From Phycisphaerales bacterium (GTDB lineage Bacteria > Planctomycetota > Phycisphaerae > Phycisphaerales > UBA5793), in the NCBI GenBank assembly GCA_026647365.1, contig JAPKGW010000003.1:23220-87219 (forward strand): 64,000 nt of DNA. The letters run 5' to 3'. The notes beneath the pieces are model-generated. The model was not told where the DNA came from. It searched no databases and worked only from the letters and a program-made list of their open reading frames with translations. Position numbers and translations under genes: made by a program. Of this stretch, positions 1 to 64,000 are shown piece by piece. How positions within the stretch are numbered: the stretch's first letter is position 1; the number at the start of each line of letters is the position of its first letter.

Positions 1-551
1 CCGGGGTGGTTGGTGCCGACCTCGCATATGACGTACTGGTCGCGCGGCCCGGCGGCGAGGATGGTCAACGGAACGCCGACGTGGTTGTTGAAACTCTTCG
101 GACTTCCCGAGACGCGGAAGCGCTGACCGAGCACCGCCAGGAGCATCTGCTTGGTCGTCGTCTTGCCGCTGGAACCGGTGACGGCGATGAACTTCGTCAG
201 GCCCAGGTGCCGCCGGTAGGCCGACGCGAGGCGCCCGAGCGCCTTGAGCGTGTCCTCGACGAGCAGGACATGCAGGCCGGCGGGCCAGTGGTTCATCGCC
301 TCCGGCGCCCGGTGGAGGATGAGCATGGCAGCGCCTCGCCGCACGGCTTCGTCGAGATGGTCGTGTCCGTCGAACCGCTCGCCGCGCAGCGCCAGGAACA
401 CCTGTCGCGGCGCGAGCATTCGAGAGTCGGTGCCCACGCCTTCAGGCTCAGGCGCCGGCGCGGCACTCTCGACGGGGCGCTTCAGCCAGCGCCCGCCGCC
501 TGCCGCAGCACGCAGCGAGTCAGGATGCCAGAACGAAGCGGCTCCGGTCAC
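1..551 (-). CDS. murF: MurF, UDP-N-acetylmuramoyl-tripeptide--D-alanyl-D-alanine ligase (N-terminal part; gene runs off the window start)
   Basis: Absent from the ORF track because it is truncated. My reverse-strand translation of 1-200 reads TKFIAVTGSSGKTTTKQMLLAVLGQRFRVSGSPKSFNNHVGVPLTILAAGPRDQYVICEVGTNHPG, with the Mur-ligase P-loop and MurF-like NNxxGVP. An in-frame GTG at 551-549 overlaps the murE stop (GTGA). I saw no in-frame stop between 551 and 197. The murE-murF order matches dcw clusters. Confidence 0.8.
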   Translation of the reverse strand, partial: MTGAASFWHPDSLRAAAGGGRWLKRPVESAAPAPEPEGVGTDSRMLAPRQVFLALRGERFDGHDHLDEAVRRGAAMLILHRAPEAMNHWPAGLHVLLVEDTLKALGRLASAYRRHLGLTKFIAVTGSSGKTTTKQMLLAVLGQRFRVSGSPKSFNNHVGVPLTILAAGPRDQYVICEVGTNHP

Positions 552-2092
552 GCGGCACTCACTTGCGGCTCGGGGATGCGCCCGAACCTCGCTTCAAGCG
601 TCGCCTGCGCGATGAGGCGGTCGTCGAAGGGGTACTTTCTGGTCCCGATGATCTGGTAGTTCTCGTGTCCCTTTCCGGCGATCACGATGACGTCATTGGC
701 CCGGGCCTCGGCGATGCATTTCACGATCGCCGCCTTGCGATCGACCTCGGTCGTCACTTCCGCAGTCGTTCCTGCCGGCACGCCGGCGAGTATCTGCTGG
801 ACGATCGACTCGGGGTCTTCGGTGCGCGGATTGTCGCTGGTGATGAAGACGCGCTGGGCGAGTGTGCAGGCGACGGCGGCCATGCGCGGCCGCTTGGTGC
901 GGTCGCGGTCGCCCCCGCATCCGAAGACGACGGTGAGGCGCCCGCCTTCGGGTACGACGGGGCCTGCGGCGCGCAGCACGTTGGCCAGCGCATCATCGGT
1001 GTGGGCGTAATCGACGAAGACGGCGAAAGGCGCCAGCGGATGATGCACCGGTTCGAGCCGCCCCGGCGGGGCCGCGCAGCGTGCGAGCGACTCCGCCAGG
1101 CCGTCGCATGGAACGCCGCACCAGGCCGCAACGCACGCGGCCTGCAGCGCGTTGCTCACGTTGTGGCGCCCGATGAGCGGCAGATCCACTTCGAAGACGC
1201 CCCACGGTCCCGTGAACTGCGCCGCCGTGGATGTCGGTCCGAGGCGGGTGATCGCCGCGCTCGCCTCCCCCTGTGCCGGCGTGTGTGCATCGCTGATGCG
1301 CGTCAGCCGAATCGGCGCGCGGCACGCGGCTCGCATCACCTCGGCAGAGGGGTCCTCCGCGTTGATGATCGCAAGCCCGCCCGGCGGGAGTGCGGCGAAG
1401 AGGCGGGCCTTGGCCGCCGCATAGGCCTGCATTGTGCTGTGGTAATCGAGGTGGTCGCCGGAGAGATTCGTGAACAGGCCCACGTCGAACTCCAGGCCCT
1501 CCGTCCGCCCCTGGTCCAGGGCGTGGCTTGACACCTCCATGACAACCTGCGAGCAGCCGTTGGCCACCATGCGCGCCAGCGTGCGGCTGAGGTCGATGGC
1601 CGAGGGCGTCGTGAGGTCCGAGGGCAGGCGCGACTTGCGGTCGTCAACGAACACGGTGCCGATCAGTCCGCATGACCAGCCGGCGCCGAGGAGCAGTTGC
1701 TGTATGAGGTGGGACGTGGTCGTTTTGCCGTTCGTGCCGGTGATGCCGATGAGTGTTACGCTGTTGGAGGGAGAGCCGAAGAACGCTTCAGCCGTCGCAG
1801 CCACAACTCGGTGGAAGGGACGTGCTGCGCCGGCCGGGCACAGAAGCGTTGCGCTACCGGCGTCAACCGTTTCATCTTCCGCGAGAATGGCCGTGGCCCC
1901 CCGCGCGATAGCGTCAGCGACGAATTCCCGCCCGTCCATCTTTGAGCCGCGGCGTGCCACGAAGAGACTCCCCGGTGTGGCCTGCCGGCTGTCCTCCGTG
2001 ATATCCGTCAGCCTTCGGTCTGCCGCGCCGCTTGCCAGGCGCAGACCCGCCTCTTCCATCAGACGCCCCAGTTCGACGTTCATGCGCACCAC
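548..2092 (-). CDS. murE: MurE, UDP-N-acetylmuramoyl-L-alanyl-D-glutamate--2,6-diaminopimelate ligase
   Basis: 514-aa ORF with P-loop GITGTNGKTTTSHL and a MurE-type N-terminus (PGSLFVARRGSKMDGREF). The C-terminal SDNPRTEDP carries the DNPR motif of meso-DAP-adding MurE. GTG start at 2092 lies just after GGAGG. Confidence 0.95.
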   Translation of the reverse strand: MVRMNVELGRLMEEAGLRLASGAADRRLTDITEDSRQATPGSLFVARRGSKMDGREFVADAIARGATAILAEDETVDAGSATLLCPAGAARPFHRVVAATAEAFFGSPSNSVTLIGITGTNGKTTTSHLIQQLLLGAGWSCGLIGTVFVDDRKSRLPSDLTTPSAIDLSRTLARMVANGCSQVVMEVSSHALDQGRTEGLEFDVGLFTNLSGDHLDYHSTMQAYAAAKARLFAALPPGGLAIINAEDPSAEVMRAACRAPIRLTRISDAHTPAQGEASAAITRLGPTSTAAQFTGPWGVFEVDLPLIGRHNVSNALQAACVAAWCGVPCDGLAESLARCAAPPGRLEPVHHPLAPFAVFVDYAHTDDALANVLRAAGPVVPEGGRLTVVFGCGGDRDRTKRPRMAAVACTLAQRVFITSDNPRTEDPESIVQQILAGVPAGTTAEVTTEVDRKAAIVKCIAEARANDVIVIAGKGHENYQIIGTRKYPFDDRLIAQATLEARFGRIPEPQVSAA

Positions 2093-2183
2093 CTGGCCTC
2101 CTTGGCGAAGGATATCGTCGAACGCGGGACCGAGGATTCAGAATTGCGGTCGGCGAAGCAGTGAAGCAAGCGGCCTCGGGTGC

Positions 2184-4265
<2,082 letters not shown>

Positions 4266-4348
4266 GTCCGTTTCCTTCAACGTCGTTCATCCGACCACCC
4301 TCAAAGCCCCCGGATTTCCCGGGCCGAGGACGAATCATCCCATCAGGT

Positions 4349-4388
4349 GCCAAAACCAACAACGCACGGCTCATAATCGGCCGTGCGT
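4349..4388 (-). terminator. Candidate intrinsic terminator downstream of lspA (or thrS leader hairpin)
   Basis: Perfect 9-bp stem, 4362-4370 acgcacggc pairing with 4380-4388 gccgtgcgt, with a 9-nt loop. On the minus strand it is followed by TGTTGGTTTTGG. Confidence 0.5.
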
Positions 4389-4501
4389 CTCTCCTTCCAT
4401 CGCTGAGCGCACCAACCGATCACGGCCGCGTGGTCGCGGTCGTCGTCCGGGTCGTCGTGGCGGTGCGGGTCTGCTGCATGCTGAACAAGCCTAGTCGCTC
4501 T

Positions 4502-5254
4502 TCACGGCGGGTCAATCGGCCGAACCGCGCCTGCGGTTGAGGCCTGGGCGGATGCGTCGGGCGCACCGGCCGGCTCTATCCGCCGGTTCATCCGCACCAT
4601 CAGCAGCCCGATCCCGCTCAGGAGCAGGACGTCGGCGACATTGAAGACCCACGGGAAGACTTCCGAGTTGCCGCCCGGCCAGGTCCAGTTCAGGGGCAGG
4701 TGGACATCGGGAAAGATCTTGAGAAAGTCGCGGACCGCCCCGAACATGATGCGGTCGAAGAGGTTTCCGAGCGCGCCCGCGAGGATGAAGCCGATCGCCA
4801 CGTGCGCCAGTCGGTCTCGTGCGCGCGTCCGCGAGGCAAAGACATAGAAGCCGACGGCCACGGCCGCAACGGTGAACACCACGAAAAAGATCCGCTGCCC
4901 GGGACCGATTCCGAACACCGCTCCGCGGTTGAGAACCAGGTGCAGGGCCAGCACGCCGGGGATGGCGCTGCGGTGCGCATCCGGGGGCGGATGCCAGTTC
5001 GCGTTGCCGAGTATCTCTTCGCGGTCAAGCACGACGGGCGCATCGCCGATCAGGCGGAAGGCTGCACTCTTCGAGGCGAGATCGATGCACAGGCCGATGA
5101 GCAGGACGCTCAGGAGCAGGAGCCAGGACGGCATCGACCTCCCGGCAGGCTGTGCGGGCCGTTGCTCGAGTTGCGCCTCCACCATTGCGCCGCTGTGATT
5201 CATCGGGGTCAATGGTAGGAGCCGCCCGCGCGATGTACCGCATTTGCACTCCAC
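4502..5254 (-). CDS. lspA: Lipoprotein signal peptidase (signal peptidase II)
   Basis: LspA motifs NRGAVFG, LGNLFDRIMFGAVRDF and FNVADVLL, plus several hydrophobic helices. The start is uncertain: GTG 5254 is the longest option, with alternative ATGs at 5203, 5185 and 5134. Confidence 0.85.
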   Translation of the reverse strand: MECKCGTSRGRLLPLTPMNHSGAMVEAQLEQRPAQPAGRSMPSWLLLLSVLLIGLCIDLASKSAAFRLIGDAPVVLDREEILGNANWHPPPDAHRSAIPGVLALHLVLNRGAVFGIGPGQRIFFVVFTVAAVAVGFYVFASRTRARDRLAHVAIGFILAGALGNLFDRIMFGAVRDFLKIFPDVHLPLNWTWPGGNSEVFPWVFNVADVLLLSGIGLLMVRMNRRIEPAGAPDASAQASTAGAVRPIDPP

Positions 5255-5299
5255 CGGTTCGCGATGCTGTCACTTGATCAAACGGAGTTGGCGCTGTGC

Positions 5300-6211
5300 T
5301 CAGTGCCGGTAGCGGTGGTACCGGTCTCGCTCGCGAGCGACCTCGATGCACACCTTGGCCCACGGCTTGGCCTCGAGTCGCGGTAGGCTGATGGGCTTGC
5401 CGGTCGTTTCGCAGACGCCGTATGTCCCGTCGCGGATCTTCTCCAGCGCGGCGTCGATCTCCTGAAGCAGCTGGCGCTCCGTGGCGGCGAGTTGCAGGGC
5501 GAACTCCTGGTCGAAGGTGTCCGTGCCCGCGTCGGCCATATGCATGGGGGCGTGGTTTGAGTCGCCCGCACCGCTCCCGCGCAACGCCCCTGATTCCATC
5601 GCCTGCACGTCGCCGAGAATCTCCGCACGCCGCTTGAGAAGCAGGTCGCGGAAGTGATCCAGTTGCTTTCGCGTCAGGCGGGCAGGGGTGCTGCGGGCGA
5701 AGGCTGCGTCATTCGGATGAACCGGAGTCGGGTCGAGCATGCCCGCCTTGCGGACCGGCGGGCCGTGAGAACGACGCCGCCCGGACGCCGCTGCCGCACC
5801 CTTGCCGGTCTCGCGGACAGAAGTCGTCGTTGAGTTCGCACCGACTGGGGCACTGCCGGACGGCTTGCTTGAGATGGTTTCTGTGGCCGGGGCGGACGAC
5901 TCGCGCTTCTGTTTGGAGGCGCTCGCCCGTCCGCGCGGCGCCGCCTGTCGGACACGCGATGTGCTGCGCTTCTTTGCCTTTGGTGCGGCCTTCGCTTTGC
6001 GATCTCGGGACGGCCGCGATTTGCCGCTCTTGCGGGACAACTTTGAGGATCGGGTCTTGCTTCCTTTGCTCGATGCCTTAACCTGGCGCGAAGCAGATGC
6101 CCGTCTCGATCGCGCACGCTTTTCCGTCGGCCGGCGCTTCTTCGCGGGTGGCTTCCTGACGCCGGACCCGGCCCTTTTCCTTGTTGTCCGGCGGCTCTTC
6201 CGTTCAGCCAC
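5300..6211 (-). CDS. DksA/TraR-family protein with a long basic N-terminal tail
   Basis: The C-terminal ~120 aa align by eye to DksA, including DAGTDTFDQEFALQLAATERQLLQEIDAALEKIRDGTYGVCETTGKPISLPRLEAKPWAKVCIEVARE. The N-terminal ~170 aa are K/R/S/A/P-rich low complexity. GTG start at 6211. Confidence 0.8.
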   Translation of the reverse strand: MAERKSRRTTRKRAGSGVRKPPAKKRRPTEKRARSRRASASRQVKASSKGSKTRSSKLSRKSGKSRPSRDRKAKAAPKAKKRSTSRVRQAAPRGRASASKQKRESSAPATETISSKPSGSAPVGANSTTTSVRETGKGAAAASGRRRSHGPPVRKAGMLDPTPVHPNDAAFARSTPARLTRKQLDHFRDLLLKRRAEILGDVQAMESGALRGSGAGDSNHAPMHMADAGTDTFDQEFALQLAATERQLLQEIDAALEKIRDGTYGVCETTGKPISLPRLEAKPWAKVCIEVARERDRYHRYRH

Positions 6212-6354
6212 TTCAACATCCCCGCTTGAGGTCGATAACTCCCGATCCAGTCAAGAATCCGGTGAAAAACGCCACACTGGCCCCCCATGGGCTGCAAAGA
6301 ATAGACCGACGTGCAAGGACGGTCAATCGAAGCAGTTGCGTTGAGCAGGGCCGT

Positions 6355-7338
6355 TCACGAAGGCGCCGCCGCCTCAGCCACCACGCCCATGGCTCTCACT
6401 CGCTCGTAACGCCGGCGCACCAGATTCTCTATCTTGAAGCGCTTGAGTTCGGTAATCTTGTCAATGATCCAGTGCTGGAGGATGTCTGCCGCTTTTTCGT
6501 GATCCCGATGGGCGCCTCCGACCGGCTCATCGACGATCTCATCAATTGTTCCCAGCCGCAGGTTCTGCTCGGCGGTCAGATGAAGCGCCTCGGCGGCGGC
6601 CAGATTGGTATCCGGCCGCGCCTGCTTCCAGAGAATGGCCGCACACCCTTCCGGGCTGATGACCGAGTACCACGAGAAGCGCATCATTCCCACACGGTCA
6701 GCGACCGCAATCCCCAGCGCGCCGCCTGACCCGCCCTCTCCGATGACGACGCTTACGATCGGCGTGCGAAGCCGGCTCATCTCCCGCAGGTTGAATGCGA
6801 TTGCCTCAGCCTGCCCGCGTTCCTCTGCGCCAAGGCCGGGATACGCTCCTGGCGTATCCACGAGCGTTACTACGGGCAGGCCGAACTTCTCCGCCAGGCG
6901 CATGTTCTTAAGGGCCTTGCGATAGCCCTCCGGGTGAGCGCACCCGAAGTTGCACAACATCCGTTCGCTGGTGTCGCGGCCCTTGCGGTGCGCGACGACC
7001 ATGACTTTGAACTTGCCGATACGGGCGAAGCCGGTCAGGATCGCGGGGTCGTCGCCGAAGTGCCTGTCTCCGTGCAGCTGGCAGAAGTCTGAACAGATGC
7101 GGCGAAGGTAGTCCGTTGACTGGGGACGCCGCGGATGACGCGCCACGCGGCTGACGATGTCCCAGGGTGCGAGGGAGGCGTAGATCTCGCCGAGGCGAGC
7201 GGCATGGCGGCCCTGGAGTTCCGCCAGGCGGGAATCGTCGTCCTTGCTCCTGTTCGCGTTCGACAGCAGCAGGTCGATTTCCTTCTCGATTTCGAGCAGA
7301 GGCTGCTCAAACGGCGGGCGATTCGTGTCGGCGGCCAT
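6355..7338 (-). CDS. accA: Acetyl-CoA carboxylase carboxyltransferase subunit alpha
   Basis: AccA core PEGYRKALKNMRLAEKFGLPVVTLVDTPGAYPGLGAEERGQAEAIAFNL...VIGEGGSGGALGIAV. Start moved to ATG 7338 (MAADTNRPPFEQPLLEIEKEI), which is preceded by GGAAGGA. The track start 7401 adds 21 aa. Confidence 0.9.
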   Translation of the reverse strand: MAADTNRPPFEQPLLEIEKEIDLLLSNANRSKDDDSRLAELQGRHAARLGEIYASLAPWDIVSRVARHPRRPQSTDYLRRICSDFCQLHGDRHFGDDPAILTGFARIGKFKVMVVAHRKGRDTSERMLCNFGCAHPEGYRKALKNMRLAEKFGLPVVTLVDTPGAYPGLGAEERGQAEAIAFNLREMSRLRTPIVSVVIGEGGSGGALGIAVADRVGMMRFSWYSVISPEGCAAILWKQARPDTNLAAAEALHLTAEQNLRLGTIDEIVDEPVGGAHRDHEKAADILQHWIIDKITELKRFKIENLVRRRYERVRAMGVVAEAAAPS

Positions 7339-7467
7339 TCGATCCTTCCGGTTCGGCCAACGGAGTAAATGACGAAGAATCTTAGGTGTCGAAGAAGACA
7401 CGGACGCAGTTGGTACGCCGGAGTGAGCAGGGGGCGTCTGCGATCAGGTGCGCTGCCCCGAACAGAG

Positions 7468-7497
7468 CAGGCCCGGCGACAAGGGTCGCCGGGCCTG
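7468..7497 (-). terminator. Strong GC hairpin downstream of the pseudopilin-like gene
   Basis: Perfect 13-bp stem, caggcccggcgac (7468-7480) pairing with gtcgccgggcctg (7485-7497), with a 4-nt loop. It sits 58 nt after the stop at 7555. There is no clear U-tract. Confidence 0.4.
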
Positions 7498-7554
7498 CGA
7501 GATGAAACTTTCCGCTCCGCGCCGGCGGTCAGCCCGAGCGCGGCAGTACGGGGA

Positions 7555-8475
7555 TCAGTTGAGGGGATCCCAATACTGGGTGGGCGAGGTGGTGTTGTCG
7601 GGCGCGGTGCCCCACATGCACAGCCAGATATCCTTGCCGCCCGTGGCGCCCTGGATCACGTCCTGCTGCTTGAACAGGTTGTCCATGAGGTCGCGCTGGA
7701 CCTGCACGTTGCGGTAGGTCACGCCCGGCGGGCAGAAGGCCTTGTAGGTCTGATCTTCGGTCTGTCCCGGTGTGCCGGGCTGATCGAGACCCGTCTGCTC
7801 CTGGAAGCCCAGGACGTGTCCGTCATTGAAGCCGACGTTGCCGCTCCACGTCGTACGGGCGCCGTGGAACAGATAGGTCGGACTCTTCTTCTCGGGGATG
7901 CCGTCGCGCGGGCCGCGGTCCGAGACCACGGCGTAGTTGGCGTTGAGGCTGTCGGCCCATTCCGCGTTGTAGCGGCTGCCGGCCGGGGCCAGGTGAGCGT
8001 AACTGGCATTGGACTTCTGGCCTGCGTCCTGGATGTTGCAGGAGAACTCAGGGTCCCACATCCAGACCTGGTTCCAGCCCGGATCATCCTGCGTGCCGTA
8101 GCGGTAGCGCGTCTTGATCTCAAGGTTGGCGCTGGAGTCGCCCGGGCAGGTCACGGACTCAGGAGTGCAGTAGGTGTTGAAGATCATGAAGGAGTAGAAG
8201 TTGGCCGACGAGTTGCCCGTCTGGTTAAATGTGTTGGCGGCAGCGGTGACGCTGCTGATCCGGACGGGCTTGGGATAGGTCCCGCCGAAGTCGGCCGCGA
8301 ACAGCACCAGACCCTTGTGGACCTGGTTCACCCGCGTCGAGCAGGTGAGGAACTTGGCATTGTTGCGAGCGCGGGCGAGCGCCGGCAGCAGGATGCCGAT
8401 GAGCAGAGCGATGATGGCGATGACCACCAGCAGCTCGATGAGGGTGAACCCTCGCGAACGGGAAAGACGATGCAT
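7555..8475 (-). CDS. Prepilin-type N-terminal cleavage/methylation domain protein (type II secretion pseudopilin-like, DUF1559-like)
   Basis: [38 protein letters not shown] is a class III (prepilin) leader. ATG 8475 is preceded by AAGGAG. The track start 8595 adds an implausible 40 aa. Confidence 0.85.
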   Translation of the reverse strand: MHRLSRSRGFTLIELLVVIAIIALLIGILLPALARARNNAKFLTCSTRVNQVHKGLVLFAADFGGTYPKPVRISSVTAAANTFNQTGNSSANFYSFMIFNTYCTPESVTCPGDSSANLEIKTRYRYGTQDDPGWNQVWMWDPEFSCNIQDAGQKSNASYAHLAPAGSRYNAEWADSLNANYAVVSDRGPRDGIPEKKSPTYLFHGARTTWSGNVGFNDGHVLGFQEQTGLDQPGTPGQTEDQTYKAFCPPGVTYRNVQVQRDLMDNLFKQQDVIQGATGGKDIWLCMWGTAPDNTTSPTQYWDPLN

Positions 8476-8880
8476 GGCTTGCTCCTTTGAATGATGGAAT
8501 GGATGAAATCCAAAGCCGATGCCTGAAGCACTCCCCCCGCCGGACCTTCCGGCGGGAACAGGGTGATTGCCGGTTGCCGAGCAGCGCCGCCGCATCCTGT
8601 GCGATCCTCGAGCACCTCTGGAGCCGCGATGTGGCGCGCGCCGATGGTGCTCTGCGTGCTCAAAGCCTGATTGTCGTATTGTCGCTGGATCGAGTCAGGG
8701 AAGGGCGTCTTTCGGACCCTGAGAATAATCAATAATGAATGCGATGGCCCCGGATCGTTTCAGCATCTCTCAAACGGGCGGACGAGATGGTCCCTCCACC
8801 CAATCCTCTACGTCAAATATAGCGTCGCGGTTGCCGGCGTCAAGGGGATTCTCCCCGTTTGGGCCCGGAACCGCCTGATG

Positions 8881-8919
8881 GGAAAAGCAGAACCGGATCG
8901 GCGCTGGCCGGTCCGGTTC
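8881..8919 (-). terminator. Candidate intrinsic terminator after the second pseudopilin-like gene
   Basis: Stem gaaccgga (8890-8897) pairs with tccggttc (8912-8919). On the minus strand it is followed by TGCTTTTCC. It lies 37 nt after the stop at 8956. Confidence 0.5.
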
Positions 8920-8955
8920 AAAGGTTCGCCTTCGAAGGCCATCTCGCGCTCCGGG

Positions 8956-9891
8956 TCAGCGCTGGTCGACCAGCGGATCGTAGATCTGGCGGGCGCGGTA
9001 GGCGCCGGAAGTCACACGGTGCTCGATCCAGAACCCGAGTTGAATGTCGAGATCGTTGAGGGTCTGATCCATCTTGAAGATGTTATCCGGCGTCTGAAGG
9101 CCGAAGGGAGGCTGCGCGTCGGGGTTGAAGAAGTAGATGCCGTCGGGCACGAAGGCCATGTCCGCCTGACCGTCGATGACCATGTTGTCGTTCTCGAAAC
9201 GCTCATTGAAGCGGTTGACGCTGTTGTCGTTGTAGGCAATGTTGCCCGTCCATCGGCGGTTGGTTCCGTGAAGGATGTGGGAGAGAGTCGGCTCGCTGTG
9301 ACGACCATCGCGGACGCCGCGGTCGCTCAGCACAGCGTACTGCCCGTCATGGCTTGAGCTGATCCACTGGGTCTTGAAGCGCTTGCCCGTCAGGAGCATC
9401 ATCGCGTAGGAGACGTTGGATCCCTTGGGGAAGTCGTTGCTGAAGTTGCCGGCGAAACGGTTGTCCCAGGCGCCCTGCGTGTAGACGAAGTCGGGCCGGT
9501 TCCGATCTGCTTCGTAGCTGTAGGAGGCAATGGCGCGGATGTTCGGGTGGTTTTCGCCGGGATCGACGGCGAACTTGGGATCGAAGAGTTTCTGGAAGAT
9601 GAGAACGGACATGATGTTGCCCACCGAGTTCAGGCCGTGTCCGTCGGGGGCCGTGGACTGCGAGTGGGCCAGGTTGATCTTCTCCGGGAGCGGATAGGTG
9701 TCCTGGTTTGCGTCGCCGTAGAAGACCATCCCCTTGTGGATATCGCGCTGCTGCGAGGCGCACTGCATCATGCGCGCGGTGCGCCGTGCCCGCGAGAGCG
9801 CCGGCAGCAGCAGGCCGATGAGCAGCGCGATGATCGCGATGACCACCAGCAGTTCGATGAGTGTGAAGCCGAATTCTCGTTGCCTGGTCAT
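8956..9891 (-). CDS. Prepilin-type N-terminal cleavage/methylation domain protein (paralog of 7555-8475)
   Basis: [37 protein letters not shown] leader. ATG 9891 is preceded by AAGGAGG. The C-terminal domain is collinear with its neighbour (HGxxxxWxGN(V/I)xxND). Confidence 0.85.
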
Positions 9892-10391
9892 TGAAGACCT
9901 CCTTGGAAATGGGTCCGGGCCAATCCGATCCATCGATCGGGCACGTGCCTCGCGAACTTGCAGACGGGTCAGGGCCTGCTCGCCCGCCGCCCGGTCTGAT
10001 CGGGAAGCGCTTGTCCGGTTCGTCGCATCATCCTCCACAGGCCGACGCGGCCCGCGGATTTGCACGATGGAAAGGCAGGAGCACGCGCCGCGCCCGAAAG
10101 CCAGGCGCTTTCCGCAACAGCCAGCGCAATCGCGCGGGATCGCAATGATCGCAGCAGGCGGTACTCGGGTCAGATTGTCGGCGGGGCTGGGATCAACCGG
10201 GAGGACCCCGGTGAATGATGGCGTGATCGTTGCCTGAATAAATGGCGGAATACTCAGCCTGCGCCAGTTCGAGTTGTCAGTACAAGGTTAACCGATCGGC
10301 TCAACCTTGTCAAGGGAGAGTTCGCATTTCCCGGGAGGCCGGTTGCACTTTTTTCCACGGGCCCGGAGTGGCCAGGCCACTTCGGCGCAGT

Positions 10392-11582
10392 TCATGCCGA
10401 GATGGCCGACCCTCCGGCCGCCTCCAGAAGCACTCGGGCCGCCGCGTCGGCGGCATCGGGCGCCTCCCGGCTCCGCAGGCGCTCACGGACGGCCTCGCGG
10501 CTCGTTTGGTCTCGCAAGAGGTCCAGGAGTTGGCGGCCCAGTGTTACGAGGTTCTCCGCCGGGTCTACCAGGTCCTCGCCGAGCCAGCCCAGGCCGGCCT
10601 CTACGGCGGGCGCTGCATTGAGGCGCTGGTGCTGGTCGCGGTGCCAGGGGTAGGGGCTGAAGAGCGTCGGCACTCGATTCGCCAGCGCCTCAGCCACGCT
10701 TGAGGCGCCGCACCTCGACAAGGCCAGATCCGCCGCTCCCCATGCCCAACCCATCTCGCCGAGGAAAGGGAGGGCGGCGGCTCGAATCCCTGAGGCCGCG
10801 TAGGCCTCGCGCACTTCATCGATGTCCGACTCGCCCGTCAGATGCACGATCTGCCAGGCGTCGAAACGCCGTGGTTCGCCTTTCACAAGATCGAGTAGAA
10901 GGCGGTTGAACGTGCCGGCGCCCTGGCTGGCGCCCGTTACCAGGAGCGTCAGGCGCTGAGGATCGAGGCCGAGATGCTCTCGACACTCGACCGGCGGTGC
11001 GGGTGCGAGGGCGCGGCGGCGAATCGGCATTCCTACGACGCACTCGCTGAAGCGCGGATGATCGGGACAGGGCACAGCGGACACAATCCGCGAGGCGAAG
11101 CGGGCGGCAAGGCGGTTCGCCTTCCCTGGCACGACGTCGAGGTTGACGAGTACCGACGGCACTCCAATCTTCTGAGTCGCGCGGGCGACGGGTGCGGCCA
11201 CGAAGCCCCCCATCAGGGCGACCGCGACGGGCCGTCCACCGACGGCACGGCGCAGGATTTCCGCCCTGGCCTCGCGCACCGCCCGAACCCAGCCTCGCAC
11301 GAATCGAACCGGGGCCGCAGGGAGCGGACGCCATGAAAGCGGCTCCGCCCGCACGGGGACGAACTCAACTCCTTCGCCGGAAAGGATGGTCGAGTCGATC
11401 CGCCGTGCCGAGCAGAGAAAGAGGACATCTGCGCGCGGCTCAAGTTCCCTGAGTCGCTCAGCGATTGCCAGTCCCGGGAAGAGGTGTCCGCCTGATCCCC
11501 CGCCCGCGAAGATGAACAGTGGCTCAGAACAGACCGGGCGTGCGGGACGAGCCGTGGCTGAAGTCATGGCGCCGCTGTTCAT
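10392..11582 (-). CDS. murG: MurG, undecaprenyldiphospho-muramoylpentapeptide beta-N-acetylglucosaminyltransferase
   Basis: N-terminal FIFAGGGSGGHLFPGLAIAERL (MurG G-loop) on a GT28 fold. The ATG at 11582 overlaps the upstream stop (ATGA). Confidence 0.9.
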   Translation of the reverse strand: MNSGAMTSATARPARPVCSEPLFIFAGGGSGGHLFPGLAIAERLRELEPRADVLFLCSARRIDSTILSGEGVEFVPVRAEPLSWRPLPAAPVRFVRGWVRAVREARAEILRRAVGGRPVAVALMGGFVAAPVARATQKIGVPSVLVNLDVVPGKANRLAARFASRIVSAVPCPDHPRFSECVVGMPIRRRALAPAPPVECREHLGLDPQRLTLLVTGASQGAGTFNRLLLDLVKGEPRRFDAWQIVHLTGESDIDEVREAYAASGIRAAALPFLGEMGWAWGAADLALSRCGASSVAEALANRVPTLFSPYPWHRDQHQRLNAAPAVEAGLGWLGEDLVDPAENLVTLGRQLLDLLRDQTSREAVRERLRSREAPDAADAAARVLLEAAGGSAISA

Positions 11583-12487
11583 CGGTTCGGGGACTCGGCC
11601 CGGAATACTCGGCCGGGCAGCGGGCGTCCGATCGCCCGTTGGATGATCTCACCGGCGCCGATGATTCGGCGCAGGTCGATGCCCGTCTCCATTCCCATGC
11701 GGTTCAGGCAGTAGACGACGTCTTCCGTGGCAAGGTTGCCCGAGGCGCCGGGCGCGAAGGGGCAGCCGCCCAGCCCGCCGCTCGACGCGTCGAAGGAGGT
11801 CACACCGATTTCGATGGCGCGCAGGAGACAAGCCAGGGCCGTGCCGCGAGTATCGTGAAGATGCAGCGTCGTCCGCGAAGGCTCAACCACGGCAGAAACC
11901 GCCTCGTAGAGACGGTCAATGTCGGTCGGCGCCGCGACACCGATCGTCTCGCCCAGGTCGATCTCATCCACGCCCAGATCGAGCAGGCGCTGCGCGACGT
12001 CGGCCACGGCCGAAGGTTGGATCGGCCCCTCGTAAGGGCAGGCAACCGCGCAGGAGATGTAGGCGCGGACGGCGATTGCGTGCGCCTTTGCCCTGGAGAG
12101 GACGGGGGCGAATCGATCGATCGACTCGGCGATGGTCGCGTTGATGTTGCGCCGGTTGAAAGTCTCGGACGCGGCAGTGAAGACGGCGATCTTCTCGACG
12201 CGGCACGCCAGGGCGCCTTCCAGCCCCTTGAGGTTCGGAACCAGCGCGCTGTAGACTACGCCGCGCGCACGTGTGAGCCCGGCGAAGACCTCGGACGCAT
12301 CACCCAACTGCGGCACCTGCCTGGCCGACACGAAGCTCGAGACCTCGATTTCGGGCACGCCGCTGAGGGAAAGCGCGTTGATGAAGGCGATCTTGTCCGC
12401 AGTCGGGACAGTCTGCCTCTCGTTCTGCAATCCGTCGCGCGGGCCGACCTCGGTGATGCTGATTCTGGACGGAACGGCTGGCGGCAT
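11579..12487 (-). CDS. hmgL: Hydroxymethylglutaryl-CoA lyase
   Basis: ISITEVGPRDGLQNE N-terminus and a DRE-TIM barrel pattern (HLHDTRGTALA, GGLGGCPFAPGASGNLATEDVVY). Confidence 0.9.
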   Translation of the reverse strand: MPPAVPSRISITEVGPRDGLQNERQTVPTADKIAFINALSLSGVPEIEVSSFVSARQVPQLGDASEVFAGLTRARGVVYSALVPNLKGLEGALACRVEKIAVFTAASETFNRRNINATIAESIDRFAPVLSRAKAHAIAVRAYISCAVACPYEGPIQPSAVADVAQRLLDLGVDEIDLGETIGVAAPTDIDRLYEAVSAVVEPSRTTLHLHDTRGTALACLLRAIEIGVTSFDASSGGLGGCPFAPGASGNLATEDVVYCLNRMGMETGIDLRRIIGAGEIIQRAIGRPLPGRVFRAESPNR

Positions 12488-12518
12488 CGTGCGGATGATA
12501 GTCGCATCGCCTCCGCGT

Positions 12519-13433
12519 TCAGGAAGTGGTCAAGGCGAACCGGCGATGAAGCAGGACGCAGCCGCCGAGCCAGAGAAGGATCCAGAACGCTGTGAAGCAC
12601 AGCAGAGCGACCGGCATCGGACCGCTGACGGAGGACATCCGGTTCTGTGTGACCGAGAAGTGATCCGCGACCGGGGCTCGACTGAGCAGGGAATGAAGAG
12701 CCGGCCCCGATCGCTGGCCGTCCGTTGCGGTGTGAATGAAGCCGCACAGTGCGCCGGCCGCCTTGCTGCGCACGGGTGACTCTTCGCGCGGCGCCGCGCT
12801 GTTCTCCTCGAGGAACTTGAGCATCGCCGCCTCATCGAGTTCAGTGAGCGGCCGTCGCTTCGGCTGCCTTTCCGTCCACCACTGTTCCGCATCAAAGTCA
12901 ACGCGAAGGACCGCTCCCGGCGGCGCGAGGAAGCGGCCTGTATGGAGGATCCGAAAGGCCAGGCGGTCGGCACGGTCTGCCGCCAGCGCTGCATCCGGCC
13001 CGCTGCCTTCGCCCAGGGGCCAGACGAGCCGGTCTGAGTTCGCGACCATCTCGATCACCTGCGCCGGAGGCGTCAGCAGGCCGAGGTTCCACACGTGCTC
13101 GCGCTGAGTGCGAGCGGGCACCACGGTTGACGTGAGCACTCTCGTGATCACCAGCGACGGGATCGGCAGCAGGAGCGACCAGAGGATGATCGCCAGCCAC
13201 GGTCCGAGCGGGCGGCGAATCGCGGGCGTGAGGATGCCCACGGCTCGCAGATCGGAGCCGCATTCGGGGCAATGGAGCGAGGTCAGACCTTCGACCGGAT
13301 AGCGGCAGGCGGCGCAGCAGGGGCGTGCGACATCCGGCATCTTGAGGGTCCGTCCTGTCAAGTAGGCCATGTAGACAAACGCGCTGATGACCAGCGCGGC
13401 GCCGAGGAGGACCAGGGGAATGGCAAGGCTCAT
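12519..13433 (-). CDS. Membrane protein with cytoplasmic zinc-ribbon motif (unknown function)
   Basis: Start set to ATG 13433 (MSLAIPLVLLGAALVISAFVY), which forms an ATGA overlap with the upstream stop. The order is TM helix, CCAACRYPVEGLTSLHCPECGSDL, a second TM helix, a ~170-aa soluble region, then a C-terminal TM helix. Confidence 0.6.
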   Translation of the reverse strand: MSLAIPLVLLGAALVISAFVYMAYLTGRTLKMPDVARPCCAACRYPVEGLTSLHCPECGSDLRAVGILTPAIRRPLGPWLAIILWSLLLPIPSLVITRVLTSTVVPARTQREHVWNLGLLTPPAQVIEMVANSDRLVWPLGEGSGPDAALAADRADRLAFRILHTGRFLAPPGAVLRVDFDAEQWWTERQPKRRPLTELDEAAMLKFLEENSAAPREESPVRSKAAGALCGFIHTATDGQRSGPALHSLLSRAPVADHFSVTQNRMSSVSGPMPVALLCFTAFWILLWLGGCVLLHRRFALTTS

Positions 13434-13963
13434 GGATCGCCTGGACTTTCGGATCGGGGCCTGGGAAAGTGTAGAAGAGTTGGCGCCCCGCATTCCGGGC
13501 ACACATCCGGAGAGTGGCCGCTGAGGGTGTAGCCGCAGTGACTGCACACATCAGGTCGCATCAGGAGGTCACTCGGCAGGAGGGCGGTGAGCAGCAGCGC
13601 CAGAATCGGGACAAGCAGGCCGAGCGTGACGACCGACCAGATCAGCGCGCCGGAAGAAGCGACGGCCGCGGCTGCGGCGAGGGCTGCGACGTAGATGATG
13701 GGAAGCGCCAGGACCTGCTTCTTCCGCGCGATCGTCATGCACAGGACCGGCGCGTGTGCGAGTCCGAGGATCGCTCCGACCGGGACGGCGAGGAGGGAGG
13801 CGACCCACAGGTCGGTCGGACCGCCGCGAAGCACGATCGCCGCCGCGAGCGACAATGCCAGGCACGCGATCGCGCCGCACGGCGCGATGATCACCAGCCG
13901 CCGGCGCCGGCGATCCAGTTCGTGTTGAGCCGACACATCGTCGATTGTTTCGATCTGGTTCAC
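13430..13963 (-). CDS. Polytopic membrane protein with C-terminal zinc-ribbon motif (unknown function)
   Basis: Start set to GTG 13963, 1 nt after the NDH-2 stop. The track start 14101 would overlap NDH-2 by 137 nt. Four hydrophobic helices are followed by CSHCGYTLSGHSPDVCPECGAP. Confidence 0.6.
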   Translation of the reverse strand: MNQIETIDDVSAQHELDRRRRRLVIIAPCGAIACLALSLAAAIVLRGGPTDLWVASLLAVPVGAILGLAHAPVLCMTIARKKQVLALPIIYVAALAAAAAVASSGALIWSVVTLGLLVPILALLLTALLPSDLLMRPDVCSHCGYTLSGHSPDVCPECGAPTLLHFPRPRSESPGDP

Positions 13964-13964
13964 G

Positions 13965-15629
13965 TCAGTCTCCCGCGCGACCGGTGGCGGGCGGGGATGG
14001 AGTGTCGCGTTCCGGCGCCGGGCGGTCGCCGCGTTGACGCGCGGTCTGCTCGAACTGCGTTCGCAGGACATCGAGATTGGCGATGAGGGAGGTGAATTCA
14101 CCCTTCTGGATGCTCAGCACGTCCATCGCCTCGATGCAGCGGACGGTGGCGTTGCGCGGCGCACGGTTGAGCAGGGCCATCTCGCCGAAGTACTGTCCCG
14201 CGCCCAGATGCGCCACGGTCTGCGCCTCGGCGGAGCCGTCGATGAGCCGCTCTACGGCGGCCCGTCCTCGAATGACGATGTACACGCGGTCGCCGAGATC
14301 GCCCTGCTCGAAGACGGGCTGGCCCGGCTCGAAGTGCTCATGGTTGATCCCGCTGCTGCGCCCGAGGCGCAGCTGCACGATGTCGGGGGGCAGGACGAGA
14401 TCGACGATCCACGAGAGGCCGACGCGCAACTTCGCCGCCGCACCTGGAAGTTTGCTCCAGTAGACTGTGCGCCAGAGGAACCAGGCGGGCAGACCGGCCA
14501 GTTTCAGCCCCATCACCTGCGCCACGCCCTTGCGATGGCCCAGGGCGCAGAGCGAGCCGAGGCCCCTGAACGTGAAGGGCGTCAGCGGTCTTCCCTCATC
14601 GGAGGCGAGGATGTTGGAAGCGGCAACGCGCGCCTCGCGTATGGCATGCTGGGCCGTCGGCGGAGCGAACGCCGATTCATCAGGGCACTTGGCGTGCGGA
14701 AGCGGAACGAGGGCGCAATCGCCCAGCGCCCACACGTTCGTCGAGCCCTGGGCGCGCAGAAATGCGTCCACGACAATGCGCCCGCGGATCCTGGAAAGTG
14801 CCAGCGACTCGCAGACCGGGTTCGGATGGCTGGGGACGGTGGCCACGAGCGTGGCGGTGGGCAGGCGCGTGCCGTCCGAGAGCAAGGCATGATTGGCCGT
14901 GGCCGCCTGAAGCCGCGCATTGAGCATGATCTCGATCCCGCGCCGCCTGAGCAGGCGCTGCGCGTAGAGCGCGAGCGACTCATCGACCTCGGGCAGGATG
15001 CGCTCGCGCGAATGCAGAAGGATGAAGCGGCGCTTCTCGCGGCGGAGGCGCGGGTAACTCCGCGCCGCGCGCCGGACGAAGTCGTGCAGTTCGGCGATCA
15101 CCTCGACGCCGGAGAACCCGCCGCCGGCCACGACAAACGTGAGCAGGCGGGCGCGCAGGCCGATGTCGCGCTCGGATTCCGCCTCCTCGAGCACGTGGAT
15201 GACATGGTTGCGCAGTACGAGGGCGTCGCCGTGCGTCTTGAGGGGCATGGCGTGCTCAGCCAGCCCGGTCATGCCGCGGAAGTCCGTCACGTTGCCCAGC
15301 GCCACGACGAGGTGGTCGAAGGGCAGGACGAGGTGGCGCGGCTGAAAGCCCGGCGAGCAGATCACCTCCCGCCGCTCAAGGTCCACACTCTCCACGTCGC
15401 GCATGTGCAGTTGGGCGCCGGGGACGAAGCGGCGAATGGGAATCGTCGTGTCGGCGATTCCGATGCTCCCGCTGATGACTTCGGGCAGCATCGGCTGGAA
15501 GACGAGGTAGTTCTCACGGTTGACAAGGTGGACGTCGATGCGATCGCGGCCGCGACGGAGCAGTTCGCGCGCGGTGTAGACGCCCGCGAATCCGCCGCCG
15601 AGGATGACAATGCGCCTGCGATCACTCAT
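13965..15629 (-). CDS. Type II NADH dehydrogenase-like flavoprotein fused to a C-terminal cyclic-nucleotide-binding domain
   Basis: Two Rossmann motifs (IVILGGGFAGVYTAREL and FVVAGGGFSGVEV) and ALGDCA. The C-terminal ~130 aa form a CNB domain with phosphate-binding cassette GQYFGEMALLNRAPRNATV. Confidence 0.9.
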   Translation of the reverse strand: MSDRRRIVILGGGFAGVYTARELLRRGRDRIDVHLVNRENYLVFQPMLPEVISGSIGIADTTIPIRRFVPGAQLHMRDVESVDLERREVICSPGFQPRHLVLPFDHLVVALGNVTDFRGMTGLAEHAMPLKTHGDALVLRNHVIHVLEEAESERDIGLRARLLTFVVAGGGFSGVEVIAELHDFVRRAARSYPRLRREKRRFILLHSRERILPEVDESLALYAQRLLRRRGIEIMLNARLQAATANHALLSDGTRLPTATLVATVPSHPNPVCESLALSRIRGRIVVDAFLRAQGSTNVWALGDCALVPLPHAKCPDESAFAPPTAQHAIREARVAASNILASDEGRPLTPFTFRGLGSLCALGHRKGVAQVMGLKLAGLPAWFLWRTVYWSKLPGAAAKLRVGLSWIVDLVLPPDIVQLRLGRSSGINHEHFEPGQPVFEQGDLGDRVYIVIRGRAAVERLIDGSAEAQTVAHLGAGQYFGEMALLNRAPRNATVRCIEAMDVLSIQKGEFTSLIANLDVLRTQFEQTARQRGDRPAPERDTPSPPATGRAGD

Positions 15630-15671
15630 GTGCGGTGCGTGGCCGGTGTGCGCGAGCCGGGGCGAGGAAGA

Positions 15672-16883
15672 TCACCGGAGGCATTCGACCATGGCGCGGA
15701 TGGCGGCGGACCATTCGTCGCCGTCGCCCCCGGCCGCGGCGGTCTCGTAGGCGGTCCAGAACGCCTCGGGTGCTTCCGCGCCTGCGGCCTTGAATGACGC
15801 GTCACACAGGGCCGTCACGCCGAAGGCAATGTTCTTGCGCTGTATTCTGCCAACGGCCTTGGGGGCGAGCGCGGCGACGTCGGCCGCGGCCGCCTTGCAC
15901 GCCTCGGCCGACCATGTTCCCTTGAGCAGCCCTTCGGGGGTGTCGGCGCCGAAGTGCTTTCTTGCAATCGCCGCGCCCTCGCCGTACATCTGCGCCAGGG
16001 CTTCGGCGACGGCGGTGTCCCACGTCTTTGCCTTCCACGCCTGGACCTGCGCCTTGGCCGCGGCCCACGACGCCGCCTGGCCCATCGCCCACAACTTCGC
16101 GCCGATCCACGGCACCTTCGAGTCGTCCCAGTGCGTCTCGTAGTCGCCGTTGTTGTAGAGGTAGTAGAAGTTGTAGGAGTACATCTCGAACTGGAGCGGC
16201 GGATGACCTGCGTCAAGCAGGTCCTTGTCGATCTGAAGGTGACACGAGACGCACATCGACGCGCGCAGCGACAGGTCCGTCGTGTCGATCAGCCCGTGCG
16301 TTGTGCGCAGGCCCGCCGTGCCGTGCTTGCCGCGCTCCTGGGCGGTCCATCCGGCGGCGGCGTGGGGATCGAGGTACTTCTCTCCGGGCCCGTGGCAGGA
16401 TTCGCAACCCACGGCGTTGTCAGCGACGACGAAGTTCGCGTCGCGTTGCGCCGGCGGGGCGTTGGTCGCGTGGCAGGAGATGCAGCGCTCCGAGGCCGAG
16501 GCGCTTTCGATGCTCATCTTCGCCGCGATCGCCCTGGACGTGTCGGAGAAGAGCGAACCGAAGGCCTCGCGGTGGGGATCGCGCGTGCTCCAGAGATTGT
16601 ACTCGTCGCCGATCAACTGGCCGGACTGCATCGTGGCCTGCTCCGCGCTGTGACAGCCGCCGCCCGAACAGCGCGGGTTGCCGAGATACCGGAATCCGGG
16701 CACGATCAGGGGATCCCCGGCTTGCGCCGCGGCCACGGCGCAAGCGACCGTCTCGACGTGGGGCCGAAGGGCGCACGCGGTCGTTCCTTGCAACCCGCTG
16801 CTCCATGCCGCAGCGAACGAGCCGGCGAGCAGCAGTGAAGGTGGGAGCAGTGCGGGCGCCAGCGAGCGAAGGCTGCGGGACAT
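15672..16883 (-). CDS. Secreted multiheme cytochrome c with an Ala-rich helical C-terminal domain
   Basis: Start set to ATG 16883 (MSRSLRSLAPALLPPSLLLAGSFAAAW signal-like), preceded by GGAGG. Heme motifs are CISCH, CESCH and CVSCH, plus CSGGGCH (CX4CH). Confidence 0.85.
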   Translation of the reverse strand: MSRSLRSLAPALLPPSLLLAGSFAAAWSSGLQGTTACALRPHVETVACAVAAAQAGDPLIVPGFRYLGNPRCSGGGCHSAEQATMQSGQLIGDEYNLWSTRDPHREAFGSLFSDTSRAIAAKMSIESASASERCISCHATNAPPAQRDANFVVADNAVGCESCHGPGEKYLDPHAAAGWTAQERGKHGTAGLRTTHGLIDTTDLSLRASMCVSCHLQIDKDLLDAGHPPLQFEMYSYNFYYLYNNGDYETHWDDSKVPWIGAKLWAMGQAASWAAAKAQVQAWKAKTWDTAVAEALAQMYGEGAAIARKHFGADTPEGLLKGTWSAEACKAAAADVAALAPKAVGRIQRKNIAFGVTALCDASFKAAGAEAPEAFWTAYETAAAGGDGDEWSAAIRAMVECLR

Positions 16884-17086
16884 TGGTGTGGGCCTCCATC
16901 CGGAGGGGTGTGAGTCTCTGTGCCAGTCCGGGCCGGCCACAACAGGATACGGCCCCAACGCGGGTCAAGCCTGTTCAACGCGCCAGCCGATTAGACTTAC
17001 CAGTCCCCGGCGCGGTCTTCTCCCGAACCCCGCCCCTTGTCCCCCGCCCGTCGCAACGGCGCCGCCTCACACAGGAGCATGTCGGC

Positions 17087-18691
17087 ATGGCCAGGCGGAT
17101 GCCCACCGTGAGACTCACCGGCGCAAGCGCCGCGGCGATGACTGCGGCCGACCTGGCACACATCGACATCTTCCGCGATCTCGACCGCAAAGTGATCGAG
17201 AGGTTTCCGGGCGCTGTGGTGCGGCGCGAGTTTGAGGCGGGTGAGGTCATCTGCCGCGAGGGTGAAGGCGGCACGACGGCGTTTTACATCGTCGAAGGCT
17301 CGGTGCAGGTCTTCATTGCGCGCCCGTGCGGTTCGAGCGCAGCCCGGCCCCACGGCTCGTGGCGCGCGATGATCGGGCGCCTGCTGGGACAGAAGTCCGT
17401 ATCGCCTCCCGTGCACGCGCACGACGATCTCATCCCCATCGACGCCAACGTGGACCTGACCTGGGGCCAGCCGCGCGCCGCGCTCGGCGCCGGCGAAGTT
17501 TTCGGCGAGATGAGTTGCCTCAATCTCGCGCCCCGGTCCGCGACGGTCGTCGCCGAGTCCGACTGCACGATGCTGGAAATCCTGCGCAACGTGTACGAGC
17601 ATCTCCAGAAGGCCCCGACCTTCCGCGAGCGGATGGACGCCAACTACCGCGCTCGCGCCCTTCAGGGCCATCTTCGCAATGTGCCGGTTTTTCGCGACCT
17701 GCCCGATCACGTGCTCAAGGGGCTCGACGAGCGCGCCCAACTGCTGGCCCTGGACGCGGGAACGACCATCTTCAGCCAGGGTGATGAAGCGGACGGCCTG
17801 TACATCATCCGCCTCGGACAGGTGCGCGTGAGCCAGGCGTTCGCGGGCGGCGAGAGAACACTGGCGTACCTGACTCGCGGCGACTTCTTCGGCGAGACGG
17901 GGCTGCTGCGCCACACGAAGCGCAATGCGACCTGCCGGGCCGTCGATCATCCGATCGTCGAAGGAGGCCGCCGGCGCCGGCCCGGTCGCGTCGAACTTGT
18001 GAAAATCCTCGCGGAAGACTTCGAGCCGGTGATGAAGGAGTTCCCGCGCATCAGGGGCCGCCTCGAAGCCATCGTCGGCGCGCGCAACCGCCAGGCCAGC
18101 GAGGCGAGAACCTCGATCACCGTTTCAGCGCCGAGCCGGCGCGTCGAGGACCTCGGCCTGCTCCAGGGTCAGAACCTCATGCTCATCGATCTCGAGCGCT
18201 GCACGCGCTGCGATCAGTGCGTGGACGCGTGCGTGTCGGCGCACGAGGATGGCATCAGCCGCCTCTTCCGCACCGGGCCTCGCTACGACAAGTACCTCGT
18301 GCCGTCGAGTTGCCGCATGTGCCTCGACCCCGTGTGCATGATCGGCTGCCCGGTCGGTTCGATCCGGCGGAGCGAAGACCTGAGCATCATCATCGAGGAC
18401 TGGTGCGTGGGATGCGGCATCTGCGCCAAGCAGTGCCCGTACGAGTCGATCGTCATGCACGAACTCGAGGAGTTCGGCCAGGAAGTGAGCGAGAGGCTGC
18501 GCCGCGTGGCGGAGAGCGGCGAGGTCGTGGCCGTCACCCAGCGCGCCGCCGTGTGCGATCAGTGCGAGAGCCTGCCGACGGGCCCGGCGTGCGTCTACGC
18601 CTGTCCGCATGACGCGGCTGCGCGCGTCAATGCCGCGGAGTTCCTCAGTGCCGGCGGGCTGTTTCAGACGGCGGCACGGGAAGGGGGGTAG
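17087..18691 (+). CDS. Two cyclic-nucleotide-binding domains fused to a four-cluster [4Fe-4S] ferredoxin (DmsB/NrfC-like)
   Basis: The real start is ATG 17087, 10 nt after AGGAG. The 375 codons upstream in the track ORF are antisense to the cytochrome gene. CNB cassettes are FGEMSCLNLAPRSATV and FGETGLLRHTKRNATC. Cys motifs are CTRCDQCVDAC, CRMCLDPVCMIGCP, CVGCGICAKQCP and CDQCESLPTGPACVYACP. Confidence 0.9.
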   Translation: MARRMPTVRLTGASAAAMTAADLAHIDIFRDLDRKVIERFPGAVVRREFEAGEVICREGEGGTTAFYIVEGSVQVFIARPCGSSAARPHGSWRAMIGRLLGQKSVSPPVHAHDDLIPIDANVDLTWGQPRAALGAGEVFGEMSCLNLAPRSATVVAESDCTMLEILRNVYEHLQKAPTFRERMDANYRARALQGHLRNVPVFRDLPDHVLKGLDERAQLLALDAGTTIFSQGDEADGLYIIRLGQVRVSQAFAGGERTLAYLTRGDFFGETGLLRHTKRNATCRAVDHPIVEGGRRRRPGRVELVKILAEDFEPVMKEFPRIRGRLEAIVGARNRQASEARTSITVSAPSRRVEDLGLLQGQNLMLIDLERCTRCDQCVDACVSAHEDGISRLFRTGPRYDKYLVPSSCRMCLDPVCMIGCPVGSIRRSEDLSIIIEDWCVGCGICAKQCPYESIVMHELEEFGQEVSERLRRVAESGEVVAVTQRAAVCDQCESLPTGPACVYACPHDAAARVNAAEFLSAGGLFQTAAREGG

Positions 18692-18815
18692 GGGCATGAG
18701 GCCGCAAGGAATCAATCCACCGTGGAATCGGGGAGCCGTGGCACGGGAAGACAACCGATCAGGCGCTGCATGCGAGAACGTCCGCGTCTTCGTCGAAGCG
18801 CACAGCATGAACTGA

Positions 18816-19688
18816 ATGATCATCGATCGATCGCACATCTCGTGGGGGGTCGGGACGACGATGGCGGCGGCTGGAGCCATCTGGTGGTACCTCGCCGATG
18901 CGCCGCGGCACCTCAACGGGCCTTCAGGCTCGACGGTCGTCGGCCTCACGCTCGGGTCCATCGCCTTCGGGATCATGCTCTTCTGCGCCGCCCTTTCGGT
19001 CAAGCGCAAAGCGCCGCACTGGCGCGTGGGGCGCGCCTCGACGTGGCTTCGCGGCCACATCTGGCTCGGTCTTCTCACCTGCGTGCTTGTGGGGCTGCAC
19101 GCGGCCTTTCGACTCGGCGGACCGGCCGCCATTTTGCTGTGGACGCTCCTCGGCCTCGTGACCATCAGCGGATTGCTCGGGCTGCTTCTCCAGCAGTTCG
19201 TCCCGCGCCTGCTTCTGCACAGTGTGCCCGGCGAGACCATTGCCGCGCAGGTGAATCGGCGCCTGAGCGACCTGGGCGCTCTCGCCGAGAAGATTGTCAT
19301 CCAGTATGCGGGGGCGCTCGATGCGGCCGCTCCGCCGTGGGAAGGCGCGGCCGTCGCGGGGGGTCGTCCTCCGGCGGGAGGCGAGCCGATCCGCAGGTTC
19401 TTTCTGGACCACCTGCGCGGCTATCTGGCCGGTGCGGCCTCGCCGGACCTGGCCGATCCCCATAGAGCGGAGAACCTCTTCAGCGCCCTGCGCACCATGA
19501 CCCCGCCGCATGCCCATGCCGCCATTGACGAGTTGACCGGCCTGTACCACCTGCGGCGCGACCTTCTGCGGCAGAGGCGCCTGATGCGCGTGCTCTTCCT
19601 CTGGCTCATCATTCACGTGCCCCTGAGTTGGGGCCTGCTCATTCTGGTCATCGCACATGCGGTTGCGGCCCTGCGCTTCTGGACGTGA
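18816..19688 (+). CDS. Five-TM membrane protein, candidate di-heme cytochrome b
   Basis: Hydrophobic helices lie at about residues 12-27, 41-62, 81-98, 103-127 and 258-286. His81/His95 (GHIWLGLLTCVLVGLH) and His267/His281 (IIHVPLSWGLLILVIAH) each have 13 intervening residues. ATG follows directly after an in-frame TGA. Confidence 0.7.
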   Translation: MIIDRSHISWGVGTTMAAAGAIWWYLADAPRHLNGPSGSTVVGLTLGSIAFGIMLFCAALSVKRKAPHWRVGRASTWLRGHIWLGLLTCVLVGLHAAFRLGGPAAILLWTLLGLVTISGLLGLLLQQFVPRLLLHSVPGETIAAQVNRRLSDLGALAEKIVIQYAGALDAAAPPWEGAAVAGGRPPAGGEPIRRFFLDHLRGYLAGAASPDLADPHRAENLFSALRTMTPPHAHAAIDELTGLYHLRRDLLRQRRLMRVLFLWLIIHVPLSWGLLILVIAHAVAALRFWT

Positions 19689-19716
19689 AGGGGCCTGACG
19701 CCGGCCGGATCAAATC

Positions 19717-20259
19717 ATGCCAGATACCCGACCTCTCGAAGAACGATTCGACATCACGTACGTGCGGGCCGTGCGCTGGCCCGAACTCGTGAATCGCTGC
19801 CTGATGTGGGTGGTGGTGCTCGCGGGCGGCGGAGCCCTGGCCCTACTCTCCGTGCGCGGGGACCATCGCCTCTACTCCTCGGGCGAACTGAATGTCGTTC
19901 ACGCGAGTTTCGGGAGCGACTGCGCGCAGTGTCATCAGCCGGCGCCCGGCGCGGGGACCAACTACTTCATGCCGGTGTCGGACCAGGCGTGTCTGCGCTG
20001 CCATGCCGCGGCTGAACACGCAGCGGGACAGTCCGCGTTCAGCGCCGACCTCGATGTTCTGATCCCCGGCCACGCCGGGCCGGTGCGGATGGCGGCCCGG
20101 TGCGCCCAGTGCCACGTCGAGCATCGTGGCCCGCAATCCAATCTCAATCTCGTCTCCGACCGCGTGTGCCTCCAGTGCCACTCTGACCTTGGCCTCCGAG
20201 GCTATTCCCGGGGAGATGATCGCGCCGGGGCGGCGTCGAACGGGGAGGGGGCGCCATGA
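19717..20259 (+). CDS. Membrane-anchored tetraheme cytochrome c
   Basis: N-terminal TM helix (CLMWVVVLAGGGALALLSV) and four CxxCH motifs: CAQCH, CLRCH, CAQCH and CLQCH. Confidence 0.85.
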   Translation: MPDTRPLEERFDITYVRAVRWPELVNRCLMWVVVLAGGGALALLSVRGDHRLYSSGELNVVHASFGSDCAQCHQPAPGAGTNYFMPVSDQACLRCHAAAEHAAGQSAFSADLDVLIPGHAGPVRMAARCAQCHVEHRGPQSNLNLVSDRVCLQCHSDLGLRGYSRGDDRAGAASNGEGAP

Positions 20260-21578
20260 CTCGCCTGGTCCTGCGCATCGCGGCCATCCTGTGTCTCGCC
20301 GCGGCCGCCGCTTCGCTCCTTCCGGCGCAGCCGCGCACGGACCCGTCCCTTGAGGCGGGCGTGGTGAACCGGGTGACAAATTTCATCACCGATCATCCCG
20401 AGTGGGCTGTCTTGCGCGACGGGCGAGACGACCTGGCGACCATCAACCTGACGCACCGCACGCACATGAACCCCGCAGCGCACCGGATGCAGCAACTCAT
20501 CACGAAAGCGGGCGAGGCCATTCCCGCGGTGGCGACGGGGCCCGACGGAGTTCGCACGCTCACCTGCGCCTCATGCCACGAAGCCGACGACGCCGGACGG
20601 TACATGAAGCCGATCCGCTTCGAGCGTCACTGCGCCTCGTGCCACGTTCCTGACTTTCCGGTGATCGAGGGCCGCCCCGTGCCGCACGGCGACGTGCCGG
20701 CGCTCGTGGACCGTGTTCAGCGGGCGGCAGGGTCCGACTACGCGGCGATGTCGGCGGCGCATGCGCTGCATCTCAACCCGGATGTATCTCGCATGCAGGA
20801 CCTGCTTGCGGCGGACCAGGGCGCGGGTCGCATCCCCGGCGTTGCCACCGACGCCGCAGGGAAGCGCACGCTGACGTGCTCCTCCTGTCACACGGCGAAG
20901 GACGATCAGGGCGCAATGAAGTCAGTTTCGTACAAGGCGCACTGCGCCTCGTGTCATGTACAGGAGCCGGCTTCGTTCCGCATCTCCGCGACGGCAACCG
21001 AGAACGCGGCGGCGTGGTTCGCGTCCGCTTCAATCGAGTCCTGGCCCGGCGCCGATGTCTGGCAACCCGGCGCGGGGCTGCTGGCTTCTGCTTCGTTCGC
21101 CGTGCGCACGGTGCAGCCCCGGCGCGACAAGGTTTACGCCCCCGAGGGGCACAAGACATTCGTCGGCGCCAACGACTGGATCAACCGCCGGCAAGTCACG
21201 GACTTCGCGCGGATCCGCGGGACGTGCGTTCGGTGCCACGCGAAGGAGTCGATTACCGCGCCGTCGCCGGACCGGCCGGGAGAGCCGTTTGACGTGGCGC
21301 CGCCGATGATCCCCGACCGATGGCTGGAGCGGTCGATCTTCTCTCACCGCGCGCACCGTGCCCTGACGTGCCTCGAGTGCCACGAGGGGGCGCAAGGGGG
21401 CACTCGGGCGGCCGACATCATGCTGCCGTCGATCGAGTCCTGCCGCAAGTGCCACACTCCGGCCGTGGGCGTTCGCTCGGACTGCGTTCTGTGCCACGTG
21501 TATCACCGGCCGATCAAGCCTGGGCCGCCGGGCACGATCACGATCGAGCAGTATTCAGGCGCGTCGGCTGAGCCGTGA
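20256..21578 (+). CDS. Secreted octaheme cytochrome c
   Basis: Signal-like MTRLVLRIAAILCLAAAAASLLPAQP and eight CxxCH motifs: CASCH, CASCH, CSSCH, CASCH, CVRCH, CLECH, CRKCH and CVLCH. The start overlaps the upstream stop (ATGA). Confidence 0.9.
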   Translation: MTRLVLRIAAILCLAAAAASLLPAQPRTDPSLEAGVVNRVTNFITDHPEWAVLRDGRDDLATINLTHRTHMNPAAHRMQQLITKAGEAIPAVATGPDGVRTLTCASCHEADDAGRYMKPIRFERHCASCHVPDFPVIEGRPVPHGDVPALVDRVQRAAGSDYAAMSAAHALHLNPDVSRMQDLLAADQGAGRIPGVATDAAGKRTLTCSSCHTAKDDQGAMKSVSYKAHCASCHVQEPASFRISATATENAAAWFASASIESWPGADVWQPGAGLLASASFAVRTVQPRRDKVYAPEGHKTFVGANDWINRRQVTDFARIRGTCVRCHAKESITAPSPDRPGEPFDVAPPMIPDRWLERSIFSHRAHRALTCLECHEGAQGGTRAADIMLPSIESCRKCHTPAVGVRSDCVLCHVYHRPIKPGPPGTITIEQYSGASAEP

Positions 21579-21594
21579 TCGCGTGCCGCCCGGG

Positions 21595-22746
21595 TCAGCG
21601 CCGCAGTCCGCGCAGCCGCTCAATCGCCGCGTGGAGGGTTTCGAGGCGCTTGCAGAAGGCGAAGCGGACGAGGCGCCGGCCGTGCTCCACGTTGTCATAG
21701 AAGGGAGTCGGCGGGATCGCCGCCACGCCGATTCTGTCCACGAGGTGCATGCAGAACGCACGGTCGTCCGGGAAGCCGAAGGGCGTGTGGTCGGCCAGAA
21801 CGAAGTACGTTCCTGCCGGTCGATACACGACGAATCCGATTTCTTCGAGAGCGTCGCAGAGCAGATCGCGCCTCCTGCGGTAGTCGCGGAGAAACCCGTC
21901 GAGGTATTCCTGACCGGCGCTCACGGCCTCGGCCGCACCGTGCTGGAGCGGCGTCGCCACCGAGTAACTCAGGAACTGCCGACCCGAGCGCACGCAGCGG
22001 CTCAGGTCCGGCGAGGCGATGGCCCAGCCGATCTTCCAGCCGGTCAGCGAGAATGTCTTGCCGACGGAGGAGAGCGTGATCGTGCGGTCCTTCATGCCCG
22101 GCAGCGTCGCCAGGCGCACGTGCTCGCCCTCGAAGACGAGGTGCTCGTAGACTTCATCGGTGATCGCAACGAGATCATTCCTGTTGCACAGTTCAGCGAT
22201 GAACGTGAGTTCGTCGCGGCTGAACACCTTGCCGGTCGGGTTGTGGGGCGTGTTGACGAGGATCGCGCGGGTGCGCGAGGTGACGGCCCGCTGCAGCGCC
22301 GCATGGTCGAGGGCGAACTCCGGTGCGGCGAGCGTGAGAACGATCGCCTTGGCGCCGCACATCTCGATGCAGGGCTTGTAGGAGTCGTAGTACGGCTCAA
22401 AGATGATGACCTCGTCTCCCTCATTGAGCAGGCCCAGGCATGTCGCCGCAATTCCCTCGGTGCATCCGTTGGTCACGCTCACCTGCGTATCCGGATCGAT
22501 GATCTGCCCCGTGAGGCGCCGCCACCGCTGCGCGAGGGCCTGGTTGAGCGGGGGCACGCCCGACATCCGCGCGTACTGGTTGTGGCCCGCGTTGATCGCT
22601 TCGATGGCGGCGCTGCGCACGAACGCCGGACCGTTGAAGTCGGGGAAGCCCTGCGAGAGGTTGATCGCGCCCTTCTCGTTGGCCAGGCGGGTCATCTCCG
22701 TGAAGATCGACGTGCCGTAGGACGCGAGACGGTGGGAGACGGTCAT
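21595..22746 (-). CDS. Class I/II pyridoxal-phosphate aminotransferase (methionine/kynurenine aminotransferase-like)
   Basis: INLSQGFPDF, NQYARMSGVPPL, NTPHNPTGKVF and the PLP-lysine region SSVGKTFSLTGWKIGW. Confidence 0.9.
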   Translation of the reverse strand: MTVSHRLASYGTSIFTEMTRLANEKGAINLSQGFPDFNGPAFVRSAAIEAINAGHNQYARMSGVPPLNQALAQRWRRLTGQIIDPDTQVSVTNGCTEGIAATCLGLLNEGDEVIIFEPYYDSYKPCIEMCGAKAIVLTLAAPEFALDHAALQRAVTSRTRAILVNTPHNPTGKVFSRDELTFIAELCNRNDLVAITDEVYEHLVFEGEHVRLATLPGMKDRTITLSSVGKTFSLTGWKIGWAIASPDLSRCVRSGRQFLSYSVATPLQHGAAEAVSAGQEYLDGFLRDYRRRRDLLCDALEEIGFVVYRPAGTYFVLADHTPFGFPDDRAFCMHLVDRIGVAAIPPTPFYDNVEHGRRLVRFAFCKRLETLHAAIERLRGLRR

Positions 22747-22799
22747 GCCGGGTCCGATCGAGAGTCGTGAACAGCGGGCGGTTGTGTCGATGAACGGGA

Positions 22800-24515
22800 A
22801 TGATGATAGCGAAGAGGAGTCGCCGTCGAAGACTGGGCATCTACTACACGCCGCCCGCTCTGATCGGCCCGATTCTCGATGCGGCGCTCGATCCGATCCT
22901 GGCGGAAATGGGCGACGAGGCGTCGTGCGCGGCGCGCCTGGCGACGCTGCGCATCATTGATCCTGCGTGCGGCAGCGGTCGTTTTCTCATCGCGGCATGG
23001 AGGCGACTGGCGCGAAGGATTGAGGGCGCGGCGCGCCCTGCGAACCGGGTCGACCTGCTCCGAGCGGCCGCCGCGTCGCTGCACGGCATCGACATCGACC
23101 CGCAGGCGGGTCTTCGCGGAGCGCGCCTGCTGCGCGCCGAGTGCGGTCGCGGCCCGCTGGCGCCGCGCGACTTTTCCAACTGGTTCGTGCTCGGCGACGC
23201 GCTGCTCGACGAGTGTGCGGGCGAGGCTTGTTTCGACCTCGTGCTCGGCAATCCTCCTTTCGTTGACTCCGAATCAATGTGCGAGGCGGATCGCGGCCGC
23301 CGCCCTCGACTCGCCGCGCGCTACGAGACCGCTCGGGGCAACTGGGACCTCGCCGCCCTTTTCGTCGAGCGCGCCGTACAACTGGTGCAGCCCGGCGGAC
23401 GCATCGGCCTTGTGCTGCCCCGCCGCCTGTTCGCATCCGATCATGCGCGGCGCGTGCATCGGCTCATGGAGAGGCAGACGATCGAGTCGATCCGGCTCAA
23501 TGCTCCCGACGCGTTCGAGGATGCGGCCGTCAAGACCGTCAGCGTCGTCATGCGGCGCGCTGTGCCATGCGCCGATCATGCAATCTGCATCATGGATGCA
23601 GGTGCCTGCTCGTGGAGCGCACTGCAGCGGGGTCTGCGACTGCTCCCGCCGGGCCACTGGTCGGCGATCCTGTCTCGCCCGCCCGTGCGTGATCGACGCC
23701 GTTGGGCAGAGCGAGAGTCCATGCCGGTGCTCTTCGCCTCCGATGTGACGGCGGCGCTTCGCGGCCGCCCGCGCCTGCGCGACATGGCCTTCGTCGGCGA
23801 CGGCGCGACGACGGCCGAAGCCTACGTCATCCGCGACGCGATCATCGAGGCGGGCGAGTGCGGCGCACCCGCGGCGCCTCTGATCAACACGGGGACAATC
23901 GATCCGTTCGTGAAGCGGTGGGGGAGCCGGCCGACGCGCTACCTGCGGCGAGCCTGGATTCGGCCCGTGGTTCCGCTCGAATGGCTGGATGAACATCTGC
24001 CCCGGCGTGCGGCACAGTCGCGGTCGCCGAAGGTGCTCGTCGCAGGTCTCGCGGGGCGCATCGAAGCGGTCGTCGATGAAGTCGGCGCCCTGTGCGGCAA
24101 GTCGGCGGTGCAGATCATCCCGCGCGACCCCGCCGTGACCCACGCCCTGTGCGCGTGGCTGAACTCGACGCCGGTCAACGCGCTCTATCGATTGCTCTTC
24201 GAATCGCGAGGTTTCGGGGCGAGGTCGATGCACCTGGGTCCGCGACAGATCGAGCAACTTCCCCTCTGGCCTCCCTTCGAACCGAACGGCGCCGAAGCGA
24301 TCGAGGAACTGGCCGCACTCAGCCGGCGCATGCACAGTCTTGCAGCCGGCGATGCGCCGCAGTCCGGCGCGAACCTTCAACCCGAGGCGATGCGCGCGGC
24401 CCTCGACCGCATCGACGAGATTGCCGCGGCGCTGCTGCGTGCCGGGAGCGAACTGCCGCCTGCGCTCAGCGCGACGGATCGACGGGAATCGCGGGCGCGG
24501 GATCGAGTTCCATGA
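22800..24515 (+). CDS. N6-adenine DNA methyltransferase, Eco57I/TaqI (gamma) type with TaqI-like C-terminal target-recognition domain
   Basis: LGIYYTPPALI (motif X), IIDPACGSGRFLIAA (AdoMet motif I), VLGNPPFV (motif IV, NPPF). The C-terminal half resembles the TaqI specificity domain (INTGTIDPF...PKVLVAG...CAWLNSTPVNALY). Confidence 0.85.
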   Translation: MMIAKRSRRRRLGIYYTPPALIGPILDAALDPILAEMGDEASCAARLATLRIIDPACGSGRFLIAAWRRLARRIEGAARPANRVDLLRAAAASLHGIDIDPQAGLRGARLLRAECGRGPLAPRDFSNWFVLGDALLDECAGEACFDLVLGNPPFVDSESMCEADRGRRPRLAARYETARGNWDLAALFVERAVQLVQPGGRIGLVLPRRLFASDHARRVHRLMERQTIESIRLNAPDAFEDAAVKTVSVVMRRAVPCADHAICIMDAGACSWSALQRGLRLLPPGHWSAILSRPPVRDRRRWAERESMPVLFASDVTAALRGRPRLRDMAFVGDGATTAEAYVIRDAIIEAGECGAPAAPLINTGTIDPFVKRWGSRPTRYLRRAWIRPVVPLEWLDEHLPRRAAQSRSPKVLVAGLAGRIEAVVDEVGALCGKSAVQIIPRDPAVTHALCAWLNSTPVNALYRLLFESRGFGARSMHLGPRQIEQLPLWPPFEPNGAEAIEELAALSRRMHSLAAGDAPQSGANLQPEAMRAALDRIDEIAAALLRAGSELPPALSATDRRESRARDRVP

Positions 24516-25755
24516 CGAACCGCGCGGCCCAGAGCTGGCTTTCGCCGGTGCTGCGCGGATCCATCGAGCGCTTGCTCGTCCACATCATGTACCGGCCGTC
24601 GGAGTTGAAGACCGGCAGGCCGTCGAAGCCCGGCGCATGGGTTACGCGCCGCGTCTGAAGACCGTAGCGGATGCTGCCGTTCGAGCCGGGCAGGTCTCCA
24701 GGATCGGCCGTGGTGATGAAGACCTCATAGTTGTGGTGGCTCACGGCGCTGGAGGCGAAGACGAGGTGCCGCCCGCCGGGATGCCAGAAGGGGCACCAGT
24801 TCACGTCGGCGCCATCCGTGAGTTGGAACTCCTGCGTCAGGCCGGCCGGCACACCGTGCTCATCAAACTTCAGGTGCCCGATGAAGAGTTGCAGGTAGTT
24901 GTTGCCCTGGCGGTCGGAGCGGTAGGTGATGCGCTTGCCGTCCGGGCTGAAGAAGGGGCCGCCGTCGTAGCCCTCGGCTGTCACGATCCGATTCGTGCGC
25001 CCGGACCTGACATCCATGACGTAGAGGTCGGCGAACGCAGGAGCGGCATCGACGTGCGTGTAGAGCAGGAACCGGCCGGAAGGGTCGAGCGAGCCTTCCG
25101 CGTCATAAGTGTCATTGCGAGTGATCTTCCGCAGGTCGCATACTTCGGGAGGGGGGAGCGGCGCACCTGGATGAATTGCGGCGAAGATCTCCGGCACGAT
25201 CATCGTCACGATCTCCGTCTCCGGCGGGAACATCCACTTGTACTTGGAACTGTCGCGCTGGAAGCCGGGGGCTTCGCTCGCCGTCGGCGGCTGTACCGTT
25301 GAGCCGAAGTAGATGCGAGAGGGATCGTGCGGATCGAACCAGCCGCAGGTGTTGGCCGATCCGGGCGGGCTGACCTGGATCGCATCGCCCGCGCCGACGA
25401 GCCGGTTGGTCTCGAATCGAAGAGGAGCGACGTACATCGCATAGAACGGATCGGGCGCCTGCCCGTCAAGGGGCTTCGGGACCGCCTGGAAGATGATCCA
25501 CTGATCGTCGGGGCTGAAGTACGCCTCGCCCGCCTTGTGGAAGTCAGCGTCGAAGGTGAGCTGGACGTGATCTTCGAGAATGCCCTTCTCGGCAACGCGC
25601 CAGTTGAGCGGCGCGGACGCGACGTCGCCCGAGGGCGGTCCGCCGACGTTCTGTGCCGTCGCCCATGAGGCCATTGCCGCCACGCCCAGGCCACAAATCC
25701 CGCAGAGAATGCGGCGGCCGTACGTGGTCGATTCGCAGCGTCCATATCCGGTCAT
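24466..25755 (-). CDS. TolB-like beta-propeller protein (PD40 repeats), secreted
   Basis: Start set to ATG 25755 (MTGYGRCESTTYGRRILCGICGLGVAAMASWATAQN), preceded by AAAGGGG. PD40-like repeats are FFSPDGKRITYRSDRQG, FWHPGGRHLVFASS and VFNSDGRYMMWTSKR. The track ORF adds 121 unlikely codons. Confidence 0.8.
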   Translation of the reverse strand: MTGYGRCESTTYGRRILCGICGLGVAAMASWATAQNVGGPPSGDVASAPLNWRVAEKGILEDHVQLTFDADFHKAGEAYFSPDDQWIIFQAVPKPLDGQAPDPFYAMYVAPLRFETNRLVGAGDAIQVSPPGSANTCGWFDPHDPSRIYFGSTVQPPTASEAPGFQRDSSKYKWMFPPETEIVTMIVPEIFAAIHPGAPLPPPEVCDLRKITRNDTYDAEGSLDPSGRFLLYTHVDAAPAFADLYVMDVRSGRTNRIVTAEGYDGGPFFSPDGKRITYRSDRQGNNYLQLFIGHLKFDEHGVPAGLTQEFQLTDGADVNWCPFWHPGGRHLVFASSAVSHHNYEVFITTADPGDLPGSNGSIRYGLQTRRVTHAPGFDGLPVFNSDGRYMMWTSKRSMDPRSTGESQLWAARFVMELDPAPAIPVDPSR

Positions 25756-25908
25756 CGAAGCACCCCTTTCGCGGCGCGCGTCATTGAGGCAGTATAGTCT
25801 CGGCGCAATCGGGGCTGTAGATTGCGTCAAGCGCCGCGGCCCGATCAGGGCGGTTTCCCCGGTTGCGGCTGGAACGGTGCAACACAAGTGGTCCGTCTGG
25901 GAGAGGTT

Positions 25909-26538
25909 ATGGATGAGTTGGCCCTGGTCTTCGCGGACGCTCATCTCGCCTGCGTGGACAAGCCCGCGGGCCTGTTGAGCGTGCCGGGTCGGGGAGAGGC
26001 GAAGCGCGACTGCGTAATCGCGCGCCTCATCGCGCGCTTCGGCTGGGCGCGCGAAGCCCACCGCCTTGACATGGACACCAGCGGCCTCATGATCGCGGCT
26101 CTCAGTCCCGACGTGCATCGGGAACTCTGCCGGCTCTTTCGCCTGCGAAGAGTTGAGAAGGAGTATGAAGCCGTCGTCTCAGGGCGTCCCGCGGGTGACT
26201 GCGGAGAGATCAGCCTGCCGATGCGAGCCGACATCTCCCGCCGGCCGCGCCAGGTCATCGACTTCGAGGCGGGCAAGGCGGCGGTGACCCGCTGGGAAGT
26301 GATCGAGTGCCGCGCCGACGGCTGCGCCCGCCTTCGTTTGACGCCCTTGACAGGCCGGTCGCACCAGTTGCGCCTTCACCTCGCCTCGGTGGGACACCCG
26401 ATTCTGGGCGACGACCTCTATGCGCCTCCCGGCGTTCTCGCGATGGCGCCGCGTCTGCTCCTGCACGCGACGGGCCTTGCGCTTGTCCACCCGATGACGG
26501 GCGAGCGTATCGAGTTGGTCTCGCCCTGCCCCTTCTGA
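25909..26538 (+). CDS. RluA-family pseudouridine synthase
   Basis: VDKPAGLLSVPG, the catalytic HRLDMDTSGLMIAAL, and GRSHQLRLHLASVGHPILGDDLY. ATG 25909 is preceded by GGGAGAGG. Confidence 0.9.
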   Translation: MDELALVFADAHLACVDKPAGLLSVPGRGEAKRDCVIARLIARFGWAREAHRLDMDTSGLMIAALSPDVHRELCRLFRLRRVEKEYEAVVSGRPAGDCGEISLPMRADISRRPRQVIDFEAGKAAVTRWEVIECRADGCARLRLTPLTGRSHQLRLHLASVGHPILGDDLYAPPGVLAMAPRLLLHATGLALVHPMTGERIELVSPCPF

Positions 26539-26619
26539 TCAATCCCCGCCGAACCATCGAGGGGGCAAAGGACCGGTCGCCGCGTACTCTTGACGGTTGT
26601 TTTTCTTCCCGATCAAGGC

Positions 26620-28233
26620 ATGCGCCCCGTCCGTGAGGAACTGGCCCCAGTGACCACACCGGCAACCGATCAGAGCAGCGCAGCACTGGTGGAGGTGCCC
26701 GCGATCGATGGCGGAGCGGGCGGCGCGGGGGCCTTGAATCCTGTCGTTGCGGCCGTTGTTGATGAAGTCGATTCACCCGAAGAGTCGACGCCGCCGGAGG
26801 CGGATGCTCCGCGCGTCGGATCGATCCGCACGGGGCGGCTTGCCGGTCTCTCGCTGGGCGCGGCGATCTGGGTGATCTCGTGGCCGATCATGGCCCAGTC
26901 TTTCCTGGATGCGCTCCTGGGCACGGTGGACACGGCGATCGCGGCGCGGCTCGGCGTCGAGGAGACCGACGCCGTCGGCCTGTCCACCTACATCATGTGG
27001 TTCACCGGCGTGATCACGATGTCGGTGGCGATCGGCGCCACGGCCCTCATCAGCCGCGCTGTCGGCCGAGGACACAGGAGCCTGGCGAACGACGTGCTTG
27101 GTCAGTCCATCATGCTGGCGGCGATCATCGGCGTGGCGACTGGAGTGCTGATGGCCCTGGCGGCGCCCTCTATCGGCGGCCCCGTCGGCCTCGATCCCGT
27201 TGCGGCCCGCCTCATGGCCGACTATCTCTGGCCGATTGCGGCCTCGATGCCGGCGATGGTCATCACCAACGTGGGCGTGGCGTGCCTGCGCGGCGCCGGC
27301 GAGTCGCGAAGTTCGCTGTGGATCATGCTCATCGAGAACATCATCAACCTCCCCCTCAACATCATCCTCTCCGGAGTGGTGCTGCACTTCACAGTGCTCG
27401 GGCGCGAAGTGAACTGGTCGGGCGTGCCGTCGCTTTCGCTGGGCATCGCGGGCATCGGCATCGCCACATGCGTGGCGCGCTGCGTCGGCGCGGTGATCGT
27501 CCTCGTTCTCCTGGCGCGAGGCGATGACACGATGCGGCTGCATTGGCACCGGATGAAGCCGCGCTGGACCTCGATGAAGCGCCTGATCAACGTCGGCCTG
27601 CCGAACCTGTGGGAGTCGCTGGGCATGTGGTCGGGCAACTTCATCATCATTCTGGTGATCGGACAGGTGCTCGCCGCGGCCGCGGGCGCGACGGGCCTGA
27701 TCGGCGCGCACCAGATCACGATCCGGCTCGAGTCCTTCAGTTTCCTGCCGGGCTTTGCGATGGGCACGGCCGCGGCGACGCTGATGGGCCAGTATCTCGG
27801 CGCGGGCAACGCGAAGATGGCGGCGCGGGCGGCGCTGGTCTGCTCCGCCGTCGCCGCGGCCGTGATGTCAATCTTCAGTTATGTCTTCATCGTCCATCCG
27901 GATGCAATGCTGGCCCTGATGTCCGATCAGCCCCAGCACCGGGAGATCGTGCCGGACCTGCTGCGCCTGGCGGGCTACGTCCAGATTCCCTTCGCCATTC
28001 TCCTGGTGCTGCGCGGCGGCCTGCGCGGCGCGGGCGACACGCGCATGGCGATGATCCTCACGAGCATCGGCATCTTCGCCCTGCGCGTGCCGGGCTGTAT
28101 CGTCGTCGCGCTGCTGTGGCCGGATCGCGGCCTCTACGCGATCTGGCTCGTCATGTGCGCGGAGCTCACCATCCGCGCCGTGCTTTTCGCCGCCCGGTTC
28201 ATGCATGGCGGGTGGATGCGTCTCAAGGTCTGA
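26620..28233 (+). CDS. MATE-family efflux transporter
   Basis: About 12 hydrophobic helices with MATE-like repeats (WPIMAQSFLDALLGTVDTAIAARLG and LPNLWESLGMWSGNFIIILVIG). It carries an N-terminal ~85-aa Ala/Pro/Glu-rich extension. Start taken as ATG 26620; the track uses TTG 26590. Confidence 0.85.
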   Translation: MRPVREELAPVTTPATDQSSAALVEVPAIDGGAGGAGALNPVVAAVVDEVDSPEESTPPEADAPRVGSIRTGRLAGLSLGAAIWVISWPIMAQSFLDALLGTVDTAIAARLGVEETDAVGLSTYIMWFTGVITMSVAIGATALISRAVGRGHRSLANDVLGQSIMLAAIIGVATGVLMALAAPSIGGPVGLDPVAARLMADYLWPIAASMPAMVITNVGVACLRGAGESRSSLWIMLIENIINLPLNIILSGVVLHFTVLGREVNWSGVPSLSLGIAGIGIATCVARCVGAVIVLVLLARGDDTMRLHWHRMKPRWTSMKRLINVGLPNLWESLGMWSGNFIIILVIGQVLAAAAGATGLIGAHQITIRLESFSFLPGFAMGTAAATLMGQYLGAGNAKMAARAALVCSAVAAAVMSIFSYVFIVHPDAMLALMSDQPQHREIVPDLLRLAGYVQIPFAILLVLRGGLRGAGDTRMAMILTSIGIFALRVPGCIVVALLWPDRGLYAIWLVMCAELTIRAVLFAARFMHGGWMRLKV

Positions 28234-28423
28234 CGCCGCATCCCAGGCCGCGCGGGGCGCCTTGCCGGCGTCACGCGCGCCGGTTTCCCTGTTGCTTTGC
28301 GCGGGTGTGAGTGGGTACCATCGAATCGGCCGGAGTCGAGGAAGGCGGGGCTTGCGACGCTCAGCCGCGGGTCGCCGACTTCGCCTCCCGCCCCTGGGGC
28401 GCAGCGCGCCGGGAGGTGGTCTG

Positions 28424-29542
28424 GTGGGCGGTCCTCACACGATCCAGCGGCTCCTTCTTGGAATGAAGCAGTACGACGCCTCGGACCTGCACATCAAGGC
28501 AGGATTGCCGCCGACCTTCCGCGTCGGCGGCCTCCTGCGGGCGGTTGACGGCCCGCCCCTCTCCGGCGACGATTGCGATCACTTCCTCGATCCGATCATT
28601 CCTGTGCGCCTTCGACCGCGCTTCGAGGAGTCGGGCGACCTCGACTTCGCCACGTTCAACGAGATCGGCGACCGCTTCCGCGTGAACCTGTTCCGCGCCG
28701 GCGGACACATGAACGCCGCCATCCGCCGCGTGAAGGGCGAGATTCCCACCTACAAGTCCCTCCACCTTCCCCCGGTCTACGACCGGCTTGTGACGGAAAC
28801 CAACGAGGGGCTGATCCTCGTCGTGGGCGTGACGGGCAGCGGCAAATCCAGCACGCTGGCCGCGATGATCGAGCACATCAACCACATCCGCGCCGAGCAC
28901 GTCATCACCATCGAGGATCCGGTCGAGTACCAGTTCAAGCCCAAGCTGTCAATCATCTCGCAGCGGGAGATCGGCATCGACGTACCCGACTACAAGGCCG
29001 CACTCCGCTACCTCGTGCGGCAGGACCCGGACGTGGTCTTCATCGGCGAGATGCGCGACCACGATACGGTGCTTGCGGCGATCCAGGCGGCGGAGACGGG
29101 CCACCTGGTCTTCGGCTCCATGCACACCGCCGACACCATGCAGTCCATGAGCCGCATCCTCGAGTTCTTCCCGCAGGATGAGCACGGCTTCATCCGCAGC
29201 GCGCTGGCCAACACGCTCAAGGCGGTCTGCGCCCAGCGCCTCCTGCCCGCGATGGAGGGGTTCGAATCTTCGGCCGTCCCCGCCACCGAAGTCCTCCTGA
29301 GCAGCCCGATCATGAAGGAGAAGATCCGCGACGGCCAGGAGGAAGACCTCCCCGCGATCATCAACCAGAGCACCGAAGAGGGCATGCGCTCCTTCACCCA
29401 GTCTCTCACCGAACTCGTGGAGAAGGAATGGGTCCGCAAGGCGGTGGCGATGGACTACGCGCCCAACCGCAACGCGCTTGAGAGTTCGCTCAAGGGAGTG
29501 GAAGTGCGCACGCAGACTCTCGTCAACCGCATCCGGGGTTGA
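28424..29542 (+). CDS. pilT: Type IV pilus retraction ATPase PilT
   Basis: ASDLHIKAGLPPTFRVGG, Walker A GVTGSGKSSTLAAMI, and ITIEDPVEY...FIGEMRD...TGHLVFGSMHT. GTG 28424 follows GGGAGG by 7 nt and gives a typical 372 aa. The track start 28205 overlaps the MATE gene. Confidence 0.9.
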   Translation: MGGPHTIQRLLLGMKQYDASDLHIKAGLPPTFRVGGLLRAVDGPPLSGDDCDHFLDPIIPVRLRPRFEESGDLDFATFNEIGDRFRVNLFRAGGHMNAAIRRVKGEIPTYKSLHLPPVYDRLVTETNEGLILVVGVTGSGKSSTLAAMIEHINHIRAEHVITIEDPVEYQFKPKLSIISQREIGIDVPDYKAALRYLVRQDPDVVFIGEMRDHDTVLAAIQAAETGHLVFGSMHTADTMQSMSRILEFFPQDEHGFIRSALANTLKAVCAQRLLPAMEGFESSAVPATEVLLSSPIMKEKIRDGQEEDLPAIINQSTEEGMRSFTQSLTELVEKEWVRKAVAMDYAPNRNALESSLKGVEVRTQTLVNRIRG

Positions 29543-29611
29543 GGGCGTTGGCAGGCGAGCCGGACGATGTCGGTCCGTCCCGCCGCATTGACGCCGCGGC
29601 AGATTCACCCT

Positions 29612-32600
29612 CTACCGCTTGAAGGTCGCGTCGGCGCGGACGGCCTTGCCGGCCTCGACGGTGACATTCTGCGTGCTCTCGCCGAGTATCGGATGGTGGA
29701 AGACGACCTCGTACTGCCCCGGCGGCAGGCCGGCGATGCGGTACACGCCGCGACCGTCCGACACGGCGTGATACGAATGGTCGAAGACGTAGATGAGTGC
29801 GTTCATCCAGGCGTGAACTTCGCACTTGAGGCGCATTCCCATTTCCGGCGCATTGAACACCTGCCGATGGACCATGCCCATGACCGGCTGGGCGACGTTG
29901 AAGCCCGCATTCTTCTCGGCGGTGAGTTTGAGGTTGTGGTTCAGCGGATCACTGTTGCGCATCTCGAGCGGCTGGCCCGTGGTGATGGTGCTGACATGAG
30001 GCTCGTAGATGCAGCCGTTCTGGTTGATCACCTTGCCGCCGTCAAGCGGGTTTCTGCCGGCAGGCGCGCTGCGGATGAACACCACAACGTCGGCGAGCGA
30101 GCCGTTGTCGTTGATGACGACATCGGCGGTCAGCGGGGTCGGCAGGCCACGCTCGCGCGAGACCGCCTGGCAGGCCGCATCGAGGCGGACCCGCGTCCGG
30201 CGAGGCGCCGGCCCCTCGAAGGCGATCAGGCCGGCGATCGAGCCCGTCGCGGGGTCGGCGTTGTTCAGCACCGAGGCGACGGCGGCTTCGCGGTCTTCCG
30301 CTTTCTGCTCGGGAGTGAGTTCCGGCCGTTGCGCCGGTGTCGGAGTCGGCGCCGGTTCGGCGCCGCCGTTCTTCTCGCCCGGGTCGGCTTCGGCCTGGGC
30401 GGGCGCCTGGGCCGGCGGAGCCTCGCCGCGCGCCTCAGCCTCGCGACGCCGCTGCTCGGCGAACGCCTCGAGGTCGATGGCGGCGGTCGGCGACTTCTCG
30501 TCCCTGAGCAGGTGCTCACCCACGGTGTATCGCCGCTTGCCCGCGGCATAGAGCCAGCGCACGATCAGGTCAATCTGTCCCTCGGGATCGGAGCCATAAA
30601 GCGCCTCGAACTTCCGTCGAGTCTCCTCGGGATAGCCTGCGGCAGCGCTGACGGCGCCCGTGTCGCCGAAGAGCGACGGCATTTTGGTGCCCGGCATGAT
30701 CGAGTTCGGCTGGCGGAGCCAGTTCCTGACGTAGTCCTCCTGGAGGCGGACGTAGGTCAGCGCAAGGTTGGGCGCGCTGATCTTGTCATAGAGCGACGGC
30801 GCCTGCTCCTGCGCGGGCTCGTCAGAGCCGTAGGGATCCTGTTCGTCTTCCCCGTAGCCGCCGCCTTCTTCCTCTTCTCCTTCGCCGCTGCCGTACGGAT
30901 CAGGCTCCTCGTCCGCAGCGGGGAGCGGCTCGTTCTGCATCTCAAAGATGCGTTCGAGTTTGTCCCATTGGCCCAGCGCGTGGCAGGCGAAGCAGCCCAG
31001 GTCGGTGACGATTTTCTCGCCAAGGGCGAACTCCTCGGGAGTCATGTTGTCAATGGGCGGCGCCTGGAAGGGGAAGTCGACGCCCTCGTAGACGCCGCGC
31101 AGGAACCGCAGGTCATGCCAGATCTGGCCGTGCTTGCGTGCGAACTCTTCGGGCGAGTCGGAACGCGAAGGGAAGAGATTGGGGGCATAAAGCCCATGCG
31201 CCCGCGCGGTCTGCACGATCGCGTCGCGCGTTCTCTCGAACGGTTCGGGCAGGAGCATTCGGCCGACGGCTTCCTGGGCGGCGGCGCGTGCAAGTTCATC
31301 AGCGGTCTTGGCCGTGCTGCCCGAGGCGACGACCTCCTTGAACCGGTCTCGATACGCCCGGTCATACTCGCTGGTGAGGGCGGCGTCCACCGGCTGCAGG
31401 TGTTTCGCGATCAGCCGCGCATCCATCGTCGTCTGTCCGGCGACGTACTCGACGAGCCACTGCGTCTCCTGCGGCGTGAGGTTGAAACTCGGCATGCGGA
31501 TTTCGAGCCACGGCCGGAGCATCTCGACGTTGTTGAGGAATGAATAGAACCAGGCATGCTGGGTCTTGGCGCCGTTGCCGACGATGCGCGGCGGGGCGTT
31601 GGGCAGATTCTCCTGCGTCTGGGCGTAGTTGACGCTCCCGTCACGGCCGCGGATTTCGAAGTACTGCCTGACGTTGGGGACGTTGTTCTCAATGTCGTGG
31701 CATCCGAAGCAGTTGAGCGCCTCGGCCATGAGGCGGCCGCGGGCGCGCATCGTGGCGGGATCGTCGGCCGCGTTGCGCAGCGAGCCGCGCACCAGCGGCG
31801 GCTTGAGGCTCGTCACGTACGCCACCAGCGCCCGCGCCTCCGAATCGCGCATGAAGAAGCGCGGCATGCGCAACTTGAGGTAGGGCTCGCCCACCGAGCG
31901 GATCTCGACGTCGGCGTCGCCCAGGCCCGAGTCCTTCCCTGTCGCCAGGTCGACGTAGCGACCCTCCCGTCTGACCAGCCGGCGAGTTCCGTCGCGCCGG
32001 GCGGCGTAGATGATCTCGCCCTCGGGCGTCATCTCGCCCTCGACGTTGAGTTTGCTGCGATCGAAGATGCGGCTGTTGTGCAGTTTCGCGTGGAGATAGC
32101 CGCGGCGGTCGTTGGGCACGTGCTCCCACGCCAGCGTGCGCTTCGACACCAGCGGGTCATGCGCGTCGCCGCTGATCTTCACCGCGTCCTCGGTCAACCC
32201 TTCGCGCTGCACGAACCAGACGTCGGTCTGTGGCGGCCTCTGGTGATCGAAGATGTGTTCGAAGAAGCCGAAGTCGAGTTTGTGCGGGTCCTTGCGCCCG
32301 TAGGTGCTGAGGTTGGCGGACACGGCGAGTGCGGAGTCAAAGCCGCTGATCTGGTGGCAGCCGAAGCAGCCGTAATGCTGGATCATGCGGGAGCCGAGGT
32401 CGAACTGCTTTTCTTCGAGCGACATGGAGGCAAGCCGGTCACGTGCCGCCCGGTCGGAGATCGCGTTGCGCTGGAGGTTGATGAGCAGGGCGTCGATCAT
32501 CTGCTCGTCGGCCTCGAAGTGCTGAGGTTCATAGGCCGGGTGCTTCTGCTCGAGCAGGTACGCCGCCAGGTCGAGCGCTTCCTGCTCGGAAAGGCGGAAC

Positions 32601-35449
32601 CGGGGCATGATGGTGTAGTCGGAGTAGTGTGCGGGGTTGCGCAGCCAGTCGTAGAGCCAGGCGCGGGCCTGGTCGCGGCTGCGGTTGTGGAGGAGTTTCG
32701 TGCCCACGGCCGAGAGTTCCGGCGCGACCTTGCTGTAGCGCTGCGGCTCGTGGGTCATCAGGTGCCAGTGCAGGCGCGTGTACTGGGCGGGCTTGATGCG
32801 AGCGGTGGGCCGGCCCGAGGCGTCAAGCGTGAAGAATCCAACGTTGTCTTCGCTCGTTTCCGCGCCGCTGAGGCCCTCGTTGGCCTCCGCGTCGGCCGCG
32901 ATTCGCCGCAGCGCGCCTTCGCGGTCCAGGCCGAAGCGCTCCTGGAGGTCGAACGTTACCCAGTCCAGACCCGACTCGTTCACGTTGGAATGGCAGGCAA
33001 GGCAGCCGACAGCCTTGAAGATCGCGCGGCCCGCCTCGGCGCTGCCGGCGGTATTCAGGCCCGGCGCGTCGGGCGCCGGCAGCGGTTCCGGCGCGTACCG
33101 CGGCCTGGTCGGGTCTTCTCCGGCACGAACAAGGTAGTGCGCCATCGCTGCGACTTCCGCGCGCGTTCGCCGGATGTCCAGGGGCGAGGAGTTGTTCTCG
33201 GTCAGGAAAAAGTGGGGCATGCGCGTGTTGGGGCGGAACGCCTTGGGCGCCCAGGTCCACGACGCGATCATGTCCTCGCTCAGCTTCTCCTTCACGTGCA
33301 CCAGACTCGGGCCGATCTGCCGCACGTCGGGCAGGCCCGGCTGGCTTCTCAGCGTGCTCCCCAGCGAATCCACCACGTGGCAGTTGGCGCAGCCCAGTTC
33401 GGTGAACAGCAGCCGACCCTGCGTCAGCATCGGCGCGGTGCGGTCGAGTTGCAGTTCATCAGTGTGGCAGCGGTTGCACGAGGACTCGACGTACTGGAGT
33501 TCGTGCATCGGCCGCTCCCAGTAGTGAAACTGGATGGGATGCCAGCCGTAGCGCTTCTCCCAGAGGCGCTGCTGCTTGACGGCTCGAGCGAGTTCGCCGC
33601 CTCGGGCGTCGAGGTACGCCGCGGCCGTCACGCCATGCGCCTCGTTGGGAAAGCCGTGGGGATCATCATACTTCTCCGCGTCCGCGTACCAGTGCGCGTC
33701 GTGGAACATCTCCGAGGCGCCGTGCGCATCGGCCTCGCTGTCTTCGCCGGCGGCGTGGGTGGAGGGCTCGGTCTCGGTCAGCGAGGCGAGCACGATCGTG
33801 GGCGCCGCGTCAGTCGCAGGCCCCGCCTTCACCGTGCGCGAGTTGCGCATCGGCGAGCGCAACAGCCGCGTGATGTCCGCGTCGCTTCCGACCGATCGCA
33901 CGAGGAAGTCGGGGATGAGCATGCCGGTGCGCTCGTCCACCCACACGTTCTGCGGCGTGTGAGCGGTGTGGACGAACTGAGTTTCTTCTCCCGAGCCTTC
34001 GTGGCAGCTGGTGCAGCCCATGCGCGCGATGGGGTGCTTGGAATCGGGGTCGGCATAGAGGTCCAGTTGCGGATGGGCAAGGAAGAGGCGGCTGGGATTG
34101 AGCCTCGCGCGCCCGTTGGCGGCGGATCGCTGGTTGTACTCGGCGACCAGCGCGTGGCGGTAGGCGTCGAGGAAGGCGCGGCGCTGCGCCTTGCTGAGCC
34201 GCGACTCGACGATTTCGCCGAGCCGAATGCGGTACTCGACGAGCGGCTCGTACCAGTTGCGCCATGAGGCGGGCCAGCGCCCCAGTACGGCATCGGCGAC
34301 CGATCGCACATCGTCCATCGTGGAGATCGTCGCTCCGCCGCCCGATGCGGGCGTCCAGCCGGACCGGACGGGATCGTCAGCGGGCGAGGAGTCATGGATT
34401 GAGGCCCAGGCGCTGATCAGGGCGCTCTGCGCCGCGGCCAGTTCGCGTTTCGGGCCGCCGTCGTCGCTGGGCAGGGCTTCGATGGCCCGTTCCCAGAAGG
34501 GCAGGAGAGCTACCGGCGGCAGGTTCGCCTTCACGACCTCGAGGACGTCGTCCTGCCGCGCGCGAGGGAGACGGTCTCGCAGCACCTGGAACTCGAGGAA
34601 TCGCAGCAGCGCATCCTCCGCGAAGAAGGGGTTGTCAATCGTGACGTGGCAGGTCATGCACCTGTCGATCGTGGGCACCTGCGCGAGGTTGACGTCCGTA
34701 AGGACATCATCCACCTTCTGCTGGCGGACCTTGATGCCGGGGTTGAAGGCGTCGAGCAGGGGCTGGTTGCGAAGCCAGTTGCCGATGGAGCCGGCGAGGC
34801 CCGGCTCGAGTTGCTCGAGACGGCCGATCGCCTTGTCAAGGTCGGTGTTGATTGCCTTGATCTGTGCCTGCAGGTCGGTGATCTCGCGCTCCATTTCGCG
34901 GCGTGCGGCCTTGAGTTGCTCCATCCGCGCTTCCCACGCCTTGACTTCATCGTCTCCCTCGCGCTTCTGCGCGCGCAGGGATTCCAGGGCGGCCTCTTCG
35001 CGCCGAAGTTCCGCCTGGTGGTCCGGCGTGCCTTCGTTGGCCTGGATGAGCGCCTTGAGGCGCTCGACGCGCTGCTCCTTGGGCGAGATGTTGCCGTCGA
35101 CGAACAACTGGAGATGCTTGTTGCGTTGATCCCGCTTCGTCGCGAGGTCGGCGATCTCTTCGCCGGCGCGGATGTAATCGGGATTGCTCCGCACGACCTG
35201 CTCGACCGAGGCGAGCCGCTCCTTGAGCGCCTCGACGTTGGCCAGCCGCGCATGAAGGTCGGAGACGGACTTCTTCCATCGCGTCATCTCCGTCTCCCAG
35301 CGCACGACTTCGACCTGCGGCTGGCGGTACTCGTTGTGCCAGTCCTCGAAGACGGCGACGAGCACGGTCAGCGCCAGCATGACCGAAGACGCCGCGAAGA
35401 TGATGTGAAGTCGGTTCTGGTCCCGGAACGTCTTGGTGGTGACAGGCAC
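29612..35449 (-). CDS. Giant (1945 aa) membrane-anchored multi-domain cytochrome c with C-terminal cupredoxin and CarboxypepD_reg-like domains
   Basis: GTG start 7 nt after GGAGGAG. The N-terminal TM helix is followed by a ~200-aa heptad/coiled-coil-like region. Eight CxxCH motifs are present: CMTCH, CTSCH, CNRCH, CANCH, CLACH, CFGCH, CFGCH and CFACH. Five sit in class-I cytochrome c contexts followed by MPxF...L..Y(L/V) distal-Met segments. The C-terminus carries NSDPLNHN ... KCEVHAWM (type-1 Cu ligand pattern), then GVYRIAGLPPGQYEVVF. Confidence 0.9.
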   Translation of the reverse strand: MPVTTKTFRDQNRLHIIFAASSVMLALTVLVAVFEDWHNEYRQPQVEVVRWETEMTRWKKSVSDLHARLANVEALKERLASVEQVVRSNPDYIRAGEEIADLATKRDQRNKHLQLFVDGNISPKEQRVERLKALIQANEGTPDHQAELRREEAALESLRAQKREGDDEVKAWEARMEQLKAARREMEREITDLQAQIKAINTDLDKAIGRLEQLEPGLAGSIGNWLRNQPLLDAFNPGIKVRQQKVDDVLTDVNLAQVPTIDRCMTCHVTIDNPFFAEDALLRFLEFQVLRDRLPRARQDDVLEVVKANLPPVALLPFWERAIEALPSDDGGPKRELAAAQSALISAWASIHDSSPADDPVRSGWTPASGGGATISTMDDVRSVADAVLGRWPASWRNWYEPLVEYRIRLGEIVESRLSKAQRRAFLDAYRHALVAEYNQRSAANGRARLNPSRLFLAHPQLDLYADPDSKHPIARMGCTSCHEGSGEETQFVHTAHTPQNVWVDERTGMLIPDFLVRSVGSDADITRLLRSPMRNSRTVKAGPATDAAPTIVLASLTETEPSTHAAGEDSEADAHGASEMFHDAHWYADAEKYDDPHGFPNEAHGVTAAAYLDARGGELARAVKQQRLWEKRYGWHPIQFHYWERPMHELQYVESSCNRCHTDELQLDRTAPMLTQGRLLFTELGCANCHVVDSLGSTLRSQPGLPDVRQIGPSLVHVKEKLSEDMIASWTWAPKAFRPNTRMPHFFLTENNSSPLDIRRTRAEVAAMAHYLVRAGEDPTRPRYAPEPLPAPDAPGLNTAGSAEAGRAIFKAVGCLACHSNVNESGLDWVTFDLQERFGLDREGALRRIAADAEANEGLSGAETSEDNVGFFTLDASGRPTARIKPAQYTRLHWHLMTHEPQRYSKVAPELSAVGTKLLHNRSRDQARAWLYDWLRNPAHYSDYTIMPRFRLSEQEALDLAAYLLEQKHPAYEPQHFEADEQMIDALLINLQRNAISDRAARDRLASMSLEEKQFDLGSRMIQHYGCFGCHQISGFDSALAVSANLSTYGRKDPHKLDFGFFEHIFDHQRPPQTDVWFVQREGLTEDAVKISGDAHDPLVSKRTLAWEHVPNDRRGYLHAKLHNSRIFDRSKLNVEGEMTPEGEIIYAARRDGTRRLVRREGRYVDLATGKDSGLGDADVEIRSVGEPYLKLRMPRFFMRDSEARALVAYVTSLKPPLVRGSLRNAADDPATMRARGRLMAEALNCFGCHDIENNVPNVRQYFEIRGRDGSVNYAQTQENLPNAPPRIVGNGAKTQHAWFYSFLNNVEMLRPWLEIRMPSFNLTPQETQWLVEYVAGQTTMDARLIAKHLQPVDAALTSEYDRAYRDRFKEVVASGSTAKTADELARAAAQEAVGRMLLPEPFERTRDAIVQTARAHGLYAPNLFPSRSDSPEEFARKHGQIWHDLRFLRGVYEGVDFPFQAPPIDNMTPEEFALGEKIVTDLGCFACHALGQWDKLERIFEMQNEPLPAADEEPDPYGSGEGEEEEGGGYGEDEQDPYGSDEPAQEQAPSLYDKISAPNLALTYVRLQEDYVRNWLRQPNSIMPGTKMPSLFGDTGAVSAAAGYPEETRRKFEALYGSDPEGQIDLIVRWLYAAGKRRYTVGEHLLRDEKSPTAAIDLEAFAEQRRREAEARGEAPPAQAPAQAEADPGEKNGGAEPAPTPTPAQRPELTPEQKAEDREAAVASVLNNADPATGSIAGLIAFEGPAPRRTRVRLDAACQAVSRERGLPTPLTADVVINDNGSLADVVVFIRSAPAGRNPLDGGKVINQNGCIYEPHVSTITTGQPLEMRNSDPLNHNLKLTAEKNAGFNVAQPVMGMVHRQVFNAPEMGMRLKCEVHAWMNALIYVFDHSYHAVSDGRGVYRIAGLPPGQYEVVFHHPILGESTQNVTVEAGKAVRADATFKR

Positions 35450-35563
35450 GAGGAGGCTCCTCCAGACTCAGCAGCCGCGCATCGACCCCGGCGGGGGCAG
35501 CCTGTCCACGCTGGCGGCCCGATTCGGGCGGGCGCAAGTGGAGAACAGGCGCCGGGGGCGGCA

Positions 35564-35592
35564 AGTATATTGACGGCCTTCCCTTACTCCAA
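35564..35592 (-). promoter_or_regulatory. Candidate sigma70-like promoter for the giant cytochrome gene
   Basis: The minus strand reads TTGGAG (35592-35587), a 17-nt spacer, then TATACT (35569-35564), about 110 nt upstream of the start codon. This is a pattern match only. Confidence 0.25.
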
Positions 35593-35666
35593 AGGGGTGA
35601 AGCCTGAAATCGTGAAAAAACGTACGAGCGATCCGATCCCGTCACGCCTTCCGCAGGATCCCCTCC

Positions 35667-36332
35667 ATGACCCGACCCGTTTCGCCGCCGATGATCCCGT
35701 ATGTTCCCTCTCGGCAGCATATCGACGCCATCGACGCCTCGCGCTCGTTTCTGGAGGTGATGGCACAGAGGCGATCGGTCCGCGCCTTCAGCGATCGTCC
35801 GGTCCCGCGCGAGGTGATCGAGAATCTCATTGCCGTCGCGGGCACTGCCCCGAGCGGGGCGAACAAGCAGCCGTGGCGCTTCGTGGCCGTCAATGATCCG
35901 GCGCTCAAGCATGAGATCCGTCTCGCGGCCGAGGCAGAGGAGCGCGAGTTCTACACGCGGCGGGCGTCGCGCCGCTGGCTCGACGACCTTCACGCCCTGG
36001 GCACGGACGAGCACAAGGAGTTCCTCGATACCGCTCCCTGGCTCGTGGCCATCTTCAAACTCGTTCACACAGACGATGGGGGTCAGGTGTACTACGTCGA
36101 GGAATCCGTCGGCATTGCGGCCGGGGTCTTTATCACGGCCGTGCATCTCGCCGGGCTGGTTACACTCACTCACACGCCCAGCCCGATGAAGTTCCTCGCG
36201 CAGATTCTGCATCGGCCCGCAAACGAGCGGCCGTTTCTGCTGCTACCCATCGGCTATCCGGCGCCGGAATGCAAAGTGCCGGACATCACGCGCAAGCGCC
36301 TTGGCGAGATCATGGTCGTCAATCGGGGCTGA
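35667..36332 (+). CDS. Nitroreductase-family flavoprotein (iodotyrosine-deiodinase-like subgroup)
   Basis: MAQRRSVRAFSDRPVP, APSGANKQPWRFVAV, EREFY...EFLDTAPWLVAIF and PSPMKFL...RPANERPFLLLPIGYP. Confidence 0.85.
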   Translation: MTRPVSPPMIPYVPSRQHIDAIDASRSFLEVMAQRRSVRAFSDRPVPREVIENLIAVAGTAPSGANKQPWRFVAVNDPALKHEIRLAAEAEEREFYTRRASRRWLDDLHALGTDEHKEFLDTAPWLVAIFKLVHTDDGGQVYYVEESVGIAAGVFITAVHLAGLVTLTHTPSPMKFLAQILHRPANERPFLLLPIGYPAPECKVPDITRKRLGEIMVVNRG

Positions 36333-36377
36333 TCGGAAGACGTCGATGGACAGCGCGATCGCGCGCGGATCGCTTAC

Positions 36378-36408
36378 ATCAGGTCAATACCTGATTCGGT
36401 GTTTCTGT
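36378..36408 (+). terminator. Candidate terminator after the nitroreductase gene
   Basis: Stem atcaggt (36378-36384) pairs with acctgat (36389-36395) around loop caat, and is followed by tcggtgtttctgtg. Confidence 0.4.
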
Positions 36409-36970
36409 GCAGCCAAAGCGGTTGGGCAAGTGACCGAGGCGCTGCCGCTTCGGCGTTGACTGGGGTCTTGCCGAGATGCCTGGGCCCAAAAACGGAAGGA
36501 ACCCGATCCGTGGCAAATCGGGTTCGCGTCCCGTACCGTGTCTCTTTCCCCGCCGCGCTGTCCGGCGATGCTCGTGGGTAACACCCCCGGACAGTGTCCC
36601 GTGCGGCGGGAACGGCTTTTCGGCGTCGGCGCTGCGTGTGGCTGCCCTCAGGTGAAGGGGGATGGCAGCGCCTGATCGCCAGCGGAATGTTCGCACAAGG
36701 GCGGTGAGCGGTTCCTCGCGTTTTCTCTTTTCCGGCGGCGGCGCGCAGCGGCGGTGATTCGGGCCGTCGGCCGTTCGTTCCCGCGCCCGCACCGAGGTAT
36801 ACTCCCTAGATAGAAGTTGCGGCTGGTCCTTGTGGCAGGACCATGAAGCGATCACGCTCTGCAGCGGGGCGCTTGGGCCCAGAGACAATCCGGTGCGTCA
36901 CGTCTGCTCGCCGACTGGCTGCTGCCCACTGCTCTCCGGGATGATCACCCGGTGACGGGAGGACTCGACC

Positions 36971-37699
36971 ATGCGGGAAAAGCGCAACGCTCTTCTTGTT
37001 CTCTTCGTCTTCATTTTCTTCGGATGGGCCTTCTGGGCTTGGTTCATGGCAGGGCCGGAGACCGCGGGCCGCACTGAGCAGCGCCTTGCGGCGACGGTTC
37101 TTTTTCTCGCGGTCAGCGCCATCCTCTGCTGGGCCTTGTGCTTCGAGGACAAGCTCCCGGACACGCTCGGCAAGTATGCCGGAGGACTCTACTACGAACA
37201 GAACGGTCTCTGCTTCATCCCCGTCATGCGCAAAGAAGGCGAGCAGGCCTTCATCCACATCTACTTCGAGAACCGCTTCGAGAACGACTGCAACGCGATC
37301 ATTCACATGCGCCCTCCGCCTGAATCGATCCAGCACCGGCCCGACGCGGCGGACATTCACTTCTCCTTCTCCTGCCCCGGCGGCGGAGTGGGAGTGATCC
37401 AGCAGCCCGTGGCGGTGCATCCCCGCCTGCAAGGCTCGGTCGTGGACGTGCTGCTTGCGGCCGCGGTCAACTATCCGCACAGCCAGGGCGAGCAACTTCG
37501 TTCGCAGAAGGGACTGCCCTGCGGGACGTTCCACGTGGATTGGGGCGAGACCTTCCGGACGGGATCGCACGAACTTTCCGGCGAGATCGACCTGGTCGAT
37601 CCCGTGATGATCCATCTGCCCGTTCCGCGCAACGTGACCAATCGCATCCGCCGGGGCCAGCAGTGGCGGCACCAGATCTTCTCACGTTACGAGAAGTAA
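36971..37699 (+). CDS. Hypothetical membrane protein (two N-terminal TM helices)
   Basis: ATG preceded by GGGAGGA. N-terminus is LLVLFVFIFFGWAFWAWFMAG followed by LAATVLFLAVSAILCWALCF. I recognised no family motif. The opposite-strand ORF 36806-37672 is judged a shadow. Confidence 0.6.
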   Translation: MREKRNALLVLFVFIFFGWAFWAWFMAGPETAGRTEQRLAATVLFLAVSAILCWALCFEDKLPDTLGKYAGGLYYEQNGLCFIPVMRKEGEQAFIHIYFENRFENDCNAIIHMRPPPESIQHRPDAADIHFSFSCPGGGVGVIQQPVAVHPRLQGSVVDVLLAAAVNYPHSQGEQLRSQKGLPCGTFHVDWGETFRTGSHELSGEIDLVDPVMIHLPVPRNVTNRIRRGQQWRHQIFSRYEK

Positions 37700-37737
37700 G
37701 GGTGCGACTTGCCATCGGCCGACGGGCGGCCGACACT

Positions 37738-39471
37738 ATGCCCATGAACTGGGCAACTCCTTCCTCTCGTCGTGGCCTGGCGCGCCTGATGGCCCTTGCC
37801 GCCGTGCTGACCGTGGCCTCGTGCCGGCAGGGGGTGCTGCCGCCCCTGGCGGACGATGCGGAGGTGCGCGGCGCCTCTCCGGGTCAGGCGCCGGCGATCA
37901 TCGACGCGGCGCCGCGCCGCGTCGAGGCAAGGACGATCACCATCGACGGCCGGTTCGAAGACTGGTCCGGCCTTCCGGCCGTCGGGCGCGGGCGCTCCAT
38001 CTACAACGAGAGCACGATCCTGAGCCTGGGCCGCGTCTGGGCGACGTTCAACGATCGGTGGGTCTACCTGCGCGTTGAACTCGGCCGGCCGGTGAACGTG
38101 CAGGGACTGACGGGCACGCTTACGCTCCAGATCGACGCGGATGGCAACCCGCTCACGGGCGATGTGCGCGTCGCCGGTGAGGGTGAGAGCGCTCTTGGCG
38201 GAGTGGATTTCGAGGTGCATTTCTCGCCGCGGCGGTCCGACGGGGGCTTTGGCGGAGTGGCGGCCGAGGTCGTGGAGGCGGGTCTGCCGGTCGTCCCGGC
38301 CAATCCCTACTGGTTCGGCGCCTCCTTCGCGCCGACCTTCGCGCACAGCGAGATCGAGATGCGCCTCAGCCGCGGCGTGCTGATCCCCGGCGCGACGGTG
38401 ATGCCGTTCGTGGGGTCCCATTTTGCGGCGCGCCTGGTTTTCAGCGATGAGACCGGCTCGATCATCGACCGCACCGGACCATTCGCGATCGCCCTGGCGC
38501 CGATGCCGCCCGTGCACACGGTTCCGGAACATACGGGCGCGCCGCGTGACGCAGGGCCGGCCGCCGAGGGAGAGCCAGAGCCGCAGGCGCACTTGGCGGC
38601 CGGCGAAGCAGAGGAGACGGACGCGGCGCCACAGCCCGAGGCCGCGCCCCCCCGGGCAGGGAGGATTGCGCGCCGCGACGGGCGCGACGTCCGCGCCGTC
38701 TCGTGGAATGCCTTCGACGGCGCGATCTTCACTGGGGGGGGGGCTGCCGAGCGGATTCTGCGCGCGCTCGATCCCGACGTGGTCTGCTTCCAGGAACTCG
38801 GGGCCGACGCGAGCGCGGCCTCGCTCAAGGCGTGGCTGGAAGAGCACGTGCCTTCGGCGTACGGATGGGAAGCGGTGGTCGTGCCGGAACACCGGGTGGG
38901 CGTGGCGTCGCGCCTCAGCGCCGTCGCGGCTCGTACGCCGGCCGACGACCCTTCGGCGGAGCGCCCGCTGCGTGCGGCCAGCCTGCTCGTGGCCGCGGCC
39001 AATCGGCGCATGCTCGTCACCAGCGTGCACCTCAAGTGCTGCGGGCGCCTCGGCGATGCCAGCGATCAGCGGCGCATCGAGGAAGCCGAGGCGCTGCGGC
39101 GCCTGCTCCGCGCCGGCCAGTTCGATTTCTCCCCGTCGGGACTGCTCATCATGGGCGACCTGAATCTTGTCGGCTCGCACGAGCCGCTCGACATCATTCG
39201 ATTCCAGAACGACCTCAACGCGACCGACCTTCTCGTCGTCGAGCCGATGGTTCTGGGCGACGAGACGAACATCACGTGGCGCAATCCCGCACTCCCGTTC
39301 CTTCCCGGCCGACTGGACTACGTTCTAATCTCCGACGCCGTGCTCACGGTCTCCCAGTGCTTCATCCTCGACACGGAGCATCTTGACAGGGAAACGCTGG
39401 GCGGCCTCGGGTTGGAGCGTGAAGACTCGCGCGTGTCGGACCACCTTCCCGTCGTGGTAGACTACCGCTGA
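37738..39471 (+). CDS. Lipoprotein with unknown N-terminal domain and C-terminal endonuclease/exonuclease/phosphatase (EEP) domain
   Basis: Start at ATG 37738 (MPMNWATPSSRRGLARLMALAAVLTVASC), which has a lipobox-like VASC. An Ala/Pro/Glu linker joins the domains. EEP signatures are VRAVSWNAFDG, VVCFQELG, GDLNLVGS and SDHLPVVVDY. Confidence 0.8.
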   Translation: MPMNWATPSSRRGLARLMALAAVLTVASCRQGVLPPLADDAEVRGASPGQAPAIIDAAPRRVEARTITIDGRFEDWSGLPAVGRGRSIYNESTILSLGRVWATFNDRWVYLRVELGRPVNVQGLTGTLTLQIDADGNPLTGDVRVAGEGESALGGVDFEVHFSPRRSDGGFGGVAAEVVEAGLPVVPANPYWFGASFAPTFAHSEIEMRLSRGVLIPGATVMPFVGSHFAARLVFSDETGSIIDRTGPFAIALAPMPPVHTVPEHTGAPRDAGPAAEGEPEPQAHLAAGEAEETDAAPQPEAAPPRAGRIARRDGRDVRAVSWNAFDGAIFTGGGAAERILRALDPDVVCFQELGADASAASLKAWLEEHVPSAYGWEAVVVPEHRVGVASRLSAVAARTPADDPSAERPLRAASLLVAAANRRMLVTSVHLKCCGRLGDASDQRRIEEAEALRRLLRAGQFDFSPSGLLIMGDLNLVGSHEPLDIIRFQNDLNATDLLVVEPMVLGDETNITWRNPALPFLPGRLDYVLISDAVLTVSQCFILDTEHLDRETLGGLGLEREDSRVSDHLPVVVDYR

Positions 39472-39579
39472 TGATCAGCGGCACGAGACCGGGGGCCTGA
39501 TGCGTGCGGCAAGAGAAAAGAGGAGCCGCCGGCCATGGAGACCGGCGGCTTTGAGATGATTCATGATGCGGCCGGCGGA

Positions 39580-40635
39580 TCAGCGGTCGCTGATCTTCTT
39601 CATGAACTCCGCGTCGGCCTCGTAGGCGGCGATGAGGGCAGCGGCCTCCTTCGCCGCAGCGGTCCCCGGGAAGTCCTTGACGATTGCCGTGAGGCGTTTG
39701 TAGGCCATGACGTGCTCACCCTCCGCGGCCTGGACCTTGGCTCGCTTGAGCATGTTGTCGGCGCGGGCTTCGATGGTCTCATTGCGCTTGGAGGCGAGCA
39801 CTTCCGGATCGGCCTCGAGGCGGCGGAGTTCCGCGGCGGCCCTGTCTGCAATGGGCAGGCCCTTGAACTCCGTCGAGACGCGCGTGAGCGCGGCGATCGC
39901 GTCGCCGTAGTTCTTCGCGCGGGCCGCGGCCATGGCGCGGTCAAAGTCAGCCTGGGCGAGAGGAGTGAGACGGTTCACGATCCCGTCGTAGCGGGCGCGG
40001 TGTCCTTCGCGCGCGTCGAGAGACTTGAGATCGACGCGGCGCAGTTGCTTGACGGCTCCCTGGTTGTCGCCCTTGAGCAGAGACGCCTCGATGCCGGCGA
40101 AGACCTTCTCGTTGTGGTCCGGTCCGCCGCCGAGCATGCGCGTGGGGGGATTGCTGGCGATGAGTTTCTCGAGTTCGCGGTCCAGGCCGTTGCGGGGGTG
40201 ACCGATCCAGCGGACGGTCCCGGTCGGATCGATGAGAACGGAGTGGGGAATCCCCTGCACGCCGTAGGCCTGCTGCGTCTCCTTGCCGCCCGCGGCGACG
40301 AGGTACTTCATGCCGCGCTGCTTGACGACGGGGGCGACGACGCTTTCGGGCTCGTCGCTGATGCCGACGAGGAGGACGCCCTTGTCCTTGTACTTTTCGT
40401 GAATTTCGTTGAGGTGCGGAATGCTGGCGATGCACGGCCCGCACCACGTCGCCCAGAACTCGGCGATCACGATGTGCCCCTCGAGGTTGTCGAGTTCGAC
40501 CTCGAACTCGTTGTTGAACAGTTTGGCGACCTTGAGCGGCTTCATCTTCTCGCCGACGTTGACCTGCGCGAGAGCCGGGGAGGCCAGTGCGGCCGCGAGG
40601 CTCAATGCGACGAATCCGGATACCAGACGTTTCAT
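39580..40635 (-). CDS. Secreted TlpA-like thioredoxin fused to a C-terminal helical-repeat (TPR-like) domain
   Basis: ATG 40635 lies 6 nt after AAGGAG. Signal peptide is MKRLVSGFVALSLAAALASPALAQ and the active site is EFWATWCGPC. The C-terminal ~190 aa are helical, with repeats such as AMAAARAKNYGDAIAAL. Confidence 0.85.
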   Translation of the reverse strand: MKRLVSGFVALSLAAALASPALAQVNVGEKMKPLKVAKLFNNEFEVELDNLEGHIVIAEFWATWCGPCIASIPHLNEIHEKYKDKGVLLVGISDEPESVVAPVVKQRGMKYLVAAGGKETQQAYGVQGIPHSVLIDPTGTVRWIGHPRNGLDRELEKLIASNPPTRMLGGGPDHNEKVFAGIEASLLKGDNQGAVKQLRRVDLKSLDAREGHRARYDGIVNRLTPLAQADFDRAMAAARAKNYGDAIAALTRVSTEFKGLPIADRAAAELRRLEADPEVLASKRNETIEARADNMLKRAKVQAAEGEHVMAYKRLTAIVKDFPGTAAAKEAAALIAAYEADAEFMKKISDR

Positions 40636-40782
40636 GTTCATCTCCTTGGACGTGAGTGGGACGGGATGCGGCCGAGGGCCCGGCGGCTCAACCCGCCCGG
40701 CACATACATGAGTATACTGACGAAACCCCTTCGGGTTGGACTGATTCCCGAAAGTCTTCCGCCGATTAATGGGAATAGTACC

Positions 40783-41679
40783 ATGAACGCGCCGCAGACA
40801 CAACCCCTGATATCGGTCCGGAGCCTCGCCAAGGGGTTTGACGGGCGGACCGTCCTCGACGGGATCAATCTCGATGTGATGCCGGGGGAAATCATGGTCA
40901 TCATGGGGGGGTCGGGAAGCGGCAAGTCAACCCTCCTCCGCCACATGATCGGGGCGCTGGCGCCCGACGAGGGGTCGGTTACCCTCTTCGGGCAGAATCT
41001 TGCGGACCTCGACGATGAAGGGCTGAACCGCATTCGCAAGAAGTTCGGTATTCTGTTCCAGTCCGGGGCACTTTTTCAGTCCATGACCATTGCCGAGAAC
41101 GTCGCCCTGCCCCTTCAGGAGCATACAACCCTCGACCAGAACATCATCAACATCCAGGTCAAGATCAAACTGGAACTGGTGGGACTGCGTGAGCACGCGG
41201 ACAAGTATCCGGCGCAGATCTCAGGCGGGATGAAGAAGCGTGCGGGGCTGGCGCGGGCCCTGGCCCTCGACCCGAGGATTCTCTTCTACGATGAGCCCTC
41301 CGCCGGCCTTGACCCCGTCACTTCGGCTGGAATCGACCGCCTGATCATTGATCTCACGAAGAAGCTGGGCGTGACGAGCGTGGTCGTCACGCACGAGATG
41401 GATTCGGCCTTCGCCATCGCCGACCGCATGGCGATGCTCGACAAGGGCCGGATGATTGTCGTCGCCGACCGCTCGTGGTTCGAGGAGCTGCGCGGCCACG
41501 ACGTCGGCGACCTGACGGAGGAGCAGGCGCTCGTGCGGCAATTCATCCGCGGCGACGCCGACGGACCGATCACCCGCCGCCGCGCCGCGACCAACTACGA
41601 GGATGATCTCCTCGGCGCGCCGGACGTGCCGAGACTCGCGCCCGGACCGAGCATTGAATCGACGCGCATCGTGAAATGA
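40783..41679 (+). CDS. ABC transporter ATP-binding protein, MlaF-like
   Basis: Real start is ATG 40783; the upstream 416 codons of the track ORF are antisense to the thioredoxin gene. Walker A GGSGSGKST, signature ISGGMKKRAGLARAL and Walker B ILFYDEPSAGLDP. Confidence 0.9.
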   Translation: MNAPQTQPLISVRSLAKGFDGRTVLDGINLDVMPGEIMVIMGGSGSGKSTLLRHMIGALAPDEGSVTLFGQNLADLDDEGLNRIRKKFGILFQSGALFQSMTIAENVALPLQEHTTLDQNIINIQVKIKLELVGLREHADKYPAQISGGMKKRAGLARALALDPRILFYDEPSAGLDPVTSAGIDRLIIDLTKKLGVTSVVVTHEMDSAFAIADRMAMLDKGRMIVVADRSWFEELRGHDVGDLTEEQALVRQFIRGDADGPITRRRAATNYEDDLLGAPDVPRLAPGPSIESTRIVK

Positions 41680-41719
41680 GTCCCAACCTGCACGACCGGA
41701 TGGATGGACCGTCCCCAAC

Positions 41720-43042
41720 ATGAGCACCAGCCGCACGCGCCAGCGCAACAACACGATTGCCGGGTTCTTCGTTCTCATCGCCATCGGGGGTTTCGTGGCG
41801 ATGATCGTGGTCCTCTCGGACGTGGCGGCGCTCGCCCGCAACAGGCAGGTGGTGCGCATCGCCTTTCCGCTCGAAGTCGGGGTGCCGGGCGTGAAGGTCG
41901 GCTCCGACGTGATGATCGGGGGCATGAGCGTTGGAAAGGTGTCCGGGATGAGGGCCGAACTCGACCGGCCCGGCGATCCTCGCTTTGTGGTCACCGTAAC
42001 CATTCCAACGGATTACGAAATCCGCGCAGACGCTTTCGCGGGAATGGTCGTGCCGCTCATCGGCGGCACGACGGCAATCGACATCGGGCCGCTCGGCTCG
42101 ACCGGCCCGCCCCTCGATTCCGCGTACTTCAGGTCCGGAGGGACGATCCAGGGCGGCTTCGCCCCTTCCGTCCTGCTCAAGTCGGCCGGCATCGGCCCCG
42201 AAGACCTGCGCAAGGTCAAGGAGATCATCAGCAAGGCGGATGCGATCGCGGCCAACGTCGAGGAAGTAACCGCATTCGTGCGCGAGACGGTCAATGCCGA
42301 CGGCCCGCGCATCGTCGAGAGCATCCGCTCCGCGATCGAGGACGCGAAGGCGATCGTGGCGAGCGCCCGGGAGAACTGGCCGCAGTGGTCGCAGCGCTTC
42401 AGCGAGATCATCGAGCATGTGCAGGCGACGACGGCGCGCGGCCCGGAACTGGCCGACAAGGCCGCCGGCCTCATGGACAACGCCGACGACGGCATCACCG
42501 ACGTGCGCACGCTCGTGGCGGACGTTTCGCCGGACGTGAAGTCCACGGCTGCGGACGTGGCCGAGGTCGCCCGCTGGGCGCGGGAGGAGGGCCTGGCCCG
42601 CATCAATTCCGTAATCGACGATGCTCAGGGGGCGCTCGCCGTCGCAACCGAGACTTTCACGACCATCAACGGCAACCTGACCACGGAGATGCCCCAGGTC
42701 TCCCGGATACTCGGCAACCTGCGCCTCGCCTCGGACAATCTCAAACTCGCCTCCCTTGAAATCCGATCGCAGCCCTGGCGCGTTCTCTACACTCCGGGCA
42801 AGGAGGAGGTCAAGCAGTCCCTTCTGCACGACGCAGTGCGAACCTATGCTTCGGCGGTGTCCGACCTCGAAGCGTCGGTGGTGAGCCTCAAGGCGCTGCA
42901 CGAGCGATACGGAGCGAACCTCGACCCCGAGAACGAGTTCGTGCAGCGGGCGCTGGCGGAGTTCGAGTCGAGATTTGACCGGTACCGCAGGGAAGAGAAG
43001 CGCTGGGGTGAGATTCTTTTCGGTACCGGAATCAAGCCGTAA
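41720..43042 (+). CDS. MlaD/MCE-domain protein with long helical C-terminal extension
   Basis: N-terminal TM helix (IAGFFVLIAIGGFVAMIVVL), then an MCE fold signature (VVRIAFPLEVGVPGVKVGSDVMIGGMSVGKVSGM), then ~300 aa of helical, Ala-rich sequence. Confidence 0.85.
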   Translation: MSTSRTRQRNNTIAGFFVLIAIGGFVAMIVVLSDVAALARNRQVVRIAFPLEVGVPGVKVGSDVMIGGMSVGKVSGMRAELDRPGDPRFVVTVTIPTDYEIRADAFAGMVVPLIGGTTAIDIGPLGSTGPPLDSAYFRSGGTIQGGFAPSVLLKSAGIGPEDLRKVKEIISKADAIAANVEEVTAFVRETVNADGPRIVESIRSAIEDAKAIVASARENWPQWSQRFSEIIEHVQATTARGPELADKAAGLMDNADDGITDVRTLVADVSPDVKSTAADVAEVARWAREEGLARINSVIDDAQGALAVATETFTTINGNLTTEMPQVSRILGNLRLASDNLKLASLEIRSQPWRVLYTPGKEEVKQSLLHDAVRTYASAVSDLEASVVSLKALHERYGANLDPENEFVQRALAEFESRFDRYRREEKRWGEILFGTGIKP

Positions 43043-43079
43043 CCGGGACTGAAACCAGCGGCGCGCGGTTGCGAGTAAA

Positions 43080-44447
43080 GTGGAAGACATGAGACCTCGA
43101 CTGGTCATCCTGCTGATCGCATACGTTGCGGTGCTGACGCGGGCGGATGCGCTGCTGGGCCGGCCGCAGAACGCGGAGGCGGAGCGTCCTGCCGCACCGG
43201 AGACGGTGATTCGCCTTTCGATCCCGCTCCAGGACGGGCAACTCAACCTCGGCACGCTGCTGGGCCGCCTTGCCGCCGAAATCGGCATGGACGGCGAGAA
43301 GATCGCCGCCGCCTGCGACGAGTCCATCCCCGTCCGCTCGGCTCTGGGGAGCAGCACGATCCGCCTCATCAACTCGCTCACGAATGATGTTCTCACCCTG
43401 AGCGTCGGGGCGGATGAAGTTGCGATCACGATTGACCGCGTGCGCTGGCGGCAGGAGAAGGCGGTCTTCCACAAGGCGATTCAGCGGCTCATCGAGTACT
43501 TCGCGCCCGAGGCGGCCGCCCTCGCAAGGGCGTCCTTTGGCGTCGTGGTTCATCGTCCAGGCGAACCGCCGGCGGCCCTCTCGCCCGAGAATGCGCCGCG
43601 TCAGGCGGTCGTGCTCATTCACGGCCTCGACGACGCCGGCCGGCTCTGGCGCGTGCTGATCCCCGCCCTGCACAAGGAGGGATACTCGGTCCTTGAAGTG
43701 ACCTATCCCGACGACCAGGCGATCGCGGACTCGACGAAGTTCGTGGCCGGCCTGCTCGAGGAAGCGCGCCGCGCGGGCGTGGAGCGCATCTCGATCGTCG
43801 CCCACAGCATGGGCGCACTCATCAGCCGCGACCTGCTCACGGGCGAGGGTTCCTGCGCCGGCGCGGTCGAAGGCGGAAACCGCTTTCCGCGCGTGCAGCG
43901 CTTCATCATGCTCGGCCCGCCCAACCACGGCTCGAAGATGGCGCTCTTCCGGCTCGGATCCGAGGCGCGCGACCAGGTCGTGCGGGCGCTGAGCGGAGAC
44001 GGCCTGCTTGTCGGCGGGTTCTTCGACGGGGCCGGCGAGGCGCAGGACGACCTCGCGCCCGGCAGCGCGTTCCTCACGGCCCTGAACGCGCGGCCGCTTC
44101 CCTCCGGCCTGCCCGTCACGATCATCGCCGGCTCGGCCAGCCCCTTCACAGGGGGTGACGTTGCGTCTCTTGTCGAGCGCGTGGACAAACTCGTTGTGAC
44201 CAAGTACGGCAAGATGTTCGACGGCGCCGAAGTTGAGAAGGCCATGAGCGACCTGGTCGCCGGGGTCGGCGACGGGTGCGTCTCGATCGAATCGACGCGC
44301 CTTGAGGGCGTCGAGGACCATGTGATCGTCCGCGCGAATCACCTGAGCATGATCCGTCCTTTCGGAGCATCGGCCGGCACGGAGGTTCCCCCGGCGATTC
44401 CCATCATTCTCGACCGCCTGTCGCGGGATCGGCCGGCGCGGCCGTGA
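43080..44447 (+). CDS. Secreted alpha/beta hydrolase (lipase/PGAP1-like)
   Basis: Signal-like N-terminus, [11 protein letters not shown], nucleophile elbow VAHSMGALI and MLGPPNHGS. Confidence 0.8.
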
Positions 44448-44586
44448 AGTCGCGTGGCGGCGGCAGGAGTCCGAGTATCCGCCCCATTCTGCCTCTTGGG
44501 CCCGGGAAAGGGATGGATCGGACCGCCGTGATGGCCGATCATCAGTGACGGCCGCGTGCGGCGGCCGCCTGGGAGTACGCACGCAG

Positions 44587-45639
44587 ATGCGGGTGCTGGT
44601 TACGGGCAGCAGCGGACTGATCGGTTCCGAAGCAGTGGTCTCATTCGACCGCATGGGCTTCGAGGTGACCGGCGTGGACAACAACATGCGGGCCGATTTC
44701 TTCGGCCCGAAAGGCGACACGACCTGGAACCGCCGGCGCCTGGAATCGACGTGCCGCCGCTTCACCCACCGCGAGCTGGACATCCGCGACCGCGGCGGCG
44801 TGGCGCAACTCCTCAAGACCAACACGTTTGATCTGATCGTCCACGCGGCGGCGCAGCCAAGCCATGACCTCGCGGCGTCGCGGCCCTACGACGACTTCGA
44901 CGTCAACGCGGTGGGCACGCTCAATCTCCTCGAAGCCTGCCGGCGGCACTGCCCCGATGCAGTCTTCATCCACATGAGCACGAACAAGGTCTACGGCGAC
45001 GGGCCGAACCGCATTCCCCTGCGCGAACTCGAAACGCGCTGGGACTACGCCGATGAGCGCTACGCCCACGGCATCGCCGAGGACTTTCCCATCGACCACT
45101 GCCTGCACTCGCTCTTCGGCGCCTCCAAGGTCGCGGGCGACGTGCTGGCGCAGGAGTATGGGCGTTACTTCGGCCTCAAGACCGGCATTTTCCGCGGCGG
45201 CTGCCTCACCGGCCCGCAGCACAGCGGCGTCGAACTGCACGGCTTTCTCAACTACCTCGTCCTCGTCGCGCTCCGCGAAGAGCCTTACACGATCTTCGGC
45301 TACAAGGGCAAGCAGGTGCGCGATCAGATTCACAGTTGCGACGTCGTGAGCGCCTTCTGGCAGTTCGCGCAGAACCCCCGGCCCGGCGAGGTCTACAACC
45401 TCGGCGGCGGCAAGGCCAACGCCGCCAGCCTTCTCGAGTGCGTCGAGATGATCCACCAGGCGACGGGGAAGAAGCCGAGACTGGCCTACAGCGAGACCAA
45501 CCGCATCGGCGACCACATCTGCTATTACTCCGACCTGCGCAAACTCCAGTCGCACTACCCCGAGTGGAAACTCACGCGCAGCCTCGAGCAGATCATCGAG
45601 GAGATGGTCCGGGTCATCTCGGATCAGCAGCGGGCGTAA
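44587..45639 (+). CDS. NAD-dependent epimerase/dehydratase (CDP-paratose-2-epimerase-like SDR)
   Basis: ATG 44587 gives [17 protein letters not shown] (GxxGxxG). STNKVYGD is present. The expected YxxxK reads FGASK. The track start 44545 adds 14 aa. Confidence 0.9.
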
Positions 45640-45678
45640 GGTCAGGGCCAGCGAGCAGGAGACCCGGAGCCCCGGCCG

Positions 45679-46923
45679 ATGCGCATCACGATCATCAACC
45701 AGTTCTACACGCCGGACATCAGCCCGACGGCGCATCTGGCGGCGTCGCTGGCCGAGCACCGCGTCAGAAAGCCTCACAAGGACGAACTGCGCATCATTTC
45801 CAGCGCGGGCGGCTATGTGCCGCAGTCGGGTGCGGTGGAGGAGTCGATGTTCGACAATCCTCGCATTCACCGGCTGTGGACGCCGAACCTGGGCAAGTCC
45901 AGCACCTTGAAACGGTGCATCGACTACGGCGTGTTCTATTTCTCGGCCGCGATGACGTCGCTGACGATGCCGCGCCAGGACGTGATCATTTCTCTCACGA
46001 CCCCGCCGTTCATCGCGTGGACGGCGGTGCTGCACCAGTTCCTTCACCCGTGGACGCGCCTGATCCTGTGGAACATGGACTGCTATCCCGAGCTGGCCGA
46101 GCGTTCGGGCAAGCTCGACGAGAACGGCTGGGCCGCCCGAATCATGCGCAGGATGAACCGCATGCTGTTTCGGCGGATGGAGCGCATCGTGTGCCTCGAC
46201 CAGGCGATGGCGAACCTGCTCAACGAGCACTACGCCTCGCCGGACAAGCCGCTGCCGACGACGATCATTCCCAACTGGGAGGCGGCGGCGTTCTTTCCGA
46301 GAGCGTCCCTGAAGCCGAATCCGAAGCGGGAGGCGTGGAGCGGCGTCGAAGAGCACCGGCTCGCCGGGCGCTTCGTCGTGCTCTACCTCGGCAACGCCGG
46401 TTACGGTCACGAGTTTGACACGGCGCTGGACGCCGCGGCAATGCTCAACAATGAGCCGGTCACGTTTCTCTTCGTCGGGGGCGGATCGCGATGGGAGGAG
46501 ATCGAGCGAGGCGTCGAGGAGCGCGGCCTCAAGAACGTCGTCCTGCACGGATACGTGCCCAAGGACATGACCCGCCTCGTCATGCAGAGCGCGGACTGCG
46601 CGCTGATCACGCTGCGCGACCGCATTCTCGGCGTGATGAGCCCGAGCAAACTGCACTCGAATCTGGCGATGGGATTGCCGATCGTCTACATCGGCCCCGA
46701 GACGAGCAACGTCGATGAGGCCATCCGGACGTATGACTGCGGCATCAGTGTGCGCCATGGCCAGGCCGCCGAGGCTGCCGCCTACATTCGCAGCCTGATG
46801 AACGACGAGACGAAGAAGGCGGCGGCCAGGGAGAAGGCTCGCGCCGCTTTTGATGCGGCGTTCTGCGACACCGTGACGCTGAAGAAGTTCGACGACGTCA
46901 TCGCCGGCAAGATCGACGCATGA
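45679..46923 (+). CDS. Glycosyltransferase family 4 (WcaI-like)
   Basis: MRITIINQFYTPDISPTAHLAASLAE N-terminus typical of WcaI-type GT-B enzymes. The C-terminal half carries FLFVGGGSRWEEIE...HGYVP. Confidence 0.85.
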   Translation: MRITIINQFYTPDISPTAHLAASLAEHRVRKPHKDELRIISSAGGYVPQSGAVEESMFDNPRIHRLWTPNLGKSSTLKRCIDYGVFYFSAAMTSLTMPRQDVIISLTTPPFIAWTAVLHQFLHPWTRLILWNMDCYPELAERSGKLDENGWAARIMRRMNRMLFRRMERIVCLDQAMANLLNEHYASPDKPLPTTIIPNWEAAAFFPRASLKPNPKREAWSGVEEHRLAGRFVVLYLGNAGYGHEFDTALDAAAMLNNEPVTFLFVGGGSRWEEIERGVEERGLKNVVLHGYVPKDMTRLVMQSADCALITLRDRILGVMSPSKLHSNLAMGLPIVYIGPETSNVDEAIRTYDCGISVRHGQAAEAAAYIRSLMNDETKKAAAREKARAAFDAAFCDTVTLKKFDDVIAGKIDA

Positions 46924-47717
46924 AGCAACTGACCAAGTACATCTTCGTTCAGAACGACCCCTTCTACCTGCCGAAGGTCCTCGACAAGGTCCTGCGCGAG
47001 TTCGCCGACAGCACCGCGGGCGTCAACATCCAGAGCGTGGCGCAGGGCAGGCGAACGGTTTTTCAGACCGCGGCGGACCTCTACCGCCTTTACGGCTTCA
47101 ACTACTTCCAGTGGAAACTGCGGCGCTACGCCTGGCGGAAACTCTGCGCCAAGGTGATCAACGGCTGGCTCGGCTCGACGCGAACCTGTTACAGTGTGAA
47201 GGCCGTGGCGCGCAAGTACGGCGTCGAAGCGACCGAAGCCGTCGACGTCAACTCCGAAGATTTTCGCACTCACCTGCGCGAGCGCGGCGTGGAACTGATC
47301 GTCTCCATCTCGGGCACGCAGTTCTACGGGAAGAAGTTGCGCGAGCAGACGCCCGCGGGGATCATCAACTGCCACGGGGCGCTCCTGCCGAGGTACCGCG
47401 GGCTGATGCCGAGTTTCTGGACGCTGGCCAACGGTGAGAGCATCGGGGGCGTGACCGTCCACTTCGTGGACGCAAAGCTCGACAACGGGCCTATTCTCGT
47501 GCAGGAGACCTACCGCATTCACCCGCGCGACAGTCTCGAGGACATCATGGCCCGTTCCAAGGACCTCGTGGCGGAGGCGATCATCCGCAGCGTGCGCCTC
47601 ATCGAGGCCGGCGATCCGCCCCTGCTGCCCAATGATGAAGCGCTGGCGACGCACTTCTCCATGCCGACTCGCGAGGATGTGCTTCGCTTCCGGCGATCAG
47701 GACATCGGTTTGTGTGA
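46920..47717 (+). CDS. Formyltransferase-family protein (sugar/Fmt-like N-formyltransferase)
   Basis: INCHGALLPRYRGLMPSFWTLANGESIGGVTVHFVDAKLDNGPI carries the N/H/D catalytic pattern of formyltransferases. The start overlaps the GT4 stop (ATGA). Confidence 0.85.
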   Translation: MKQLTKYIFVQNDPFYLPKVLDKVLREFADSTAGVNIQSVAQGRRTVFQTAADLYRLYGFNYFQWKLRRYAWRKLCAKVINGWLGSTRTCYSVKAVARKYGVEATEAVDVNSEDFRTHLRERGVELIVSISGTQFYGKKLREQTPAGIINCHGALLPRYRGLMPSFWTLANGESIGGVTVHFVDAKLDNGPILVQETYRIHPRDSLEDIMARSKDLVAEAIIRSVRLIEAGDPPLLPNDEALATHFSMPTREDVLRFRRSGHRFV

Positions 47718-47718
47718 A

Positions 47719-47800
47719 GGGGGGGGGATTGAGGCACAAGGCAACAGGCACTGGGCACTGGGCACTCGGGAAGGGATCGAGGCATCGTGGCATGGCGGGC
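47719..47800. repeat. G9 tract followed by tandem heptamers (RGGCAYY x5) and GGCAT octamer-like units
   Basis: 47719-47727 is nine G. 47732-47766 reads aggcaca aggcaac aggcact gggcact gggcact, followed by cgggaagggatc gaggcatc gtggcatg gcgggcaa. Confidence 0.7.
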
Positions 47801-47842
47801 AAAGTCCCGGCACTCCTGTGCAGGGGAGGGCAGGAACCCTGA

Positions 47843-48718
47843 ATGATGGGCGACGATCGAGTGGTCAATGCGCTTTCCTTCGACATCGAGGACTGGTTCC
47901 ACATGGTGGAGATTCCGGCCGTCGCCGATCCCGCGCGCTGGGATGATCTTCCCTCGCTTGTCGTCGAGCAGACGCGCTGGATCGTCGAAGCGATCGGCGC
48001 CGCCTCCACGCGTGCGACCTTCTTCATCCTCGGCTGGGTCGCCGACCGGCATCCGCACCTCGCGAAGATGATCGCGGCCGCGGGGCACGAGGTCGCCACG
48101 CACTCCTACTGGCACCGCAAGGTCTACGAACTGACGCCTGAGTCGTTCCGCGACGACCTGAAGCGTTCGATCGACCTCCTGTCGGACCAGACGGGGCGGC
48201 GGATCAGGGGGTTTCGCGCGCCGTCGTTCTCGATCACGCCGGGCACGGAGTGGGCCTTTGACGTGATGCACGACCTGGGGATCGAGTATGACGCGAGTCT
48301 CTTCCCCGCGAGCCGGGGGCACGGGGGATATCCGTGCGCGCCCGGGCCGCACTCGTTCACGGCCGCGCCGTCGGGGCGGGCGATGCCGGAACTGCCCATG
48401 AGCGTGATGCGCCTCGGGCCGGCCGGTCTGTGCTTCAGCGGCGGGGGGTACCTGCGCCTCCTGCCTCTGTGGGCGATCCGGCGCGGCTTCGCGCAGTTCA
48501 ACGCCGCGGGCCGTCCCGTGGTCATCTACCTCCATCCGCGCGATTTTGCTCCCGACTGCCCGCGCGTGCCGATGCCCTTGACGAGGCGGTTCAAGTGCTA
48601 CGTCGGACTCCGATCGACGAGGGGCAAACTCGAGGCGCTGCTGAGGTCCTACCGCTTCGACGCGTGCGAATCGGTGCTGGGTCTCGATGGCGCCGCCACG
48701 GCGGGAGCGGTCGCATGA
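47843..48718 (+). CDS. Polysaccharide deacetylase family protein (PEP-CTERM-locus/DUF3473-like subtype)
   Basis: NALSFDIEDWFH N-terminus, TFFILGWVADRHP, HEVATHSYWH and YLHPRDF. Confidence 0.85.
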   Translation: MMGDDRVVNALSFDIEDWFHMVEIPAVADPARWDDLPSLVVEQTRWIVEAIGAASTRATFFILGWVADRHPHLAKMIAAAGHEVATHSYWHRKVYELTPESFRDDLKRSIDLLSDQTGRRIRGFRAPSFSITPGTEWAFDVMHDLGIEYDASLFPASRGHGGYPCAPGPHSFTAAPSGRAMPELPMSVMRLGPAGLCFSGGGYLRLLPLWAIRRGFAQFNAAGRPVVIYLHPRDFAPDCPRVPMPLTRRFKCYVGLRSTRGKLEALLRSYRFDACESVLGLDGAATAGAVA

Positions 48719-49746
48719 TGGTCGTCAACTCCGGCACGTCGGTTCCAGCGGCGGCGGCGCCGGCGCGGCATGCGCGGCCCGTCGAGCGTGACGGGCGAGT
48801 CGATGCGCTTGGGGCGCAGGTTTCGGCGGATCGGCTCCCCGAGGGGGCCTGGCCCGGTGCTGCAACCGTGCCAGTGAGCGTTCTCATTCCAGTGAAGAAT
48901 GAGCAGAGGAACATCGTCGAGTGCATCCGCCGCCTGCGCTGGGCGCGGCAGATCGCCGTGATCGACTCGCACTCGACGGATGAGACGGTCCCGCTGGCGC
49001 AGGCGATGGGGGCGGAGGTGTACCAGTTCGACTACGGTCCAGAGGGCTGGCCCAAGAAGAAGAACTGGGCGCTCGAGCACGTGCCCTGGCGCCATGAATG
49101 GGTTCTGATCATGGACGCGGACGAACACATGACGCCGGAACTCGCCGAGGAAATCCGCCGGGTCGTAACGGACCAGGGGGCTTCTGGACGGCCGTTCGAC
49201 GCGTGGTGGATCAACCGGCGCTTCATTTTCATGGGCCGCTGGATCAGGCGCTGCGGCTACTACCCCTCGTGGAACATCCGTCTCTTCCGCCACGCGCTGG
49301 GGCGCTACGAACGGATCGGCGACCTCGGCGACACCGGCTCGGGCGACAACGAAGTGCATGAGCACATCGTCCTGTCATCGGGCCAGGCGGGGTACCTGAA
49401 GAACGACTTCCTGCACTACGCCTACCCCGACATCGCGACGTGGGTGGAGAAGCACAACCGCTATTCGACGTGGGAGGCGCACGCGGCGGCGGCGGGGGAC
49501 GCAGGCGGACTCGAGCCGTCGCTCTTCGGCGGACCGATCGCGCGGCGGCGCTGGCTCAAGGCCCGCTCGCGCCGTCTGCCCCTGCGCCCGACGCTGCGGT
49601 TTCTCTACGCCTACGTTCTCAAGAGAGGATTCCTCGACGGGTACCCCGGCTTCGTCTTCTGCCGTCTCCTGGCGATCTACGAGTTTCTCTCCGTCGCCAA
49701 GCATCATGAGATGCAGGCGCAGCGCCGCGTGAAGGAAGCACCGTGA
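48715..49746 (+). CDS. Glycosyltransferase family 2 (WaaE/KdtX-like)
   Basis: ATG 48715 overlaps the upstream stop (ATGA). VSVLIPVKNEQRNIVECI, DSHSTDET, LIMDADEH, and VHEHI...FLHYAY at the C-terminus. The track ORF start 48334 lies inside the deacetylase gene. Confidence 0.85.
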   Translation: MMVVNSGTSVPAAAAPARHARPVERDGRVDALGAQVSADRLPEGAWPGAATVPVSVLIPVKNEQRNIVECIRRLRWARQIAVIDSHSTDETVPLAQAMGAEVYQFDYGPEGWPKKKNWALEHVPWRHEWVLIMDADEHMTPELAEEIRRVVTDQGASGRPFDAWWINRRFIFMGRWIRRCGYYPSWNIRLFRHALGRYERIGDLGDTGSGDNEVHEHIVLSSGQAGYLKNDFLHYAYPDIATWVEKHNRYSTWEAHAAAAGDAGGLEPSLFGGPIARRRWLKARSRRLPLRPTLRFLYAYVLKRGFLDGYPGFVFCRLLAIYEFLSVAKHHEMQAQRRVKEAP

Positions 49747-50342
49747 ACCGCAGTCCCGGACATGACGATGCCACACCGGTGGCGCCGGTCGGTCGGGCCG
49801 CAGAAGACCGCCACCTCTCCACGTGGACGATGCGCGAGAAGGTCGGCCGCGTCCTCTGGTACGCCGTCGAGGCAATCTTCTTTCGCCTCAGTCCCCGGCC
49901 GATGTACGGCTGGCGGGCGTGGCTGCTGCGCCGCTTCGGCGCCGACGTGCATCGCACAGCGCGGCTGCGATCGACGGTGCGCATCGAAGTCCCGTGGCAT
50001 CTGGCCATTGGAGCGGGTTCGTCCGTCGGGGACTCTGCGATTCTCTACTGCCTCGGGCCGATCCGCATCGGCCGGGGCGTCACCATCAGCCAGTACGCGC
50101 ACCTCTGCGCGGGGACGCACGACTTCACGCGCCGCGACATGCCGCTGCTGCGGCTGCCGATCGTGATTGAAGATGAAGCGTGGATCGCGGCGGATGTCTT
50201 CGTGGGGCCGGGCGTGACGGTCGGCGAAGGCTGCGTGGTCGGCGCGCGGTCAAGCGTCTTCGGCGACCTGCGGCCGTGGACGGTCTGCGTGGGCAACCCG
50301 GCGAGAGCGGTGAAGGAGCGGCCGCGATTCGATCAGCGTTGA
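49743..50342 (+). CDS. Hexapeptide-repeat O-acetyltransferase (WcaF-like)
   Basis: Left-handed beta-helix repeats IVIEDEAWIAADVFVGPGVTVGEGCVVGARSSVFGDL. GTGA overlap with the GT2 stop. Confidence 0.85.
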   Translation: MNRSPGHDDATPVAPVGRAAEDRHLSTWTMREKVGRVLWYAVEAIFFRLSPRPMYGWRAWLLRRFGADVHRTARLRSTVRIEVPWHLAIGAGSSVGDSAILYCLGPIRIGRGVTISQYAHLCAGTHDFTRRDMPLLRLPIVIEDEAWIAADVFVGPGVTVGEGCVVGARSSVFGDLRPWTVCVGNPARAVKERPRFDQR

Positions 50343-50422
50343 ACGCCGGGGAGGACGCAACGGACCGAGGAACGAGGGGGCAGGCGGCTTCGTGTCCATC
50401 AGTCAGTTGACCTCCCGAACTC

Positions 50423-50446
50423 CTGTTCCCTCGATTCGCTGTTCCC
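50423..50446. repeat. Direct repeat CTGTTCCC-N8-CTGTTCCC upstream of 50480 gene
   Basis: ctgttccc occurs at 50423-50430 and again at 50439-50446, 34-57 nt upstream of the start codon. Confidence 0.5.
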
Positions 50447-50479
50447 CTGACTGCTCAGCCCCTCCTATGCTCCCGTGAC

Positions 50480-51142
50480 ATGGCGCAGCGCCGATTCCAC
50501 TACGAGCAGGCTTTTGAACACTACCTGCGGTGCAATCGCGTGCCTTATGTCGCCGTCGATGAGGCGCGCAAGGCGCTGACGCGGCCGGAGAACCACCCCG
50601 GCCCCGTCGCCGGCGATGCGCTCAAGTCATTCGACTTCGTGGTGTACAGTCCGGACGGCAATCTTCTACTGGACGTCAAGGGGCGCAAGTGTGCCTCGCA
50701 GTGGGGGCGGCGGGCCAAGTCGCCCAAGCGCCTCTCGGGAACACGCCTCGCCATCGGGCGCACGGGCCGGCTTGAATCCTGGGTGACGGACGAGGACGTC
50801 GAGTCGCTGGGCGCGTGGTCCCATCTCTTCGGTTCGTCCTTCCGCGCCCTGTTTCTGTTCATGTACTGGTGCGAGAGTCAGCCGCCTGATTCGCTCTTTC
50901 AGGAGGTTTTCGAGTTCGGCGGGCGGTGGTATGTGCTGAGGTGCGTCGATCTCTGCGATTACCGCCGGTGCATGGTGCGGCGCAGCGAGCGCTGGGGGAC
51001 GTGGTGCGTGCCCGCGGAGGAGTTCCGGGCCATCAGCCGCCCCTTCGCCGTGCATCGCCTGATGGGTGAAGGCGCGCCGTCGCCGGGTGATCTAGTATCT
51101 CACGGCAGCCGGGCCGGGCGGCCGACCGCAATTGGCTCTTGA
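50480..51142 (+). CDS. HYExAFE-motif protein, probable PD-(D/E)xK nuclease-fold protein
   Basis: N-terminal RRFHYEQAFEHYLRCNRVPYVAVDE. SFDFVVYSPDGNLLLDVKGRK gives a D...D-x-K pattern typical of the restriction-endonuclease-like fold. Confidence 0.7.
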   Translation: MAQRRFHYEQAFEHYLRCNRVPYVAVDEARKALTRPENHPGPVAGDALKSFDFVVYSPDGNLLLDVKGRKCASQWGRRAKSPKRLSGTRLAIGRTGRLESWVTDEDVESLGAWSHLFGSSFRALFLFMYWCESQPPDSLFQEVFEFGGRWYVLRCVDLCDYRRCMVRRSERWGTWCVPAEEFRAISRPFAVHRLMGEGAPSPGDLVSHGSRAGRPTAIGS

Positions 51143-51195
51143 ACCTGACCGCGCGCCGGCCGCGCGGCATCCGGTGACACAAGGAGGTCCTGACC

Positions 51196-51495
51196 ATGAG
51201 ACGACCACGACCCACGCTCGGAGCGCTGCTGGCGCTGAACGTTCTTCTCGTCGCCGTGCTGGCGCTGGTGTCCTTCGCGCCCTCCGTGCAGGCAGGAGGA
51301 CTCCGCCAGAACGCGGGCGACTACATCATGGTCGGCGGAAGCATCAACGGCTCCACGAGCAACGCCGTCTACGTCCTCGACCAGCGCAGCGGGACACTGC
51401 TCAGTTTCCTGTACGACCGCTCGTCGCGCAAACTCCGGGGCCTTTCCGTGCGCAGCGTCTCCAGTGACGCCCGGCGTTTCAGCCCCTCGCGCTGA
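51196..51495 (+). CDS. Small membrane-anchored/secreted protein (unknown family), paralog A
   Basis: ATG lies 8 nt after AAGGAGG. The protein has an N-terminal hydrophobic helix LGALLALNVLLVAVLALVSFA, then GDYIMVGGSINGSTSNAVYVLDQRSGTLLSFLYD. Confidence 0.55.
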   Translation: MRRPRPTLGALLALNVLLVAVLALVSFAPSVQAGGLRQNAGDYIMVGGSINGSTSNAVYVLDQRSGTLLSFLYDRSSRKLRGLSVRSVSSDARRFSPSR

Positions 51496-51562
51496 TGCGC
51501 GGCCGCGCCGTGAACGCATCCTCACGCCTGCACACCCAGAACCCGACATGGGAAGACCGACC

Positions 51563-51886
51563 ATGAACACCCGCACCGACCGCACTTCGTCGCTCGCCGC
51601 CTCGGCCGCCCTCTGGGCCTCCGCCTTTGTGGTGGCCGCGATGATCCTCACCCAGGCCGGCCGCCTCGCCGGCAACCAGGCCCGCGCCGAGATGGCGGCC
51701 GACGGCAGCGAATACGGCCTCGTCACGACCAAGGGCGGCAACGAGGAACTTCTCTACGTCCTCGAGAAGCGAGCCGGCCGCATCTTCGTCTACGAGGCCC
51801 GGCAGAATGACGGCCTTGTCCTGCTGGACTTTGCCGACGTCGGCGAAGTCGTTACCCGGCTCTCAGGCAAGGGCGAAGGGAAGTAG
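51563..51886 (+). CDS. Small membrane-anchored protein, paralog B
   Basis: ATG 51563 follows GGGAAGA; ATG 51548 is an alternative. The protein has the helix AASAALWASAFVVAAMIL, then SEYGLVTTKGGNEELLYVLEKRAGRIFVYEA, which aligns with paralog A. Confidence 0.55.
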   Translation: MNTRTDRTSSLAASAALWASAFVVAAMILTQAGRLAGNQARAEMAADGSEYGLVTTKGGNEELLYVLEKRAGRIFVYEARQNDGLVLLDFADVGEVVTRLSGKGEGK

Positions 51887-52111
51887 ACCGCCGGCCTGCC
51901 CGAGGCGTGATCCGTTCCACCCACGGCCGGCGCCGACGGCTTTTTCTGCGATGTTGTCCTCCGAGCAGCAGGGGGCGCCCTGCATCAGGGTCGTTTCCCT
52001 GATTGTCTGTCAGTCAACGAGCGCCATCGATTGGCGGGAATACGCGCGGCCGCGCCGCCGATTCGCTCTAAGAGACCGTGCTGCGCTTACGCCGGACGGA
52101 GGGAGGCCATC

Positions 52112-53947
52112 ATGTGTGACTCTCATCGCTGCCGCTTTGCAGGTGGGCCGTCACTGCGACTCATTCTTATCGCCGCGACGTTCGCCGCCGCCGCCGCCGC
52201 GCCGGCGCAGCATCCCTATCCTGATGATCCCGACTGGATCTCGAGCGACCTGCGCTACTCGACGGGCGGCGCCCTTGCCGACATCAACGGCGACGGCCTG
52301 CTTGACCTGATCGTCGCCAACGGCAACGACATGCGCCGCGAGCGCGTCGCCGTCTACCACAACCGCGGCAACGGGGTCTTCCCCCTCACGCCCGACTGGG
52401 AATCGAGCGACGTCGAGTACAACGGCCACCTCGACGTCGCGGATGTCAACGGCGACGGCTGGCCGGACGTGGCCGTCGCAGTCCTGCTGCCGGGCATCGC
52501 CAGCGCCAAGGTCTACCTCAACAACGCGGGAACGCTTTCCAGCCTGCCCGACTGGTTCTCGAACGAGGCGGACGCGACCTTCGGCTGCGCCTTCGGCGAC
52601 ATGAACGGCGACGGCCGGCCCGACCTCGCCCTCGCCTCAGGCTGGATGTATGGACGCAATCCCTTTCCTGTGCGCGTCTACCTCAACGTCAACGGCGTGC
52701 TCTCGCGGACTCCCGCGTGGTCCTCACGCCTCGCGTACATTCACAACGGCTGCACATGGGAGGACGCCGACCGCGACGGATGGCTCGATCTTGTACAGGT
52801 CGGCTCGTTCAGCGAGACCGTGATCTTCCGCAACGAGGGCGGCATGCTCGGCGTCGATCCCGCCTGGTCCACGAGCGACAGCCCGGACCAGGATTCGATC
52901 ATGGCCGTCGCGGGCGACGTCAACGGCGACGGCTGGGCGGACCTCTTCACCACGGACAACACGCAGTTGAGCGGCTCGGGGCGCTTCCGCCAGTATGACG
53001 GCCTCGAAACGGGCTACTACACGCGCAGCGCCACGTGGAGTTACTTCGACGGGTACGGCTCTGCGGTGGCGCTGGCCGATGTGAACCTCGACGGGCGGAT
53101 CGATCTCGCCACGGGCGCGTGGTGGGACAACACGCGCCTCTTCTACAACCACGGCGCGGGCCTGCCGGCGCTGCCCTCGTGGTCGAGCCGGCGAACCTCG
53201 GTCATTGAGAAGATCGTCTTCGGCGACGTCAATCCGCACTGCGGCGTCGAGCAGCGCCACACCGAGCGATTCGAGGCGCCGCAGGGCCGGCCGCGGCAGT
53301 TCACGCTCGCGCGGCGTCAGATCAGCACGGTGTTGGAGGTCCGCCTCGACGGCTCGCCCTTGCCGCGCACGGCGTACACCTTCAATCGCGAGCGCGCGTG
53401 GATCAGCGTGGATCTCAATCTCCCCGGACGCGTTCTCGAAGTCGACTACGCCTGGTCGCCGGAGATCGACATGGCGATCACCAACTGGGATCCGGGTCTG
53501 GGCAACTTCATGTATCTCAACCGTCTCTTCGTGGACTGCAACGGCAACCGGCAGCCGGACGGCTGCGACGTCTTCAACGGCGCGTCGGAGGACCGCAACG
53601 GCAACGGCATTCCGGACGAGTGCGAGGGGCCGCGCCTCGCCGTGGATGCCGCGTGTCCGGGGGGCGGGGCCATCCGCGTCGAGTGGAGCGGCGCGACGCC
53701 TGGGGGACAGGCGGCGCTGATCTATGCGCTCAATCGGGGCTCGTTCGCGGTGCCGCCGCAGTATCCCTGCGCCGGGACGCGGCTGGGGCTGGGTGCGAGC
53801 CGGATTCGCGTGGCGTGGCAGGGCGGGGCGGGGGTCAATGGCGGCCGCGTGCTGACCGGCACGGCCCCGCGCAGCGTCTGCGGCGGCTTCATTCAGTTGC
53901 TCGACATCGCCACATGCGGCCCGAGCAACGTGGCGGTCGTGGAGTAG
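52112..53947 (+). CDS. Secreted FG-GAP/VCBS-repeat protein
   Basis: ATG 52112 follows GGAGGGAGG. At least six repeats are present: DINGDGLLDLIVAN, DVNGDGWPDVAVA, DMNGDGRPDLALA, DADRDGWLDLVQV, DVNGDGWADLFTT and DVNLDGRIDLATG. A Ca-binding-like DCNGNRQPDGCD...DRNGNGIPDECE follows. Confidence 0.85.
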   Translation: MCDSHRCRFAGGPSLRLILIAATFAAAAAAPAQHPYPDDPDWISSDLRYSTGGALADINGDGLLDLIVANGNDMRRERVAVYHNRGNGVFPLTPDWESSDVEYNGHLDVADVNGDGWPDVAVAVLLPGIASAKVYLNNAGTLSSLPDWFSNEADATFGCAFGDMNGDGRPDLALASGWMYGRNPFPVRVYLNVNGVLSRTPAWSSRLAYIHNGCTWEDADRDGWLDLVQVGSFSETVIFRNEGGMLGVDPAWSTSDSPDQDSIMAVAGDVNGDGWADLFTTDNTQLSGSGRFRQYDGLETGYYTRSATWSYFDGYGSAVALADVNLDGRIDLATGAWWDNTRLFYNHGAGLPALPSWSSRRTSVIEKIVFGDVNPHCGVEQRHTERFEAPQGRPRQFTLARRQISTVLEVRLDGSPLPRTAYTFNRERAWISVDLNLPGRVLEVDYAWSPEIDMAITNWDPGLGNFMYLNRLFVDCNGNRQPDGCDVFNGASEDRNGNGIPDECEGPRLAVDAACPGGGAIRVEWSGATPGGQAALIYALNRGSFAVPPQYPCAGTRLGLGASRIRVAWQGGAGVNGGRVLTGTAPRSVCGGFIQLLDIATCGPSNVAVVE

Positions 53948-54044
53948 ATGCAGCGCCGTGAGAGCCATGAAGGGGTCGCGTCGATCCCGCGGTCGAGCGT
54001 GAATCCGCCTAGAATCGTCATTCGGTCTCTCGTGGAGATGCGCC

Positions 54045-55064
54045 TTGACGACTTCGGCCCGGACCGCGCTTCAGCCTGAAACTCCCAGCGCCGATGAACG
54101 CGCGTTCATCGCCGAGGTGCTGCGCGCTGAGAGCGCGGCGATCGAGCGCGTCGTCGAGAATCTCGGCGACGAGTTGCACGCGGCGGCGGACCTGCTCGAC
54201 CGATGCACCGGGCACGTGGCCGTCACCGGCATGGGCAAGAGCGGCCTGATCGCGCAGAAGATCAGCGCGACGCTTTCGAGCGTCGGCCTGCCGAGCCACT
54301 TCATTCACCCGGCCGAGGCACTGCACGGCGACCTCGGCCGCGTGCGCGAGGGCGACGTGGTCTGGGCGCTGAGTTACTCCGGCAACACCGACGAAGTGGT
54401 TCAACTCGGGCACGTGATCCGCGACGAGGGGCTGCCGATTCTCGCAGTGAGTTCTAATCCGGCCAGTCGCCTGGCGCGGCTGGCGACGGTGCACCTGTCG
54501 ATTGGCCACGTTGATGAGGCGTGCCCGCATAATCTCGCGCCGACGGCTTCGACGACCGCGATGCTCGCGCTGGGCGATGCCCTGGCTCTGGCCGTGAGCA
54601 GGCGGCGGCGCTTCTCGCCCGAAGACTTCCGCAGGCGGCATCCAGGCGGGACGCTCGGCGTGCTCCTTCAGCGGATCACCGACGTGCTGCGCTTCCGCGT
54701 GGGCGAAAACCTCCCGCTGATCCGCGTTGACGCGACGGTCCGTGAAGCGCTGAAACAGGCGGACGTCGGACGGCGCCCCGGCGCCATGCTGATGATCGAC
54801 GAACAGGGCGCGCTGGCGGGCCTCTTCACCGACGGCGACTTGCGCCGACTTGTGCTCAGGGACGCCGGCGCCCTTGACCGGCCCATCGCGTCGGTAATGA
54901 CCCGCCGGCCTCGGGTACTCCGGGCCGATCAGATCGTCCGCGACGCCGTGGCCCTCGTGCAGGAGTTCCGCCCCGACGAGATTCCTGTGGTTGATGAGGC
55001 GGGAAGGCCGATCGGTCTTGTAGACGTGCAGGACCTCATCGCACTGCGGATCATCCAGGAATAG
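54045..55064 (+). CDS. kdsD: Arabinose-5-phosphate isomerase (KdsD/KpsF; SIS + tandem CBS)
   Basis: VAVTGMGKSGLIAQKISATLSSVGLPSHFIHPAEALHGDLG, with a C-terminal CBS pair. TTG start after GGAG. Confidence 0.9.
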   Translation: MTTSARTALQPETPSADERAFIAEVLRAESAAIERVVENLGDELHAAADLLDRCTGHVAVTGMGKSGLIAQKISATLSSVGLPSHFIHPAEALHGDLGRVREGDVVWALSYSGNTDEVVQLGHVIRDEGLPILAVSSNPASRLARLATVHLSIGHVDEACPHNLAPTASTTAMLALGDALALAVSRRRRFSPEDFRRRHPGGTLGVLLQRITDVLRFRVGENLPLIRVDATVREALKQADVGRRPGAMLMIDEQGALAGLFTDGDLRRLVLRDAGALDRPIASVMTRRPRVLRADQIVRDAVALVQEFRPDEIPVVDEAGRPIGLVDVQDLIALRIIQE

Positions 55065-55071
55065 TTCTGCC

Positions 55072-55611
55072 GTGAGCGAGCCGCATGACGCCGCGAACAT
55101 CCGCCTGCTCGTCCTCGACGTGGACGGCGTGATGACCGACGGCGGGATCATCATCGACGACGACGGGCGCGAGAGCAAGGTCTTTCACGTGCGCGACGGG
55201 TTCGGAATCCGCCTGTGGCAGCGGCTCGGAGGCGAGGCGGCGATCATCACGGGGCGGTCCAGCCGCGTCGTGACGCACCGTGCCGCAGAACTGCACATCC
55301 GCGAGATCATGCAGGGCGTGCGCGACAAGGGCGAAGCGCTGGCCGCCCTACTGGCGCGGACGGGGCGCACGGCCGGGGAGACGGCCGCGATCGGAGATGA
55401 TCTCAACGACCTGGCGCTGCTGGCGGGCGTCGGCTATCCTATGGCAGTGGCGGATGCGGCTCCGCAGGTGCGCCGGGCCGCCCGGTTCGTGACCGAGGCC
55501 CCCGGAGGCCGCGGGGCGGTGCGCGAGGCGATCGAGCACCTGCTTGCCGAGCAGGGGCGGTGGAACCAAGCGGCCGCCCTCTTCGCGCCAACCGCGCACA
55601 AGGAGGCCTGA
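55072..55611 (+). CDS. kdsC: 3-deoxy-D-manno-octulosonate-8-phosphate phosphatase (KdsC)
   Basis: HAD motif LLVLDVDGVMTDG, FHVRDGFGI, and IGDDLNDLALL...AVADA. Confidence 0.9.
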   Translation: MSEPHDAANIRLLVLDVDGVMTDGGIIIDDDGRESKVFHVRDGFGIRLWQRLGGEAAIITGRSSRVVTHRAAELHIREIMQGVRDKGEALAALLARTGRTAGETAAIGDDLNDLALLAGVGYPMAVADAAPQVRRAARFVTEAPGGRGAVREAIEHLLAEQGRWNQAAALFAPTAHKEA

Positions 55612-55615
55612 TCTC

Positions 55616-58600
55616 ATGCGTCCACGACGGGCCGCGATCGCCGATCGTCACATGCTCCTGGTCGGCCTGGCGGGGCTGCTGGGGGCGATTGTGCTGCTCA
55701 TGCTGGTTGTCTTCGGCTCGCGCGGGCGCGTCTCCGAATCCCGCAGCACGCCGGCGATCTCGCGCGAACTGCTCGACGCCGACGTCAGCGAGCGTGATCC
55801 CTCCAAGCGCGTGCTCATCAGCGAGTCGCAGAAGGCCAGCGGCGATCCGCTCGGCGCCCTCCAGACGGGGCGCGGCGAACTGGAGTTCACCAACGACCAG
55901 GGCCTGCTCGCACTGCGCTACCGCTGGGACAAGTCCGATCCGCTCGAAACCGGGTGGAACCGCTTCACCAATCCGCAAGCGTGGATCTACCGGACCGAGA
56001 ATCAGTTGATCTACATCCGCGCCGAAGAGGGGCAGTTTCTCCTCGCGGACAACCGCCAGCCGCAGGTCGGCGTGCTCGCGGGCAACGTCGTCGTGTCGCT
56101 CTTCGAGTCCGCGGGGCGGCGCGGAGTGTATTCGATCGACGTCGGCCGCGACGTGCCGGTCGCCGAGTTTTCGACGAGTTCGTTCAGTTTCGACGCCGTG
56201 AGGCTCAGCGGCCGCACCGAAGACCGCGTCGTGGTGCGCACGGCCGACGTGATCCTGCTCGGCACGGGCCTGAACCTGCTCTTCAACGAGCGCCTCGGGC
56301 GCATCGAGGAACTCGACATCGCGCAGCGCGAGTTGATCGTCTACCGCCGCGACGGCGCGGCGGATTCGGGCGCGGCGGCGTCCATTCGTCCGCGGGGCGC
56401 GGAAGGCGGCGCCGCGTCCGCGCCGCCATCGGCAGCCTCGGCAGGCGGCGGGCGGGGCGAGCCGCGGTCCGCGGAACTGCTCTGGCGCGACGTGACTCCC
56501 TATCGACTCACGCTCACGGACGAAGTGATCATCACTCAGGGCGAGGGGAAGGACCAGCTGCGCGTCGTGGGGCGCGACCTCGCGGCGGACTTCGCCGTGC
56601 GGCGCGGTGAAGGGGGGGGGCAGCTGACGGGGGCGCCGTCGTCGAGACGGCTTGACGGCGGCGAGGGCGGCGGCGACCGCCCGCTCGCGCCCGCGCCGGG
56701 GCCGGACCCGCGGGTTGCGTCCATTCCCATGCTGCTCGCGTCGATGCGCCTGGCGGCCGTGCCGATCTTCCCGACGTTCCTCGGAAGCGACCGCGGGCCG
56801 GCCGCCGGCGACATCCACATCACCGGAGGCGGCTCGCTCAATCTCATTCCCCTCGACGGCACGCCTCGGCAACTCCACGATCCCGACGACCTGCACGCAA
56901 CGCTCCACGGCGATCCCGTGCGGGTCGATTTCGGATCCTTCTACGCCATCGGCACGGAACTCGTCTACTCGCGAGCCGAGGCGGTGGCAAGGCTGCTGTG
57001 CACGCGCGATCAGCCGCTTGAAGCGGGTGTTCCGGGTGAGGCGCGGCTGACGTCCGTCTTTCCGTTCGAGTACCAGTTCGATCCGCTCGCATCGACGGGG
57101 GCCACACGGGGCGTGCTCCAGGGCGCCGGGACGATCGTCGGCCTGGCTCCACGCGAGCCGGCGCCGCCGTGGCTTGAGCCGCAGGCTGATCGGGAGAACC
57201 CGATGCGAGGTCTGCCTGTGGGGTTCTCCGTCAACTGGCTCGACGACTTCACGATCGAGTTCAAGGGCGTGCCGGAGGGCGGCGGGCTGGGGCGCATCGC
57301 CGCGGCCGTGTTCAACGGAACCGTTCACGTCGACGATCCGGAGGGATACTCGCTCGACTCACAGCAACTTCGCATCGACTTCAAGGACCGCTCCGGCACG
57401 CGCGAGCAGATCGTGGATTCCATCACCGCAAGCGGCGACGCGAGCCTGCGCTCGGCGGAGGGGAACGTCAGCGGCGACGAGTTGTTCGTCCTCTTCCGCG
57501 AGAACGCGCGAGGCTCATCCTCGCCCTCGCAGATGACGGTGACGGGAAGCGGGCGCGTGGCCGACGCGGACGGCTCGCTTGAGGCGCAGTACATCCAGGC
57601 GGACCTCGTGGAGGAATCGCTGGCGCAGCAGGAAGCGCTGCCGCGCGGCTTCGGCGGGTCGGCCGCCTTCGCCGTGAGCAACCTCCTGGCGCAGGGCGCG
57701 GTCGTTCTCTCGTTCGCGGACGGCGTCAGGGCGCTCGCGGACCGCCTCGTGGCGGACGCCCGCACCGACAAGGCCGTCCTCACCGGCGAACAGGTGATCG
57801 TCAGCGACCCGACGCTCAACGTCATCGGCCGCCATGCCGAGATCACCAATGTTTCAACCAAGGATGGGGAGCGCACCGCGCGCTTCATCGGTGCCGGCAC
57901 GCTGACCTACTTCGAAGAAGCCCGCAAAGATGCGAAAGAGGCGCCGGCGCGCGACGAGGCGCGGCCGATGCTGACGCCCGAGGAAATGCGCGAGGAACTG
58001 CGCCGCCGTCTCGAAGGCGGGAGCAGGGACGACGCGCCCGCGCCGCCCACGGGAGACGCGTCACCGGCCGCAGCCGATCCGGGCGGGCCGGCGCGCAACG
58101 AATCCATTGGAACCGTGACCGTCGAGTGGGCGGACCATCTCACTTTCGAGGAAGGACCCGGGCGCATCACGTTCGAGGGCGACGTTGTGGCCGTCTCCGA
58201 GCCGTCGCCGCAGGAGATCGACCGGATCGCGGGTCAGTGGATGCGGATCGAGTTGACCGAGCTGATGAAGCCGGCCGGTGATCCGCAGGGCAGGCCGGTG
58301 CGCCGCATGCGCAAGATCACCGTTCTCGGCCGCGGCGATGAGCCTGCACAGGTCGAGGCCCAGCGCTTTGCCGACGGCGCTCGAACGCAGCGCGAGATGC
58401 TGCTTGCGATCGCCAGCGAGATCATTGAGTACACCGACGCGACGGAACTCTTCGAAGCGATCGGGGATGGCTGGATGCTCATCGTCGATTCGGGACAGGG
58501 AAGCAGCGAGGGATCGAGGAATGAGGGCGCCCAAGGGGGGGGCACGACGACTGACGCTACGGCGCCGACTGCTCAAGTCGCCGCGGAGCGCGATCCTTCG

Positions 58601-59083
58601 GCGGCCGCGGTGAAGTTCTCCGGGCCGGGTGAAACGGACTTCTCGTGGACCGGGCGGCTCTCCCTTCAGGGCGGATCGGGCCTCATGGTGATCTCCGACG
58701 ACGTGCTGATGCGCCATCGGCCGCTCAACGAACCGGTCATCCGCGTCGACTCCAACCGCATGACGGCCGTGCTGCGCTCCGCCGACGCCCTCGGCGCGCT
58801 CGACCTGTCGCGGCGCGAAGGCATGGACCTCACGCACGCGGTGGCGGAGGGCGACGTCTTCATCCGGCGCCTCGATCGCAGCATCTGGGCCGACCGCCTG
58901 TCCTATGACCGCAAGTCGCTCCTCGCCACGATCGAGTGCTTCGACAACAACTACGTCCTGCTCGAGAGCGCCTCGACGGGCGGAGCCGTGCAGGCCCGCC
59001 GCGTCCTCTGGGACTTTTTCACGAACAGCATCACGGTCGAAGGCACGCGCGTCGATGCGCCGATGCCGGCGATCCGCGAATAG
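55616..59083 (+). CDS. Large (1155 aa) membrane-anchored periplasmic protein with repeated LptC/LptA (OstA)-like segments
   Basis: ATG 55616 follows AAGGAGG and lies 5 nt after the kdsC stop. It has one N-terminal TM helix (MLLVGLAGLLGAIVLLMLVVF). Recurrent OstA-like strand patterns include LAGNVVVSLFES, ASGDASLRSAEGNVSGDELFVLF, FEGDVVAVSEP...AGQWMRIEL and AEGDVFIRRLDRSIWADRLSYDRKSLLATI. The function call rests on synteny and pattern reading. Confidence 0.7.
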   Translation: MRPRRAAIADRHMLLVGLAGLLGAIVLLMLVVFGSRGRVSESRSTPAISRELLDADVSERDPSKRVLISESQKASGDPLGALQTGRGELEFTNDQGLLALRYRWDKSDPLETGWNRFTNPQAWIYRTENQLIYIRAEEGQFLLADNRQPQVGVLAGNVVVSLFESAGRRGVYSIDVGRDVPVAEFSTSSFSFDAVRLSGRTEDRVVVRTADVILLGTGLNLLFNERLGRIEELDIAQRELIVYRRDGAADSGAAASIRPRGAEGGAASAPPSAASAGGGRGEPRSAELLWRDVTPYRLTLTDEVIITQGEGKDQLRVVGRDLAADFAVRRGEGGGQLTGAPSSRRLDGGEGGGDRPLAPAPGPDPRVASIPMLLASMRLAAVPIFPTFLGSDRGPAAGDIHITGGGSLNLIPLDGTPRQLHDPDDLHATLHGDPVRVDFGSFYAIGTELVYSRAEAVARLLCTRDQPLEAGVPGEARLTSVFPFEYQFDPLASTGATRGVLQGAGTIVGLAPREPAPPWLEPQADRENPMRGLPVGFSVNWLDDFTIEFKGVPEGGGLGRIAAAVFNGTVHVDDPEGYSLDSQQLRIDFKDRSGTREQIVDSITASGDASLRSAEGNVSGDELFVLFRENARGSSSPSQMTVTGSGRVADADGSLEAQYIQADLVEESLAQQEALPRGFGGSAAFAVSNLLAQGAVVLSFADGVRALADRLVADARTDKAVLTGEQVIVSDPTLNVIGRHAEITNVSTKDGERTARFIGAGTLTYFEEARKDAKEAPARDEARPMLTPEEMREELRRRLEGGSRDDAPAPPTGDASPAAADPGGPARNESIGTVTVEWADHLTFEEGPGRITFEGDVVAVSEPSPQEIDRIAGQWMRIELTELMKPAGDPQGRPVRRMRKITVLGRGDEPAQVEAQRFADGARTQREMLLAIASEIIEYTDATELFEAIGDGWMLIVDSGQGSSEGSRNEGAQGGGTTTDATAPTAQVAAERDPSAAAVKFSGPGETDFSWTGRLSLQGGSGLMVISDDVLMRHRPLNEPVIRVDSNRMTAVLRSADALGALDLSRREGMDLTHAVAEGDVFIRRLDRSIWADRLSYDRKSLLATIECFDNNYVLLESASTGGAVQARRVLWDFFTNSITVEGTRVDAPMPAIRE

Positions 59084-59133
59084 CGATCCGAGGCCCGGCG
59101 GCGCACATGGCGATGCCGCGCCCTCTTCAACGA

Positions 59134-59688
59134 TCAGGCATCGGATCGTTCCACGACGCGGTACATCTCGCGCTCGCCGCGGCCGCGCAGAGGGTAGTCC
59201 TTGCGCAATGGAAATGCCGGATAGTCACGCCACAGGAGAATCCGGCGCAGGTCCGGGTGGCCGGTGAAGCGGATGCCGAACATGTCGTACACCTCACGCT
59301 CGGGCCATTCCGCTCCGGGCCAGAGGTCCGTTACCGAATCAACGACCAGGGCCGGGTCGTCGGCATTGCCGCCCGTATCGAGGCTGGGATCGAGGAAGGT
59401 CCTGACAATCAGCCGCCGATTGTGAATCGTGCTCGAGAGAACATGGACGACCGCGAAGCGGCCAGGCATTCTCGCGGGATAGCCGAGGTAGTCCACGGCC
59501 GTGACGTCAGAGAGAAAATCGTACCGGCACGCCTCGTCATCGCGCAGGAATCGCATGACCTCGTGCAGGAGAGCGTTCGGCGCCACGACCGCCGTCTGGC
59601 CGCGAAACTCCGTTGCCTTCAGGCCCGCGTGGGTGAAGCGCTCACGCAGGCGCGAAATCGAGGGATGATCGAGGGTGGGTCTTGACAT
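59134..59688 (-). CDS. nuoC: NADH-quinone oxidoreductase subunit C (30-kDa subunit)
   Basis: DLWPGAEWPEREVYDMFGIRFTGHPDLRRILL...FPLRKDYPLRG is the NuoC signature region. Confidence 0.9.
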   Translation of the reverse strand: MSRPTLDHPSISRLRERFTHAGLKATEFRGQTAVVAPNALLHEVMRFLRDDEACRYDFLSDVTAVDYLGYPARMPGRFAVVHVLSSTIHNRRLIVRTFLDPSLDTGGNADDPALVVDSVTDLWPGAEWPEREVYDMFGIRFTGHPDLRRILLWRDYPAFPLRKDYPLRGRGEREMYRVVERSDA

Positions 59689-59716
59689 GGGGGGAAGGCA
59701 ATGTGCAATAGGCGCC

Positions 59717-59758
59717 GGGCACCAGGCACTCGGAAAGGCATCAAGGCATCAGGGCAGC
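59717..59758. repeat. GGCA-type heptamer/octamer repeat element (second copy)
   Basis: The sequence reads gggcacc aggcact cggaaagg, then aaggcatc (59735-59742), aaggcatc (59743-59750), agggcagc (59751-59758). It is collinear with 47753-47800. Confidence 0.6.
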
Positions 59759-59801
59759 GGGGGCGAGTTGTTGTGTTCCGTACCTCGCATGAGCCTCTCA
59801 T

Positions 59802-60527
59802 TCAATCCCCCCCGAGAGGCTCAAGCAAGGCCCGCAGGTCAGAGATGAGGTGTACGCCCACGTCGTCAGCCTGCGGGCGTCGGACGATGACGGGCCGCGG
59901 CACGGCTTCGTGCTTCGCGCGGGCAGGTCGGGCGTGATCGAGCAGGACCTGCAGCGTGAAACGCGGATCGAAAGCGCCGCAGCCGAGATCGGCTGGATCG
60001 AGGTTCTCGCCTGCGGGATCGGGCGCGGCGTCGGCGAGGATGAAGGCGGCACCGGCCGCCGCGAGCGCTTCCGCGATCCTCAGGAGATGATCTTCGCGAT
60101 GGGGGATCATGCTCGGCTCGAAGAGCGCGACGGGATTGAGCGCCAGGCCGATGTGCGCGTCTCCATGCTCGCGCAGAAAGACGGCGGCGGTGAGCGCATC
60201 GTGCAGGATGTGGCGGCAGTGCGGCTCGATGAGCAGGCGGATCCGAAGACGAACCAGGTCGGGCCGCAGGGAGAAGAGGTGATCGGCGAGCCGGGCCGCA
60301 GCGCCCGCCATCCAGTTGCGCGGCACGGGCGCGCCGAGGTCGTCGCCAAGCGAACCGGAGTTGATCAGCAGGGTCGTGCCGGCGAATCGTTCCAGCGCCC
60401 TCCGATCGAGTTGCAGCGCGTTGCCGCGCCATACACGGGCGAGCGGGGCGGCGCCGCCGGCGCGCGGACCGAGGGGGATGATGAGAGCCTCGTCGTCCGC
60501 CGCGCCCGCCTGTTCAACGTAGAGCAT
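59802..60527 (-). CDS. Hypothetical protein (possibly xylose-isomerase-like TIM-barrel fold)
   Basis: Start tentatively ATG 60527 (MLYVEQAG...); the track start is 60650. There is only weak resemblance to sugar-phosphate isomerase/epimerase barrels (LLIEPH...IGLALNP). Function is not supported beyond that. Confidence 0.45.
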   Translation of the reverse strand: MLYVEQAGAADDEALIIPLGPRAGGAAPLARVWRGNALQLDRRALERFAGTTLLINSGSLGDDLGAPVPRNWMAGAAARLADHLFSLRPDLVRLRIRLLIEPHCRHILHDALTAAVFLREHGDAHIGLALNPVALFEPSMIPHREDHLLRIAEALAAAGAAFILADAAPDPAGENLDPADLGCGAFDPRFTLQVLLDHARPARAKHEAVPRPVIVRRPQADDVGVHLISDLRALLEPLGGD

Positions 60528-60648
60528 GAAGGCAAAGAGTAGGGGAGGTCTCGCCCTTCGACCGCCGCTGCGACAACGCACGAATTCCACTCGGCGGCAG
60601 ATCGGGGGCGGCCTCGATCCAACCGATAGAATCGGGCAGAACCCCGTC

Positions 60649-62361
60649 ATGCGCCCGTCCCCCGTGAATCCCAGCAGCGAAGACAGGTCGAAGTCGCAGA
60701 CGCCTCACTGCGGCGGCGGCCGGGTCGTTCACCTGCCCGTGGCGAGGGCGGACGCGGCGCCCGCGCCGACGATCCGCCCCTCGCGGATGGGACGCCGCCG
60801 CGCCATTGTGCTCGGCCTCGTGCAACTGGCGATGATCGCGCACGTCGTGCAGTGGATGATCACCGGAACGACGACGACGCCCATCGAGCCGTCCGAGTCG
60901 ATGGAGTTCGCCCGGCGCGGCGTGATCAACGCGGGGCTGATCTTCTTCGTGCTCGCGCTGCTCTCGACGCTGGCGCTCGGGCGGTGGTTCTGCGGCTGGG
61001 GCTGCCACCTCGTCATGCTCCAGGACCTCTGCGGGTGGATGATGAAGAAGATCGGCGTGCGGCCCAAGCCCTTTCGCTCGCGCCTGCTGCTCTTCGTGCC
61101 GCTGATTCTGGCGTTGTACATGTTCATCTGGCCGGCGGCGCACCGGCTTGCCGTCGCGCCGCTGACGGGCGCCAGCGGAGACCTGCCCGAGTGGCGCGTG
61201 CAGGCGCACCTGACGACGAGCGACTTCTGGCAGACCTTCGCCGGCGTCGCCGTCGCGGTTCCTTTCCTGCTCGTGTGCGGCTTCGCGACCGTCTACTTCC
61301 TCGGCGCCAAGGGGTTCTGCACTTACGGCTGCCCCTACGGCGGGTTCTTCGCCCCGCTCGACCGCCTCGCGCCCGGGCGCATCCGCGTCACCGACGCCTG
61401 CGAACACTGCGGGCACTGTACGGCCGTGTGCTCGAGCAACGTCCGCGTCCACGAAGAAGTGCGCGACTACGGCATGGTCGTCGATCCGGGGTGCATGAAG
61501 TGCCTGGACTGCGTAAGCGTGTGCCCGAATGACGCGCTGTATTTCGGCCTGGGTCCGAAGGCGATGGGGGCGAAGCCGCGCGTTGAGAAGCCGGCGCAGC
61601 GCCGGTTCGATCTCACCTGGGGCGAGGAAATCGGTTGTGCGCTGGTTTTCGCCGGGGCGTTCTTCGCCTTCCGCGGCCTGTATGGGCAGATTCCCATGCT
61701 TTTTGCCGTGGGCATCGCAGGATGCCTCACGTTCATCGGGTGGAAATCGTGGCAGGCGCTGGGCGACCGAAACTGCCGCTTTCATCGATTCCAGTTGCGC
61801 CGCTCAGGGCGGTTGACGGCCGCCGGCGGGGCCTGGCTCGCTCTGGCGGCGATTCTCGTCGCGCTCACGCTCCACGGCGGCGTCGTGCAGTACCACACCT
61901 GGCGCGGCATCAACGGCGCGGCGCTCGTTGCCGTCTCCATCGACGAGGCCCTGCGCGGCGACGTGGTGATGAGCGAGGCCGACGCCCGGACGCTCGATCG
62001 CGCCGAGGCACACCTGCGCAAGGCTGACTCGATTGCCGCAGGGGGGATCGGGATGCTCGGTCAGGCTGACGTTGCCGTCGCACTCGCGCGGATTCACCTG
62101 CTTCGAGCGAGGTGGGAGGAGTGCGAGGCGCAGCTGCGCCGCGGCCTCGCCCTCGGCGGCGCGACGGATGTCCTGTCGCGCGACCTCGGCCGCGTGATGC
62201 TCCGCCACCGTCGCGCGGACGAGGTGATCGCCTGGTACGAGCAGACGCTGCGGTCGCACCCGGACTTTGCCGGCACGCGTGCCGCATGTGCATCGCTGCT
62301 TGACGCGCTGGGCCGAGCAGACGAGGCGCAGCGGATACGTGCTGAGCAGCCCGCGCAGTAG
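60649..62361 (+). CDS. Membrane polyferredoxin (NapH/CcoG-like 4Fe-4S protein) fused to a C-terminal TPR-like domain
   Basis: GRWFCGWGCH and GAKGFCTYGCPYGGFF membrane-proximal Cys motifs. Ferredoxin motifs are CEHCGHCTAVCSSN and CMKCLDCVSVCPNDAL. Additional TM helices are followed by ~170 aa of helical repeats. The start is uncertain: ATG 60649 or ATG 60787. Confidence 0.8.
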   Translation: MRPSPVNPSSEDRSKSQTPHCGGGRVVHLPVARADAAPAPTIRPSRMGRRRAIVLGLVQLAMIAHVVQWMITGTTTTPIEPSESMEFARRGVINAGLIFFVLALLSTLALGRWFCGWGCHLVMLQDLCGWMMKKIGVRPKPFRSRLLLFVPLILALYMFIWPAAHRLAVAPLTGASGDLPEWRVQAHLTTSDFWQTFAGVAVAVPFLLVCGFATVYFLGAKGFCTYGCPYGGFFAPLDRLAPGRIRVTDACEHCGHCTAVCSSNVRVHEEVRDYGMVVDPGCMKCLDCVSVCPNDALYFGLGPKAMGAKPRVEKPAQRRFDLTWGEEIGCALVFAGAFFAFRGLYGQIPMLFAVGIAGCLTFIGWKSWQALGDRNCRFHRFQLRRSGRLTAAGGAWLALAAILVALTLHGGVVQYHTWRGINGAALVAVSIDEALRGDVVMSEADARTLDRAEAHLRKADSIAAGGIGMLGQADVAVALARIHLLRARWEECEAQLRRGLALGGATDVLSRDLGRVMLRHRRADEVIAWYEQTLRSHPDFAGTRAACASLLDALGRADEAQRIRAEQPAQ

Positions 62362-62376
62362 ACGCGCACGGCGCGG

Positions 62377-63402
62377 TCAAGCGCCCTTCTCGCCGCCGCC
62401 GCCGCCGCCGATGGCGGAGCGCATCTGGGTGTCGGCCTGGATGTTGCGCATGCGGTAGTAGTCCATGATGCCGAGGTTGCCGCTGCGGAATGATTCGGCC
62501 ATGGCGCGGGGCACTTCCGCTTCGGCCTCGACGACCTTGGCGCGGTTGAGTTCGATGAGGGCGCGGTTCTCGGCTTCCTGCGCGCGGGCCATCGCGGCGC
62601 GTTTCTCCGCCTCGGCCTGGAAGCGTTTCTTGTCCGCCTCGGCCTGGTCGGCCTGGAGTTTGGCGCCGATGTTTTCGCCGACGTCCACGTCAGCGATGTC
62701 GATGGAGAGGATTTCGAAGGCGGTGCCGGAGTCGAGGCCCTTCTTGAGCACGGTCTTGCTGATCTGGTCGGGGTTGGCGAGCACTTCCTTGTGCGTGTTC
62801 GCCGAGCCGATCGTCGTGACAATGCCTTCGCCGACGCGCGCGATGATGGTTTCTTCAAGGGCGCCGCCGACGAGGCGGGCGAGGTTGGCGCGGACGGTGA
62901 TGCGGGCCTTGACCTTGAGTTGGATGCCGTCCTGGGCCACGGCGTCGATGGTATTGCGACCCCGGGCGGCGTCGGGGCAGTCGATCACCTTGGGTTTCAC
63001 GGATGTCTGAACCGCGTCGAAGATGTCGCGCCCGGCGAGGTCGATGGCGCACGCCGTGTTGAAACCGAGTTCGATCTTCGCCCGGTCGGCCGCGATCAGG
63101 GCGCGGATGACCAGCGGCACGCGGCCGCCCGCGAGAAGATGCGTTTCAAGTTCCTTGGTGGTGACGTTGAGGCCGGCCTTGACCGCCTGAATGCGGTTGA
63201 GCACGATGATGCGGGGATCGACCTTGCGGAATTTCATTCCGATCAGGTCAATGAATGAGACGCTCGCGCCCGAGAGGAAAGCCTGGAACCAGAGGTTGAA
63301 GAACTGCGCGATGACGACCAGCGCCACGAGCGCGATGATGACAACGACGCCGACGACTACCCAAGTGATGATATCGCCGCCGCTGGGCATTGGTTCACCC
63401 AA
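62377..63402 (-). CDS. floA: Flotillin-like protein FloA (SPFH domain)
   Basis: N-terminal TM helix followed by [34 protein letters not shown]...LLAGGRV, as in the FloA/UPF0365 family. Gly-rich C-terminus. Confidence 0.9.
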
Positions 63403-63468
63403 TCCTTTCGTCTATCAGTGGCCCTGCGGGCCGGTTCAGGAGACAGTGCGAGAGGGTAGCGCGCTTCC

Positions 63469-63996
63469 TCATGCCGGTCGGCCTGTGTCCTCGATCGCGT
63501 CCACGGGCATGACGCGAATTTGCCGCCCGCTGACGCTGGTGATGACGACCATCGAACCGGCGTCGATGATGCCCGTCTCGGCAAAGGCCTCGATGTCTTC
63601 GCCGTCGACGCGGATCGTTCCCCCCGGCCGCAGCCCCGTGAGCGCTTTGCCCCGCGCGCCGACGAGGGCGGAGATGGCGTGGGTTTCGGCCTGGCGCTCG
63701 CTGAGGCGGCGCTGAATGTCCTCTTCCGTCGTGCCCGCGGTCAGGATGATGTTGCGCCCCACGGGCGTACTCGGAAAGACCTTGATCGCCAGCCAGAAGA
63801 TGGTCGGCGCGCCGCCGGCAACGATGCCCAGCGCGATCGCCCCGGTCAGAGGACTGACGCGAAACGCAATGGCAATGGCGGCGATGGCCGACAGCCCCGC
63901 CAGTATGCTGATCAACCCGCCCGATGGAATGAATAACTCGAGAGCCACCAGCAGCGCTGAAAGAGTCAACAGGCCGACGACCCACCAGCCCAGCAC
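63469..63996 (-). CDS. NfeD-family membrane protein (partner of FloA); the N-terminus may extend beyond the window
   Basis: Three hydrophobic helices, then an NfeD OB-fold C-terminus (GARGKALTGLRPGGTIRVDGEDIEAFAETGIIDAGSMVVITSVSGRQIRVMP). It sits directly upstream of floA, which is the usual pairing. Confidence 0.8.
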   Translation of the reverse strand: MLGWWVVGLLTLSALLVALELFIPSGGLISILAGLSAIAAIAIAFRVSPLTGAIALGIVAGGAPTIFWLAIKVFPSTPVGRNIILTAGTTEEDIQRRLSERQAETHAISALVGARGKALTGLRPGGTIRVDGEDIEAFAETGIIDAGSMVVITSVSGRQIRVMPVDAIEDTGRPA

Positions 63997-64000
63997 GCCG

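Follow-up and report, generated by a model that had tools for sequence, protein, structure and literature searches.

Within the window, by which we mean the whole 64-kb stretch of DNA analysed, a complete gene encodes a protein of 554 aa plus stop, with an ATG start at 15629 and an uninterrupted frame down to 13965 on the reverse strand. The protein joins an NDH-2-type flavoprotein core (aa 1-418) to a single complete cyclic-nucleotide-binding (CNB) domain at its C-terminal end (aa 429-534) (Table 1). The codon-position GC content of this reading frame (0.72/0.47/0.85) is in line with that of the other genes of the window. Upstream and co-directional, across a gap of 42 bp, lies a gene for a c554-like cytochrome with three CxxCH motifs and one CxxxxCH motif. 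The divergent genes beyond it encode a CNB-CNB-FeS protein, in which both CNB cassettes are intact and 16 Cys form four [4Fe-4S] motifs, a membrane protein whose histidine pairs H81/H95 and H267/H281 each lie 14 residues apart within one transmembrane helix, and two further multihaem cytochromes. A search for Crp-type operators (TGTGA-N6-TCACA, at most 2 mismatches) returned 14 matches against 13.2 expected, with none in the intergenic region 16884-17086, and sigma-70-like promoters and terminators around the cluster did not exceed shuffled expectation. Of the roughly 40 ORFs in the window that are likely to be coding, about 35 were scanned against Pfam, and no cyclase or phosphodiesterase was among them; tblastn for these enzymes gave a single marginal match of 43 residues.

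Table 1. Features of the flavoprotein-CNB gene and its neighbours (columns: feature, positions in the window, strand, basis).
NDH-2-type flavoprotein with C-terminal CNB domain, complete gene	13965..15629	(-)	ORF; Pfam; identical public protein
Two-dinucleotide-binding flavoprotein core, aa 6-333	14631..15614	(-)	Pyr_redox_2 E 1.9e-37; Foldseek
Core motifs: FAD GxGxxG aa 11-16; NAD(P)H GxGxxGxE aa 169-176; GD aa 303-304; AQHAIR aa 326-331		(-)	
Second beta-strand of the NAD(P)H Rossmann fold, aa 201-214, RFILLHSRERILPE	14988..15029	(-)	Alignment to NDH-2s
NDH-2 C-terminal membrane-interaction and quinone-site domain, aa 357-418	14376..14561	(-)	Homology, AF2 helices
Short linker from membrane helices to CNB barrel, aa 419-428	14346..14375	(-)	Low pLDDT
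CNB domain, aa 429-534: beta-barrel and two C-terminal helices (509-517, 519-534)	14028..14345	(-)	Pfam, PDB matches, AF2
Phosphate-binding cassette FGEMALLNRAPRNATV, aa 481-496	14142..14189	(-)	Conservation; PKA-R alignment
Multihaem cytochrome, secreted, Cytochrome_C554-type segment	15672..16883	(-)	Pfam E 1.7e-7; haem motifs
CNB-CNB-4x[4Fe-4S] protein, cytoplasmic, divergent gene	17087..18691	(+)	Pfam cNMP_binding and Fer4; NCBIfam HydN-like
Four-histidine membrane protein	18816..19688	(+)	Four invariant His; weak profile matches
Tetrahaem cytochrome c, membrane-anchored, 4 CxxCH, one N-terminal transmembrane helix	19717..20259	(+)	
Octahaem cytochrome c, secreted, 8 CxxCH	20256..21578	(+)	

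The fusion of the two parts, as read by the initial annotation, is real and widespread. Both Pfam domains, Pyr_redox_2 (aa 6-333, E 1.9e-37) and cNMP_binding (PF00027; aa 431-517, E 1.4e-21, profile positions 2-87 of 89), match within the single ORF, and the flavoprotein-plus-CNB architecture recurs in all 120 homologues listed (55-100% identity), in the best 80 of at least 546 species-genome matches (at least 8 phyla), and, among complete genomes, in those of Kolteria novifilia Pan216 and Labilithrix luteola DSM 27648. That assembly or gene calling wrongly joined two separate genes, one for an NDH-2 and one for a CNB protein, is a concern already raised in the initial annotation and has a vanishingly small probability: the reading frame is continuous across both domains, the identical 554-aa protein is found on about 21 contigs, the four shown coming from four different SRA runs, and hundreds of species, some with complete genomes, share this architecture. 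With the homologues listed, the contig copies and the genome matches all carrying the fusion, this explanation was rejected.

The flavoprotein part was originally described as a full NDH-2 core, which holds for its fold and for its two dinucleotide-binding motifs. The closest solved structures to aa 2-411 are the mycobacterial enzyme 9mqy (E 3.5e-42) and those of Caldalkalibacillus thermarum (4nwz), YjlD, Staphylococcus aureus and Ndi1, and the AF2 model (pLDDT 84.6) superposes on NDH-2 structures in Foldseek with target-normalised TM scores of 0.83-0.90, at sequence identities of 25-31%. All motifs first reported are present (GGGFAG at aa 11-16, GGGFSGVE at 169-176 and ALGDCA at 301-306); the glycines of both GxGxxG motifs (11-16 and 169-174) are invariant in 120 of 120 relatives, as are G303 and D304, and E176 is found in 119. 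E176 is the counterpart of the catalytic E172 of S. aureus NDH-2, and the GD motif lies at the FAD (PMC5299459). In the C-terminal domain, to which the phmmer alignment with mycobacterial NDH-2 extends (aa 411), the AF2 model places two helices (aa 380-393 and 397-412), and residues W383, W386, R387, Y390, K393, P395 and G396 vary little or not at all. The NDH2_C profile matches aa 357-408 with 25.9 bits, just below the 27.7 cut-off, while homologues reach 29-46 bits. The segment LPAWFLWRTVYWSKLPG (aa 380-396), once called amphipathic, is present and Trp-rich, but a low hydrophobic moment was computed for it (0.13, against 0.35 for helix 397-412), which leaves homology to the C-terminal domain of NDH-2s as the basis for calling it a membrane anchor.

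The core nevertheless departs from canonical NDH-2s at three positions. The WxxG motif near the NAD(P)H adenine, kept in 99-100% of 1762 NDH-2s (PMC5299459), reads A263-T-V-P266 here and [SA]TVP in the 120 relatives; Trp is never present, and the Gly occurs in 21 of 32 members of the wider family. AQxAxQ reads AQHAIR, with A326, Q327 and A329 conserved and the last position Arg in 119/120 close relatives and 29/32 of the wider set, although only 78% of NDH-2s have a Gln there (PMC5299459). Finally, His206 replaces the acidic NADH-specificity residue, at the place where the mycobacterial and C. thermarum enzymes have D or E; it is present in 119/120 close relatives, the wider family has H or Q there in 30/32, and Arg210, which follows, is kept in 114/120. 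An acidic residue here, where beta-2 of the NAD(P)H fold ends (E272 in Ndi1), has been linked to NADH preference, as a marker of specificity and not as a criterion of membership, and predicting NADH versus NADPH use from one residue is unreliable (PMC11670749). Taken together, the three departures make use of NADPH by the flavoprotein plausible, and the near-invariant His206 and Arg210 suggest that the enzyme accepts it. NADH, the substrate named in the initial annotation, may thus be replaced or joined by NADPH.

The CNB domain likewise contains the segments first quoted for it, VFEQGDLGDRVYIVIRGRAAV (aa 439-459) and GQYFGEMALLNRAPRNATVRCIEAMDVLSI (aa 478-507). In the AF2 model, strands run across aa 429-508 with a helix at 483-489, followed by the lid/hinge helices (aa 509-517 and 519-534) with conserved R523, F526, E527 and R533; sequence matches in the PDB include PKA-R, PKG, Epac and SthK. 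In CNB domains of the PKA-R, CAP and Epac type, an eight-stranded barrel holds the cassette between beta-6 and beta-7, the Gly-Glu pair contacting the ribose 2'-OH and Arg-x-Ala-Thr/Ser the cyclic phosphate. The ligand contacts flagged for scrutiny in the initial annotation are kept, with G482, E483 and R492 in 120/120 relatives (like F481 before them), A494 in 119/120 and T495 in 113/120, and they are near-invariant in 31 representatives with identities down to 34%. The cassette (FGEMALL...R-x-A-T) has the length of that in PKA and aligns ungapped to the PKA regulatory subunit motif FGELALL..PRAATV (FGELALLYNAPRAATV), as well as to PKG. Mean identity is similar in the CNB region (0.60) and the core (0.63). 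These alignments show an intact cNMP-binding cassette maintained by purifying selection, and a degenerate CNB domain was rejected on the grounds that the cassette residues are invariant or nearly so and the domain is conserved like the core. The messenger would most likely be cAMP; cGMP is also compatible because the cassette Arg is followed by Asn, Ser or Thr, where PKA has Ala. About 10 residues separate the last NDH-2 helix (to aa 418) from beta-1 (aa 429), and no separate N-terminal helical (N3A) motif was seen between the NDH-2 helix and the CNB barrel in the AF2 model; the last NDH-2 helix may substitute for it. The interface between the two domains is not readable from the model, in which linker residues 420-426 have pLDDT below 50.

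Gene context elsewhere in the family links it to cyclases, Crp regulators and quinol-oxidising cytochromes. Pfam-confirmed class III cyclases directly adjoin the gene in several Acidobacteriota, Myxococcota and Methylomirabilota loci, among them that of the cultured myxococcote Labilithrix luteola, and cyclase-like regions occur at 5.7 per 100 kb within 1 kb of the gene compared to 1.3 farther out, an approximately 4-fold enrichment (Poisson P = 3.6e-4). One adjacent cyclase (L005) carries both Lys and Asp, which we take to be the adenylate-type specificity residues; two others have Lys alone and five have only Thr at the second position. Crp or CNB proteins are encoded in 16 of 83 loci, and NapC/NirT quinol-dehydrogenase cytochromes lie directly downstream in three (L046, L055 and L057, from Methylomirabilota and Binatia MAGs). 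Family members also include DoxX-NDH2-CNB fusions, which like these cytochromes speak for a link to quinone. Some members append CBS, FHA or TPR modules after the CNB domain, which points to the character of a regulated enzyme.

In the Phycisphaerae clade studied here, the gene is part of a conserved divergent module. This set of five or six genes is conserved at every close-clade locus that has flanks to compare (L001 and L006-L010), and the same module was recovered at L087, starting from a 34%-identical homologue of the four-histidine membrane protein; the c554-like cytochrome lies directly upstream of the NDH2-CNB gene in all of these and in L073. In approximately 75 of the 83 family loci, neither the FeS protein nor the membrane protein nor the c554-like cytochrome is present. 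The membrane protein is proposed to be a dihaem b electron carrier. Its family shows weak Ferric_reduct matches in 27/37 members and cytochrome b561 matches in 11/37, and since a Foldseek search of the PDB with its model gave no match with E below 0.7, the haem-b assignment rests on the four invariant histidines together with these weak profile matches.

We consider it likely, with a probability of about 0.68, that the protein is a monotopic, cytoplasm-facing NDH-2-type enzyme passing electrons from NAD(P)H through FAD to quinone, whose activity would be set post-translationally by a cyclic nucleotide. Across the gene family, a second messenger would probably thereby switch electron input to the respiratory chain directly. 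In the proposed mechanism, NAD(P)H would be oxidised at the FAD of the flavoprotein on the membrane surface and the electrons passed to a membrane quinone, while binding of a cyclic nucleotide, most likely cAMP, to the C-terminal CNB domain would set the activity of the enzyme. Since the barrel begins some 10 residues past the quinone-site helix, with no N3A motif intervening, ligand-induced movement of the cassette and hinge helices could act on helix 397-412 and so alter how the enzyme docks to the membrane or how quinone reaches it. Taking other CNB-enzyme fusions as a model, we favour activation, in which cAMP would relieve autoinhibition, although this sign is the least certain step of the mechanism. 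In the host organism, reduced quinone would feed the periplasmic multihaem cytochromes encoded alongside, and the messenger would be sensed by the neighbouring CNB-CNB-FeS protein as well. Such a shared input with the CNB-ferredoxin had been anticipated in the initial annotation, and the synteny kept in seven independent loci supports it; for the predicted cNMP control of the enzyme itself, the gene context in other phyla is a separate line of support.

Both parts of this reading have competitors. As to the electron acceptor, the flavoprotein might not be mainly a quinone reductase but the NAD(P)H-oxidising start of a split, NOX-like chain that exports electrons across the membrane, in which electrons would pass from FAD through the CNB-CNB-4x[4Fe-4S] protein and the four-His dihaem b protein to the periplasmic tetrahaem, octahaem and c554-like cytochromes, with cNMP gating both cytoplasmic parts. 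The conservation of the five- or six-gene module throughout the close clade, its renewed recovery at L087 and the four invariant histidines with their Ferric_reduct and b561 matches are consistent with such a chain. In addition, the core deviates from canonical NDH-2s at WxxG and AQxAxQ, which, together with an NDH2_C score just under the Pfam threshold, also counts against the preferred reading. However, the loci that have none of the module partners keep the conserved C-terminal membrane and quinone-site helices, the NapC/NirT quinol dehydrogenases adjoining the gene elsewhere suggest the quinone pool as intermediary, and the haem-b assignment of the membrane protein has no structural match behind it. 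We regard this role of the flavoprotein as unlikely. The broader proposal that the Phycisphaerae module constitutes a new kind of second-messenger-gated electron-export chain (a 'split NOX'), with an FeS wire, an undescribed dihaem-b family and three cAMP- or cGMP-binding domains, all on the two cytoplasmic proteins at its start, opening and closing the path post-translationally, we put forward as a speculative possibility.

As to the ligand, many bacterial CNB-fold domains, such as those of FNR, CooA and PrfA, bind other ligands or none, and by this precedent the CNB-like domain here might sense no cAMP or cGMP, responding instead to another small molecule or serving only in dimerisation or docking, as in nucleotide-blind Crp/Fnr members. 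The lack of a cyclase or phosphodiesterase gene among the ORFs scanned in the window and the low-confidence linker and undefined domain interface of the AF2 model fit such a role and weigh against cNMP control. They are set against a Gly-Glu and Arg-x-Ala-Thr/Ser set of cNMP contacts that is near-invariant family-wide in a cassette of PKA length, and against the enrichment of cyclases beside the gene in other lineages, which together make a domain blind to cyclic nucleotides quite improbable. We retain the cyclic-nucleotide-controlled quinone reductase as the preferred reading.

In relation to known systems, the protein shares with canonical NDH-2s (4NWZ, 9MQY, S. aureus 5NA1 and B. subtilis YjlD) the fold, both GxGxxG motifs, the catalytic Glu, GD, AQxA and the C-terminal helices, but differs from them in the WxxG Trp, the acidic residue and the last Gln of AQxAxQ, and in an extra 135-aa C-terminal CNB domain; a large NDH-2 survey left out sequences with fused domains (PMC5299459). 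The EF-hand NDH-2s of plants (NDB1) and Neurospora (NDE1) are likewise NDH-2s with a built-in second-messenger sensor, for which a regulatory role has been proposed (PMC5299459), and several of these Ca2+/EF-hand enzymes are likewise devoid of the acidic residue and use NADPH (PMC11670749). They differ in their messenger (Ca2+), in the insertion of the sensor between the GD motif and helix alpha-7, and in being eukaryotic and external-facing. A 'Bact_Pyrredox' CNB subfamily, with CNB on a pyridine nucleotide-disulphide oxidoreductase domain, was catalogued in 2007 with the suggestion that redox and NADH metabolism are perhaps under CNB control (Kannan et al. 2007, PMC2246266), and CNB-thioredoxin-reductase fusions have been mentioned (PMC6544261). 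By its description, Bact_Pyrredox has tandem CNB domains and the cassette consensus GEMGLISGRRRGATVRA, whereas the protein here has a single CNB domain with GEMALLNRAPRNATVRC and an NDH-2 core with a membrane domain. The acetyltransferase Pat (Rv0998) of Mycobacterium tuberculosis, which is regulated by cAMP, and Bdellovibrio Bd1971 (CNB-EAL) also carry a single CNB domain fused to an enzyme as an allosteric switch, and the CNB region here matches the CNB domain of Bd1971 (6hq2, E 1.7e-9) as well as the NCBIfam model for Pat (E 2.7e-9). In the present protein, by contrast, the fusion partner is a membrane redox enzyme and the CNB domain sits at the C-terminal end, right after the membrane helix. 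The flavin-based extracellular electron transfer locus of Listeria reportedly encodes a specialised NDH-2 (Light et al. in 2018), which is presumably a similar case of a dedicated NDH-2 inside a transmembrane electron-export gene cluster. We take the Listeria enzyme to differ in having no CNB domain and in having EetA/B and PplA as partners, with no multihaem cytochromes.

A full-text literature search found no paper on an NDH-2 with a CNB domain, with a passing mention in Marreiros et al. 2016 being possible, and a 2025 preprint on NDH-2 evolution mentions none. The NDH2-CNB family is widespread in bacteria but unstudied; it spans at least 8 phyla, mostly of uncultured environmental bacteria. 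The enzyme consists of one subunit and has cultured hosts (K. novifilia Pan216, L. luteola DSM 27648 and Mariprofundus sp. EBB-1), so that the proposed control is easy to test. The Phycisphaerae gene furthermore flags an uncharacterised multihaem/FeS electron-transfer module carrying three CNB domains, of relevance to redox balance or extracytoplasmic electron transfer in sediment and water-column bacteria. Bacterial respiratory dehydrogenases are generally viewed as controlled by transcription and substrate supply. If the proposed control is true, the family would provide a direct post-translational link from second-messenger signalling to electron entry into the quinone pool, and would be a bacterial counterpart of the plant and fungal Ca2+/EF-hand NDH-2s.

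The protein under study, NDH2-CNB, joins an NDH-2-type flavoprotein core to a C-terminal cyclic-nucleotide-binding (CNB) domain within an unbroken frame of 554 codons that starts with ATG, and its codon-position GC (0.72/0.47/0.85) is like that of other window genes (window GC ~67%). Residues 2-411 found NDH-2 enzymes as their top sequence matches among solved structures, including mycobacterial Ndh (9mqy, E 3.5e-42) and the enzymes of Caldalkalibacillus thermarum (4nwz), B. subtilis (YjlD), S. aureus and yeast (Ndi1), and the C-terminal tail matched PKA regulatory subunits, PKG, Epac and the SthK channel. Similarly, the best PDB matches (Foldseek) of an AlphaFold2 model generated from 32 family members (mean pLDDT 84.6) were all NDH-2 (target-normalised TM 0.83-0.90, 25-31% identity). 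Together with the Pfam domains, these results confirm both parts in one protein, and each peptide motif quoted in the initial annotation was found where it had been placed.

Features of the NDH2-CNB protein and of the genes in the window
Feature	Position	Strand	Remarks
CxxC membrane protein	12519-13433	-	paired CxxC (zinc-ribbon-like) motifs; downstream of NDH2-CNB
CxxC membrane protein	13430-13963	-	paired CxxC (zinc-ribbon-like) motifs; downstream of NDH2-CNB
NDH2-CNB	13965-15629	-	554 aa
Pyr_redox_2 (Pfam)	aa 6-333		E 1.9e-37
NDH2_C (Pfam)	aa 357-408		25.9 bits, slightly below the 27.7-bit cut-off
cNMP_binding (Pfam)	aa 431-517		E 1.4e-21
Secreted multihaem cytochrome	15672-16883	-	c554-type segment; three CxxCH and one CSGGGCH (CX4CH); 42 bp upstream of NDH2-CNB
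CNB-CNB-FeS protein	17087-18691	+	534 aa, cytoplasmic; HydN/NrfC-like; both CNB cassettes intact; four [4Fe-4S] motifs with 16 Cys in all
Four-histidine membrane protein	18816-19688	+	290 aa
Tetrahaem cytochrome	19717-20259	+	membrane-anchored
Octahaem cytochrome	20256-21578	+	
Aminotransferase	21595-22746		precedes the methyltransferase gene
N6 DNA methyltransferase	22800-24515	+	Eco57I/MmeI type; two genes past the cytochrome cluster
Giant 1945-aa ORF	29612-35449	-	several cytochrome c domains; C-terminal CarboxypepD_reg-like domain
611-aa protein	60526-62361	+	Fer4_5, dicluster [4Fe-4S] motifs, TPR repeats

An assembly or gene-calling artefact is refuted by the recurrence of the identical protein on ~21 contigs, four of which, as displayed, derive from four different sequencing runs with constant neighbours, and by the presence of both PF07992 and PF00027 in 120/120 homologues listed (55-100% identity). 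Where these homologues are named, it is only as 'FAD-dependent oxidoreductase' or 'NADH dehydrogenase'. Scanning one genome per species identified relatives in at least 546 genomes; the best 80 matches all span ~aa 1-533, and thus both parts, and are spread across Planctomycetota (including the complete genome of Kolteria novifilia Pan216), Acidobacteriota, Myxococcota (including Labilithrix luteola DSM 27648), Bacteroidota, Ignavibacteria, Methylomirabilota, Lindowbacteria, Binatia and Zetaproteobacteria (Mariprofundus sp. EBB-1). Furthermore, a search with aa 340-554 against 50%-identity cluster representatives retrieved 128 clusters at E <= 1e-30, and about half of the 150 matches listed cross the NDH2_C-CNB junction in a single stretch. 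The nearest relatives are found in MAGs of Phycisphaerae and other Planctomycetota, and the window also encodes N-methyl/DUF1559 proteins typical of Planctomycetota; a Phycisphaerae origin is therefore the most probable. One further close relative lies on a contig labelled Vicinamibacteraceae (WYBR01000109.1, isolate 'PLA1'; locus L009), which carries a Phycisphaerae-type module with 80% identity to the window protein; its source MAG may be mis-binned or mislabelled. Longer variants also occur (P0133, P0138, P0152, P0153, P0160, P0192 and P0204), with N-terminal additions (DoxX-NDH2-CNB and MIP(aquaporin)-NDH2-CNB, putative fusions or gene-calling mergers) or with modules after the CNB domain (CBS, FHA in two or three copies, or TPR).

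The initial annotation proposed allosteric control of NDH-2 by cAMP or cGMP (cNMP), to which the rival is a CNB fold that has lost cNMP sensing. The ligand contacts of the phosphate-binding cassette (aa 481-496, FGEMALLNRAPRNATV), whose alignment with FGELALLYNAPRAATV from a PKA regulatory subunit needs no gaps, have been retained: F481, G482, E483 and R492 are invariant in 120 relatives, with A494 in 119/120 and T495 in 113/120, and in a wider set of 32 sequences (the query and 31 diverse representatives, 34-55% identity) G is kept in 32/32, E in 31/32, R in 28/32 and T/S in 31/32. In mean identity to the query, the CNB region (0.60) equals the catalytic core (0.63) in conservation, the final 20 residues being unconserved. 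Judged by its sequence, the CNB domain looks functional, and the missing ligand contacts that would have spoken against the initial annotation are not observed. Immediately after the cassette Arg stands Asn, Ser or Thr, where PKA has Ala; judging by PKG and CNG channels, this leaves room for cGMP.

Clustering of the ORFs flanking 83 non-redundant NDH2-CNB loci identified class III nucleotide cyclases as the commonest recurrent neighbours (~20 of 83 loci), directly adjoining NDH2-CNB in ~10 loci, mainly on the same strand. Guanylate_cyc was confirmed in five of these cyclases (L020, L027, L046 and L049 by Pfam scan, L005 from precomputed hits), that of L046 being a response-regulator-cyclase fusion directly upstream of NDH2-CNB. 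Cyclase-like regions are ~4x denser within 1 kb of NDH2-CNB than at 1-10 kb (9/158 kb versus 13/970 kb, Poisson P = 3.6e-4). The adjacent L005 cyclase has a Lys...Asp pair, which we take to be of adenylate type, two others have Lys alone, and five have only Thr at the second position; because of these residues cAMP is the favoured ligand. In addition, Crp-type regulators or other CNB proteins occur in 16/83 loci. At three loci from Methylomirabilota and Binatia MAGs (L046, L055, L057), NDH2-CNB is followed by a tetrahaem cytochrome of the NapC/NirT family, the classical quinol dehydrogenases, and then by a CNB-only protein, with a monohaem cytochrome c thereafter in L055 and L057; through this cluster the family is paired with periplasmic cytochromes a second time, independently. 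Locus L086, from the same group of MAGs, has related genes in another order, with CNB-only proteins on both sides of NDH2-CNB and cyclase genes downstream. Gene context in other lineages thus supports a predicted cyclic-nucleotide input and quinone output.

In the window itself, the c554-type cytochrome gene is probably co-transcribed with NDH2-CNB, and four genes (CNB-CNB-FeS protein, membrane protein, tetrahaem and octahaem cytochromes) are divergent from it. A less favoured rival reading of this arrangement is a split NOX, in which NDH2-CNB would pass electrons from FAD directly to the FeS protein and thence through the four-histidine membrane protein to periplasmic cytochromes. The CNB-CNB-FeS protein is invariably beside the membrane protein in the close clade. 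The module core (c554-like cytochrome, NDH2-CNB, CNB-FeS protein and membrane protein) recurs in the relatives L006-L010 (64-81% identity), with the downstream cytochromes wherever the flank extends that far, and in L087, found independently through a 34%-identical membrane-protein homologue; it is absent from ~75 more distant NDH2-CNB loci, and the module is therefore a clade-specific elaboration. Its recurrence supports the second-messenger input that had been proposed as shared with the neighbouring CNB-ferredoxin. The two CxxC membrane proteins, which lack a Pfam family and directly follow NDH2-CNB, are not conserved beyond its closest relatives, L007-L009 (35-40% identity), and the methyltransferase gene holds the same place in all four contigs displayed.

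The membrane protein belongs to a small family (91 sequences detected, mostly unnamed or 'hypothetical'), from Phycisphaerae wherever the source is named. Its four histidines (H81, H95, H267, H281) stay unchanged in members with as little as 26% identity and form two pairs spaced 14 residues in two predicted transmembrane helices, suggesting a dihaem-b transmembrane electron carrier. Weak profile matches were obtained to Ferric_reduct (27/37 members) and prokaryotic cytochrome b561 (11/37). The family has no Pfam entry, and the dihaem-b reading stays tentative because Foldseek gave no structural match in the PDB.

Of the canonical NDH-2 motifs, both GxGxxG, the catalytic Glu (E176), GD and AQ-A persist in the NDH2-CNB family. 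However, the WxxG reported in 99-100% of 1762 NDH-2s (PMC5299459) is replaced by [SA]TVP, with Trp in none, and the last Gln of AQxAxQ is Arg (119/120 and 29/32 sequences). At the position of the acidic Ndi1 E272, tied to NADH preference, the family has His in 119/120 and H or Q in 30/32, and Arg210, a little further on, is conserved. We write NAD(P)H for the substrate and predict that NADPH may be accepted, because plant and fungal NDH-2s with an uncharged residue here tend to use NADPH, although the rule is imperfect (PMC11670749).

The C-terminal helices of NDH-2 serve in membrane docking and quinone site formation (PMC5299459), and in the model the CNB barrel starts ~10 residues past the second of them, with no separate N-terminal helical motif between and a linker of low confidence. 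In the most economical model, cNMP binding would move the CNB cassette and hinge helices, and this movement would be passed to the second helix, altering how the enzyme docks to the membrane or how quinone reaches its site. Other CNB-enzyme fusions offer an analogy on which activation, by relieving autoinhibition, is tentatively favoured.

In function, the nearest parallel is offered by plant and fungal NDH-2s that Ca2+ regulates through an EF-hand. A 2007 CNB census raised the possibility that CNB domains control NADH metabolism; its 'Bact_Pyrredox' subfamily, in which tandem CNBs are attached to a pyridine nucleotide-disulphide oxidoreductase, differs in cassette consensus (PMC2246266). A large NDH-2 survey purposely dropped fused-domain sequences (PMC5299459), and no description of the family turned up in our full-text searches or in a 2025 preprint on NDH-2 evolution. 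The fusion is real and widespread, its components are two well-understood modules, and the idea is easy to test; the four-histidine membrane proteins may represent a new family of dihaem-b carriers.

Follow-up and report, generated by a model that had tools for sequence, protein, structure and literature searches.

A membrane protein of 290 residues encoded in the window, the 64,000-nt stretch of Phycisphaerales DNA analysed here, can be read with moderate confidence as a two-haem cytochrome b that forms the membrane subunit of a conserved module wiring cytoplasmic NAD(P)H and Fe-S chemistry to periplasmic cytochromes c, and as a divergent relative of the NOX/FRE/MsrQ proteins. This reading draws on sequence features and their conservation, the predicted topology, synteny and a weak homology. 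A 2023-24 preprint has named a corresponding gene cluster ptdABCDEFG, reported among others from Planctomycetes MAGs of saline waters, with the subunit PtdF described as 'ferric reductase-like', its function given as unknown and its histidine ligands left without analysis (bioRxiv 10.1101/2023.11.21.568154). The protein of the window is called PtdF-like here by architecture only.

Fold, topology and conserved histidines

The AlphaFold2 (AF2) model of the PtdF-like protein (pLDDT 91.7, pTM 0.81) contains five membrane helices, in agreement with hydropathy windows, and a soluble TM4-TM5 insert of ~125 residues (Table 1). The polypeptide ends only 3 residues beyond the last helix. Translation and model confirm the initial annotation in placing His81 and His95 in helix 3 and His267 and His281 in helix 5, both pairs spanning 13 intervening residues, and its count of five helices with a soluble loop, estimated there at ~130 residues, agrees closely with the model. 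Covarying residue pairs suggest that TM1 packs against TM3. The glycines at positions 43 and 47 of TM2 are small residues, of the type that leaves space for haem.

Table 1. Genes of the ptd-like cluster and parts of the PtdF-like protein, with positions in the window
Feature	Position	Strand	Description and basis
PtdC-like flavoprotein, 554 aa	13965..15629	-	NDH-2-type Pyr_redox_2, NDH2_C and C-terminal cNMP-binding domains; Pfam
PtdD-like protein, cytochrome c554 type	15672..16958	-	Three CxxCH and one Cx4CH; Pfam Cytochrome_C554 1.7e-7; divergent
PtdE-like protein, 534 aa	17087..18691	+	Cyclic-nucleotide-binding domains, then four 4Fe-4S-type Cys motifs
PtdF-like protein, 290 aa	18816..19688	+	Five TM helices, predicted two-haem cytochrome b; translation, AF2, homologs
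TM1, residues 6-31	18831..18908	+	AF2 helix; covarying pairs A21-L91, H7-I82, D28-L94
TM2, residues 41-65	18936..19010	+	AF2 helix; G43 and G47 invariant or near-invariant
TM3, residues 74-99	19035..19112	+	AF2 helix 74-95; motif W77-x3-H81-x-W-L-G85 ... H95; predicted haem ligands
His81 codon	19056..19058	+	191/191 sequences; translation, alignment
His95 codon	19098..19100	+	191/191 sequences; translation, alignment
TM4, residues 103-136	19122..19223	+	AF2 helix; conserved stripe S118/G119-G122-Q126-P130
Cytoplasmic helical insert, residues 137-230 (TM4-TM5 loop)	19224..19505	+	AF2 helices 143-165, 190-204, 215-228; predicted side
Long helix, residues 231-287, with TM5 at ~256-287	19506..19676	+	W263-x3-H267-x-P-x-S271 ... 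H281; AF2, alignment
His267 codon	19614..19616	+	190/191 sequences
His281 codon	19656..19658	+	189/191 sequences
PtdG-like part 1, 180 aa	19717..20259	+	N-terminal membrane anchor, four CxxCH; Pfam Cytochrom_c3_2 1.4e-10
PtdG-like part 2, 440 aa	20256..21578	+	Signal peptide, eight CxxCH; Pfam, motif count

The loop between TM2 and TM3 carries six Lys/Arg and no Asp/Glu, and the N-terminal end of TM3 is therefore predicted to lie in the cytoplasm; by the positive-inside rule both this loop and the TM4-5 loop are predicted to be cytoplasmic. With this topology His81 would lie level with His267 in the membrane, and His95 level with His281, and such level-wise pairing is the one described for the haems of NOX2, where H101 pairs with H209 and H115 with H222 (PMC3591440).

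All four histidines are essentially invariant in an alignment of 191 sequences, comprising the protein of the window and 190 homologs with identities down to ~25%, and the few exceptions include alignment gaps. The double spacing of 13 residues is kept in 190 of the 191. Since mean column identity is just 35% (66-sequence alignment), near-invariant histidines at fixed spacing form a pattern beyond chance, and this conservation supports the di-haem reading already offered in the initial annotation, with haem binding as the predicted role of the residues. TM3 and TM5 each bear a W-x3-H motif where they meet the cytoplasm, and Gly/Ser stripes are conserved along TM2 and TM4. The TM4-TM5 loop ranges from 66 to 240 residues (median 128) among the 191 sequences; its region contains a conserved E140 and the consensus 'PPxGxEPLRRFY'.

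A conservation-moment analysis served as an indirect check on whether the histidines face lipid: all four deviated by no more than 55 degrees from the conserved side of the helix that carries them, although the test is partly circular because the histidines themselves raise the moment. The moment of TM4 (0.70) was reached by none of 5000 shuffles and that of the TM5 helix was exceeded in 0.2% of them, while TM3 gave no significance against shuffles. Covariation, of low power at an effective number of ~158 sequences, placed contacts between TM2 and TM3, TM3 and TM4, TM4 and TM5, and TM2 and TM5 at matching membrane depths, which describes a ring. Only one of the top 40 covarying pairs joins TM3 to TM5, and a ring of TM2-TM5 with scarce TM3-TM5 pairs is what is expected for haems held between these two helices. 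The four histidines, the two W-x3-H motifs, G85, G122, Q126, P130 and E140 are conserved targets for mutagenesis.

Relation to known cytochrome b families

The nearest relatives of the protein appear, from sequence profiles, to lie in the ferric-reductase-domain superfamily (NOX/FRE/MsrQ; Zhang et al. 2013), with a signal that is consistently below threshold. In a Pfam scan the protein matched Ferric_reduct (PF01794) with 16.3 bits against a gathering cut-off of 28 (E 0.011), over residues 46-104 only, and its TM3 stretch is the part that matches profile positions 1-60. The score for DUF4405 (PF14358) was 14.1 bits against 26.7, too low for membership, and an NCBIfam scan returned nothing relevant. 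Across 66 family members, Ferric_reduct was reported in 45 (best E 1.8e-5), DUF4405 in 22 (best E 5.5e-4) and Ni_hydr_CYTB (PF01292) in nine (best E 8.6e-7), the last without a match in the window protein; every Ferric_reduct match with a reported score was below the cut-off. When the TM4-TM5 loop was deleted, three of 10 members aligned to Ferric_reduct positions 1-120 of 121, with a top score of 23.5 bits, and one homolog (P0038) has a precomputed PF01794 match. The four canonical histidines of a ferric reductase domain are present in a protein that has five rather than six membrane helices and scores under 28 bits.

Neither bc1/b6f cytochrome b (models Cytochrome_B and Cytochrom_B_N) nor NarI (Nitrate_red_gam) appeared in the scans of the protein or of the 66 members, even at E<=1, and both were rejected, as were FdnI and HydC, with no match or sub-threshold matches only. 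Membership of the four-helix Ni_hydr_CYTB/b561 group (FdnI, HyaC, CybB) is likewise not indicated, as scores stay below the cut-off of 30.1 bits, including the 25.8 bits of a loop-deleted distant member (P0090). The families considered in the initial annotation, bc1, NarI and FdnI, give way as nearest relatives, on the 66-member and loop-deleted scans, to the ferric reductase domain; bc1 cytochrome b shares only the H-x13-H spacing with the PtdF-like protein. The statement that no family motif could be recognised largely holds, since Pfam yields just the sub-threshold Ferric_reduct and DUF4405 signals.

Searches at greater distance gave no significant match. A profile of the family alignment run against PDB sequences returned chance helical matches only (best E 0.08), and Foldseek found no PDB match to the full model at E<0.001, the top matches being long-helix sensor domains such as TorS. 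When the family was compared by hhalign with one sequence each of MsrQ and YodB from E. coli, neither comparison reached significance, and nothing at all was found for YodB. Significance was also lacking when the loop-deleted alignment was run against a set of aligned MsrQ sequences (probability <1%); the MsrQ profile was thin because the search behind it gave no relatives below 77% identity, and most were >84%. The local alignment with MsrQ set R-x-x-L-G...H against H-x-W-L-G...H, without statistical weight. MsrQ/YedZ carries Arg in place of the first TM3 histidine (PMC3591440). Assignment to MsrQ/YedZ was rejected: the histidine is kept at position 81, hhalign was not significant and no molybdoenzyme gene lies nearby.

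The likeness to NOX and FRE proteins extends to a histidine pair in TM3 separated by 13 residues and a second pair in TM5, as predicted ligands of an inner and an outer haem, to a TM3 motif of the 'H-x-W-L-G' type, and to a proposed cytoplasmic donor and outside acceptor, with loops in the place of the B and D loops of NOX, which face the dehydrogenase. The PtdF-like protein differs in having five TM helices instead of six, a TM5 spacing of 13 rather than the 12 of NOX2 (PMC3591440), a TM4-5 insert of ~125 residues and Pfam scores below cut-off; its proposed donor is a separate Fe-S protein, not a fused FAD/NADPH domain, and its proposed acceptor is a cytochrome c chain, not O2 or Fe(III). The MsrQ (YedZ)/Fre/MsrP system of E. 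coli, 'two-component NOX-like', offers a likeness in its stand-alone membrane cytochrome b of the ferric reductase type, which passes electrons on from a separate cytoplasmic reductase to a redox protein of the periplasm, although its partner is a molybdoenzyme and that of the PtdF-like protein would be multihaem cytochromes.

The family comprises 91 close homologs and, at E<=0.001, 5165 profile matches among representatives of clusters at 50% identity; a single narrow sequence pattern retrieved relatives in 245 GTDB species genomes. The initial label 'unannotatable' is nearly right, as all members are publicly named 'hypothetical protein' save one UniRef 'Ferric reductase like transmembrane component', yet it overlooks that label and the name PtdF of the preprint. 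The closest relatives of the window protein come from marine Planctomycetota/Phycisphaerales MAGs. Lineages encountered here are Planctomycetota, Acidobacteriota, Methylomirabilota/Rokubacteria and Wallbacteria, to which the preprint adds Proteobacteria and Nitrospirales for the cluster (Elbon et al., bioRxiv 10.1101/2023.11.21.568154). Even the longest members, with up to 883 residues, show no Pfam domain, and the expanded loops of those with 629-883 residues contain no redox domains. Fusions to haem c or Fe-S motifs were searched for and none was found. The N-terminal extensions of some members look like mis-called starts.

Gene neighbourhood and synteny

The PtdF-like gene lies between those for PtdE-like and PtdG-like proteins and beside those for PtdC-like and PtdD-like ones (13965-21578), the gene order ptdC-G that the preprint describes independently, with PtdC as a FAD/NAD(P) oxidoreductase, PtdD as a tetrahaem protein, PtdE as a cNMP-binding 4Fe-4S protein and PtdG as a multihaem cytochrome c. 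In the window, ptdC and ptdD diverge from ptdE-F-G and PtdG is split into a four-haem and an eight-haem protein; genes for the pentahaem PtdA and the porin PtdB do not adjoin the cluster. The first PtdG-like gene starts 28 nt past the ptdF stop codon and shares 4 nt with the second. A single 10-haem protein occupies this position in many other genomes, and 10 CxxCH motifs were seen at loci L030, L048, L050 and L061. The PtdE-like protein matches cNMP_binding (1.6e-35) and Fer4 families in Pfam, has its Cys motifs at residues 372, 409, 440 and 490 and shows no convincing export signal. It is the predicted cytoplasmic electron partner of the PtdF-like protein.

On the opposite strand, the PtdD-like cytochrome is a conserved neighbour across many loci, with a true start probably at the Met of 'MSRSLRSL...', near 16883. 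The PtdC-like flavoprotein, conserved at 47-80% identity in 10 other loci (L001, L007-L010, L013, L023, L053, L072 and L078), is from its domain content a candidate NAD(P)H entry point. Weak NCBIfam matches of the neighbouring genes were to DsrJ, DsrO and TmcA, and a promoter/terminator scan of 16800-21800 found nothing in the intergenic gaps and was uninformative.

Synteny was counted over 57 loci with enough flanking sequence. A PtdE-like cNMP/4Fe-4S gene is present in 55, mostly directly upstream with a gap of usually 0-130 nt or an overlap, and 54 loci from at least four phyla combine it with a multihaem cytochrome c gene downstream, which sustains the original suggestion that the protein links an Fe-S to a cytochrome c subunit. 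A module for NAD(P)H oxidation is found nearby in 40 loci (32 of the NuoEF type, eight of the PtdC type) and is lacking near the gene in 17. In the 32 loci a soluble NADH module of the NuoEFG type either precedes the Fe-S protein or forms one polypeptide with it; for L048, L061 and L030, Pfam confirmed the presence of NuoE/F, NuoG-N, cNMP and Fer4 domains. In Pikeienuella (L004) and on the contig of P0090, a Pyr_redox_2+cNMP+Fer4 fusion lies directly upstream.

The same overall logic is found in the DsrMKJOP, HmcABCDEF and TmcABCD complexes of sulfate reducers, where the gene for a two-haem cytochrome b of the membrane is grouped with those for an Fe-S subunit in the cytoplasm and a multihaem cytochrome c in the periplasm. 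The b subunits of these complexes are quinone-linked and of the NarI/HdrE type, and on the cytoplasmic side the complexes have an HdrD-like subunit that contains CCG domains. Neither the PtdF-like nor the PtdE-like protein gave a NarI/HdrE-type or HdrD/CCG match in Pfam or NCBIfam.

Proposed electron path and alternative readings

We propose a model in which two b haems are stacked across the membrane within a four-helix bundle of TM2-TM5, the haem on the cytoplasmic side held by His81 of TM3 and His267 of TM5 and that on the periplasmic side by His95 and His281. The TM2-3 loop and the ~125-residue helical insert would dock the four-cluster PtdE-like protein, which in turn would receive electrons from a flavoprotein that oxidises NAD(P)H. 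This would be the NDH-2-like PtdC in the window and, in other phyla, either a Pyr_redox_2 domain present as a fusion or a module resembling NuoE/F/G. At the outer face, electrons would pass to the membrane-anchored four-haem and soluble eight-haem cytochromes c encoded downstream. Overall, NAD(P)H would be wired to periplasmic cytochrome c without involvement of quinone, perhaps under the control of cAMP/cGMP, and the module may be likened to a NOX enzyme whose parts are separate subunits and whose acceptor is a chain of cytochromes in place of O2.

The quinone pool could enter this scheme, since PtdC carries an NDH2_C domain, a membrane/quinone-side element. The two-haem cytochrome b may then be a quinol dehydrogenase or quinone reductase that exchanges electrons with the pool in the manner of FdnI, HyaC, CybB and NarI and delivers them to the multihaem cytochromes c, with PtdC feeding the pool and the Fe-S/cNMP protein acting as a regulator or side branch. 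CymA, ImcH and CbcL, entry points to multihaem chains, are quinol oxidases, in line with such a role, and the most distant members of the family, P0090 and P0091, match best, below cut-off, to Ni_hydr_CYTB (E 1e-5 and 6e-5), which includes quinone-reactive cytochromes b. PtdC, however, occurs in only eight of the 57 loci against 55 for the Fe-S protein, and the NuoEFG-type module of 32 loci requires no quinone. Relatives of the ferric reductase type export electrons from cytoplasmic flavin/NAD(P)H without a quinone site (PMC3591440), and we regard the quinone-linked role as unlikely.

A conduit of the MsrQ/STEAP type, with a single haem at the outer histidine pair and another cofactor such as flavin, or a structural role, at the inner pair, seems more doubtful still. 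Most short bacterial proteins with a ferric reductase domain (YedZ/MsrQ, STEAP) do hold a single outer haem (PMC3591440), and the RefSeq label of E. coli MsrQ is 'flavocytochrome'. These single-haem families, however, have Arg for the first TM3 histidine and Gln at the inner TM5 position (PMC3591440), whereas all four histidines are invariant in the present family and W-x3-H precedes both inner ones. That the protein is not a redox protein at all, its His, Trp and Gly residues lining a metal or small-molecule channel or belonging to a sensor whose link to the redox genes is one of co-occurrence alone, appears very improbable. The lack of a family model above threshold would agree with it, as would the failure of Foldseek to find a PDB structure similar to the whole model. 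Two His pairs with exactly 13 residues between on co-directional predicted helices, however, are the signature of two-haem cytochromes b, matches below threshold are mainly to two-haem cytochrome families (45, 22 and 9 of 66) and not to transporters, and in at least four phyla the gene has an Fe-S gene on one side and a cytochrome c gene on the other.

The two-haem wire from NAD(P)H to cytochrome c also permits a broader conjecture, which we offer tentatively as possible, that PtdE, PtdF and PtdG with interchangeable NAD(P)H modules constitute a widespread, uncharacterised respiratory or redox-balancing device that is independent of the quinone pool and switched by cyclic nucleotides. Electrons would run straight from cytoplasmic NAD(P)H via Fe-S clusters and two b haems into the periplasmic multihaem cytochromes, so that the device would amount to a modular bacterial 'NOX' with a reduced cytochrome wire as its product. 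To our knowledge, the known inner-membrane gateways to multihaem chains, of the CymA, ImcH, CbcL, NapC and NrfH types, are all fed from the quinone pool. Lacking a model in both Pfam and NCBIfam, the family is missed by routine annotation and metabolic reconstructions, and it occurs in environmentally abundant, poorly cultivated lineages. If the model holds, these bacteria would possess a distinct, NOX-like electrogenic route for electrons out of, or into, the cell, the donor side of which would bear cAMP/cGMP-binding domains.

Topology and conservation of the PtdF-like protein

In a window of 66.8% G+C, the ORF of the PtdF-like protein has a GC3 of 0.83 and the same codon-position G+C pattern as the neighbouring real genes. 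Translation yielded a 290-aa product and confirmed the two histidine pairs of the initial annotation, His81/His95 (codons 19056 and 19098) and His267/His281 (codons 19614 and 19656), each with 13 intervening residues. The five transmembrane (TM) helices and long soluble TM4-TM5 stretch proposed there were also recovered. An AlphaFold2 model built with 66 homologs as input was confident (pLDDT 91.7, pTM 0.81), with helices at residues 6-31, 41-65, 74-95, 103-136, 143-165, 190-204, 215-228 and 231-287, while hydropathy windows were found only at 38-64, 80-131 and 256-290, TM1 being less hydrophobic; together these indicate five membrane helices, with a soluble helical insert of ~125 residues connecting TM4 and TM5. 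The TM2-TM3 loop carries six Lys/Arg and no acidic residues, and each outer loop has one positive charge. Under the positive-inside rule, this predicts a cytoplasmic location for the TM2-3 loop and the large TM4-5 insert and a periplasmic C-terminus, so that TM3 and TM5 would both cross from the inner to the outer face. His81 would then lie level with His267 near the cytoplasm, and His95 level with His281 near the periplasm, a pairing equal to that of the NOX2 haem ligands, H101/H209 and H115/H222 (PMC3591440).

A word-indexed search retrieved 91 relatives, almost every one from a Phycisphaerales/Planctomycetota MAG. One bears the UniRef label 'Ferric reductase like transmembrane component'; the others are all named 'hypothetical protein'. 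The family is large, since a HMMER profile run against 1.84 billion cluster representatives returned 5165 proteins at E ≤ 0.001 (837 at E ≤ 1e-30). Across 66 full-length sequences aligned at 25-85% identity (mean column identity 35%), the four histidines, W77, G85, G101, W263 and P269 are invariant. The conservation of the putative ligands held in 191 aligned sequences (the window protein and 190 homologs), where H81 and H95 occur in all, H267 in 190 and H281 in 189, the exceptions including alignment gaps; the (13,13) spacing is kept in 190. A W-x3-H motif precedes each inner histidine (W77-H81, W263-H267), and conserved small-residue stripes run along TM2 (G43, G47) and TM4 (S118/G119, G122, Q126, P130). 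The TM4-TM5 loop of the aligned members spans 66-240 residues (median 128) and is Ala- and Pro-rich. In some homologs (P0139, P0187, P0176, P0193 and others) it has grown to several hundred residues, giving proteins of 629-883 aa; no Pfam domain was found in family members of up to 883 aa.

In a conservation-moment test that is partly circular, because the histidines themselves add to the moment, each of the four points towards the conserved face of its helix, deviating from it by no more than 55 degrees. The moment was significant for TM4 (reached by 0 of 5000 shuffles) and TM5 (p = 0.002) and not for TM3, a helix conserved on every side. Mean-field covariation analysis, of low power at an effective number of ~158 sequences, placed the top 40 pairs mainly between TM2-TM3, TM3-TM4, TM4-TM5, TM2-TM5 and TM1-TM3, at matching membrane depths, with a single TM3-TM5 pair. 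Both analyses fit a four-helix ring, TM2-3-4-5, in which TM3 would stand diagonal to TM5 with something between them.

Probable relationship to ferric-reductase-type cytochromes

The Pfam families Ferric_reduct, DUF4405 and Ni_hydr_CYTB belong to one two-haem cytochrome clan. The PtdF-like protein scored 16.3 bits (E 0.011) against Ferric_reduct, whose cut-off is 28, with residues 46-104 aligned to profile positions 1-60. Its DUF4405 match, at E 0.07, was likewise sub-threshold, and an NCBIfam scan gave no relevant match. Scanning the 66 members gave matches to Ferric_reduct in 45 (best E 1.8e-5), DUF4405 in 22 and Ni_hydr_CYTB in 9 (best E 8.6e-7). When ten members were stripped of the insert in silico, three aligned to Ferric_reduct over positions 1-120 of its 121 (E 6e-5 to 8e-3) and the two most distant members matched Ni_hydr_CYTB positions 46-165 (E 1e-5 and 6e-5), every Pfam match still being under cut-off. 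A family profile search of PDB sequences, a Foldseek search of the model against the PDB, and hhalign comparisons of the family with MsrQ and YodB were all negative.

The protein has the four putative His ligands of a ferric-reductase domain and falls short of its score cut-off and six-TM architecture. From these comparisons we conclude that the family is distinct, without a model of its own, and that ferric-reductase-domain proteins are its nearest recognisable relatives. The two would share a two-haem core; the PtdF-like protein departs in having five TM helices and a large insert on the cytoplasmic side, with a separate Fe-S protein as putative donor and a multihaem cytochrome c as putative acceptor. 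The kinship is with the ferric-reductase superfamily and not with bc1, the comparison drawn initially. The description 'unannotatable' stood as regards Pfam and NCBIfam, but the cluster had already been named in a preprint.

The ptd-like cluster and its counterparts

The preprint describes a 'ptdABCDEFG' cluster in Alpha-/Gammaproteobacteria, Nitrospirales and Planctomycetes of saline habitats, with a function that 'remains completely unknown' (Elbon et al., bioRxiv 10.1101/2023.11.21.568154); no other paper using the name, or the combination of terms that describes the cluster, was found in the literature searched. The window cluster resembles ptdC-G in architecture and order, as a putative counterpart, and is without adjacent ptdA and ptdB.

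Coordinates of the ptd-like cluster in the window and of related loci (L-numbers) in other genomes
Feature	Sequence	Coordinates	Strand
PtdC-like; NDH-2-like flavoprotein, NDH2_C + cNMP-binding domain	window	13965-15629	-
PtdD-like; cytochrome c554-like, 3 CxxCH + 1 Cx4CH	window	15672-16958	-
PtdE-like; cNMP-binding domains + four 4Fe-4S-type Cys motifs	window	17087-18691	+
PtdF-like protein	window	18816-19688	+
PtdG-like; membrane-anchored, 4 CxxCH	window	19717-20259	+
PtdG-like; signal peptide, 8 CxxCH, 4-nt overlap with preceding gene	window	20256-21578	+
NuoEF-type locus	L061 (Acidobacteriota)	6159-12208	
NuoEF-type locus	L030 (Rokubacteria)	6137-12660	
NuoEF-type locus	L048 (Planctomycetota clade)	8351-15085	
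Lineage-specific genes past multihaem cytochrome	L030	12669-14228	
Lineage-specific genes past multihaem cytochrome	L061	12303-13394	
Lineage-specific genes past multihaem cytochrome	L004	11213-13395, 16408 onward	

On inspection, the cNMP domains of the PtdC-like and PtdE-like proteins retain the 'FGE...R-[ST/N]-A' phosphate-binding cassette (intact 'FGE...R-x-A' forms GQYFGEMALLNRAPRNATV, GEVFGEMSCLNLAPRSATV and GDFFGETGLLRHTKRNATC). It is unusual for such domains to be fused to a flavoprotein of the NDH-2 type or to a ferredoxin with four clusters, and their presence on both cytoplasmic redox proteins suggests that second messengers gate electron flow.

Just past the PtdC-like gene, 12519-13547 (-) and 13430-14101 (-) encode predicted membrane proteins that match nothing in Pfam and contain zinc-ribbon-like CxxC...CxxC motifs ('CPECGSDL', 'CPECGAP'). 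The two ORFs overlap by ~118 nt, which means that one or both starts are mis-called. Near downstream of the cluster, past an aminotransferase gene, 22800-24515 (+) encodes a 571-aa protein with an Eco57I/MmeI-type N6-adenine DNA methyltransferase domain. The 1945-aa product of 29612-35449 (-), a giant cytochrome c of multihaem or multi-domain type encoded 8 kb from the cluster, has an N-terminal membrane segment and 8 CxxCH; its Pfam domains are Cytochrom_C (7e-21), Cytochrome_CBB3 and, at the C-terminus, CarboxypepD_reg. A further membrane redox component may be the 611-aa product of 60526-62361 (+), which has 4Fe-4S dicluster domains, a C-terminal TPR and Fer4_5, a domain typical of membrane Fe-S proteins of the NapH/RdxA type.

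A single narrow peptide pattern, run against one genome per GTDB species, found relatives in 245 genomes, including Phycisphaerales, Gemmataceae, Planctomycetaceae, Methylomirabilota/Rokubacteria, Bryobacterales/Terriglobia and Wallbacteria. The proposed link between Fe-S and cytochrome c subunits is supported by gene neighbourhoods. Of 57 loci with sufficient flanking sequence, 54 contain a cNMP/Fe-S gene together with a multihaem c gene, each of the two being found in 55. In 40 of the 57, an adjacent module oxidises NAD(P)H (32 NuoEF type, 8 PtdC type). Pfam confirmed the NuoEF-type arrangement in L061 (Bryobacteraceae), L030 and L048; the operon of L061 and L048 encodes a NuoE+NuoF fusion, a protein combining a NuoG N-terminus with cNMP domains and Fer4, the PtdF-like protein and then a 10-haem cytochrome c. 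Such loci would pair a complex-I N-module with a haem b/haem c wire in place of the quinone module. In Pikeienuella piscinae (L004), and likewise on the contig of homolog P0090, a Pyr_redox_2+cNMP+Fer4 fusion of 795 aa is encoded upstream, abutting the PtdF-like gene.

L048 and L045 are labelled 'Candidatus Kuenenia', and the 90%-identity cluster of the L048 protein holds members from freshwater MAGs labelled Planctomycetaceae or Gemmataceae; the anammox label of the L048 MAG looks doubtful. Genes following the multihaem cytochrome vary by lineage and encode HbpS-like (GlcG-type haem-binding/haem-degrading) proteins, NHL beta-propellers and LVIVD-repeat proteins, which may be terminal partners of the wire.

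A proposed route for electrons

The strongest argument that the Fe-S/b/c trio joins the cytoplasmic pyridine-nucleotide pool to periplasmic cytochromes is its occurrence with three unrelated NAD(P)H-binding solutions. We favour, with some reserve, a ferric-reductase-type two-haem cytochrome b that relays electrons from the cytoplasmic Fe-S chain of PtdE to the PtdG cytochromes c. In the window PtdC would feed PtdE, a role that would fall to NuoEFG-like modules in other genomes. The docking surface would be made up of the TM2-3 loop and cytoplasmic insert of the PtdF-like protein, and cyclic nucleotides may regulate the relay. We infer outward electron flow because the relatives NOX, FRE and MsrQ behave so and the membrane potential favours outward movement; the reverse, inward direction is possible. 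That the protein belongs to a quinone-linked dehydrogenase seems improbable, a one-haem or haem-plus-flavin conduit of the MsrQ/STEAP kind is decidedly unlikely, and a non-redox role is hardly to be expected.

Large, spread over many phyla and unannotated, the PtdF-like family suggests that NAD(P)H and periplasmic cytochrome chains may be connected by a route independent of quinones.
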